Shown here piece after piece: positions 1-34,071 of a stretch of 34,071 nucleotides of DNA. The translations under genes and the position numbers were made by a program. The first letter of the stretch is position 1; every line of letters starts with the position of its first letter. The stretch spans positions 1 through 34,071 of the forward strand of contig DXJF01000046.1 in assembly GCA_019057375.1 (NCBI GenBank). Reading direction: 5' to 3'. The DNA comes from Candidatus Heimdallarchaeota archaeon. Its GTDB lineage: Archaea > Asgardarchaeota > Heimdallarchaeia > Heimdallarchaeales > Heimdallarchaeaceae. The notes under the pieces were generated by a model. It did no database searches and was not told the origin of the DNA. It saw only the letters and a program-made list of their open reading frames with translations.

Positions 1-690
1 GAAGAAATAGAAAATTATTATCCTTTCATAAATACAACTAAAGAAATCTACCTCACAGAGATCTATAATTCTTACACTTGTTCAAATCCATATGAGCTGT
101 TTACTACTTTTCTAAAGTTAGCAGTTGAAAATGATGTTAAAGTAATTAATGATAACTCTGAAATCAAAATCAACGAAGAAGGAGAAATGGTTACTGAAAA
201 CACGCAATATATTGCGAGAGATAATATAGTAACAACTTCCATAAATCAATGTCCTGAAACCTTTTTAAAAAGTAGAAGAATTCTAAAAGTAGTTACTCCA
301 ATTTTCGAAAAATTCCCAAGGATTAGTATATATGACATGTCGACCTCATCTGCAATGTGGTTGGAAGAAGCGGGTTACTTTCATATTTTACAGTTTTTAG
401 GAAGAGAAGATGAGAAAAAGAGCATCAGTAAGGTAAAAAGTGATTTTAGTAAAGTATTTTCTTTAACAGATTCTCTGGAAATTATTGATTCATATCACAC
501 TCAAATCAGTATATGTGATTCAATAAATGATTGGATACAAGTTTCTGCATCAAAAAAGACGTTTCACTTCAATATACCTTTACAGTTTGAGCTATCAGCA
601 GCTCCAATCCTTGCAAAGAGCTTTTCGCAAAAACTAGACAAAAAAGAGCATTTCAAAGAAGGGCCTATATCCATTGAAGAAATCCTTTGA
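1..690 (+). CDS. 5'-truncated CDS; possibly the C-terminal part of a divergent FAD-dependent oxidoreductase (DAO/glycine oxidase-like)
   Basis: Frame 1 is open from base 1 (EEIENYYPF...) to TGA at 688-690, so the listed ATG at 187 is probably internal. 'ELFTTFLKLAVENDVKVI...' and 'RDNIVTTS' weakly recall DAO-family segments. Product uncertain. Confidence 0.4.
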   Translation, partial: EEIENYYPFINTTKEIYLTEIYNSYTCSNPYELFTTFLKLAVENDVKVINDNSEIKINEEGEMVTENTQYIARDNIVTTSINQCPETFLKSRRILKVVTPIFEKFPRISIYDMSTSSAMWLEEAGYFHILQFLGREDEKKSISKVKSDFSKVFSLTDSLEIIDSYHTQISICDSINDWIQVSASKKTFHFNIPLQFELSAAPILAKSFSQKLDKKEHFKEGPISIEEIL

Positions 691-699
691 ATTCTTAAT

Positions 700-3051
700 T
701 TATTGAAAATCCTTGATGAAATTATTATAATCTAGATTTTCATCTTGGCAATACTTTCTAATTGCTCTTATATGTGATTTGAGAATCAAAGGCGTTAACT
801 CTTCAAGTTTATCAGTTTTTTTTGTAGCTTGTAGTAGATTAATTATAATTTCTGAATCAATGCCTTTGCTCTTTTCTATAAAAGTATTTTTTCGTTTTAG
901 AGATGCTTTTTTCAATTCATTTACCAATTGTATTGAACCATCAAGTCCAATATTATTGAGCGCGGTAACACCAGTTTTCATATTACCTTCATTTATCATT
1001 TTAATGAGATCTAACATAATTGAAGTATCCTTTGCTTTTGATAGTAAGATGATAAGTCTAGTCCTTGCTTTTTCATTCTTCTCCCTATTATATCTGGCTT
1101 TAAGGACTGGAATTGCTGATACTCCCATTTTTTCTACAATACGTTGAAGATTTCTAAACCATCTCTCATCCTTTGATTGTAGGTTAGAAAATGTCAGTTC
1201 AAGAACTTTCGAATCCATTTGACCAATAGCATCTACTGTAGCGTTAACCAAATTATTGTTAGGGGAATTAAGATTAACAAATAACTTCTTTGCAATTGGA
1301 GCTCCAATATTTACAGCTGCATAAACAGCCGCATCTCGAACCAATTGTTTTGGTCTTTTCATATTATTGATGATAACATCGATAACTCCAGGATCTTTTA
1401 ACTCTCCTAAAGCACGAGTAGATATTTCAGCAATTATATCATCACTCTTCTTTGCTGCAGTTATTAGAGTTATTAGAGCTCTTTTGTTTTTAATTCTTCT
1501 AAGAGATTCAACTGCTTTTCTTCTAACTTGAATATTTGGATCTGCGAGGAGATCCGACAGAGCTGGAACAGCTTTTGCTCCAAATTGGGGAATTATACTA
1601 CAACCTTTTTCCCTTATTTCATGATCGATTTCCCCCATTGATTTTAAAACTATATTGAATATCTCATCTTCCTTACTTAGTAATTTTTCTGATCGAAGAG
1701 CGAAGGAATACCCAAGATTCTGCAGATCTTCGGTAGGATAGTACAGATATAAGATGATACCTAATTTTACAACTAGAGAAAGGTCGACATCTAACAGACC
1801 ATCTAAGCATAAGTCAATATTATCAGAACCAAAATAGTGTAACACCTCTATAGCATTCTTTCTTAACCTTAAATCTTCTTCAATCAGCTCTTCAATTAAC
1901 ACCCTTATTGATGGTGTTCCTAAAGTCAACAGAGCTTCAGTCACAGCTTCTATAATAGAAGAATTCTTACCTGCTAATTGACTTGTGAGCAATCTTATTG
2001 CGCCTACATAGCCATATTTTTCGCTCATAACAAGAGTTAAACATTGAGCAGCATTTCTTCTAACATTTCTCTTACCTTTATGGAGAGCGGTCATTAAGTG
2101 ATCGTAACTTGATTCGCCAATTCTTTTCATAGTCTCTATTATGAAAGGGATATTTTTATCTTCTTCAAGAGCTGAGATAAGAAATGGTAGAACATTGTCA
2201 CCAAGCAAGGCAAGAGATCTAGCAGCATAGTATGCTAAAGGCTCCCCTTTTTCGAATTGTTCAATTAGAACTTCACAAGCATTATCATTACCTAAATTAC
2301 CTAAAGCCTCGATTATTGCAAGTTTAGTATCAGTTGAATCATTCTTATTTGCAAGTCTTTCTATTAAGACATCACTGTTTTTTGGTTCATCAACCAGCAT
2401 TAATGCCAAAGATCCATATTGAATATTTACTTCACTCTTGTCTTTCAAAATAATATCTCTGATATTCTTGATAATTAGAACTGCTAACTCAGGAAATTTC
2501 GTAACTGTAAGAAGAGTTAACTCAGGGAATATGGTAGTAGATTGCTTTATTCTATAAGATAGAATTTTCTTAATTTCTTTTGTTTGCATAGATATGAAGT
2601 TGTAAGTTATAAATGAATCTTCTAGATTAGAAAAATCCGAATCACAAGTTCTCAAGGTAAGTTCTGTCAGAGTTGACAAGATTGGAACAGCCTTATAGGA
2701 TTCCTGAATTGATTTAAACAACTGATCTGGATTAAAAGGAGAAATAATATCATAAATTAAATCAAAACTAGAATCATTAGTTAAATATTCATAGAGAATT
2801 GGTATGAAATACTTCAGGTTTTTAATAACTACTTGTTTAATATGAGGATGAGGATTTTTAAGATAAAATTCAACAATATTTTTTGTTGGAATAAATTCCG
2901 TACTAAAAATCAATTCTGAGCTCTTTATTCTTACTCTTTCATCATTATCAGCCATCAACTCAACCAATAGGTGAAGTACTTTGAGATTTCCTAGAGGGAT
3001 TTTATCTTGTTGATTACTTTGGAGATAAGAACGTAAAGTATCTATATTCAA
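700..3051 (-). CDS. HEAT/PBS-lyase-type repeat alpha-solenoid protein (783 aa)
   Basis: Repeated HEAT-like units, e.g. 'LADPNIQVRRKAVESLRRI', 'VRRNAAQCL', 'KLAIIEALGNLG', 'LRKNAIEVL', 'VRDAAVYAAVNIG'. The TTG start overlaps the GTPase TGA stop (TTGA, 3048-3051). Confidence 0.85.
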   Translation of the reverse strand: MNIDTLRSYLQSNQQDKIPLGNLKVLHLLVELMADNDERVRIKSSELIFSTEFIPTKNIVEFYLKNPHPHIKQVVIKNLKYFIPILYEYLTNDSSFDLIYDIISPFNPDQLFKSIQESYKAVPILSTLTELTLRTCDSDFSNLEDSFITYNFISMQTKEIKKILSYRIKQSTTIFPELTLLTVTKFPELAVLIIKNIRDIILKDKSEVNIQYGSLALMLVDEPKNSDVLIERLANKNDSTDTKLAIIEALGNLGNDNACEVLIEQFEKGEPLAYYAARSLALLGDNVLPFLISALEEDKNIPFIIETMKRIGESSYDHLMTALHKGKRNVRRNAAQCLTLVMSEKYGYVGAIRLLTSQLAGKNSSIIEAVTEALLTLGTPSIRVLIEELIEEDLRLRKNAIEVLHYFGSDNIDLCLDGLLDVDLSLVVKLGIILYLYYPTEDLQNLGYSFALRSEKLLSKEDEIFNIVLKSMGEIDHEIREKGCSIIPQFGAKAVPALSDLLADPNIQVRRKAVESLRRIKNKRALITLITAAKKSDDIIAEISTRALGELKDPGVIDVIINNMKRPKQLVRDAAVYAAVNIGAPIAKKLFVNLNSPNNNLVNATVDAIGQMDSKVLELTFSNLQSKDERWFRNLQRIVEKMGVSAIPVLKARYNREKNEKARTRLIILLSKAKDTSIMLDLIKMINEGNMKTGVTALNNIGLDGSIQLVNELKKASLKRKNTFIEKSKGIDSEIIINLLQATKKTDKLEELTPLILKSHIRAIRKYCQDENLDYNNFIKDFQ

Positions 3052-3647
3052 GTACCTTTCCTCCTCATATCCTTCCTAAACTGAATAAAGTCAATAATTT
3101 TGGATCCTAGGTTTTCAAAAGCGTTACTGACATTTTCATCAGTTTTAGCTGATGTTTCAAAGTATTCCACTTTAAAACCTCTCTCTTTGTATTTCTTGTT
3201 CAAAGTTTGAATATAAGTTGAAACTTTTGCTCTAATTTTCTCACGCGTGGCTGGTGATATTAAATCCATTTTGTTTCCTAAAATAGAGAATGGAACAATT
3301 CCTCTATCGGTTCCTGTTTCTAATTCTGCAATCCATTGATCCAGCTTCTTTAAAGTGGTCAATTTCTTCGCATCAAACACCATCAAAGCCCCCAAAGCAC
3401 CTTTGTAATACATCATACGAAGGTTCTCAAAGATTTTTTGTCCCGCAATATCCCAAATTTGGAAAAGTACGGAATAATCTTGAACTTTTTTTGGTAATGA
3501 GGCAAAGTCAGCACCAATAGTTTGGAGATGTTCTGTGATGAAACCTTCACCTAGATATGAACGGCGTAAACTTGTCTTCCCAACCCCAGCTTCACCGGCA
3601 AGTATAATCTTCAGATATAATTTTTGTCCATAGCTCAAAATATTCAC
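3048..3647 (-). CDS. Rab-like small GTPase (Ras superfamily), 199 aa
   Basis: All G motifs present: G1 GEAGVGKTS, G2 TIGADF, G3 WDIAGQ, G4 NKMD, G5 TSAK, plus the Rab-like YYKGA. GTG start. The protein contains no Cys. Confidence 0.95.
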   Translation of the reverse strand: MNILSYGQKLYLKIILAGEAGVGKTSLRRSYLGEGFITEHLQTIGADFASLPKKVQDYSVLFQIWDIAGQKIFENLRMMYYKGALGALMVFDAKKLTTLKKLDQWIAELETGTDRGIVPFSILGNKMDLISPATREKIRAKVSTYIQTLNKKYKERGFKVEYFETSAKTDENVSNAFENLGSKIIDFIQFRKDMRRKGT

Positions 3648-3677
3648 TTCTTCTAGTCTGGAAACAGTTTGTACATT

Positions 3678-5408
3678 TCAGTGTTCTATATGAGATAATA
3701 AATTACCCAATTTAAAGATTTTAGGAAGTACTAGCGTGAGAGTATTAAGAACAAAAATTGATCCAAAGAACACACTAGAAAGCAATAGAAAAGGATTACT
3801 GAGGATAATACCGTTACTTGAAACGAAAATCCAACCTAGTATAAGTTCTGTTACTATATTAATGAAAATAGCTGTGTGAATTCCAAATTTACAAAAAGCA
3901 TATCCGCAGATTAATCCAACAACAATGGTGTAAATCATTTTCCATAGATTCCAGCCATATGTAGGTTGGACATATGCATAAGCAATAGAAGAGAAAATCA
4001 TTAATATTCCAGTTAGTTTATCTATTTTTCCCCACCCCCCTGTCAAATAGAAAAGAACATTTCCAGGTTGCCTGCTTTTGAAATATCGTGCAAGGATAGA
4101 AGTTTCATCAACATTCTCAGATTTCGCTCTTGAACGATATTCAAACAATTTTTGGATAAGATAGACAAGACCTCTAATCAGAAAAAGAGGTAATCCAAAG
4201 AGAAGTAATCTGAACGTGATTTCTTCCCCAAAACCCTCCCAAAATGACTGTGTTAGATGAACGAAACTAGAATAGTCCCTAACATCTGACAATAATGGTC
4301 CTAGAGCACCTGTATTTTGAAAAATACTAATGAAAAACAAAGTAGAAAGAACACTTAGTAATATTAATTTCATGACTAATACGGAGTTGCCGTTAGTTAT
4401 TCTAGAAAACACTAAATCATATCTTTTTGGTGTTTTAGATTTAATAAGATGTGATGGTATAAAATCAAGTGTTTTAATTTCAGGATTAAGTATTTGAGAA
4501 GCTATATCTTTTTGGGTTTTCTCTGGCTTCTTTTTAGTAAACTTCTCAAGAGCAGTTTGATTATTCTCTTCAATATTTCTCTTTTTCAGGAGAAGAATAG
4601 AGAAAGTTAAACAAATAAAAAGAATTGACAAAATAGCTTGAGTAAGTTTCCAATCAAAAACAATATTTGAAGGCAATGATGTCTTCTTGAAAAACTCTTG
4701 AGCTAAACCATTTATTGGATCAAAATGATACCAAAAATTTGGGTAAAAGAAATCTAAACTTGCATCAACAGCTGAAGCTTTAATTGATGGATAAAGAAAG
4801 ATAATAATTAGATTCCCAACCACTATTCCCCCAGCTATTCCAATCGCTAGAAAATTATTGAATTTTCTTATATTTTGCTTTAGTTGTTTTGGAAACAAGC
4901 CTAAACCATATCTATCATTTTTAACTTCTGTAGGGGTTTTCCTAAACAATTTGCAGATCTTTTTCTCAATTTTAGGAAATAGAAAAACTCCCAATATTGT
5001 ACTGATTGCAATCAGTTGTAAATTCTCTATAAATATAGACGAAATTCGAATAAAGATATGCAATTCGGGAAGATTCAGAAAGGACACAATAATTGAATAG
5101 ATTAGTAGAATAAGAAAAATTGGTAAAAAAACCATTAAAATATGATTAAGAGATTTGTCTTCAGATTCCAGATTCTTTTTGATGAACCATCTTCTTAGGA
5201 ACCAACCATATAAGAAAAAAAGTATTATTATACCTATTGAGAGAAAAATTGAATTTTTAACATTAACTCCATAAAGGTGAGAATCTGTATTTATTTCATT
5301 CTTAGGTAAATACAAATCAAAAACTAAACGAATAATGGAAAAAGAAAACACACTAATAGAAATAAGCAAAGAATCTAGAAGAAAACGTCTTTTCTGCATT
5401 TCAATCAA
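3678..5408 (-). CDS. Multi-pass membrane protein with a C-terminal CPBP (Abi/CAAX protease, Rce1-like) domain, apparently degenerate
   Basis: Many hydrophobic segments. 'EGFGEEITFRLLLFG' matches the CPBP EExxxR motif. The expected FxxxH and HxxxN positions read 'SSIAYAYVQ' and 'AIFINIVTE'. Confidence 0.65.
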   Translation of the reverse strand: MIEMQKRRFLLDSLLISISVFSFSIIRLVFDLYLPKNEINTDSHLYGVNVKNSIFLSIGIIILFFLYGWFLRRWFIKKNLESEDKSLNHILMVFLPIFLILLIYSIIVSFLNLPELHIFIRISSIFIENLQLIAISTILGVFLFPKIEKKICKLFRKTPTEVKNDRYGLGLFPKQLKQNIRKFNNFLAIGIAGGIVVGNLIIIFLYPSIKASAVDASLDFFYPNFWYHFDPINGLAQEFFKKTSLPSNIVFDWKLTQAILSILFICLTFSILLLKKRNIEENNQTALEKFTKKKPEKTQKDIASQILNPEIKTLDFIPSHLIKSKTPKRYDLVFSRITNGNSVLVMKLILLSVLSTLFFISIFQNTGALGPLLSDVRDYSSFVHLTQSFWEGFGEEITFRLLLFGLPLFLIRGLVYLIQKLFEYRSRAKSENVDETSILARYFKSRQPGNVLFYLTGGWGKIDKLTGILMIFSSIAYAYVQPTYGWNLWKMIYTIVVGLICGYAFCKFGIHTAIFINIVTELILGWIFVSSNGIILSNPFLLLSSVFFGSIFVLNTLTLVLPKIFKLGNLLSHIEH

Positions 5409-5557
5409 CTCGTATAGAGCTTTTCTTGTGAAACAGAGGTCTAGGTATTTATATATTTTTATGCTTCAAAAAATAGGAAAAATTTAAAAGTGTGTTCAAG
5501 CCATTTTTATCACTTACTCACAAGCGTAAATATGACAACTGGTTACAGGTGAACAAA

Positions 5558-5935
5558 ATGAGTGAAAAAGAAACAATTGAAAAAGAAGAACCAAAGAAGA
5601 AAACTCCTACTAAGAAAACTCCTGTCAAGAAAGCTACCGCAAAGAAACCTGAGAAACAACAAAGCCAAATAATCTACATCGGCAAGAAAAACACTATAAG
5701 TTATGTCTTAGTTGCAGTTACAATACTCAACAAGAGTGATACGTGTTCAATTCAGGCTCGTGGAAGACAGATCTCAAAGGCAGTAGATATTGCAGAAATT
5801 ACTAGAAGAAAGTTCTTACAGGACATGATAGAAATAGATGAGGTTAAAATCGGTTCTGAAGATATACAATCTGATGAAGAAGGCATACCACCTAAAACAG
5901 TCTCAACAATAGATATAATATTGAAGAAGAAATGA
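5558..5935 (+). CDS. albA: DNA/RNA-binding chromatin protein Alba with a Lys/Pro-rich N-terminal extension
   Basis: Alba motifs 'IYIGKK..SYV', 'IQARGRQISKAVDIAEI', 'VKIGSE', 'VSTIDIIL'. ATG 5558 is preferred over GTG 5492 because AGGTGA (RBS-like) lies at 5547-5552. Confidence 0.92.
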   Translation: MSEKETIEKEEPKKKTPTKKTPVKKATAKKPEKQQSQIIYIGKKNTISYVLVAVTILNKSDTCSIQARGRQISKAVDIAEITRRKFLQDMIEIDEVKIGSEDIQSDEEGIPPKTVSTIDIILKKK

Positions 5936-6018
5936 ACTTCATCAACACAACTTGAGTAAAATCCTTTCTCATATTTTTTCCTTATATTGAATATTAGGTT
6001 TTCTATCTCCTTATCGGT

Positions 6019-7428
6019 TTAGATAAAATCTCCTGTTTCTATTTTTTGAGGTAAATAGAAATTTGTAATATATTGAGGATCTCTTGCATTTAAGGCTTGT
6101 ATTTCAGCTTTGTAACCACTAGCAAGTAATATTTGCAATTGTTCTTCCCATCTTGGCTTTCGTTTTACAAACTCTTCTTCTAACATTAATTTAGATCTGT
6201 GAATGTCTTTAGATGTTAGCTTAAGTAAAGCACTTCGGGGAATGTCAAATCCACTTTCTTGAGATAAATCACTTGGAAGTAATCCCAACCATTTGATGTT
6301 AGGAACAGCTAAATGGCTAGATTCAAAACTTAACGCTTTACTACCAACACTATAAACTCTCATAATCTCAAAACCGTAAGGATCAGCATCCATTATTGCG
6401 AATATGGGGATGTTCAAATCATCATTTATCTTCTTAAGGAACTGTCTTGTAGCTATATCAGGTTGGCCTTTAGCAGTTATCAAAATACTTGGAACATAAT
6501 CGTAGAAGTGATCTTCAGCTAAACGATTGAAAACAGCATCTTTCTCTATAACTAAACACATTTCTGCATCAGTATCAAAATCGTCTATATCATCAATATT
6601 GGGAGAGATAGCTTTCCCAGCACCAATTGCTCTGCAGTCGATTAAATCTCCTTTTTCCTTGAAGCTAATTCTTCCTACAACTATTCCTTTGGAGGATGCA
6701 CTCACATTAAGAGAAGATCTAGTTACCTGAAGCATTGCTCCAAGATCTTCAACTAAGGAATCTGAAACGGATTGCTTTTCAAAGGAATTAACATCCATAT
6801 AGAAAATATCTCTTTTTGTACTGTGTATGTCTCTCGAAAGAATATTATGAATTATTTTCATAATTATGGTCATTTGTTCAACTGAACTGACAGAAGAAAG
6901 GCTTCTAAATTGTCGTTCAATCAACTGTCTGCCGATTAACACAAGTTCTTGTTCTTCATCAAAACCCACATTTGATCCACTTCTAGAAGGAATGTAAAAC
7001 GACGCGTCAGAGGGAACAGCAATAGCTTGTTTTAGAAAATCTAAAGCATATTCAACAAGTAAATTATTTGTATCTTGAGATGATTTTGTTTCTACATGAG
7101 TTACACCATAAGGCATGAAATATTCCTTCCTTTCTAGAAGATCTTGCTTTAAAGCTTGAACTTTTTCCAAAGTAACAGTTCTTTTAACACTCACACTCAT
7201 TGTAGTTTTTTCTAAAGGATATCTAGATAATTTTTTGGTTGGTTCAAGCAGATACCACTTTCTACCACTTCGCAGAAACAGAACGAAAGATCCTCTCTTT
7301 AAATCAAAAGTATCTCTCGCCCATCCATACATTTCTCTTGTAACTATTTCTTTACCAAAATTTACTGCACGCTCTGTTGCAGGCAAAACTGTTGAATTTG
7401 AAAAAATAAACTTGCTCATATCTGTCAT
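6019..7428 (-). CDS. top6A: DNA topoisomerase VI subunit A (Spo11 family), 469 aa, with N-terminal extension
   Basis: Catalytic Tyr motif 'STKRDIFY', Toprim 'VIEKDAVF' and 'MDADPYG', plus 'LITAKGQPD' and 'KAEIQAL'. The ATG overlaps the top6B TGA (ATGA, 7425-7428). Confidence 0.95.
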   Translation of the reverse strand: MTDMSKFIFSNSTVLPATERAVNFGKEIVTREMYGWARDTFDLKRGSFVLFLRSGRKWYLLEPTKKLSRYPLEKTTMSVSVKRTVTLEKVQALKQDLLERKEYFMPYGVTHVETKSSQDTNNLLVEYALDFLKQAIAVPSDASFYIPSRSGSNVGFDEEQELVLIGRQLIERQFRSLSSVSSVEQMTIIMKIIHNILSRDIHSTKRDIFYMDVNSFEKQSVSDSLVEDLGAMLQVTRSSLNVSASSKGIVVGRISFKEKGDLIDCRAIGAGKAISPNIDDIDDFDTDAEMCLVIEKDAVFNRLAEDHFYDYVPSILITAKGQPDIATRQFLKKINDDLNIPIFAIMDADPYGFEIMRVYSVGSKALSFESSHLAVPNIKWLGLLPSDLSQESGFDIPRSALLKLTSKDIHRSKLMLEEEFVKRKPRWEEQLQILLASGYKAEIQALNARDPQYITNFYLPQKIETGDFI

Positions 7429-10400
7429 TTATCTCCACCCTTTGAATTAGTTGATGATGTTTTATTCGTCTTTGAAGATGTTTTCTTCTGCCCAGGTCTA
7501 GCAGCTAAATCTAATAAAGTAGTTTGTTTTGTTGAAGCCTTAGTTGGTACTTTCTTAGGTGTCATTTTTGTAGCTTGGGGTTTCATAGTAGTAGTTTTGG
7601 AAATCGGTTTTACAACTGGTTTGGCTGTTGCAGGTTTCTTAACAGGTTTCTTAATAGGTTTCTTAATAGGTTTCTTAATAGGTTTTTTAGCAGGTGGTTT
7701 GGTAGCAATCTTAGCTTTTGTTATTTTTATTTTCTTCAAGGGCAGTTTACTTTTGATTCTCTTAATAGCAACATAACTAAGGTTTGTCTTTCCATCAAGT
7801 GTTGATGATGGGTATACTGCAAATTCCCTAAATGTTGTTATGCCTAATTGTTTAATCTGTTTAACAATTTCAGTATCTACATCGATTTCGTCGATTTTCT
7901 TATTCAGATGTTTCTTTAAATCAGATACTTGTTGTAATTTCAAAACAGTTGATTTCTTTTTGTCTTCTGAAGGAAACATTATTTCTTGGAGTGATACAAA
8001 GCCTGAATTCCGTAATGATACTACAGATGATCCTTCTAAATAGGGCAATGTTTCTTTTACAAGAATTTGATCTTTTTGTGCTAATTTAATTGATTGGTCT
8101 GTTAATGTTGATAGATAACTTTTAACCTGTCTATCGGTAATCTTGATGATTTTTGCCAAATCTTTTGAATTGTATGCATAGACATCCCACAAGTTGAAAA
8201 TACCTTTCTCATACAATGCAAAAACACTACTAGGATTATCTCTAATCATATCTGTCAAATAGTAGACTGGAGATTCAAGTATTCGATTTATTTTTGTTAA
8301 GATTACACTTCTAATCTTAGATGAAATGGCAAGAATTTCAGCGGATATGTTTAGATGGGAAATTGTAGAATATCCAGTTCTAATTAATTGCTTCTTTGAA
8401 TTTTCATCAATAAAGCTAACTTTCGAAACAGGATATAAATTTGATAAGAGTTGATTAATACTGATGAAATTAAGCTGTTTGATTATAGTTTGCATTAATG
8501 TTTGTTGTTTTTCAGTTAAATTGGATTTTATTTGTTTGTTGATATCAGCAGGTAAAACTAGGTCTAATACTTGATGAATATTCAAATCTCTTAGCTTCTT
8601 AAGTAGAGTTTGATCAAGTGTAAATATTGATAATGGAGCCCTCAAAACTGAAAGAATCTGTTCGAACTCCTGTTCCAAATCTTGGGCAGATGTTATTTTA
8701 ACATGATTAATGAGGGGTCCAAAAGTTCTAATTTTCTTCCTTTTTAGAAACTGCAAGTATTCAGTCGTTCTAAAAAAGCTGCTAAACCTGCTTTGTTCAT
8801 TACTCACCGATTGAGTTATCTTATCAAATTTCAGCACGTATAAAATATCTGAACATAACGCTCTAGATTCTGCTTTTTGAGTAGTTTTACAGAAGGTTAG
8901 AAGATCATACACATTACTCAGTTTCAGTCTAATTACTTCATCTGATTTTCTTTTATCCTGTATTATACTTGGAAGTGCTGTTAAGTCAGTTTCCATAATT
9001 TTACTTATTTTATTGCAAATAATCAGAACCTTAGAATCACCCTTCTTACTCTGTTCAAGAAAGACTAAAGCTTCTTCTATTGATTTGATATTACTTTTAT
9101 TTAGTGTATTCACTTCATTTGTTGAAAGAAGGGAAGATGGAAACGATGTAAGATTCCGCGATAATTCTTGGAATGAAACTAAAGAGAGGTTTCGGACATT
9201 ACGTTGCACATTTTTGTCAGAAATCTGATTATATAGTTGTTTTAGGGACAACAATAGAAGCTGACTTATCTTCTTGTATTTGGTAGTGGATATTTGATGA
9301 ATAGTATCAGCGGTTAGTTTGGTTAATATTACAGGAGAACGATTTAGAAACGAGAAAAGTGATTCAATTGTTGGTTTTATTTTGTCATGTAATTTACGCC
9401 AAATTTCATCAAACATTTGAATATTATATTTTTCAAGAAGAAGTAAATATTCAATTGACATTTCTGGACAATGAGATTTCTTAGCACTAGGGTCAATGTT
9501 CAGAATTGTGCATAATTGTGTCCCTTTGGAGAAGAAGAAATCTGCCGTTGATTCGATTAATTCTTTCTGTTTTTTAGTTATAGCTAGGTTTTCTGTACTA
9601 TTAATGAGGAAGAGTAAATCAAGTATTGTTAATGATTCATCAAGTTTAGGTTCATATTTCTTGATATCGAATGTTTGAATGAAATCCATTTTTGGTTTAA
9701 TTGTCTTAGGTATAGCTTTGTCAGAGTAGAGGTTTTCAATTAGCTGACCATATGTTTTGTAACCTATATTGTTTAGCTTATCTATTTCCCGTTGTGAAAA
9801 AATTATATTGGATTTCAATGAGGGTTCTCTAATCATGTTCTCAACGTTGAATGAACTCCTTATCTTAGGAATATCACTTTGAGGAATTGAAAGGAAAGAT
9901 GAAAGATCCTTGTCAGAGAGTTTTAAGAGATCTGTTACAGTATCATTCGATGAGTTGAGTTTCTTCCAAACTTTAAGAGATATTCTAGGGACCATAATTA
10001 GTTTTACAGGTGTTGTAAGTGTCCTCTGAACCTTATTGATTAAAGTTCTAGAAACTTCAAAATCTTCTGATTCAATTGCATATAGAATTTCGTCTACAGT
10101 TTGATAATAAGCACTAATTTCTTTGATTGTTTCAGCATCAAACACACCTAGAGATGAAACATCAGGACGCTTTCTGATTTGGCTTTTTATTTTACTTAAT
10201 GTCAATGTTGATAGTAATGTGAGAACCTTAGAACCTGTTGATTTAGCCGAAAATTCAATCCAATAAGTTTGAGATTTGACAAGAATATCCATAATTAGGA
10301 AATTGTTATTCTCATTAAGATTCTTAACATCGCTTGCAGTCAATTTCGACAAGGCTGAAAGAGGATGTTTAAGTGTTCTAAGTATTTTCCTGTTAGGTTC

Positions 10401-13400
10401 TGATATCTTTTCATAATTTTTATACAATTCTGAGAGAAAATCATTTAGCTGCTTAATATTCTTCTTAGGAATAGATTTCGAAAGTGCAGCTAATTCTGTC
10501 TCGGAAAAGAGTTGAGCAGCGGTAATATATTCTGTGTCCAATTGCTCATCTACTAAAGCAAACTCTTGTAGAAAAACAATAATTTTCTCTGTTTCAGTCT
10601 TATCAACTGAACTAAGAAGATCTTGGATGCTAAAGATTTCTTTGCTATAATATTGCTTCTCGATTTCTGAAATAGTCAATTTGGTTATGTTTGGATAGTA
10701 AAGTATAGATGTTTCCAGAATCGTTTCAATTTTATCTTTGATCTTTTTGAGCTTATTCTCTGAAATTAACCAAGAATAAGTTGAATATTCGTTTAAATCA
10801 GATATACTATAAATTCCAATTGACTTTAGGAAGTCCTTATCAGTGTTAGATAATAAGAAGAATTCGCGATCAACTGATTCTATATTTACATCTATTTTTT
10901 GTTTTAATTCTTCATATATGATTGAATCTATTGTAGTTGTTATTTTTGATATACTCATTTTTGTTTGGGTTGCAATTGTTTTTGGTGAAACTACCAATAA
11001 ATCAGATATTGTAAAAATACCTGAACGCTTCAATCTACTATAATCTGTAGATTCTAAATCTAGAAAGCGTAAATTGGCTAGTAGATAAGGAGCAAATTTT
11101 GAAAACAGTTCTTTATCTGTCTTAAAATTCGCTGAAGTTAGTAAAGAGGTATAAGAATAATATCCTCTTTTCTGAAGATCTTGTTCAGTTTCAGATAATG
11201 ATTCAACAAACCCTACTTCTGAAATTGTTTTAATTGCTCTCAGGGAAGGAGTAATTTCATCACGTATTTTCTTCGGATGATCCTTGAAATAAATCAATAA
11301 ATCTTCAATGATTTGAAAATTATTACTCAAACAATATTCAATTGTCTCATTTGTTAAATTAGGCAAGATACTAACGCTTCTACTCAACCTATCTCTTAAT
11401 TCAAGAAGATCAGTGAGTTTGATTTTACCTTTAGAAGTCAAATAAGTGTCGGGCACATAAAGAAGATGATCCACTGTGGATAATCCTGTCTGTAACATTG
11501 AAGTTGTCACTGATTTGGTCAACCCTAGTTCTTCTATTGACATACCAAACTTTTGGATGCCGTATAACTGTTTAATCAGATATGTAGGATCAGTTTGCTG
11601 CTTGGTTATCAACTTCTTAAGACTGGAAGGCCATTTTTCTTGAGGTATTTCCAACAAATCAGTATATGTGAATATTTTTTCGTCTACTAATTGGTCAATA
11701 TTCTTTCTGCTCATTTTCAGAACTTTACCAATTAATGTAATAGGAGTTTGAAGTATAGAGACTAGTTCTCTGACACTTTGCATCTCGTCTTCAGTTAGAG
11801 GAAGCTCGGTTATCTGTAGATGTGCAGCTTGTGTTAGTGAAACACACCCATGTTCCATCAAAACCCTCTTTATCTTATCATTAAGTTTTCCAATAAATTG
11901 TATATCTAATCCGACTAGTTTTGCATTTGATTCAAGAACTTCTAAATTAATGTTTAGCTTTAATTCCTCTATTTTTTCTTCACTTACATTCATAAAATGG
12001 GATAAATAAGATACAGGCATTAATAAGAAATGGAATACATTTCTTACACCTTTTTGTTTCAATTTCTTAACATTGGATACAGATAAGCCATCTATAGATG
12101 CAACACTGAAATTCTTCAGTGAGAGTAGTATTGACCTTAACTCCTCATACACAGAATGATTTTTAATAATGCTACTATTCAAAGAAAGCAATTCATCCAA
12201 ATATAGTATTTTAGCTGTTTTTAGCTTCCTCAAAAGCTTCTGATCTTTGATGAGATTTAAGTCAGCAAGTTTAAGTGACCATATGGGAGGTTTTATTCTG
12301 AAGAGGTTCTCATTGACCACTTCTTTAAATGTAGAATAAAACTGTTCAGAGAAATGTCTGGTATCAGTTGATTGTTTATCATCATCCAGCATCAAGAGAG
12401 CAGAAATGATGTTGTTTACCTTCTTATCTCTAAAAACAAATAAATCTTCTAGTTTGAGATCTGAATAATCTATTAACCAAGTCACAGGTTTGAATAAGTT
12501 TGCTGTAGCAGTACTAAGAAGATCTTTCTCCTTATTTGTTAATTCAAACAAAGGATGGTGCATAAAATCAAAAAGGAATAGAGCGGTGGTTAGACCATAG
12601 TTCTTGAATTTTCCTTGTATTTCCTTAGGTAAACTAAGTTTTTGTTCAATATATGGCGAGAATGTTTCTGACATTCTAACACTTAGATTGAAGCTGCGTT
12701 GAAACTCTCTTATAGCTCTAATTACTTCTCTTGGAATATCTATGAGGTCTTGAATATTAGTTGAGATTAGTTCAATCACATGTTTAATTCCTATATTCCA
12801 AAGAACCGCTTTAGTTTCAATGTCAAAATATTTAAGAGAAAGAGTACTCAAGCTAAGGAAACTTACCAACTGCTCAACAAATGATATGTTGGTGATTTTT
12901 TCTATTCTTTCAGTTTCAGTGAATTGCAATAAATGTTCAGGGACAAACCCAAACAAATCCTCAACAGTTTTCTTTGAAGGTTCAAAATAAAGATCCCTTA
13001 AAATATTGAGAATTGGTTCATTTAGTAACAGTTCAGTTCCCTTGATCAGAGTGAAATTACCCTTTCGAACTTCAGTGATTTCTTTACTAATTTTTCCACC
13101 TAAAGCATTCTTTAATTCTGAGTCATTAGTGCATAAGAAATCGATAACTCTAAGAATACCCATTTGTGACAATTTTATTTTTGTTGCTGGTGTTAATTCC
13201 TTAATACGGTAAATTGACACATTACAGCTGTTAAGAAAGTCTCTCAGAACTTCATCAGAAACATTAGCTATTGTAAAAGCCTGATAATATTGACTATAGA
13301 CATCCTGAACCAGATCCCTATCAGATTTTAGTAGATAGTTCACTGTTGACCTGGAAAGAACAGGAAAATCTGTAAGTTTTACCCCTTTCTTTTCTATTTC

Positions 13401-16400
13401 TTCAAGAAGGTTTTCAGAGTTTATCTTTTCCAGGTACTTTCGTACTTCATCCTCTTCCATGTCTAGAATTATTGCGATGGTTGAAACATCTTCAGTAATG
13501 AATGAAAGTATATCTCCTACTCCTGAATAAACTAATTTCTGTACTTGTTGATTATTCAAACCAAGGAAGGCAACTGATGAAAGATATAACTGAACATCAC
13601 GAAATACATCAAGCTTAACTAAATGAGGGTGAGAATCTCTTAATTCAGACATTCTAGAATTGAAGTCTTGAATTGAGTTTATACCCAAATGCTTAATCTT
13701 CTCAAGATAATCTTCTTCTATTGAAGGTAATAATTCTAAAGATAAAGCGGTTTCTGCTCTCTTATCTGCAACTTCATCAATGGAGAGAATATCTAGTGCA
13801 TGAAATTCCTTGTAAATTGGATTCTGTGTTATATGAAATAATTCTTTTTTGTCTAATAAAGCTAAATCTATAATGGAATTAATATCATAAAATTCTAACC
13901 TTTTGATCTCATCAGAGGCCAAAAAGCCAATAAATCTTATTGAGCCTGAGAGAATTTCCTTCACTTTTGCATAGTTTTCAACTGGCAAAACTGAAGATAT
14001 GTTCTGTGTTTCAGCTGAATAATAAAGTGATTCAATATCAAGAATACCTATCTTCTTCAAGGATTCAATATGATTATCTGTTATTAGTACAGAAGCAACA
14101 ATGGCATGGGTTTGAGCTTTTTTAAATGATTGAATTAATGAATAATCAAGATTATCTTGAATTTCTCTGATATATCTTTGAGGTATTCCTGTTATTTCTG
14201 AAATTGTTTTAACTGGTGTTGAGAAGAAGTCTATTAATGTGTTAATTGATGACTTACTTAATTTCAGAGCCAATTCTCTTGGTAATCCCATTGAGGAAAT
14301 TGGAACTGCTAAATCAGCAACCATGTTATTTAAAGAATCAACTTCCTGCAATTTGTTATAAAACGGAGCTAAAGCTGAATGTTCTACTAAATCGATGTCA
14401 AATACGTCACCAATTTTAGTATTTTTGTACTCCTCTCTTCTAATCTTCTTGATTCTATTGAAAAATGGAGTTATTCTTATAGGAAGTTCGAGAAGAGCTC
14501 GAATAAGTGTTAAATTATAATTATCAGTAAGAGAGTGTTTATCTTTTGAGAGAAGAAGTGAAATTACTTTTGTATCAGTAACAACATCTGAAAGTGTTTT
14601 TTCTTCAAAATCTTGAACTATATTCCTGAAGAATGAAGAATTGTAAACAGATGATGGTAGTTTTGCAAAATAATGGAAAGCACGCATTTCTAGCATTTTA
14701 GAGGAATATGTGGAAATTGACCTATAAAGAACAGGATCTTTTATTTCTTCATCAGGAAGGAAGAGAAGTTGGTGCACATACTTGATATTATTATGTTCCC
14801 ATACCTCTAGCGAATATTCTGATATTTCAGTGAAGATTCTTAATGGTAAATCTAGCACCTTTTTAACAGCTGATACTTTCGACCACAAATCTGGGTTTGA
14901 TGGATAGAATTCTTCCTCTACGACATAATATATTTCTTGAATTGTCTGAAATCTTTCAAATTGGATAATTGAATCACGGCTTAACTGTCTTTGTTCTAAT
15001 TTGTCAAATAACTTTGTTTCTGCAGCAAATATTCCTTTATCTTCATATGAAGCTTGTATGGTCTGAGCAGTTAACGAATTTTTTACTGCAGCTAGATCTT
15101 TAGATGGGATTTCCAGTAATTTAGTCAATTTCTGATTTGATGTTAGAATGAAATCAGCTATGGTTGGAATTTTATTTTCTCTTAAAATCTCTGTCTTTTC
15201 AAATGTTAGAGAGGGGATGTAGTAACTTGGTAGCGTTAAAGTACCCAGTATATCAGATAATGCTAGTCCTCGCTTAATATTTTCAAAACGTTCATCTGGG
15301 ATTCCAGTTTTTTCCATTAAATTCTCTGGTGAGATAAGCATGAATCCTAGCAGAGTTGTAATTTCAACTTTCTTCAGGATTTCAATTAGTTCCTTATCCA
15401 GCATATCGGAGATATATTTCAGTGGTAAGTTCAATACTTGTTTGAATGATTTAATAATCTTCCATGGGAGTTCAGAAACTCCCCATTCGCGTTCAGAAGT
15501 GGAAAAATAAAGGTCTTCAATTGTAACTAAATTATATTCTTCCAGGATATCAACTATATTTGGCTTAAAGATATCTAGCTCTGAAAGATCTGTTCCAGTG
15601 TCACTTATTCTTAAGTTTCTTTGCATTAATGCAGCTTCTTTTGGACTAATATTCAAGATAGACTCAAGAATATCTTTCTTAACGATCAGTAAATCAACAA
15701 TTCTTGAAATTCCACTATTTCTAAGTGTGTTCAATTGATCGGTAGAAAGAGTAGATATTTGAATTTCTTCGACTTCCTTTGTCGTTTCAGTGTCTTCATC
15801 CTGCACTTTTTTCTTAACAACTTTTTCCCAAGCTACTAATGTGAGGGGGGATCTCAATAGTTTTCTAAACTTGTCAATTACATTCCAATGTACTAAAGAA
15901 GCAGAAAATGTTAAGGGGTGGGATAAGAAGAAAATCTTGTCAACTGAATCATAACCTGCTAGAATCAGTGATTCAATTTCATGAGCGGAAAACCGCTCAG
16001 ATTCTTCATATTCAAAGGAAATTAAGGATTTTAACCGGTTTCTTTCTCCTTTTATAAAGAAACTAGTTCCTTTCTGCTCAATTTTGAAATCCTTAAATAT
16101 CTGATTAATTCCATCTTCAGTTTTGTTAAGAATAGTTTCCAATTCTTTTGTGGAGTATTCAAATAATTGATGTATTGCAATAATGTTTCTTGTTCGTAAA
16201 TCTTCAAATTCTTTTAAAGTAAAATTACTAATTCTCGATATCGGTAAACTTAAAGCTCTTTCAAACTCATCATATTCACTAATCAATAACACTTGTTTGT
16301 TTAAGTCACTTGTTTCCTCAATATCTCTATTCTTTATCATGTGATAGAGTTCCAAGATAACTTTTCTATGGGAAGCTGAAGATAGCTCAGATTCAATGAT

Positions 16401-19400
16401 TTCAGGAATAAGATCTAGAAATTGCTTAATAGTTATAATGTTCCTTGCATTTAATCTTAAAAGAGCTTCTTTTACTTCATTTAATTTCTTTTGATTCTTA
16501 GAGAATAATTGTGCAAGTTCAATAATTTCAAGCTGAGAGAGCTTGCTCAAGTGCTCAATTTTCTTCCATAATCCCTGCGATAAACTTACTTTTTCTGAGG
16601 AGTAGAGATAAAATAAATCCTGAAGGGGTTCTTCAATTCCTCCAAAATAGGTGATTAATCTTGGAAATAGACTGTTCAACTGAGATAGAGGTTTACTGAG
16701 TGCTTTTCTATTCTTATCGATTTCTGCTAAAGAAACAGCATCTTTCATTTCTTTTATTTCTTCTATTTTGTAACCCAAAATACTTGCTAATTCTTCATTA
16801 GGCCAGATCAAAAAGCGACCCAAGCAGTTAATCCCTACTTCTTTCAATAAGTAAGACGATCTTCTAAGTTGTGGGAATGGGAATATGATAGGTGTTCTGA
16901 GAACATTTGCTAATTCAAAATATTTCTTTTTCTTCTCTGCTGAAAATGAATAAGATTCAGCGGAATTGAAGAACAGCTCCTCCAGTACAATAATCCCACA
17001 TTCTTTTAGCAAATCTTCGTGGCCCATCCACTTTGGCAATGGCGTTCCAAGCGTTTTCTTAATCTGGTCAACTTCTCTCTTCTTTAGACCCATTTTTCTT
17101 AATTGAGGTGAAGAATAGGAGAGAAAGGTTGAAGAATTAAAGATCTGGTTCCGGTGTAGTTCTGTTTCCACATTATTAGGTATAATCTTAATGTGACTAG
17201 AATTATGATCTTTTTCAGATATTTGCAGAGAAGACAAGATTGTGAATTTTGTTTCTTTCATAAGTAGTTCTGCGAAATCAACTAATTTCTTATCATGAAT
17301 TTCTTCAGCTGCAAAATATAACAACTGAGCCAAAGTTTTTACACCCTTGGTGGCCAATGATTTGATCACCAAAGCTTCATCACTTTTGAGACCCTTACTC
17401 TCGATAAACTCAAAAGCTGAAAGATTGATTGATGGAGATTGTTTAACAAGAAGTTCTAGATAGGTTGAATACAAAGTCCTTTCCATTTCTTTAACTTGTA
17501 CAAGGTCATCTGTAGAAGTGTTAATGAAGCTCTCAATAGTTCTAATTTTTCTCCTATGAAAAGCATTTTTTGTATATCCATCTGTCCAATCAGGAGTCAT
17601 TTTGGTTATGTTTGTGGCTTTGAATGTAGGAAACTTATTTGACATTTTAATGAATACTTCTTTTAAGTAATCAATGAATATCGCTGTTAATTCCTGTTGA
17701 TAATTAATCTCATTGGGAAGTTGTGTTTGATAAATGAACTCTTCAACAGTTAAATCAGCTGCTAGAATTTCATTTGACAGCTTCTTGAAGACTTTGAAAG
17801 GTGGGAAGAGATGTTCAATTTTTAATTGACCTTTGGCTGCCAAAGAATCAATACGATTTTGGCTTTTAGGATAAGTCTTTGATCCATCTTTTTTTCTGTT
17901 CTGGAGTAAAAGTTGATTAATTAGTTCATCTTTCTTATTCTCAAATAATTTCTCTAAGAGACCGGAGACTGTTTTTAATTTTACAAATTCAGTAGCTAAA
18001 TAATGGTAACTATTTTGAATCCATCTTCGATTTAAAGCATCTTTTAATGAAATAGATATTTTGTCAAATCGTTTCTCTACAGCTCTTGAAACAAAGATTT
18101 TAGAGTCGAATTGAGGACTTAGTCCTTCCTTATCTAATTCATAGATAGTTCTTAATTTAATGTTGTAAATAGATTTTTCATCAAGTGTTAAAATAGGAAT
18201 TAAATCCTTAGTTGGTGTTAGTAGGAAATCAGAAACTGACAAGATATTCTTGTTCTTTAATATATTTTGAGTTGATGTAGGGCACCAAATATTTAGACCG
18301 AAAAGTCTTTGTCCCAAGGGCATGAATAACTTTGCTTTTTTAGGAGAGCCATGAGCTAAAGAAGATGCAATTCTATTCTTCTCAAATCGAAAATCAGCCA
18401 TCCCGATACCTTCATCCTCAATAATCTGAGATAGATTTTCAACAATTATGGGCGCAGATTTGACGAATCGTGATAGTCTAGCATGCTCTCTTCGTCTTCT
18501 TTTAGCCCTACCCAAGAAAGTCTTTAATCTTCTTCCAAGTTGTTGCAGAGCTAATCTTATTTCTTCTTCAATCTCTGGAACAATAGAGATATATTCTTTA
18601 CTTGTCTCTGGAAAAGGTATTTTTGTACTAACTACTGAAACTGTAACAGCTAAAGGATCTGATTGTCTAGTAAGCCCATATTCATTCCATCTTATGGAAG
18701 AAACAACATGACTAATAACATCATTACCTGCACCAAAAATCAGAGGGATTCTGTTTGCATATCTGTAGATTATCTTATTATCTTGAACATTAGCACCTCG
18801 TTGTTGAGAAGCTTCTGTTACACCTCCACCATAACCTATGGCAGCTTCAACCACAAACGGATGTCCAGAATAAGCTTTTGGAGGCCTAGAAATAGCTTCA
18901 GCAAATTTAGGATTTAATTCTTTTTCAAGCCCTCTCTTCAATCTCCCTGCACCAAGAGGAGAAAGTGCTGTCCCTTTTGGTGGATCAAACTGAAAAACTC
19001 TATCACGTTTTCGTTTTACTTCTTTTGCTTCTTGATAGGCTTTCACAAATCCTTCATGTACAATTCTACGTATTTCTTTTGAAGTTAACTCGTTAGGATG
19101 TTTATTAGGATCTATTTCTAATAACTGAAAGAAATCTTCAGCAATTTCTTTGGTTACTCCCATAAATTGATTCGCAAGAAACTCTTTGAGTTTTTTATCA
19201 TTATTTGCGCTCAATTCAGCTTTGAACTGTGTGATATCACACCCATATGGATGAATCTTGACAACTTGAGGAGGAGGGGGCATATCATCTACAACACTCT
19301 CAAAAATGAATTCTTCAAATTCACCCTCTTTATCACCTGGTATTTTTACTTGGAAAGAGGAATAAGGAGTGATTATCGCTAGTTGTCTAAAGTATTCTCT

Positions 19401-20042
19401 AACGCTGTTCTTGGCGAGATTCCATGCACCAGTAAATGTAATTGAAATTTCAGTTCCTGCTTCTTCAAGATAACTCTCATCCCCGGGAAGAAATTCTCGT
19501 TGCTCCATAATTATGGGTTCATTTTTCTCAAGATTGATCATTAAATGCATTTCATGTGTTATATCATCCATGAAATATCTTGATCTAATTTTAGCTGGGA
19601 GGTCAACAGAAGACATGGAATACAATAAGCACATCTTGGCTCCTAAACCAAAACGTCCTCGTGTCTGAATAACTCCATACTTAGTTCCTGTGAGAACTCT
19701 ACCGAAAAGGTCAGCAATAAGATGTCCAGGAACACCTGTACCATTATCTGTACAAGTAAGTTGTAAGAAGTCTAGGTGTTTCTCTAATTTCTTATATTGT
19801 TTAACATCAAGAAGTTCATTTATTTCTCTACTAGATAATTTTCTTAAATCAATTGAGATGTTAGGATTTGTTCCTCTGTTTTCTGCAGCATCTAAGCCAT
19901 TTTCAACTAATTCGCGTATGCTGGTAAACACAGCTCGCATAGAATTTCCAAAGCCAGCAATTGCCCTATTTTCATTGAAAAAAGCAGCGGCAGACATCTT
20001 CTTAGTAACTGAATTTTCAGACACGTTTGTTACCTCTTCCAC
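7425..20042 (-). CDS. top6B: Giant DNA topoisomerase VI subunit B (4205 aa): GHKL ATPase, H2TH and transducer domains, then a tandem HhH-like array and a Lys-rich tail
   Basis: N-terminal motifs: 'IRELVENGLDAAE', 'DNGTGVP', 'GRVLTGTKY', 'QTRGRFGLGAK', 'GTEISI', 'PHPY/KIHPYG'-type region, 'RYANRIPL', 'WNEYGL', 'VSTKIPFPETSKEYI'. One uninterrupted ORF with a GTG start, directly upstream of top6A. Confidence 0.93.
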   Translation of the reverse strand: MEEVTNVSENSVTKKMSAAAFFNENRAIAGFGNSMRAVFTSIRELVENGLDAAENRGTNPNISIDLRKLSSREINELLDVKQYKKLEKHLDFLQLTCTDNGTGVPGHLIADLFGRVLTGTKYGVIQTRGRFGLGAKMCLLYSMSSVDLPAKIRSRYFMDDITHEMHLMINLEKNEPIIMEQREFLPGDESYLEEAGTEISITFTGAWNLAKNSVREYFRQLAIITPYSSFQVKIPGDKEGEFEEFIFESVVDDMPPPPQVVKIHPYGCDITQFKAELSANNDKKLKEFLANQFMGVTKEIAEDFFQLLEIDPNKHPNELTSKEIRRIVHEGFVKAYQEAKEVKRKRDRVFQFDPPKGTALSPLGAGRLKRGLEKELNPKFAEAISRPPKAYSGHPFVVEAAIGYGGGVTEASQQRGANVQDNKIIYRYANRIPLIFGAGNDVISHVVSSIRWNEYGLTRQSDPLAVTVSVVSTKIPFPETSKEYISIVPEIEEEIRLALQQLGRRLKTFLGRAKRRRREHARLSRFVKSAPIIVENLSQIIEDEGIGMADFRFEKNRIASSLAHGSPKKAKLFMPLGQRLFGLNIWCPTSTQNILKNKNILSVSDFLLTPTKDLIPILTLDEKSIYNIKLRTIYELDKEGLSPQFDSKIFVSRAVEKRFDKISISLKDALNRRWIQNSYHYLATEFVKLKTVSGLLEKLFENKKDELINQLLLQNRKKDGSKTYPKSQNRIDSLAAKGQLKIEHLFPPFKVFKKLSNEILAADLTVEEFIYQTQLPNEINYQQELTAIFIDYLKEVFIKMSNKFPTFKATNITKMTPDWTDGYTKNAFHRRKIRTIESFINTSTDDLVQVKEMERTLYSTYLELLVKQSPSINLSAFEFIESKGLKSDEALVIKSLATKGVKTLAQLLYFAAEEIHDKKLVDFAELLMKETKFTILSSLQISEKDHNSSHIKIIPNNVETELHRNQIFNSSTFLSYSSPQLRKMGLKKREVDQIKKTLGTPLPKWMGHEDLLKECGIIVLEELFFNSAESYSFSAEKKKKYFELANVLRTPIIFPFPQLRRSSYLLKEVGINCLGRFLIWPNEELASILGYKIEEIKEMKDAVSLAEIDKNRKALSKPLSQLNSLFPRLITYFGGIEEPLQDLFYLYSSEKVSLSQGLWKKIEHLSKLSQLEIIELAQLFSKNQKKLNEVKEALLRLNARNIITIKQFLDLIPEIIESELSSASHRKVILELYHMIKNRDIEETSDLNKQVLLISEYDEFERALSLPISRISNFTLKEFEDLRTRNIIAIHQLFEYSTKELETILNKTEDGINQIFKDFKIEQKGTSFFIKGERNRLKSLISFEYEESERFSAHEIESLILAGYDSVDKIFFLSHPLTFSASLVHWNVIDKFRKLLRSPLTLVAWEKVVKKKVQDEDTETTKEVEEIQISTLSTDQLNTLRNSGISRIVDLLIVKKDILESILNISPKEAALMQRNLRISDTGTDLSELDIFKPNIVDILEEYNLVTIEDLYFSTSEREWGVSELPWKIIKSFKQVLNLPLKYISDMLDKELIEILKKVEITTLLGFMLISPENLMEKTGIPDERFENIKRGLALSDILGTLTLPSYYIPSLTFEKTEILRENKIPTIADFILTSNQKLTKLLEIPSKDLAAVKNSLTAQTIQASYEDKGIFAAETKLFDKLEQRQLSRDSIIQFERFQTIQEIYYVVEEEFYPSNPDLWSKVSAVKKVLDLPLRIFTEISEYSLEVWEHNNIKYVHQLLFLPDEEIKDPVLYRSISTYSSKMLEMRAFHYFAKLPSSVYNSSFFRNIVQDFEEKTLSDVVTDTKVISLLLSKDKHSLTDNYNLTLIRALLELPIRITPFFNRIKKIRREEYKNTKIGDVFDIDLVEHSALAPFYNKLQEVDSLNNMVADLAVPISSMGLPRELALKLSKSSINTLIDFFSTPVKTISEITGIPQRYIREIQDNLDYSLIQSFKKAQTHAIVASVLITDNHIESLKKIGILDIESLYYSAETQNISSVLPVENYAKVKEILSGSIRFIGFLASDEIKRLEFYDINSIIDLALLDKKELFHITQNPIYKEFHALDILSIDEVADKRAETALSLELLPSIEEDYLEKIKHLGINSIQDFNSRMSELRDSHPHLVKLDVFRDVQLYLSSVAFLGLNNQQVQKLVYSGVGDILSFITEDVSTIAIILDMEEDEVRKYLEKINSENLLEEIEKKGVKLTDFPVLSRSTVNYLLKSDRDLVQDVYSQYYQAFTIANVSDEVLRDFLNSCNVSIYRIKELTPATKIKLSQMGILRVIDFLCTNDSELKNALGGKISKEITEVRKGNFTLIKGTELLLNEPILNILRDLYFEPSKKTVEDLFGFVPEHLLQFTETERIEKITNISFVEQLVSFLSLSTLSLKYFDIETKAVLWNIGIKHVIELISTNIQDLIDIPREVIRAIREFQRSFNLSVRMSETFSPYIEQKLSLPKEIQGKFKNYGLTTALFLFDFMHHPLFELTNKEKDLLSTATANLFKPVTWLIDYSDLKLEDLFVFRDKKVNNIISALLMLDDDKQSTDTRHFSEQFYSTFKEVVNENLFRIKPPIWSLKLADLNLIKDQKLLRKLKTAKILYLDELLSLNSSIIKNHSVYEELRSILLSLKNFSVASIDGLSVSNVKKLKQKGVRNVFHFLLMPVSYLSHFMNVSEEKIEELKLNINLEVLESNAKLVGLDIQFIGKLNDKIKRVLMEHGCVSLTQAAHLQITELPLTEDEMQSVRELVSILQTPITLIGKVLKMSRKNIDQLVDEKIFTYTDLLEIPQEKWPSSLKKLITKQQTDPTYLIKQLYGIQKFGMSIEELGLTKSVTTSMLQTGLSTVDHLLYVPDTYLTSKGKIKLTDLLELRDRLSRSVSILPNLTNETIEYCLSNNFQIIEDLLIYFKDHPKKIRDEITPSLRAIKTISEVGFVESLSETEQDLQKRGYYSYTSLLTSANFKTDKELFSKFAPYLLANLRFLDLESTDYSRLKRSGIFTISDLLVVSPKTIATQTKMSISKITTTIDSIIYEELKQKIDVNIESVDREFFLLSNTDKDFLKSIGIYSISDLNEYSTYSWLISENKLKKIKDKIETILETSILYYPNITKLTISEIEKQYYSKEIFSIQDLLSSVDKTETEKIIVFLQEFALVDEQLDTEYITAAQLFSETELAALSKSIPKKNIKQLNDFLSELYKNYEKISEPNRKILRTLKHPLSALSKLTASDVKNLNENNNFLIMDILVKSQTYWIEFSAKSTGSKVLTLLSTLTLSKIKSQIRKRPDVSSLGVFDAETIKEISAYYQTVDEILYAIESEDFEVSRTLINKVQRTLTTPVKLIMVPRISLKVWKKLNSSNDTVTDLLKLSDKDLSSFLSIPQSDIPKIRSSFNVENMIREPSLKSNIIFSQREIDKLNNIGYKTYGQLIENLYSDKAIPKTIKPKMDFIQTFDIKKYEPKLDESLTILDLLFLINSTENLAITKKQKELIESTADFFFSKGTQLCTILNIDPSAKKSHCPEMSIEYLLLLEKYNIQMFDEIWRKLHDKIKPTIESLFSFLNRSPVILTKLTADTIHQISTTKYKKISQLLLLSLKQLYNQISDKNVQRNVRNLSLVSFQELSRNLTSFPSSLLSTNEVNTLNKSNIKSIEEALVFLEQSKKGDSKVLIICNKISKIMETDLTALPSIIQDKRKSDEVIRLKLSNVYDLLTFCKTTQKAESRALCSDILYVLKFDKITQSVSNEQSRFSSFFRTTEYLQFLKRKKIRTFGPLINHVKITSAQDLEQEFEQILSVLRAPLSIFTLDQTLLKKLRDLNIHQVLDLVLPADINKQIKSNLTEKQQTLMQTIIKQLNFISINQLLSNLYPVSKVSFIDENSKKQLIRTGYSTISHLNISAEILAISSKIRSVILTKINRILESPVYYLTDMIRDNPSSVFALYEKGIFNLWDVYAYNSKDLAKIIKITDRQVKSYLSTLTDQSIKLAQKDQILVKETLPYLEGSSVVSLRNSGFVSLQEIMFPSEDKKKSTVLKLQQVSDLKKHLNKKIDEIDVDTEIVKQIKQLGITTFREFAVYPSSTLDGKTNLSYVAIKRIKSKLPLKKIKITKAKIATKPPAKKPIKKPIKKPIKKPVKKPATAKPVVKPISKTTTMKPQATKMTPKKVPTKASTKQTTLLDLAARPGQKKTSSKTNKTSSTNSKGGDK
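7632..7691. repeat. 12-bp tandem repeat x5 (aggtttcttaat and variants) encoding (A/I/V)KKP units in the Top6B tail
   Basis: aggtttcttaac aggtttcttaat aggtttcttaat aggtttcttaat aggttttttagc, read directly from the sequence. Confidence 0.9.
7740..18330 (-). repeat. Protein-level tandem array of roughly 45-50 (counted by eye) alpha-CTD/Rad51-N-like helical (HhH-type) units within Top6B
   Basis: Recurrent motif L-x-x-x-G/N-I-x-(T/S)-(I/V)-x-(D/E)-(L/F), often preceded by L-x-x-P-(I/L). Examples: 'LAVPISSMGLPRELALKLSKSSINTLIDFFSTPVKTISEITGIPQRYIREIQDNL' and 'YSRLKRSGIFTISDLLVVSPKTIATQTKMS'. Boundaries approximate. Confidence 0.75.
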
Positions 20043-20148
20043 TTGAAATTGTATTCTCCATAATATTATAATGATATTGTCGGAATATATGATATTATGA
20101 GTATATTATAAGTTATATCTATATAAGTGTAAATTTTAAAGGCAATTG

Positions 20149-20181
20149 AAGGAAAAAGAAAGGAAAAAGAAAGGAAAAAGA
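20149..20181 (-). terminator. Three perfect 11-bp repeats (aaggaaaaaga), reading TCTTTTTCCTT x3 on the minus strand; probable oligo-T terminator region of the upstream CD36-like gene
   Basis: The repeat is seen directly, about 20 bp downstream of the stop at 20201. The terminator role is inferred from archaeal T-rich terminators. Confidence 0.5.
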
Positions 20182-20200
20182 AAAAAGAGGAAAATGTTTT

Positions 20201-23200
20201 TTAGTTATCTGGAATCGTTTCTTTTGGTTTAAATCTATGAAGAACTACTGAGGTAACGATGAAACCCATTGTAACTAAAAACATAGAACTAAAAGCACCA
20301 ATTGTACGGGAGGCATCTGCCCCTTTTATTACGTCTAAGAATTGTTCTTTAATATATTCATAAAATAGAAGTGTAGCAAAATGAACATCTTCTTGCCAGA
20401 AGATTGTTGCCATACTTCCTGGTAATGCAGGGAATGTTTGATGCCAAGTTGGATAGCGATGAATTGCAGGAAGGCTTTGAACAGAATCAGTGTATTTAGA
20501 ACTATTAAGGAGACTAAAAGCTTCCAGATAATTGGTTGCGAGTGTATTATATTGTATTCTATCTTCTCTTTTAACAACACTACCTGTTATTGGCTCGACC
20601 ATCATTGTTTGCTGGTGGAATGGATCTCTTCCTACTTGTCCTGGTAATGAGAATGTTAAGAATAAATCTTTTGGATCTAAATCTAGACCGTATATACTAT
20701 TCCATTTTCCAGCTTGAATTAAGCTTGCATTTATGAAGTTTGAAGCATGCATCCAGTATAAATCATATTCATCCATTTGAAGATAAGGCGTTCCTGCTTG
20801 CGCTGAATAGACGTGCACAGTTTCATCAAAGAAAAGTGCTGATTCTGTTAGAGATGAATAAGCAAACGGTCTTAGGAAGAGTTCATTCCATTGTAGTCTA
20901 TATCCTTTTTCTATGTCTGGTTGAACAGCAAATGAGTCATATGTATAATTAAACTCTAATTCAGTTACTGGACCCAAATCCCAGAGATTAAATTGAACTT
21001 TGCTATCTCTTTTCCAGCATTCAACAAATGTATGAAGTTCATCTTTTTCAACGAAATCAAATTGACTAGTAAGATAGTTAAACTCTAAATGAACTAGTCC
21101 TTGTTCGTAATCTCCTAAATAGACATCATTACCATCAACATAGATACCTAAAGCTGTTCCGAGATGGTCAGTTCCATTGAATCTATAATGTTCTGATGGG
21201 GTGCTTCTGTCTGTGATATCTACAACCATAAACCCATCGTTACCTTGAGTTAAATAGGCTTGAGTTCCAAAGACATATATGTCATTGAAAGGCTCATCTC
21301 CAGGATATGTACCAAATTGACCTAGTTCAGTTAAGGTTTCGTCTGATTCTATTTGGAAAATTAGTAATCCTTCAACTGCATCTAAGACATAAAGATAATT
21401 ACCTTCAACTGTTACATCTCTTACATCTTTCAAATTTGAGAAGTTAGCTGAATCATAATGCCATAATAGTTCCATGTCATTGATATCCTCTATGTCTATC
21501 ACATCAATTCCATCAGTTCCTAAAGCAACAAAAGCTTCAGCATGTGAATAGTCAACTCTTGCATCAACAGCAATAGCTACACCAGAAGTATTTAGGAAGG
21601 TATAAACAGAACTAACAGATTTGGTATCATCATTAAGAGAGGCAATTCTTAATCCATAAATACCATTAGCTATTACTAAAGCATCAGAAGGTGTTGCACC
21701 AATAGTATAAACCACTTTATCAACACCTCTCATATCATTATTTCCAAAATTCCACTGAGTAATTTGATCGATTGAGTATGGATTTGTTGCATTGAGAACT
21801 TCTAAACCATTAGTTCCCTCTAATGCATAGATATATCCATCAATTGCAGTAAAATCATAGATTTGACCATCATAATCTCCAAACTGACCGATTGCTCTGA
21901 AGAGTGAGTCAGTGGTATTTACTATTTTGATATCAGTTCCATCTTCCAGAACATATGCAAGGTTATCGACCATAACTACATCCATTGATTTAGCGTATTC
22001 ATAATAGGGTAAGTTTGCTATTCCAATTATAGAACCTAGTTCTTCAATGTTATTCATACCTAATTTTTCAGCATAATAAACGTCTAAGTCCCTATCTATA
22101 CTCGCTGAAGATAGTGTTTCATTTATAAGTAATGGAAATTTCAAACCGTTTAGTAACGGGTCCTCGATACCAACAACCCATTCCATTGCAGTTCTTTCAC
22201 AGATATATGATATTTTGTTATTGTATAACCAATCAAGTGATGGCTTTCCTAGAAGATAACTCATATATGCTGCAAAAGATTTTGCTGATTCAATTTCTGT
22301 TGGAGTATCAATGTCGTAAACGTCAGCTAATAGTTGTACAACATCTACTGTTAAATCATCAGGTTCAGTATAATCTAATCCTCTTACTAAATCCAAGAAG
22401 AATTTTGCAGAGCCTGTGTCGCCACTTAATACTGAATAATCATTTCCTCCATAAGTTGCGTTATAGAGTATTTTATAGCTTGTTGCTTGATCGAAATCTA
22501 AATCTTGGAAAGCTGGACGAACACTTATCCAATTGTGAGGTAGATATGTTCCAGTTTCCACTAAACCTTCACTTTCTGCATAAGCTTTGTTTAAAACTGC
22601 ATGAGCAATTTCACTATAAGAGTAAGTTGAGTTGAGAAGATCTACATCAGATCCTAAGAGATAAGAAGCTATGTAAGCTTGAAAACCGTACTCTGTACCA
22701 TTTCCGAATTTTTCAATATAATAAGGCCACATATAATTAAAATTCAGAACTGTCTCATTGCCAAATAATGTGGACTCTGTAGAATTATAGATATACTGCT
22801 TTCTACTAGTAAAAACGATATAATCCTCTTCCTTATTGTAATCAAATATCGTTTTATTGATAATTATATCAAATACAAGTTCCCCTTGCACATAGAAATA
22901 AGAGATTGGTGTACTATAATCCAGGTAACCTTCACGATCACTCACGTTGAAGAATTCGATAAATGCTTGATCATAAAAATTTGACTCATTAGTACTTCTA
23001 GCTGTATGCATCCAGTCAGAATATGTACCAGTACCATCATTAGGTATTATATCCTCTTCAGTTAACTGTCCAAATTCTGTTAAATTAGCATTAATTTCGT
23101 CAATTATATTATTTGAATTAATCGGCAGAATTACTCCAATCACAACAGCAGAACTAATGGTAACTGTCAGAATCAAAGCGCCTATTAGTGTTCGAAGTCT

Positions 23201-23209
23201 TTTGTTCAT
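20201..23209 (-). CDS. CD36/scavenger receptor class B-like two-TM protein with an inserted LVIVD beta-propeller (1002 aa)
   Basis: N- and C-terminal TM helices. CD36-like segments: 'FIEFFNVSDREGYL', 'ERTAMEWVVGIEDPLL', 'MMVEPITGSVVKREDRIQYN', 'TIFWQED'. About 7 LVIVD-type repeats at ~aa 405-715 (e.g. 'DVTVEGNYLYVLDAVEGLLIF'). Many N-x-S/T sequons. Confidence 0.65.
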   Translation of the reverse strand: MNKRLRTLIGALILTVTISSAVVIGVILPINSNNIIDEINANLTEFGQLTEEDIIPNDGTGTYSDWMHTARSTNESNFYDQAFIEFFNVSDREGYLDYSTPISYFYVQGELVFDIIINKTIFDYNKEEDYIVFTSRKQYIYNSTESTLFGNETVLNFNYMWPYYIEKFGNGTEYGFQAYIASYLLGSDVDLLNSTYSYSEIAHAVLNKAYAESEGLVETGTYLPHNWISVRPAFQDLDFDQATSYKILYNATYGGNDYSVLSGDTGSAKFFLDLVRGLDYTEPDDLTVDVVQLLADVYDIDTPTEIESAKSFAAYMSYLLGKPSLDWLYNNKISYICERTAMEWVVGIEDPLLNGLKFPLLINETLSSASIDRDLDVYYAEKLGMNNIEELGSIIGIANLPYYEYAKSMDVVMVDNLAYVLEDGTDIKIVNTTDSLFRAIGQFGDYDGQIYDFTAIDGYIYALEGTNGLEVLNATNPYSIDQITQWNFGNNDMRGVDKVVYTIGATPSDALVIANGIYGLRIASLNDDTKSVSSVYTFLNTSGVAIAVDARVDYSHAEAFVALGTDGIDVIDIEDINDMELLWHYDSANFSNLKDVRDVTVEGNYLYVLDAVEGLLIFQIESDETLTELGQFGTYPGDEPFNDIYVFGTQAYLTQGNDGFMVVDITDRSTPSEHYRFNGTDHLGTALGIYVDGNDVYLGDYEQGLVHLEFNYLTSQFDFVEKDELHTFVECWKRDSKVQFNLWDLGPVTELEFNYTYDSFAVQPDIEKGYRLQWNELFLRPFAYSSLTESALFFDETVHVYSAQAGTPYLQMDEYDLYWMHASNFINASLIQAGKWNSIYGLDLDPKDLFLTFSLPGQVGRDPFHQQTMMVEPITGSVVKREDRIQYNTLATNYLEAFSLLNSSKYTDSVQSLPAIHRYPTWHQTFPALPGSMATIFWQEDVHFATLLFYEYIKEQFLDVIKGADASRTIGAFSSMFLVTMGFIVTSVVLHRFKPKETIPDN

Positions 23210-23447
23210 TGTGAATCCTCTTTTTTCACTATTTATTGTTTCGTCTCCGAGAGATATTTAAAGTTAATGACAATAGCATGAACTTTGGGAGACTATTTTA
23301 AGTTGTTTTAAGATAGAACTATTATATATTTTGCGCATTGTATGAAATATAGTTGAGTTTGTCAGTTAGAATTAGAAATCAATTGCTCTAAACGGTATAC
23401 CTCTTATTCTTGGAACTGAATGGAATCCAAAAAAAGAACTGAAAAAG

Positions 23448-24698
23448 TCACTTCAATTTCTCAACAATTGGCAATGAAATCTCCCATTTAGATGCATCGA
23501 AAACCGCACCTAAAAATGTGGAATCTTCAAACATAATTCTATTACCTAGTTCATCATACAAGCTGATTGATAATTTTCCTAGATTTTCAAGACGTTTCAA
23601 TACTTCTCTGGGTAAAATATTGTAAGCTAAAATACCTCTTAGAATTGCACCGTTTTCTCGTTTTTGTAGAAATGAGAAGATTACATCTGAGTTACTAAAA
23701 CTCTCTCTAATCCGTCTGTAATTTGCGGTTGTTAATCCAGAGGGACCAGGTTGAATTAGGAAAAATCCTCTAGTAGCTCTAGTTTTTAATGGAAAACTAT
23801 CTGCTTTATCAATTTTTGCTAAGAGATGGGATAATTCAGGATTATTGTCAAAGACATCAAAACTAATGAGTCTGCAAATTCCTCTAGCATCTTTGAAAAT
23901 TCTCAGGAAATTACTTTGATCAACTTGGTAAAATTCTGAAGGCTGTTGAAGACCAATGATAAAATCTGCGATTAGATTTGCTTCTCGTTGGATAAAAGTA
24001 GCTAATATTTCTTCTGAATCTTTGTTTGGGTTACTTTTGATGAGTTTTTCATCATCAATAAGAACATAGGGAAGATGATTCTTCTGAGATTTTCTTGAGA
24101 GACCATAGAGAAATGTCATAACAGAAAATTCGTTTATGATATTTTTTTCAGCAATAGGTAAGTGTACAAACATGACTGGTTGTTTATCAGAATTCAAGAT
24201 ATAGAGGGCTATTTCTTCAAAAAGACCTAAAACAAATGCATTATTTTCTGGAAAAAGAAAGACTAATGATTTGTTCTTGATTATTTTATCAACATAAGAA
24301 TTAATTCTTTCTTCATTTGCTTTATACCACTTCTTTCCTTGAAAGAAAGTCATTTCTTCTTCTGAGAGAGGGGGGAGTTCAATTAAGGGGAGTTGACTAT
24401 AGACATCTGAGTTTCCAGAAGGAGCTGTAATAACAAGTGAAGAGGGAAGTTGATTATTGAATCTTTTCTTAATACTCTTAAGAATGTTCAAACCATAATT
24501 TTCACCAAAAACTAATCCTATAGGTGATTCTTTTATATCTCCTTCAATAAATAGTGTTTCAGAAATTTCACATCCTTTCAGTTCTTTATCACTTATAATA
24601 TTCGAATGGTCAAATTTGTATAAGCCATTGAACAAGACTGGGTATTCATCAACTGATTTTTTCCTACCTTTACTAAAAATAGAACGGATCCATGACAT
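23448..24698 (-). CDS. Degenerate tubulin/FtsZ-fold protein (probable pseudo-GTPase), paralog of 27620..28759
   Basis: Colinear similarity to the 379-aa protein: PVMFVHLP/PTVIFVLP, PYVLIDDEKLIK/PIILFDNEKLLK, KDARGICRLISFD/KDARGLGIIISLD, TRATRGF/TRAKLGY, ILRGILA/TIRGVLT. GGGTGS is absent. The start at ATG 24698 (MSWIRSIF) is preferred over the listed 24710. Confidence 0.65.
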   Translation of the reverse strand: MSWIRSIFSKGRKKSVDEYPVLFNGLYKFDHSNIISDKELKGCEISETLFIEGDIKESPIGLVFGENYGLNILKSIKKRFNNQLPSSLVITAPSGNSDVYSQLPLIELPPLSEEEMTFFQGKKWYKANEERINSYVDKIIKNKSLVFLFPENNAFVLGLFEEIALYILNSDKQPVMFVHLPIAEKNIINEFSVMTFLYGLSRKSQKNHLPYVLIDDEKLIKSNPNKDSEEILATFIQREANLIADFIIGLQQPSEFYQVDQSNFLRIFKDARGICRLISFDVFDNNPELSHLLAKIDKADSFPLKTRATRGFFLIQPGPSGLTTANYRRIRESFSNSDVIFSFLQKRENGAILRGILAYNILPREVLKRLENLGKLSISLYDELGNRIMFEDSTFLGAVFDASKWEISLPIVEKLK

Positions 24699-24766
24699 TT
24701 TATGTTTCAAATATATTAGGTTACAATGATTTTTAAGACTTTTCAGCTAGCTACATAAAAAAGAGA

Positions 24767-26191
24767 TTAATTCTCAGTTGATAATGTTTCTTCAACATTT
24801 AACAGCTGAATTGTATGGGTTTTTCCTGAGATTCCTACCATTGATCCAGCTACCAATACAACATTGTCTTTTGCATCAATGTACTTTTCTTTATGAAGTT
24901 TCTTAATTACATTGAATACTAGCTCATCGTAATTATCTTCATACTTATGAAAAATAGGTTTAACACCCCAAAATAACCTTGTTACACGTTTAGTAAATTG
25001 ATTATGAGAAACAGCATAAATAGGTAAATTTTCCCTATTTCTAGAAACCATGCTTGCTGTATATCCAGTCTGAGTAAGAGCAATAATTGCTTTTACTGAC
25101 ATTCTCTTAGCCAACCTAACTGCAGAAATGCCTATTTCATTGCCAATATTAACCTCAGTATTAACTACTAAAGGACGATCTAAAGCTAGATTTTTCTCTG
25201 CTTCTAGAATTATATCCTTCATTATTTTTATAACTTGAAGAGGATGTCTTCCTGTTGCTGTTTCTGCTGATAACATTAGAGCATCTGCTCCATCAAAAAC
25301 TGCATGAGCAACATCGCTTGCTTCAGCTCTTGTTGGAAGGGGTTCTTTTGTCATGGATTCTAACATCTGTGTTGCAACAATAATGGGTTTAGCCAAATTC
25401 ATACCTAGTTGGATTAATTGTTTTTGCAAGACAGGAACCCTAGCAGGCCCAACTTCAATAGCTAAATCTCCTCGTGCAACCATTAAACCATTACTAAAAG
25501 AAGCGATTTCATTTATTGAATCTAGAGGATCTTGATGTTCAATTTTTGCAATGAGTTGAATGTCCTTGTTTGTATTCGATTCAACAATTTCCTTTACTTT
25601 TCTAAGGTCATCCACACTTCGAACAAAGGAGATAAATAGAAAATCAGTTTCCAAATCACAAGCTTTTTTGAGATCTAAGATATCCTTCTTGGTTGGCACT
25701 CTTATTGATAAATTTGCATCTGGAATATTTACACCCTTTCTAGATGAAATTTCACCACCATCCATCACCTTACAAACTATTTCATCATCTGTAATTGATT
25801 CAGTGTTCAATCTAACTAAACCATCATTTATGAAAATAGAAGTATTAATTTTTAGTTCCTTTGTTAATCTAGGATAATTGATTGGAATAAGATCATTTTT
25901 TCCAATTATGTCCCTAGTAGTAAGCTTAACAATTTCATCTCTGTTAAGTATCTTTTTCTCCTCTAACTCCCCTAATCTAATTTTAGGACCACTGATATCT
26001 ATACCAATTGCAAGATCATTGCATAGATTTCTGAGATTATTGAAGGTTTTTTCATGACTTTGATGATTTCCGTGGGAAAAATTCAATCGAGCTAAATCCA
26101 TTCCATTATCAATCATCTTTCTCAGAATATTCTCAGAACTGGATGAAGGACCTATTGTGCAAACTATCTTTGTTAATCTCAATATTATCAA
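24767..26191 (-). CDS. pyk: Pyruvate kinase
   Basis: 'TKIVCTIGP', 'ARLNFSHG', 'DISGPKIRLG', 'IAKIE', 'MVARGDL', 'VATQMLESM', 'PTRAEASDV', 'DALMLSAETATG'. TTG start at 26191 or 26182. Confidence 0.97.
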   Translation of the reverse strand: MIILRLTKIVCTIGPSSSSENILRKMIDNGMDLARLNFSHGNHQSHEKTFNNLRNLCNDLAIGIDISGPKIRLGELEEKKILNRDEIVKLTTRDIIGKNDLIPINYPRLTKELKINTSIFINDGLVRLNTESITDDEIVCKVMDGGEISSRKGVNIPDANLSIRVPTKKDILDLKKACDLETDFLFISFVRSVDDLRKVKEIVESNTNKDIQLIAKIEHQDPLDSINEIASFSNGLMVARGDLAIEVGPARVPVLQKQLIQLGMNLAKPIIVATQMLESMTKEPLPTRAEASDVAHAVFDGADALMLSAETATGRHPLQVIKIMKDIILEAEKNLALDRPLVVNTEVNIGNEIGISAVRLAKRMSVKAIIALTQTGYTASMVSRNRENLPIYAVSHNQFTKRVTRLFWGVKPIFHKYEDNYDELVFNVIKKLHKEKYIDAKDNVVLVAGSMVGISGKTHTIQLLNVEETLSTEN

Positions 26192-26245
26192 GAAGACATG
26201 GAAGTACTAGCATAAAATTCTTACTAACTTCCTAACACTTTCGAA

Positions 26246-27619
26246 ATGATTAAAAGCAAGCACAGACTCTATGAAATTGTTATGGAATCAAATCCTCAAA
26301 AACCCACTTCATTTAAAGCAAAAACTGTTGTTCCTGATGATATCGAAGTTCCAGCGTTTGATTTTGAAAATATGCTATATGAACATTACAAAAAATATCC
26401 AAGAACAGCTGAAATAGTTGAAAATCCAATCTATCTTGAAGCACTAATGAATCCTTTCAAAAGATTCTATCTTGTGCCTACTGCCTTGTTTAAATTAAAA
26501 TTAAATACAATTTTATCTTTGAAATGGAAAGAATTCCTTAAGCTTTGGAGTTATATTGTATTAATGTTTGTTCCAACACTATTGTTTGTTTTGTTGCCAT
26601 TTCAGACAGCGGGGTGGAGATTAACAATTGATATAATATTCAATGTTGGAACACCAATTCTCATAGCAATTTTGCTATCACTGTTTTATCTAAAATATAC
26701 ACATGATGGTTTTCTGAGTTTAACGCTAGCTAAGAGAGTAGAATGGCTAGAAAAACCTGTAAGAGAGTATTATGCAAAATATTACGATAGAAAATTACCA
26801 AAGAACCCACTCATTATTCTTGCAGCTCTTGCAACAGGTATAGGGATACAAATTCCAATGTTAAAGATAGCATTTGCAGGACATCCTGTAGCAGCTGTTT
26901 TTGGAATTATCACCTGTATATTCAGTCCTTTCCTCTATTATATCTTCTTTGTAGCAGTTTATTACATGTTCTTCAATACACGAATTTATTCCAAAATTCT
27001 TAAACCAATTAAGCAAAAAATGGATGTTTATAGAAAAGAATATGGAACTCTTCTAATGAGAGAAAACTATGACATAATTTGGTCTTTAGGAGATAAGTGG
27101 TCAAGAGGAAGATCGATTAGTCAACTAGAAAATATACCAACAGCAGGTATAATATCCACTTTAATAGTCATTATTGCGATGTTTATGGGTAATATAAATC
27201 AGCTAATGTACTCATTTCCCCCTCCTGGAATGCCTACACATAATGTAAATTTCATGTTTCTGAAAGCTGGACAACCCGCAACAATTCTAGTTGTAACTAT
27301 TTCAGCTTTAATTGCTGTACTAATGGTTTTCTACGTAATCCTTCCATTATGGGCTTTCAGTATCAAAGCTAAAAAATTCAAAATTAAAGCACTCATGGAA
27401 TTGGACAATTATATTTTCGCAAATGTAGTAGAATTTGGAGAAAAATATTCAGAAGAAGCAAAGAGAGAAAATGTTACAATGTTACAACTAAGGGAATATG
27501 TAGCTTCAATGAGGATATTTCCAATATCAACGCAGAAATTATTCAAAACAATCATGGTCATTGCTATATGGGTGATAAACATACTCAAAATTATCAGATC
27601 AGTAGGAGGAGGTATCTAA
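26246..27619 (+). CDS. Uncharacterised polytopic membrane protein (about 6-7 TM)
   Basis: 457-aa ORF with multiple hydrophobic helices. Its stop (TAA) directly abuts the ATG of the tubulin-like gene. The start may instead be ATG 26282. Confidence 0.8.
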   Translation: MIKSKHRLYEIVMESNPQKPTSFKAKTVVPDDIEVPAFDFENMLYEHYKKYPRTAEIVENPIYLEALMNPFKRFYLVPTALFKLKLNTILSLKWKEFLKLWSYIVLMFVPTLLFVLLPFQTAGWRLTIDIIFNVGTPILIAILLSLFYLKYTHDGFLSLTLAKRVEWLEKPVREYYAKYYDRKLPKNPLIILAALATGIGIQIPMLKIAFAGHPVAAVFGIITCIFSPFLYYIFFVAVYYMFFNTRIYSKILKPIKQKMDVYRKEYGTLLMRENYDIIWSLGDKWSRGRSISQLENIPTAGIISTLIVIIAMFMGNINQLMYSFPPPGMPTHNVNFMFLKAGQPATILVVTISALIAVLMVFYVILPLWAFSIKAKKFKIKALMELDNYIFANVVEFGEKYSEEAKRENVTMLQLREYVASMRIFPISTQKLFKTIMVIAIWVINILKIIRSVGGGI

Positions 27620-28759
27620 ATGTCTTGGCTTAAAAGAAAAATCTTCCGAAAGAAGATATCTATATCTGTTATAGGTATTGGTAATGCAGGTTGCAAAATA
27701 GGTGAAAAACTTATTCAAGAATTACGTGAAAGCAAAATCACCATAAAATCATTAGCAGTTAATCTGGCTGATAACTTTGAACCAAAAATCGGCAATTTTT
27801 CAGACGACTTCTGGTTTGGATCAAAAGACTTTGTTTCCTCAGATTATGATTTTGAAAAAGCATACAAACAATTGAAAGCTAAAGAGCTGGAGATAAAATC
27901 CAAACTAGAGAGAGTTGTCTTTTACAAACGTGATGAAAGGAAAGATGAAGACGATTTAGCTCTTCACCTAATAATAGGCAGTGGTGGAGGTACTGGTAGT
28001 GCTGGAACCATTATTATTAGCAAGTTATTAGCTGATATAACAGGGGAACCACCAACAGTTATCTTCGTACTACCAGAAAAAGATGAACCTTCACTTGTAC
28101 AATATAATTCTGCTAGAGCTCTACATTACCTCGGATTTGACACACTTGGTCCTCATTGTCCAATCATATTATTTGACAATGAAAAACTCTTGAAACTCTA
28201 TGAAAATGAAAGCATAGAAATAGTTCTGGAAAAAAGCAATAATTTGTTAGCTGAAACCTTCACTACAACTATTCTTTCAGCTCTTCAAGAAAGTACTCAT
28301 GAGGAATTCTTTGCAGATCTAAATGATTTCTTCAAATCATTCTCTAAAGATGCTAGAGGTTTAGGCATAATTATTTCTCTTGATAAGGAATTTGAAACTT
28401 TAGAAAAGGCTCAAAATACAAGATTTTCTGATCTCTTCTTTAATGAATTAGATGAAAGTTCAAGTTTAACAGCTGATGTTACTAGGGCTAAGTTAGGTTA
28501 TTTAGCAATAACAATGCCAACAACTTATCAGTCTACATTTGAAACAAGAAAAATAGTCAAAAAATTCGAAAAAGGAGACATAAAGGTTTCTCTAAATTCT
28601 ATAGAGGAACCAATTTTAACAATTCGAGGAGTGCTCACTGGAATTCATCCCGATTACGTAGAGAGGTTCTGGGAAGTGCTTGAGAAAGGAAGAGATACTA
28701 GAAAGGAAATTATTGAGGTTGAAACAAAGATAAAAGAAACATATATAGAAACCGAGTAG
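27620..28759 (+). CDS. Divergent tubulin/FtsZ/CetZ-superfamily GTPase (379 aa)
   Basis: T1-like 'VIGIGNAGCKIG', tubulin signature 'GSGGGTGSAG', 'IFVLP..DE', 'FDNEKL', and T7-like 'ADLNDF'. No clear T3 GxGxG loop ('FWFGSKDFVSSD'). Confidence 0.85.
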   Translation: MSWLKRKIFRKKISISVIGIGNAGCKIGEKLIQELRESKITIKSLAVNLADNFEPKIGNFSDDFWFGSKDFVSSDYDFEKAYKQLKAKELEIKSKLERVVFYKRDERKDEDDLALHLIIGSGGGTGSAGTIIISKLLADITGEPPTVIFVLPEKDEPSLVQYNSARALHYLGFDTLGPHCPIILFDNEKLLKLYENESIEIVLEKSNNLLAETFTTTILSALQESTHEEFFADLNDFFKSFSKDARGLGIIISLDKEFETLEKAQNTRFSDLFFNELDESSSLTADVTRAKLGYLAITMPTTYQSTFETRKIVKKFEKGDIKVSLNSIEEPILTIRGVLTGIHPDYVERFWEVLEKGRDTRKEIIEVETKIKETYIETE

Positions 28760-28837
28760 TTTTTTTTCTACTCATTCAATTTTTTTCACTAAATAGATAT
28801 GGATATAAGGATACATTACCAGACATTCTTGAACATA

Positions 28838-29812
28838 ATGAGTGTGAATAGTGAGTGCCCCATTTGTTTCAGAAATATTCGCTCTACTTCTAAATTTTGT
28901 AAGTATTGTGGGGGTCCTCTTAAGAAGTGTCCTGAATGTCAAAATCTGAATAAAGCAGAAGATCTTTTTTGTGCTGAATGTGGTTATGATATCAAAGACG
29001 TTGAAGTACCAGTCTCAACTCCTTCGCAAGTTGCTGGAAAAACAGGTGTTTTTCAACCAATCATTCAACGAACAGCTGGACAAGAGGATGAGGATTCCCA
29101 GCCTAAACTTATACTTTGGCCACCTTTACCTGCTCAACAGCTAAGCAGACCCGCTCATTCTAGAACATTACTTCCTGCTCAGAGGGCTACATATTTTACT
29201 GAAGTTGAACCAACTTATGAGCCTGAAAAGTTAGAGTATAAATACAAAAAAATCAAGTTTATAGGTTTTCTTGAAGGATCACTCCCCAGTTCAAATGCTT
29301 TAGCTGCTACTTTGGAAGCTTTTGGAATCGCTTTAATTCTAATTGCATTTGGTGTAGGTGTTGTAGCAATAGGATTAACTACTTTTAAGTCAGAGACTTT
29401 TGCAGTAATTTTGGGTATAATTGGAAGTATTTTCGTCTTTTCAGCTCCTATGTTTGGTTTATATTTTATTAGCTCAAGATGGCTTTACAGAGCATTTGAA
29501 ATAAAAAGACCAGTTCGATTAAGCACAGTAATCATGAATTATTCTCTAGGAGTACTAGTATTTGCTCTACTAGGTTTAATGTTAGCCCCAGTTTTCCTGT
29601 TAGGGGGAGCTATTGGTTGGACTCTTTCAATAATAGGAGGAATTGTAACAGTTATGGGCTTAATTGTTGTTCCTTTAAAAGCTTATTTGGCAGATTTAGT
29701 TTATGTTAAAGCAGCTGTAAATCAAAAGAATAAAGAAACTGATAATGATTCAGAAGAAGAATCTGATGAAGAAGAATCTGATAAAGAAGAATCTGATAAA
29801 GAAAAAGATTAA
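28838..29812 (+). CDS. Double zinc-ribbon membrane protein with C-terminal TM helices and an acidic tail
   Basis: Four CxxC pairs (CPIC, CKYC, CPEC, CAEC), a Pro/Gln-rich linker, about 4-5 hydrophobic helices and an acidic end. ATG 28838 is preferred; the track start is 28799, in the same frame. Confidence 0.8.
   Translation: MSVNSECPICFRNIRSTSKFCKYCGGPLKKCPECQNLNKAEDLFCAECGYDIKDVEVPVSTPSQVAGKTGVFQPIIQRTAGQEDEDSQPKLILWPPLPAQQLSRPAHSRTLLPAQRATYFTEVEPTYEPEKLEYKYKKIKFIGFLEGSLPSSNALAATLEAFGIALILIAFGVGVVAIGLTTFKSETFAVILGIIGSIFVFSAPMFGLYFISSRWLYRAFEIKRPVRLSTVIMNYSLGVLVFALLGLMLAPVFLLGGAIGWTLSIIGGIVTVMGLIVVPLKAYLADLVYVKAAVNQKNKETDNDSEEESDEEESDKEESDKEKD
29753..29797 (+). repeat. 15-bp tandem repeat x3 encoding (E/K)EESD in the acidic tail
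   Basis: gaagaagaatctgat gaagaagaatctgat aaagaagaatctgat. Confidence 0.9.
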
Positions 29813-29848
29813 GGAGTGCTATATTATTTTCTAATGATTAGAACTCCA

Positions 29849-30430
29849 TTAAGCCAGTTTTTTAATTAATTTTACCTTAGTAGCTGAATCATCTGTCTCA
29901 ACAATACCACTGTTTCGCAGATCATGAAGCGATTTAATAATGGCTGCAGGCGAGAATCCAGTGGTTTTAACGAGCTCATCCCTTGTCCATTCTTCCTTGT
30001 CGACACCTTGGAGTAACAAGAGAATTTTAGTGTGGGGATTAGCTGCAAAGACCTTTTCAAAAAGAATGGTATAGATAGCTAGAAGATCTTGTATTTCAAT
30101 ATCTTCAGCTCTTTCTTGAGCCATTTCTTCATACATCTCACGCAATCCCTTCATCTGATTTTCGACACTTTCAAGCTTGGTTTTATATTGATTAGCTTCT
30201 TTCAAAGCTTCTTCAACAGAATTATCCTTTGTTTCATATTCTGTTTTGATTTTAGTGAATTTGTTTTCTATTTCCTTAAGTTTAAATTTCAAATCAGAGT
30301 TTTCTTTAACTATGTCATCAGAATAACTAGAAAGCTTTGTTAATACTGTTGGAAGTTCTGCGAATTTATCTTTAATATGTGAGTAGAGCTCAATGAAATC
30401 TTCTAAGGGTGTTTTAGTTGTACCTTCCAT
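29849..30430 (-). CDS. Coiled-coil protein with a C-terminal winged helix-turn-helix (193 aa)
   Basis: Heptad-rich central region ('ENSDLKFKLKEIENKF...LESVENQMKGLREMY'). C-terminus 'KILLLL...WTRDELVKTTGFSPAAIIKSLHDLRNSGIVE' fits a wHTH pattern. Confidence 0.7.
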   Translation of the reverse strand: MEGTTKTPLEDFIELYSHIKDKFAELPTVLTKLSSYSDDIVKENSDLKFKLKEIENKFTKIKTEYETKDNSVEEALKEANQYKTKLESVENQMKGLREMYEEMAQERAEDIEIQDLLAIYTILFEKVFAANPHTKILLLLQGVDKEEWTRDELVKTTGFSPAAIIKSLHDLRNSGIVETDDSATKVKLIKKLA

Positions 30431-30450
30431 GATGTTTAGACGTGAATTTC

Positions 30451-30464
30451 CTTTATTATAAAAG
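30451..30464 (-). promoter_or_regulatory. Candidate TATA box (TTTTATAA on the minus strand) for the coiled-coil/wHTH gene
   Basis: Lies about 26-33 bp upstream of ATG 30430, the spacing expected for a leaderless archaeal transcript. Confidence 0.3.
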
Positions 30465-30575
30465 TTGTCTCTGTCTTCTTCTCTCCTTACTAAGAATTCA
30501 CATTAATTACAAGAGTATAAGAACAATACAAAGGAAGTACAGGGGTTTTTATACTCAACTCCAACTTAACTAAGG

Positions 30576-31829
30576 ATGGTAAAAGTACTAAGAGTAGAAT
30601 GTATAGAAGTGAAGTATCATCAAGCGCTAAGTAGACTCTGCCATCAAGTGAAAAATCTCTACAATCGAGCGAATTATTTAGTGAAAACCACCTGGGAAAA
30701 GGATGAAAAACTCCTCTATTATTATGATCTTAATTCAATCATTAACCACGAAACATGTTATAGAGTACTTCCAGCACATACAGCTCAGCATACTCTCAAA
30801 CTTCTCACTCGAAACTGGAAAGGGTACTTCGAAGCTAAAAAAGAATGGCGAAAAAATCCCTCAAACTTCTTTGCTATGCCCCGTCCACCAAGCTACAAGG
30901 CTAAAAATGGTGAAGTTGTAGCCATTTTAACCAACCAACAAGCTAGGATAGTTAATGGGTGGCTTATCTTACCCAAGAAAGTGCCTTTCTTCTATAAAAC
31001 TAGGCTCACTTGCGCTACCAAACTTCAAGAAGTAAGAATTGTTCCAAGAAGGGTAGGGTATACCATTGAACTTGTCTACCAGAAAACCATACCCAAACCA
31101 AGAAGGAAATCAAAACGAAAAGGAGCAATCGATTTAGGGATGGTTAACCTTGCAACTTTTGTGGATAACCTCGGGAATAGACCGATTGTTGTCAAAGACA
31201 CAGGGAAAGGAATAAAATCAATTACACAGTATTATTTAAAAAAACAAACTCATCTACGAGCACAATATGTGCAACAACAACTAAAGCAATTGAAACAAAA
31301 AAATAGACTGCGTTATGGTCCGGCGTATTATAAGTTGCGGGAAGACTGGCGTAAGAAGATGAAGGATTCTCTCCATAGACTCACAAGATTTTTAATCGAT
31401 CTGTGGGTGAAACGGGAATTAGACGAAGTGATTATAGGGTATAACCCTTTGTGGAAGCAAAGAGCTCATTTTTCGAAAAAAACCACTCAGATGTTTGTCA
31501 CAATCCCTTATCTTAAGCTCATTAAGTTATTGAAATACAAAGCTGCAGAAGTTGGAATTATTGTTGAAACCATTCCTGAAGAATACACGTCTAAATGCAG
31601 TTTTCTTGATAACGAATTTCCGGAAAAGCACCAAAACTACGCAGGGAAAAGAGTGACTCGTGGACTCTTTAAATCTTCCCTTGGAATTTACATTAATGCT
31701 GATGTAAATGCAGCCTTTAACATTTTACTCAAAAGCGATCCGCAAGCATTTCCTCAACGAAGTGTGGGCGGGGTAGGAGGATACGTGATGTATCCACTCA
31801 GAGTGAGCTTACAAGCAATGAACCTCTAA
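30576..31829 (+). CDS. tnpB: IS200/IS605-family RNA-guided endonuclease TnpB
   Basis: 'LCHQVKNLYNRANY', 'AQHTLKLL..NWKGYF', 'PRPPSYK', RuvC-I 'AIDLGMVN', 'YTSKCS', RuvC-III 'NADVNAAFNI'. Confidence 0.92.
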   Translation: MVKVLRVECIEVKYHQALSRLCHQVKNLYNRANYLVKTTWEKDEKLLYYYDLNSIINHETCYRVLPAHTAQHTLKLLTRNWKGYFEAKKEWRKNPSNFFAMPRPPSYKAKNGEVVAILTNQQARIVNGWLILPKKVPFFYKTRLTCATKLQEVRIVPRRVGYTIELVYQKTIPKPRRKSKRKGAIDLGMVNLATFVDNLGNRPIVVKDTGKGIKSITQYYLKKQTHLRAQYVQQQLKQLKQKNRLRYGPAYYKLREDWRKKMKDSLHRLTRFLIDLWVKRELDEVIIGYNPLWKQRAHFSKKTTQMFVTIPYLKLIKLLKYKAAEVGIIVETIPEEYTSKCSFLDNEFPEKHQNYAGKRVTRGLFKSSLGIYINADVNAAFNILLKSDPQAFPQRSVGGVGGYVMYPLRVSLQAMNL

Positions 31830-31900
31830 GAAAGACTCTCTACTATCCTTGTCAATGACGATAAGGTGATTACTACACATCATTAATCTTGTGTAAATAC
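31700..31900 (+). ncRNA. Putative TnpB omega-RNA scaffold overlapping the tnpB 3' end
   Basis: It is established that TnpB omega-RNAs derive from the element's right end. Two hairpins are seen just after the stop codon. Boundaries are inferred. Confidence 0.35.
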
Positions 31901-31950
31901 TAGGGGAAGTTGGCAAAAACTTATTTAACCTCCTTCAAACCGATTAAAGC

Positions 31951-32658
31951 ATGGACTCGATTATACTCTGCGGAGGACTAGGAACTAGAATCCGGACTGT
32001 AACTCAAGATAGTTATCCAAAAGCTATGATTGAGATCGTGGGAAAAACCATTTTAGCTTGGGAATTATCATGGTTAAGAAAATATAACATAACTCATGCT
32101 ATTTTAGCTGTAAGATATTTAGCGGGATATATTGAAGAGCAATTTGGAAAAGTATATGAAACACCCTATGGGCCTATAGAAGTTAGTTATAGTAAAGAAA
32201 AAGAGAAACTCGGCTCAGGAGGAGCAATAAATCTAGCACAGAGTTTTGTATCGAGTAATAATGTTGTTATTATGAATGGGGATATACTGACTAATTTCAA
32301 CCTTGATGAACTTGTAAAGCATCACATTGGAAGCAAAGAACTTGGAACAATAGCTGTTGTTAAGATGAAAAGTCCATTTGGAATCGTTGAAATAGAGAAT
32401 GATGATTGTATATCTGAATTCAGAGAGAAACCTATACTAGACCACTGGATTCATGCAGGTATTGACATGTTCAAAAGCGATATTTTAGATAGATTTCCTA
32501 AACAAGGGCAAATGGAAGAAACAATTTTCGTAGAGTTAGCAAAGGAAAAACAACTTAAAGCTTTCAGAGTTGATCCCAAATTCTATTGGAGAAGCATTGA
32601 TAGTCCTAAAGATCTCCAAGAAGCTGACAAAGAATGGAAGGGAATAGATTTAGAGTAA
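31951..32658 (+). CDS. NDP-sugar pyrophosphorylase / nucleotidyltransferase (mannose-1-P guanylyltransferase-like catalytic domain only)
   Basis: 'ILCGGLGTRIR...PKAMIEIVGKTIL', 'EKEKLGSGGAI', 'MNGDIL', 'FREKP', 'WRSIDSPKDL'. Confidence 0.9.
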   Translation: MDSIILCGGLGTRIRTVTQDSYPKAMIEIVGKTILAWELSWLRKYNITHAILAVRYLAGYIEEQFGKVYETPYGPIEVSYSKEKEKLGSGGAINLAQSFVSSNNVVIMNGDILTNFNLDELVKHHIGSKELGTIAVVKMKSPFGIVEIENDDCISEFREKPILDHWIHAGIDMFKSDILDRFPKQGQMEETIFVELAKEKQLKAFRVDPKFYWRSIDSPKDLQEADKEWKGIDLE

Positions 32659-33459
32659 AATATTTGAAGTAGAGGGATCCCAATCAAATCTTTTTTGGAG
32701 AAATGGTGATTCGAAACTAATCCCTTTGTAAAGTAATTCAGCTCCAGAATTTTTCTGAGCTTGAAGACAAAAACGGAGATGAGGTTCCAATTGAATCTTC
32801 TCAGTAAGGTAATTTGACATCATGATTTTTGCATACCCTTTTCGCCGATATTTTTGCTTAGTACCTACTCCGTATAGTCCAATATAGTTTTTATCCTTAA
32901 ACGAGCAGAAGCAGCTCACATCCTTATTAGAAACCTTACCTACATAGAACTTAATCCCGTTCTCATGTTGCTTCTTTACCATAGAAGTAATGTATTTTTT
33001 AAGATGAGATGGGTAGATAAAAGAATCAAAAAAGACAGATATCCAACGATTAACTTTCTTCAGGGAGAGTAAGTCAATTTCTAGAGATGAATGGGGAATA
33101 AGTTTATCTTTGTTTTCTCCCTTCCATGACATTACAACAGTATCTAAATGATACTGGATTAGTTTCTTATTTCTCAAAATCTTTGAATTCTTCTGGTAAG
33201 TATCATTATTATACACTTTGACAATATAGTATTCCTTACCATCTAAGAAGTAAGAATGTGTGAAGTCTAGAAAATCTTGGAAATTTTCATCTCCATATCT
33301 TGTTGGAACAACGTAGCTGTAAGTTTCAATGGATTTATTTTTTATGAAATAACCTAACTTATTTAATACAACTTCAGAATCTGGCATATAATAATAAAAA
33401 CCATATTCATTCAAGTCTAATAATTCCCTTTCACTTGGAATTGTATTTTCGTTAGTCAT
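32650..33459 (-). CDS. GNAT-family N-acetyltransferase
   Basis: Acetyl-CoA-binding motif A 'LYGVGTKQKYRRKGYAKIM' and 'AELLYKGISF'. Overlaps the convergent nucleotidyltransferase by 9 bp. Confidence 0.8.
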   Translation of the reverse strand: MTNENTIPSERELLDLNEYGFYYYMPDSEVVLNKLGYFIKNKSIETYSYVVPTRYGDENFQDFLDFTHSYFLDGKEYYIVKVYNNDTYQKNSKILRNKKLIQYHLDTVVMSWKGENKDKLIPHSSLEIDLLSLKKVNRWISVFFDSFIYPSHLKKYITSMVKKQHENGIKFYVGKVSNKDVSCFCSFKDKNYIGLYGVGTKQKYRRKGYAKIMMSNYLTEKIQLEPHLRFCLQAQKNSGAELLYKGISFESPFLQKRFDWDPSTSNILL

Positions 33460-33520
33460 TTCTGATAGTCTTTTTACCTAACAAAAGATAAATCTTGCTT
33501 TTAGGTAATTTTTACTCGAG

Positions 33521-33537
33521 CAAAAAAGATTTAAAGT
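33521..33537 (+). promoter_or_regulatory. Candidate BRE/TATA promoter (caaaaaaga-TTTAAAG) for the 98-aa gene
   Basis: An A-rich stretch followed by TTTAAA at 33530-33535, about 30 bp before ATG 33565. Consistent with an archaeal short-leader promoter, but AT-rich background lowers specificity. Confidence 0.35.
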
Positions 33538-33564
33538 GTCTTTTTTTCTGCATTTTGAAGTTCA

Positions 33565-33861
33565 ATGAGCGTCAGATACGATAAAGATACAAGAAAAGCT
33601 TTCTTCAAACAGGTTGGAAAGGGTTTAGGAGGAGCATCAATCCTATTAATTTTATTGGGGTTCTATTTAGGTTGGGACGGATTTTACTACTGGTTCTATA
33701 ATAAACTCTTCAACATCCCCAAAGAAGTAAGAGTAGGTGACCCTCTTTTGATAATCTGGCTAATTATTCTATTTCCACTACTTGCATGTGGTATTGTTAT
33801 GTTGATATCTGGTGGAATAAAAGCATACAGATTAGCAATACCTGCTAAAGAGAAAGAATAA
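33565..33861 (+). CDS. Small two-TM membrane protein of unknown function (98 aa)
   Basis: ATG start, two hydrophobic segments, a TATA-like TTTAAA about 30 bp upstream and a T7 tract at 33874-33880 downstream. Confidence 0.7.
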   Translation: MSVRYDKDTRKAFFKQVGKGLGGASILLILLGFYLGWDGFYYWFYNKLFNIPKEVRVGDPLLIIWLIILFPLLACGIVMLISGGIKAYRLAIPAKEKE

Positions 33862-34071
33862 CATCTCTCTAACTTTTTTTGGTTGTGGTGAATCAAATAC
33901 CATGGATGTAAAATTGAACTCTTACAGAAACTTCTAGAGCAGATTTCTCTGTTCGTTTCAAAGAACTAGAATCTGTTGAATGTGAAGAATTCCTTTGCTT
34001 GTTTGCTCGATATCTGGAATCCTTCATGTTCACCACTTGAATTGCTAGTACTTCATAAGCTTACAAATTCA

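Follow-up and report, generated by a model that had tools for sequence, protein, structure and literature searches.

The window analysed here, a stretch of 34,071 nucleotides at positions 1 to 34,071 of contig DXJF01000046.1 (assembly GCA_019057375.1), has a GC content of ~32% and comes from a fragmented metagenome-assembled genome of a Candidatus Heimdallarchaeota archaeon (159 contigs, 89% complete). On its minus strand lies a top6B gene which begins with GTG, carries a conserved in-frame ATG at codon 16 and runs uninterrupted through 4205 codons to its stop, specifying a topoisomerase VI B subunit (Top6B) about eight times the normal size. The stop overlaps the start codon of top6A in the sequence ATGA, a GGTGGAG stretch is found 5' of the top6A start, and top6B is translationally coupled to top6A. 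The genes and the main parts of the giant protein are as follows.

6019 to 7428, minus strand: top6A (469 aa), from Pfam and NCBIfam matches; its start codon overlaps the top6B stop.
7425 to 20042, minus strand: top6B, from the open reading frame; orthologues are 4140–4305 aa.
18408 to 20042, minus strand: Top6B core, GHKL ATPase, H2TH and transducer (aa 1–545), from NCBIfam, Pfam and the 2zbk_B alignment.
7743 to 18407, minus strand: arm of ~55–58 Rad51-N/alpha-CTD-type (HhH)2 modules (aa 546–4100), from Pfam, profiles and models.

The Top6A protein contains the Pfam domains TP6A_N (E 4e-21) and TOP6A-Spo11_Toprim (E 2e-58), and in each of the length classes described below its gene is the downstream neighbour of top6B wherever the locus is complete. 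Besides top6A, no conserved neighbour common to all these classes was seen; a gene for an LVIVD protein adjoins the locus only within family f1. A single Top6B copy was found in the genome itself. Since this sole Top6B is encoded next to top6A, the A2B2 enzyme would carry two arms of ~3550 aa, as the preliminary description of this DNA had proposed.

Residues 11–544 match the NCBIfam Top6B equivalogs NF003218 (E 2e-134, 449 bits versus a cut-off of 274) and TIGR01052 (386.9 bits versus 380.7), Pfam Topo-VIb_trans is located at residues 355–520 (E 6.5e-53), and the S. shibatae Top6B (2zbk_B) aligns with the core from end to end (E 5e-86). The GHKL/Bergerat motifs for ATP binding, ELVENGLDA, DNGTGVP and QTRGRFGLGAK, are aligned with their 2zbk_B equivalents, while YANRIP and ...TSKE fall, by hand count, on S. 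shibatae N375 and K427, the anchoring Asn and the switch Lys. Because the equivalog and 2zbk_B matches end there, the core measures ~545 aa; it had been given as ~570 aa, and was correctly described as complete. It is near certain, in identity and architecture, that the protein is a complete B subunit of a type IIB topoisomerase VI, for which ATP-dependent strand passage and decatenation are the predicted activities.

Canonical archaeal Top6B proteins (S. shibatae, 2ZBK/1MX0, 530 aa; M. mazei, 2Q2E, 621 aa with an Ig-like C-terminal domain) share with this one the GHKL-H2TH-transducer core, the ATP-binding and switch residues and the operon with top6A. They differ in the WKxY motif, which reads WNEY here, in two small core inserts which the present protein has relative to 2zbk_B, and in the region that follows the transducer. 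This appendage amounts to 0–100 aa in canonical Top6B and to ~3650 aa here, where ~55–58 HhH modules and a basic tail stand in place of the single Ig-like domain of M. mazei. That Top6B can bear lineage-specific extensions C-terminal to the transducer is already known for gyrase-bearing archaea (PMC9348778).

The arm is a continuous, helical region of ~3550 aa, built from modules of ~60–64 aa in ~29 two-module super-repeats. Conservation along it has a period of ~123 aa (two modules), with better- and worse-conserved copies alternating. A unit of ~48 aa was identified by profile methods in 20 strong copies, and 24 of the 44 motif positions recur in matching alignment columns in 7 or more of 14 orthologues. 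The unit has the consensus L..L...GI.T..DFL..P..EL..ILGIS.KEI..IK..L, and its Rad51-like second hairpin, G-I-S-x-K, is retained in ~20 modules. In BLASTP self-comparisons at E <= 1e-3, no off-diagonal HSPs were observed across 14 giant proteins, nor was there an internal self-match of the region after the core, whose repeats are highly diverged. A BLOSUM lag scan returned a lag of 488 aa (z 4.2), a hint on which we do not rely.

Pfam RAD51D_N scored 82 bits with the whole protein and 58.2 bits with one 400-aa piece of the arm (gathering cut-off 27.3), and RNA_pol_A_CTD scored 23.9 with the first piece (cut-off 23.8). Matches to PF26169, named HHH_XRCC3_RpoA in the Atlas output, are precomputed on orthologues; the Atlas feature-search matches were all below 0.85 and serve as leads only. 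Profile searches of the PDB with arm alignments of 700–800 columns recovered alpha-CTD, DMC1 and RAD51D at marginal E-values of 0.003–0.05, which are consistent, not decisive alone. SAM_EPH, with 15.2 bits (cut-off 27), was the sole sequence match among SAM families. The arm profile matched 60 of 1.84 billion representative proteins.

Two segments, together 42% of the arm, were modelled with AlphaFold.

16293 to 18410, minus strand: arm segment aa 545–1250, pLDDT 87.5, pTM 0.76, 10–11 modules.
13443 to 15845, minus strand: arm segment aa 1400–2200, pLDDT 87.1, pTM 0.76, 13 modules.
15750 to 15836, minus strand: intermodule insert (aa 1403–1431) predicted as a long beta-hairpin, pLDDT ~67–74.

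The models (706 and 801 residues) have the HhH-type fold anticipated for the repeats and are devoid of long disordered linkers, the first containing a single short disordered loop at residues 719–728. With 23–24 modules in 1507 of the ~3555 arm residues, extrapolation gives ~55–58 modules overall, a number somewhat above the 45–50 first counted. The pTM alone suggests that the arm may be rigid.

Single modules were compared with solved structures using VIA-align, in which Z-scores below 8 are common for helical models and five module positions dominate the match lists. The N-domains of RAD51D, RAD51C, XRCC3, Rad51, Dmc1 and RadA were matched with Z up to 8.1 and rmsd of 1.8–2.9 over 56–64 residues. 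These included 9q23_D (Z 8.1, rmsd 2.9 over 60 aa), the RAD51C N-domain 8gj9_B (Z 7.9 over 64/64 aa) and 9q2a_B (Z 7.6, rmsd 1.8). Alpha-CTD structures gave Z of 6–7 (1z3e_B: Z 6.0, rmsd 2.4, 63/67 aa) and SAM domains Z of 5–6.8. The predicted five-helix, two-hairpin module superposes on solved Rad51-N/alpha-CTD members. Foldseek, run on the whole 706-aa model against the PDB, gave no match at E <= 0.001, searches with whole arm models being uninformative; its top row was topoisomerase V (8df7_A; E 0.16, TM 0.10), which is not significant. Judged from the sequence profiles and the predicted fold, it is near certain that the arm modules belong to the Rad51-N/alpha-CTD (HhH)2 family, the likeness noticed in the preliminary description. 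Rad51, RadA, Dmc1, the RAD51 paralogues and the bacterial RNA polymerase alpha-CTD show the same single-module fold and sequence pattern, but carry the domain once per chain, whereas here it is repeated in tandem throughout the arm. To our knowledge, no natural tandem array of (HhH)2-type domains exceeds this one in length.

The arm ends in a tail, listed here with two features inside it.

7428 to 7742, minus strand: Lys/Pro/Thr-rich low-complexity tail (aa 4101–4205), net charge +30, pI 11.1.
7631 to 7695, no strand assigned: 12-bp tandem DNA repeat, 5.4 copies, encoding KKPI/KKPV units of the tail.
7506 to 7529, minus strand: K-Q-T-T-L-L-D-L motif (aa 4172–4179), conserved in the otherwise variable tail.

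Over its ~105 aa the disordered tail shows dN/dS of 0.29–0.47; its sequence is loosely constrained and its basic character is kept. The K-Q-T-T-L-L-D-L motif is kept in nearly all family-f1 sequences. Compared with the PIP box (Q-x-x-[LIM]-x-x-[FYW]-[FYW]), it has the Gln of position 1 and the aliphatic residue of position 4 but not the aromatic pair, positions 7–8 being L/M/V/I followed by a variable residue. The Fen1 of the same genome ends in a canonical PIP box, QKSLDAFF. QATLFDFL, a presumed PIP peptide of archaeal RFC-L, was not found in a literature search and is not used for comparison. Basic tails occur in four of the five long classes. Hodarchaeales-type arms lack one, so an anchor in the tail cannot be universal.

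Orthologues of 4140–4305 aa were found in at least 20 independent assemblies (ENA, Logan, NCBI, JGI), and the same architecture is present in two closed single-contig Heimdallarchaeum genomes (CP084166 and CP084167). Along its 3550 aa the arm is colinear with its orthologues, with hardly any gaps even at 35% identity, and its dN/dS is 0.12–0.15 in both halves. That the giant frame results from misassembly, from two genes joined by read-through or from the decay of a pseudogene was considered and rejected, given the same-length orthologues in all four sources; the gap-free arm alignment, purifying selection over the whole length and the confident AlphaFold models likewise leave this explanation with next to no probability. 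The locus is therefore genuine, and the reading frame, equivalogs, profiles and models agree upon a Top6B core that continues into a very long tandem array, as originally described.

Surveyed across Heimdallarchaeia, arm-bearing Top6Bs fall into four length classes of ~1.1k, 2.3k, 3.5k and 4.2k aa, the longest arms being those of Heimdallarchaeaceae. All lie on one side of a single split in the core tree (support 100/100), including the ~1.1k, ~2.3k (Hodarchaeales type) and ~3.5k (Kariarchaeaceae type) proteins, which also have top6A downstream. Locus L103, whose longest ORF does not encode a full Top6B, was left out of the tree, and L021 and L043 were left out of alignment A2 for off-register mapping. 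The shorter proteins are colinear with the first ~2000–2700 aa of the giant Top6B. Examined as a putative orthologous cap shared with the 2.3k class, the last ~190 arm residues give recurrent end-to-end matches to that class, and other registers score equally. The Heimdallarchaeaceae arm is neutral and followed by the KQTTLLD tail motif, whereas the arms of the shorter classes are acidic.

The source genome encodes GyrA, as do nearly all genomes of families f1–f6 and none of the nine of f7 (1.1k arm). Complete ORFs of f1–f5 have arms of at least 2.3k aa, the only f6 ORF seen being cut by a contig end at 1359 aa, and the correlation between gyrase and arm rests on essentially one phylogenetic contrast. 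Genomes of the 1.1k class, in which GyrA is absent, contain a second, short Top6B. It has been proposed that C-terminal extensions of Top6B arose in gyrase-bearing archaea (PMC9348778) and that the M. mazei C-terminal domain may localise the enzyme (PMC13040014), ideas which the gyrase distribution fits. No description of the present architecture was found in searchable papers, in line with the initial impression. The Top6B core, the single Rad51-N-type module and the theme of C-terminal extension are known; a Top6B with a ~3550-aa HhH arm appears to be new.

The preliminary description took the whole arm of ~3500 aa for a DNA-binding array of the topoisomerase V type, which would wrap, bridge or compact DNA through multivalent contacts and raise processivity. 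The topoisomerase V of Methanopyrus kandleri, a type IC enzyme with 12 tandem (HhH)2 domains (PMC9489208), also consists of a topoisomerase catalytic domain followed by a long (HhH)2-type train. Its core is unrelated to the type IIB core here, and the present train is ~5 times longer, is of the Rad51-N/alpha-CTD subtype without GhG hairpins and is not basic. Topoisomerase V also carries AP-lyase sites. HhH relatives such as the Rad51 N-domain, alpha-CTD and Hel308 domain 5 bind nucleic acid, and Rad51 N-domains and alpha-CTD do so without canonical GhG hairpins. Since ~20 modules moreover keep G-I-S-x-K, many of them may bind DNA. The 1108-aa relatives retain canonical GhG-K hairpins, unlike the giant arm, which makes it probable that the ancestral short arm bound DNA. 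The weak Foldseek row for topoisomerase V points the same way, but is insignificant. The arm as a whole has a net charge of -1 (pI 7.3) and those of its relatives are strongly acidic (-49 to -115, pI 5.1–5.7), net charge being a crude proxy for DNA binding. Its proximal part is mildly basic (+8/+3/+4), as is its distal part (+2 to +6), with middle blocks at -8 to -10. Individual modules range from -5 to +5, values which are conserved among orthologues, and several well-conserved ones are at -4 to -5 in all of them. One G-h-G hairpin, as in the canonical HhH motif (h-x-x-h-x-G-h-G-x-x-x-A), occurs in 3545 arm residues, versus four in 448 aa of the 1108-aa relatives. Finally, modules are orthologous one by one and constant in copy number, which a generic avidity array would not need. 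DNA binding along the entire arm is thus not borne out and appears unlikely.

The same module-specific conservation of sequence and charge could instead denote a protein-protein scaffold, whose modules would dock specific partners or self-associate with little direct DNA contact. The fold matches to SAM domains and RAD51-paralogue N-domains, the acidic arms of the relatives and the conserved short linear motif in the tail would all suit such a role. We nevertheless consider it rather improbable, as are its placements of Topo VI in the replisome, in a chromosome-segregation apparatus or in the cell envelope: besides top6A no conserved neighbour was seen across the classes, no SAM family reached or came near its cut-off by sequence, and the basic tail and arm ends argue for some contact with DNA.

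The reading we prefer, at a probability of roughly 0.47, is that the arm acts as a rigid spacer and docking arm which tethers Topo VI through the distal basic tail. It would serve mainly to keep a distance, with full or partial rigidity, and to offer docking sites, and not to bind DNA over its whole extent. DNA or chromatin would be held by the basic tail and by the mildly basic modules of the proximal and distal parts, a partner (PCNA being one candidate) would dock on the conserved motif of the tail, and the acidic to neutral middle would set the distance between the catalytic core and the anchor point. Tethered in this way, the decatenase could be localised or concentrated on the chromosome or replisome and the enzyme could reach a second, distant duplex, gyrase handling supercoiling in such cells. 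The bridging or scaffold role suggested at the outset remains plausible in this form, being likelier through the arm ends than along the whole length. A more specific version, with the arms as rigid rulers, plausibly of the order of 100 nm each, that tie the decatenase to a chromosome axis, replisome or scaffold by means of their tails and docking motif, is doubtful.

The meiotic Spo11/TopoVIBL machinery descends from Topo VI, and among known archaea the Heimdallarchaeia are those most closely related to eukaryotes. If such tethering were true, a type II topoisomerase tethered to a scaffold would already exist in Heimdall-lineage archaea, as a functional forerunner of the chromatin-tethered Topo II and axis-tethered Spo11-TopoVIBL of eukaryotes. 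The arm would then have lengthened stepwise (1.1k, 2.3k, 3.5k and 4.2k aa), in parallel with changes in chromosome organisation that followed the acquisition of gyrase. The sole Topo VI B subunit here is among the largest proteins of the cell, and its appendage, under strong purifying selection, is fixed in length within families and differs between them. Such a selected, family-fixed appendage points to an unrecognised level of control over where and how the archaeal chromosome is acted upon by a type II topoisomerase, which may take the form of tethering, distance setting or partner docking.

The gene at issue and its partner are arranged as follows.

7425–20042, minus strand: top6B, one open reading frame of 4205 codons
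6019–7428, minus strand: top6A, next downstream of top6B, with TP6A_N and Toprim domains

The GC content of the window is ~32%, and a frame of 4205 codons in such AT-rich DNA cannot have arisen by chance. We divide its product into a core (aa 1–545), an arm (aa 546–4100) and a terminal tail (aa 4101–4205). Residues 11–544 match the curated Top6B equivalogs NF003218 (E=2e-134) and TIGR01052 (386.9 bits; cut-off 380.7), and Pfam places the Topo VI-B transducer at aa 355–520. Residue-level alignment of the core to S. shibatae Top6B (2zbk_B; E=5e-86) revealed that the Bergerat-fold motifs (ELVENGLDA, DNGTGVP and QTRGRFGLGAK), the anchoring Asn (YANRIP) and the switch Lys are kept; the WKxY motif reads WNEY and two small inserts are present. 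The ATG of top6A overlaps the top6B stop as ATGA, with a GGTGGAG stretch just upstream. Judged from its ATPase motifs, transducer residues, equivalog scores and adjacent top6A, the protein belongs to the Top6B family, and the 12.6-kb ORF with a complete Top6B core proposed in the preliminary description is confirmed. It is the only Top6B found in its own genome (3.47 Mb, 159 contigs, 89% complete).

Among 5.8 billion proteins, a word-indexed search returned 16 giant relatives (34–93% identity), which derive from assemblies in ENA, Logan, NCBI and JGI; the apparently complete ones have 4161–4341 aa. A scan for the transducer in 400 genomes belonging to the phylum located ORFs of 4140–4305 aa throughout the window's family. 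The giant ORF also occurs in two single-contig genomes, those of Ca. Heimdallarchaeum aukensis PM71 (CP084166) and Ca. H. endolithica PR6 (CP084167); Heimdallarchaeota AB_125 belongs to the window's own genus. Fourteen full-length giants are colinear and essentially gapless across the ~3550-aa tail beyond the core (identity 75–98% in the core, 35–93% in the tail). Against close relatives, dN/dS is 0.04–0.05 in the core, 0.12–0.15 in both arm halves and 0.29–0.47 in the terminal tail. Based upon the multi-source orthologues, the single-contig genomes, the gapless colinear alignment and dN/dS, an artefactual origin of the giant ORF, misassembly included, was rejected.

Pfam analysis of the whole protein revealed RAD51D_N at 82 bits (cut-off 27.3). 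In 400-aa pieces RAD51D_N reached 58 bits and RNA_pol_A_CTD 23.9 (cut-off 23.8), together with weaker HHH_5 and IMS_HHH_1 matches, and PF26169 (HHH_XRCC3_RpoA) is precomputed on orthologues. No internal self-match of the tail was detected by BLASTP; the repeat copies are old. An iterated HMM over 14 orthologues identified 20 strong ~48-aa units with the consensus L-S-x-E-x-h-x-K-L-K-x-x-G-I-x-T-h-x-D-F-L-x-x-P-x-x-E-L-x-x-I-L-G-I-S-x-K-E-I-x-x-I-K-x-x-L, which we take to be the two-hairpin signature shared by alpha-CTD and the N-terminal domain of Rad51/RadA. A shorter hairpin model marked 44 positions; for 24 of these, the match falls at the same alignment position in 7 or more of the 14 orthologues. 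Conservation along the arm has a period of ~123 aa (harmonics 244 and about 370), matching a pair of modules of unequal conservation.

Structure models were obtained for aa 545–1250 (33 homologous segments) and aa 1400–2200 (22 segments), with pLDDT values of 87.5 and 87.1, respectively, and a pTM of 0.76 each. Both repeat a helix, hairpin, short helix, short helix and long helix every ~60–64 residues, with no long low-confidence linkers, and both are all-helical except for one predicted beta-hairpin. The 23–24 modules in 1507 modelled residues extrapolate to about 55–58 for the arm, and a pTM of 0.76 on such long chains suggests that neighbouring modules are held in fixed packing. Foldseek with the whole model of aa 545–1250 gave no significant match. 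Using VIA-align, the modules matched the N-terminal domains of RAD51D, RAD51C, XRCC3, Rad51, Dmc1 and RadA, as well as RNAP alpha-CTD, the HhH domains of Hel308/Hjm, Pol iota and NusA, and SAM domains (Z 5–8.1, rmsd 1.8–3.4, most of each target domain covered); VIA-align calls this Z range common for helical models, and it was weighed jointly with Pfam, not alone. The modules belong to the Rad51-N/alpha-CTD HhH family, outside the canonical GhG HhH motif class, and the HhH-type repeat fold anticipated earlier is upheld by the RAD51D_N and RNA_pol_A_CTD matches, the confident models and VIA-align. We regard the identity and architecture of the protein as near certain. The beta-hairpin (aa 1403–1431; 15750–15836, minus strand) is a charged stretch of ~29 residues, predicted with a pLDDT of about 67–74, which interrupts the all-helical arm.

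Length classes of Top6B, from a core search against longer proteins and the phylum scan (f, families of Heimdallarchaeia)
~500–680 aa: most Asgard archaea; ordinary Top6B
~1108–1121 aa: f7; the same genomes also carry a second, short Top6B
~2290–2350 aa: f5 (Hodarchaeales-type) and f28
~3470–3590 aa: f3 and f4; Kariarchaeaceae suggested by source names
4140–4305 aa: f1 (the window's family) and f2

The shorter arm-bearing classes are colinear with the first ~2000–2700 residues of the window's protein. A maximum-likelihood tree of 39 cores separated all 23 arm-bearing proteins from the remainder by one branch (100/100 support), and midpoint rooting gave the nested order 1.1k, then 2.3k, then 3.5–4.2k; under that root this is consistent with a single origin of the arm and stepwise lengthening. 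A profile of aa 1400–2200 searched against 1.84 billion representative proteins yielded 60 matches at E ≤ 1e-3, 32 of them at E ≤ 1e-30, the strong ones being long proteins. Among ten weaker matches scanned with Pfam, one was a Top6B fragment and seven had RAD51D_N or alpha-CTD-type domains. The short copy of the f7 genomes (G080–G090) has ~500 aa and groups with ordinary Asgard Top6B; their ~1110-aa copy contains HhH modules of the canonical GhG type and, internally, a Lys/Pro linker. In every complete locus top6A directly follows top6B. Top6A of the window (469 aa) aligns with NCBIfam models only from residue ~110–143, leaving ~110 extra N-terminal residues, an extension common to f1–f4 (tblastn alignments begin at residues 1–11) and only partly present in the 2.3k-arm lineages (residues 41–79).

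We propose, with a probability of about 0.45–0.5, that the arm serves as a spacer and docking platform with terminal anchoring. From sequence and models, it would be a folded structure of fixed length, the middle of which would set distance and may hold specific protein contacts, and the ends of which, chiefly the basic tail and its motif, would attach the enzyme to DNA, to chromatin or to a partner. The final ~105 residues are rich in Lys, Pro and Thr (net charge +30), and a 12-bp tandem repeat encodes part of them; basic tails of +16 to +40 are found in four of the five long classes and are absent from the Hodarchaeales type. One motif in this otherwise variable stretch, K-Q-T-T-L-[LM]-D-[LMV], is conserved throughout the family. 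Since it is PIP box-like at positions 1 and 4 without the aromatic pair, and the organism's own Fen1 ends in a canonical PIP box (QKSLDAFF), PCNA is a candidate docking partner as a lead, not a finding.

The preliminary description had instead envisaged the whole arm as a DNA-binding array like that of topoisomerase V. This view is partly supported: the long HhH-family array is there, but several features speak against a uniform DNA-binding surface. The arm has a net charge of -1 over 3555 residues (pI 7.3), its 122-aa blocks running from +8, +3 and +4 proximally through -8 to -10 in the middle to +2 to +6 distally, and homologous arms are clearly acidic, with net charges of about -50 for the 2.3k class, from -53 to -90 for the 3.5k class and -115 for f2. 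Canonical G-h-G hairpins number 1 in 3545 arm residues versus 4 in 448, with flanking Lys, in the 1108-aa class, and single-module charges spanning -5 to +5 are each kept among orthologues. These features make an arm that binds DNA throughout unlikely; DNA binding by some modules, notably the ~20 keeping a Rad51-like G-I-S-x-K hairpin, is possible. We consider an arm that is purely a protein scaffold slightly less probable again. Topoisomerase V shares only the overall design, in which an (HhH)2 train follows a topoisomerase (PMC9489208), and differs from the giant Top6B in catalytic type, module subtype, length and charge.

C-terminal extensions of Top6B have been proposed to evolve where gyrase is present (PMC9348778), and the M. 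mazei Top6B CTD may localise the enzyme (PMC13040014). GyrA is encoded in the window's own genome and was found in 26/26 genomes of f1, 1/1 of f2, 3/3 of f3, 8/9 of f4, 18/19 of f5, 2/2 of f6 and 0/9 of the 1.1k-arm family f7 (82–92% complete), a distribution which fits both proposals and amounts to one contrast only. In 2.3k-arm Hodarchaeales-type genomes (G071:C23, G058:C9, G066:C1, G069:C68 and others) gyrA directly precedes top6B in the same orientation, giving a gyrA-top6B-top6A cluster; the window genome's gyrA, encoding 836 aa, is on a separate contig (C145). Several f1 genomes (G015:C1:2232384-2235035, G016, G022, G026, G037 and others) have GyrA frames of 1270–1726 aa with the Pfam match split into pieces, the pattern expected from putative intein insertions.

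Among the other genes in the window are the following.

700–3647, minus strand: 783-aa HEAT-repeat protein and, directly upstream of it in the same orientation, a Ras/Roc/Arf-like small GTPase of 199 aa
5492–5935, plus strand: Alba-domain protein (Pfam E=1.6e-14, aa 60–122) with a ~59-aa N-terminal extension, convergent with top6A and outside its operon
20201–23209, minus strand: 1002-aa protein directly upstream of top6B, with terminal hydrophobic segments, LVIVD repeats (Pfam E=3e-9) and a weak CD36 match
23448–24710, minus strand: 420-aa ORF near the tubulin/FtsZ-family gene, no Pfam match
27620–28759, plus strand: tubulin/FtsZ-family GTPase (Pfam E=3.7e-10)
30576–31829, plus strand: TnpB/Cas12f-like protein with OrfB_IS605 and Cas12f1-like TNB domains, a sign that an IS200/IS605-type element lies close to the locus

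The C-terminus of the LVIVD protein adjoins top6B in most f1 loci, so that synteny is conserved within the family.

Public records label the gene plainly 'DNA topoisomerase VI subunit B'. Neither the papers on Topo VI evolution (PMC11302465, PMC9665070, PMC9348778) nor that on the Asgard replisome (PMC12680538) nor the wider literature searched describes a giant or HhH-extended Top6B, in agreement with the earlier supposition of novelty. Wu et al. 2022 (PMC8813620) present Asgard proteins >3000 aa with CDD domains in an extended-data figure, which may include the giant Top6B; a topoisomerase is not mentioned in their text. The giant Top6B architecture is robust and is widely distributed in the lineage nearest to eukaryotes, and for its function we offer a proposal.

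Follow-up and report, generated by a model that had tools for sequence, protein, structure and literature searches.

A possible membrane-coupled system of two tubulin-superfamily paralogues, one a candidate pseudo-GTPase, in an order of Heimdallarchaeia

Described systems closest to X and Y

CetZ and TubZ are the described proteins to which X and Y, two tubulin/FtsZ-superfamily paralogues encoded in a 34,071-nucleotide stretch of Candidatus Heimdallarchaeota DNA (the window; Table 1), appear to stand nearest, a placement made by best-hit ranking and not by a tree with those families. CetZ (3zid, 4b45, 4b46) ranks first in structural comparison of the X model and, by sequence, among the solved structures that Y matches (CetZ2, E 4e-6; CetZ1, E 2e-5), and is like X and Y in being chromosomal, additional to FtsZ and probably envelope-associated. 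It differs in that identity is just 11-22%, and in that X and Y are paired in a fixed way, have a polytopic membrane protein (M) dedicated to them, bear basic N-terminal peptides and belong to one order of Heimdallarchaeia. TubZ (4ei7, 2xka) is the best sequence-profile match of the X family (E 1.1e-13) and is structurally tied with CetZ (Z 27.3), and the X-TubZ alignment extends into the N-terminal and C-terminal extensions. However, the TubZ gene lies on plasmids and phages, along with TubR and a centromere, whereas X and Y are chromosomal, syntenic across the order and flank a membrane protein. A TubZ partition system was rejected because the locus is chromosomal and its flanks are M, pyruvate kinase and membrane proteins.

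Alpha/beta-tubulin, BtubA/B and AtubA/B, the last of which is operon-encoded in Heimdallarchaeia (PMC13394414), share with X and Y the arrangement of two paralogues encoded together, with asymmetric nucleotide functions and one site or catalytic residue disabled in one subunit. Both tubulin subunits still bind GTP, whereas X appears to have lost the whole pocket; in addition, a membrane-protein gene lies between X and Y, for which a heterodimer is only hypothetical. Bona fide tubulins (alpha/beta, BtubAB, AtubAB, OdinTubulin) were rejected, as profile searches of all PDB sequences returned TubZ, CetZ and FtsZ, with no tubulin chain at E <= 1 for the X-family profile or at E <= 0.01 for the Y-family profile. 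The sole tubulin match of a single-sequence search with Y was one beta-tubulin chain at E 0.71, and tubulins rank below CetZ, TubZ and FtsZ in structural match to the X model. FtsZ1 and FtsZ2 have the same superfamily fold (Z about 24), and the genome of the window has one canonical FtsZ elsewhere. FtsZ itself was rejected, as Y (30 bits) and motif-bearing X (31 bits) fall far below the 295-bit cut-off of TIGR00065 and the X of the window has no match, compared to 246-410 bits for nine Asgard FtsZ controls; save for these sub-threshold FtsZ scores, no NCBIfam model matched X or Y. FtsZl1 (Tubulin_2, PF13809), reportedly described by Makarova and Koonin in 2010 in an operon with vWA, OmpA and GTPase genes, was rejected because there is no PF13809 match at E <= 10 and the gene context is another one. 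Misato, a eukaryotic protein which kept the tubulin fold after loss of the canonical GTPase features, is like X in this respect, but differs in its unrelated sequence context and the lack of an adjacent active paralogue. The Asg.Tub 'CetZ-like' group (Santana-Molina et al. 2023, PMC9871819; listed members Heimdall LC-3, B3-JM-08 and Thorarchaeales) is likewise a group of uncharacterised Asgard proteins that lie in the tubulin superfamily outside FtsZ, next to genes of unknown function; its proteins, however, are about 455 aa long, with other motifs and another C-terminal region, and no strong X or Y matches were found in these three lineages. The sequence-only reading had proposed a distinct family, and this stands: X and Y are set apart by sequence from FtsZ, tubulins and Tubulin_2, with strong homologues in one order only.

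A motif-bearing and a degenerate paralogue at one locus

The two reading frames are as previously read (about 416 and 379 aa, in opposite orientation), their starts lying 2.9 kb apart with pyruvate kinase and M between them, and the stop of M abuts the start of Y. We take the ATG, not an upstream TTG at 24710, as the start of X, because all X homologues begin MS(W/R).

Table 1 Features of the X-M-Y locus in the window
Feature	Position	Strand	Basis
LVIVD-repeat membrane protein, 1002 aa	20201-23209	-	Pfam LVIVD, E 3e-9
X: 416-aa tubulin/FtsZ-fold paralogue without nucleotide-binding motifs, candidate pseudo-GTPase	23448-24698	-	
X residues 259-264, VDQSNF, T7 loop with Asn at the catalytic-acid position	23907-23924	-	
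X residues 149-155, FPENNAF, degenerate T4/tubulin signature motif	24234-24254	-	Aligned with sister-family X and Y
X residues 64-69, FGENYG, degenerate T1 loop	24492-24509	-	Aligned with motif-bearing X and the genome's own FtsZ
Pyruvate kinase	24767-26191	-	Pfam PK, PK_C
M: 457-aa polytopic membrane protein, about 7 TM	26246-27619	+	Hydropathy, conserved loops
Y: 379-aa putative tubulin/FtsZ-superfamily GTPase, all nucleotide and catalytic motifs present	27620-28759	+	
Y residues 122-127, GGGTGS, T4 signature motif	27983-28000	+	Sequence itself
Y residues 232-237, ADLNDF, T7 loop with both acids	28313-28330	+	Aligned to NVDFAD of the genome's own FtsZ
Double-zinc-ribbon (DZR) membrane protein, 337 aa, 3' of Y	28799-29812	+	Pfam DZR, E 1.8e-9

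The T4 signature (G/A/S)GGTG(S/T/A)G, the T1 motif GxxGxx and the T6 Asn of active GTPases of the superfamily, as well as the T7 acid by which hydrolysis in the adjoining subunit is activated, are all found in Y and not in X. In Y, the GNAG and GGGTGS read earlier lie in T1 (GIGNAG, residues 19-24) and T4, the latter invariant or nearly so among 28 homologues, while N187 is the T6 Asn and D233 and D236 are the T7 acids. Y passes Pfam PF00091 (Tubulin/FtsZ GTPase; 40.8 bits against a cut-off of 33, E 3.7e-10), and the intact motifs predict an active GTPase. The Y model is confident in its N-terminal domain alone, which matches CetZ at E 6e-9; the C-terminal domain is of low confidence and its presence is deduced from the alignment to X.

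At the corresponding sites of X, FGENYG aligns to GIGGAG of the motif-bearing X clade and to T1 of the genome's own FtsZ, FPENNAF aligns to G(S/A)GGTGVG of sister-family X and to GGGTGS of Y, and D216 stands where the T6 Asn is expected. D260 of T7 is kept and N263 occupies the catalytic position, where the motif is DxxD in Y, DxxE in motif-bearing X and DxxD in FtsZ; this region is still conserved inside the degenerate X clade. The replacement of GGGTGS by FPENNAF and of ADLNDF by VDQSNF had been read correctly, and the motifs said to be shared by X and Y are all present. By BLASTP the two proteins are 28% identical over 218 residues (Y 145-356, X 174-375), with a single-comparison E of 6e-11, or about 2e-7 once corrected for a proteome of about 3500 proteins. 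Comparison of the X-family and Y-family profiles gives a probability of 99.9% and E 4.3e-32 over 331 columns (X 58-388, Y 13-372), and since this alignment covers both proteins, the colinearity is of whole length; the proposed colinear homology holds, but extends beyond the C-terminal two-thirds to which it had been assigned.

X matches no family model in Pfam or NCBIfam and no PDB sequence, while its motif-bearing relative P0085 passes PF00091 at 38.4 bits. The AF2 model of X (pLDDT 89.3, pTM 0.89) nevertheless predicts, with high confidence, a complete two-domain tubulin/FtsZ fold, made up of a Rossmann-like GTPase domain, helix H7 and a C-terminal domain, so that the proposal made from the sequence survives this check. 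Foldseek relates the model to TubZ, CetZ and FtsZ at E 1e-15, and VIA-align superposes it over 305-340 residues on CetZ, TubZ, FtsZ and tubulins at Z 23-28, led by CetZ 3zid (Z 28.1, rmsd 3.3 A, 317 residues) and TubZ 4ei7. A predicted fold that is kept, motifs that are lost and purifying selection are what is looked for in a pseudo-enzyme, and judged by its motifs X in Heimdallarchaeaceae probably neither binds GTP nor triggers hydrolysis.

The ancestral X-M-Y operon and the divergence of X

The X-M-Y trio is confined to one order of Heimdallarchaeia, comprising four families (f1, the Heimdallarchaeaceae, to f4). Strong X matches occur in 46 of the 47 genomes of these families, including that of the window, and Y in 44; the only f1 genome with neither is a 1.2-Mb bin, 76% complete. 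Among 400 other Asgard genomes, strong matches were found in G052 alone, on a 4-kb contig that is probably misbinned. The pairing proposed from the sequence thus survives a survey of co-occurrence, as virtually all genomes of the order with one of the genes also have the other. The trio is present in two closed Ca. Heimdallarchaeum chromosomes, and the locus is chromosomal and syntenic across the order. In families f3 and f4 and on three metagenome contigs, X, M and Y are colinear, abutting or overlapping. M of the window is homologous to the gene in the middle of these operons (26% identity over 428 aa, E 4e-25), Y of the window is orthologous to their Y, and M adjoins Y at every locus examined. 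M belongs to no Pfam family, and the Atlas gave no informative look-alike for it. A search for fused forms of the trio proteins gave none, which is weak evidence against contact between them. In f1, X is divergent from M-Y and lies either adjacent or with pyruvate kinase, or pyruvate kinase and the LVIVD gene, between. The three-gene operon is the ancestral unit, from which the X of Heimdallarchaeaceae was inverted away and set before the LVIVD membrane-protein gene. All four families have loci in which pyruvate kinase adjoins X or X-M-Y. The DZR gene comes after Y in the majority of f1 loci and is missing from this place in f4, its position being conserved inside f1 only. We regard the LVIVD gene as a context partner and pyruvate kinase as a conserved neighbour, and claim neither as a component.

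As X lies outside the M-Y operon and is always linked to the LVIVD gene in Heimdallarchaeaceae, it may have left the system. X would then have been neofunctionalised after its relocation and would serve the downstream LVIVD protein, for instance as a cytoplasmic scaffold or adaptor in which the tubulin fold is a protein-binding module. In all 14 f1 loci that have X, the LVIVD gene comes next after it, also in those in which both genes have been flipped together. Beside the f4 operons there is no counterpart of the LVIVD gene, and the move of X goes together with the loss of its motifs and the appearance of a conserved N-terminal extension not seen in motif-bearing X. However, wherever the contigs of f1 genomes allow checking, the distance from X to M-Y is 0.1-6 kb, and in several of these genomes X shares a divergent intergenic region of about 0.1 kb with M; the gap of 238 bp between X and LVIVD in the window means that the two are not translationally coupled, and the LVIVD gene is retained unchanged where X has been deleted. 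On balance we consider this reading unlikely.

X and Y are ancient paralogues that form their own branch of the tubulin/FtsZ superfamily. They separate from 18 Asgard FtsZ at an SH-aLRT of 100, and since X and Y are each monophyletic (83 and 95, respectively), the duplication is older than the families of the order. X keeps the GTP motifs in two sister families, and in f1 has lost T1, T4, T6 and mostly the T7 acid, the catalytic position being N, S or, in the genus holding Ca. Heimdallarchaeum (g5), D. In many f4 genomes the Y signature is GATG, not GGTG, and it is lost in L006, where X is intact; in f3 both proteins look degenerate. Between genomes of f1, identity is 28-43% for X and 56-72% for Y, while in f4 the two are similar, so that the asymmetry in rate is seen only where X is degenerate; the f1 stem branch measures 1.87 for X and 0.99 for Y. 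X has a dN/dS of 0.18-0.23 against close relatives, compared to 0.08-0.11 for Y and 0.13-0.14 for pyruvate kinase. Degenerate X therefore evolves about twice as fast as Y and is still under purifying selection. Constraint on X has shifted away from the nucleotide loops and towards the C-terminal domain, the T7 side and an N-terminal extension that is newly conserved. Mean column identity in degenerate versus motif-bearing X is 0.35 vs 0.64 in T1, 0.40 vs 0.72 in T4, 0.44 vs 0.55 in T7 and H8, 0.50 vs 0.34 in the C-domain and 0.45 vs 0.15 in the N-extension, compared to 0.34 vs 0.37 for the whole protein.

The faster rate of X, the disappearance of all its catalytic motifs and its outright loss in one subclade would also suit a decaying relic, that is, a redundant duplicate drifting to loss with no function of its own in the genome of the window. 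Such a relic would hardly be expected to keep intact frames of 414-436 aa across genus-level splits with X identity down to about 29%, a dN/dS of about 0.2, similar to that of the neighbouring DZR gene, strongly conserved blocks including the new N-terminal extension, or a confidently predicted fold, and we judge this very improbable. The lineage-wise loss of motifs has also been weighed as a sign of an obligate X-Y heteropolymer or heterodimer like alpha/beta-tubulin, in which the subunits would alternate, the dead pocket of X would serve as an interface permanently free of nucleotide, and GTP would cycle at the Y site alone. The paralogues share one operon across sister families, as do BtubAB and AtubAB, and motif decay is complementary by lineage (X in f1, Y in f4); in Pfam searches Y alone is recognised in f1, and X alone in f4. 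Nevertheless, X has been cleanly deleted in AB_125 and YT1_002 (the AB_125 subclade) with M and Y intact, and the Y of these genomes is 78-83% identical to that of the window and fully motif-bearing. In X, conservation of the loops on the nucleotide face does not exceed that of the protein as a whole, which would be unexpected in a permanent interface; both proteins look degenerate in f3, and Y seems, from its motifs, to have everything needed for a homopolymer. An obligate heteropolymer is accordingly improbable.

A proposed membrane-coupled system with X as accessory partner

We favour, at somewhat better than even chance, a membrane-coupled two-tubulin system in which the X subunit became a non-catalytic accessory partner of Y. 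X, M and Y would operate together at the membrane; X and Y both bear short, strongly basic, hydrophobic N-terminal peptides, whose helical hydrophobic moment is no higher than that of shuffled peptides. Y would be a self-sufficient GTP-dependent polymer former, and X, most likely, would dock on Y, its conserved T7 face meeting the end of Y that bears GTP. Once docked, it may cap or stabilise the Y filament without hydrolysis, or link the filament to other membrane proteins, and would not be an obligate co-polymer subunit. A precedent for an effect of T7 is the E218A mutant of CetZ1, in which assemblies are hyperstabilised and function is blocked (bioRxiv 10.1101/2024.04.08.588506). In Heimdallarchaeaceae, an accessory role is favoured over an obligate structural heteropolymer by the deletion of X in AB_125 and YT1_002; the same loss counts against the favoured reading, as it shows that M-Y can do without X. 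In addition, since X retains Asp at the T7 position in the Ca. Heimdallarchaeum genus, the detail of a cap without hydrolysis is not valid for all members.

A bolder and distinctly tentative reading is that Heimdallarchaeales possess a membrane-coupled cytoskeletal machine, so far undescribed, of two obligately cooperating tubulin-superfamily paralogues and a 7-TM protein dedicated to it, in which the GTP site would have been given up repeatedly (by X in Heimdallarchaeaceae, by Y partly in a sister family and by both in a third), as an independent prokaryotic replay, inside the Asgard archaea, of the division of labour from which alpha- and beta-tubulin arose.

Asgard archaea are, as far as is known, the prokaryotes most closely related to eukaryotes, and their cytoskeletons are studied for clues to the origin of eukaryotic cell architecture; this work has centred on actin, ESCRT, FtsZ1/2 and rare true tubulins. 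To these, X-M-Y adds a system of the tubulin superfamily, universal across one order of Heimdallarchaeia and tied to a membrane protein. Half of the system escapes standard annotation, as Pfam sees just Y in one family and just X in another. If X is a capping or stabilising pseudo-GTPase, it would be, to our knowledge, the first such regulator for a prokaryotic tubulin-like filament. The lineage-wise decay of GTP motifs, together with the natural deletion of X, provides a comparative series for the passage from a homopolymer to a system of catalytic and non-catalytic subunits.

Genes of the locus and homology of X to Y

ORF calling of the window under table 11 yielded the genes of X, the 416-residue paralogue with degenerate motifs, and Y, the motif-bearing tubulin/FtsZ GTPase, with a polytopic membrane protein (M) and a pyruvate kinase encoded between them. 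X begins at an ATG shared by all homologues, the listed ORF opening 12 nt further upstream at a TTG. Upstream of X, the pyruvate kinase stop is followed by a T-run, and an AT-rich, TATA-like element stands some 20-27 nt ahead of this ATG; the two suggest that X may have its own promoter. M carries about seven hydrophobic segments and three conserved soluble stretches (approximately residues 40-85, 243-297 and 372-430); it belongs to no Pfam family and its Atlas matches are unnamed clusters only. In most loci of f1 (the Heimdallarchaeaceae, to which the names of homologues assign the window) the coiled-coil gene is kept just past the zinc-ribbon gene. The TnpB-type gene of the window sits between this coiled-coil/HTH gene and an NTP-transferase gene, which are just ~100 bp apart in the close relatives L062 and L041, and it therefore looks like a recent insertion in the window's genome.

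Features of the window and of the compared loci
Feature	Contig	Position	Strand	Length	Remark
X	window	23448-24698	-	416 aa	
Pyruvate kinase	window	24767-26191	-		between X and Y
M	window	26246-27619	+	457 aa	between X and Y; stop abuts Y start
Y	window	27620-28759	+	379 aa	
LVIVD-repeat membrane protein	window	downstream of X	-	1002 aa	
Double-zinc-ribbon membrane protein	window	downstream of Y		337 aa	
Coiled-coil protein	window	29849-30430	-	193 aa	weak C-terminal ArsR-type HTH match (E 0.001)
TnpB/OrfB_IS605-type gene	window	30576-31829	+	417 aa	Pfam OrfB_IS605, Cas12f1-like TNB
Conserved protein, f4-type	L004	7603-9585		660-671 aa	after pyruvate kinase
Conserved protein, f4-type	L006	5419-7401		660-671 aa	after pyruvate kinase
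Conserved protein, f4-type	L007	6293-8308		660-671 aa	after pyruvate kinase
Gap replacing X	L064 (AB_125)	2897-3139		~240 bp	non-coding
Gap replacing X	L065 (YT1_002)	2908-3154		~240 bp	non-coding

Y matches the Pfam Tubulin/FtsZ family (E 3.7e-10) and retains the nucleotide and catalytic loops T1, T4, T6 and T7; X has no match in Pfam, NCBIfam or the PDB sequences. X and Y are paralogues: BLASTP finds 28% identity across 218 residues (E 6e-11), and a comparison of the two family profiles covers 331 columns, virtually their full length (probability 99.9%, E 4e-32). At the positions of T1, T4 and T6 of Y, X has residues unrelated to the motifs, and in its T7 the first Asp is kept and an Asn occupies the catalytic position. 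The sequence-only reading, which had described a motif-bearing GTPase and an apparent pseudo-GTPase, was accurate; the similarity that it placed in the C-terminal two-thirds reaches further than it had said.

The same reading had assumed a tubulin fold for X, and the structural model agrees. Built from a 42-sequence alignment (pLDDT 89.3, pTM 0.89), the model finds TubZ, CetZ and FtsZ in Foldseek at E ~1e-15, and in VIA-align it reaches Z 28.1 to CetZ 3zid (317 residues, 3.3 Å), Z 27.3 to TubZ 4ei7 and lower values for FtsZ (about 24) and tubulins (about 23), with matches spanning both domains, so that X is predicted to be a tubulin-fold protein throughout. In the model of Y only the GTPase domain is confident, and because the C-terminal domain is unreliable (residues 225-344, pLDDT < 50) the N-terminal domain alone was used; its best match is CetZ. 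Exhaustive profile searching recovered only 33 cluster representatives related to X, in two groups: proteins of 414-436 aa without the motifs, like X of the window, and more distant proteins of 413-454 aa that keep GxGGAG and GxGGTGVG. It follows from this division that the degenerate X derives from a motif-bearing ancestor.

Distribution, gene order and ancestry of the X-M-Y trio

Among 83 genomes of the class, strong matches to X occur in f1 (29 of 30, plus the window's genome) and in the families f2 (1/1), f3 (3/3) and f4 (12/12). Y is found in 29 of 30 f1, two of three f3 and all 12 f4 genomes, and the f2 contig ends just past X; the co-occurrence in relatives that a functional pair would entail is thus observed. 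The f1 family takes in AB_125 and two closed Ca. Heimdallarchaeum chromosomes, and its single genome without X, a bin of 1.2 Mb and 76% completeness, is also without Y. Only weak matches (E 1e-10 to 1e-16) came from the remaining orders of the class and from all other genomes in a 400-genome Asgard sample, and all nine of those scanned outside the order are bona fide FtsZ by NCBIfam. The one exception, genome G052 of another order, has an f4-type X-M-Y set and was rejected as a true carrier because the set lies on a 4-kb contig (C52), nests within the f4 genus g11 in the tree and comes from a bin with 8% contamination; the contig is probably misbinned. A contig labelled Candidatus Thorarchaeota (L068, JBHLQZ010000105.1) has a Y whose identity to that of the window is 73%, and both cases resemble misbinning or mislabelling more than gene transfer. 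Two apparent 100-aa fragments of X were not counted as truncations: that of G026 runs off the edge of a 4,095-bp contig, and for that of G014 a contig-end cut was assumed. Families f1-f6 each have a single canonical FtsZ, three single-contig genomes of 92% completeness or more among them, and a second one occurs in f7 alone. Having just one FtsZ thus does not mark out the families with X and Y, and we rejected the idea that they replace a missing second FtsZ.

On contigs with a motif-bearing X, this gene is directly followed by one for a 454-492-aa protein homologous to M (E 4e-25) and then by one for a 370-393-aa protein with full-length homology to Y (E 1e-25). When the ORFs of 24 loci were sorted with HMMs, each locus had a single copy of X, M and Y wherever no contig end intervened. 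In f3, f4 and three metagenome contigs the genes are colinear in the order X-M-Y, abutting or overlapping; in f1, M and Y are still coupled and X lies on the opposite strand, either directly divergent from M, beyond the pyruvate kinase gene (as in the window) or beyond both this gene and the LVIVD gene. Pyruvate kinase adjoins the module in all four families despite surrounding inversions, which may simply be retained ancestral gene order. Beside the X-M-Y operon of f4-type loci lies a conserved gene whose product has no Pfam family; LVIVD holds the comparable place in f1, and the f4 gene was rejected as its counterpart since they share no similarity. No fused X-Y, X-M or M-Y proteins were found among longer proteins in a word-based, and hence weak, search.

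In a tree built solely from X (20 sequences), Y (20) and FtsZ (18), X and Y together separate from FtsZ (SH-aLRT 100). Each forms a clade of its own, supported at 83 for X and 95 for Y, and the families group in the same way within both. The duplication thus predates the families of the order, and X and Y have since been inherited together.

Motif loss and remaining constraint in X

The state of the motifs depends on the lineage. The f1 X has lost T1, T4 and T6 and has mostly DxxN in T7, and its Y is intact throughout. In f4, X is intact with DxxE in T7, and Y has a GxxG variant of T1, a T4 that reads GGTG in some members and GATG in many and is lost in L006, and the T7 acid kept. The f2 X has an intact T4, on a contig that ends before any Y gene. 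In f3, X is partly degraded and Y has lost T4 and T6; at the loci L046 and L047 of this family, GSTG or SIG replaces GGTG in X and the T6 Asn is lost, and f3 may have a nucleotide-independent version of the system. Owing to these states, Pfam detects Y alone in f1 and X alone in f4, a blind spot that probably explains why the pairing went unnoticed.

Within f1, identity is 28-43% among X where it is 56-72% among Y; in f4 neither protein outpaces the other, and the rate difference is confined to where X is degenerate. Comparison with five to seven close relatives puts dN/dS at 0.18-0.23 in X, 0.08-0.11 in Y and 0.13-0.14 in pyruvate kinase. X is therefore relaxed, yet clearly still selected, and plain decay of X, to which its lost motifs might point, is very improbable. 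On the nucleotide face of degenerate X conservation has fallen to background, and selection now keeps the T7 side, the C-terminal domain and a new N-terminal element, modelled at pLDDT above 90.

Mean column identity in 16 degenerate and 9 motif-bearing X proteins
Region	Degenerate X	Motif-bearing X
T1	0.35	0.64
T4	0.40	0.72
T5	0.26	0.49
T7 and helix H8	0.44	0.55
Strand after T7	0.51	0.31
C-terminal domain	0.50	0.34
N-terminal extension (residues 20-52)	0.45	0.15
Whole protein	0.34	0.37

Natural deletion of X and the proposed role of the trio

In two f1 relatives, AB_125 and YT1_002, whose Y is 83% and 78% identical to that of the window, X is cleanly absent: pyruvate kinase is followed by non-coding bases and then by the LVIVD gene. 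No X turned up in the rest of the matching genomes (G008 and G012), and the locus otherwise retains intact M, Y and downstream genes. In at least one lineage, then, M-Y does not require X. That X and Y form an obligate heteropolymer, as their old pairing might suggest, is rather improbable. A transfer of X to the service of the LVIVD protein, beside whose gene it lies in the window, is unlikely; the two relatives keep that gene.

X and Y of all lineages open with short, very basic peptides (+2 to +7) containing bulky hydrophobic residues (Trp, Leu, Ile or Phe). An amphipathic-helix reading was rejected, as the helical hydrophobic moment does not exceed that of shuffled peptides, and we term them basic-hydrophobic peptides only. 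We propose that X, M and Y act together at the membrane, where Y may be able to polymerise alone and the f1 X, predicted to be unable to bind GTP or to activate hydrolysis, would be an accessory acting through its conserved T7/C-terminal side as a cap, stabiliser or linker. This proposal draws on a laboratory precedent, the CetZ1 T7 mutant that hyperstabilises assemblies (bioRxiv 10.1101/2024.04.08.588506).

A description of the X/Y pair or the trio was not found in the literature searched, most subscription journals lying outside its scope, and one Y homologue (AB_125) is already annotated as 'Tubulin-like protein CetZ'. A 2023 superfamily survey (PMC9871819) defined an Asgard 'Asg.Tub' group with members from LC-3, B3-JM-08 and Thorarchaeales; we rejected its identity with Y, as its members come from other lineages and are different-looking proteins. 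FtsZl1 belongs to Tubulin_2, a family without a match in X or Y. Recent papers on tubulins of Asgard archaea deal with true tubulins, present in ~1% of Asgard genomes, with none reported there from Heimdallarchaeaceae (PMC13394414).

The trio is a real, non-chance feature, conserved, derived from an operon and restricted to one order, in which X has lost motifs, accelerated under purifying selection and been lost in one subclade. Judged from its sequences, it represents a new family-level variant in the tubulin/FtsZ superfamily, in which an inactivated paralogue and a dedicated membrane partner, with functions that are predicted, accompany the GTPase.
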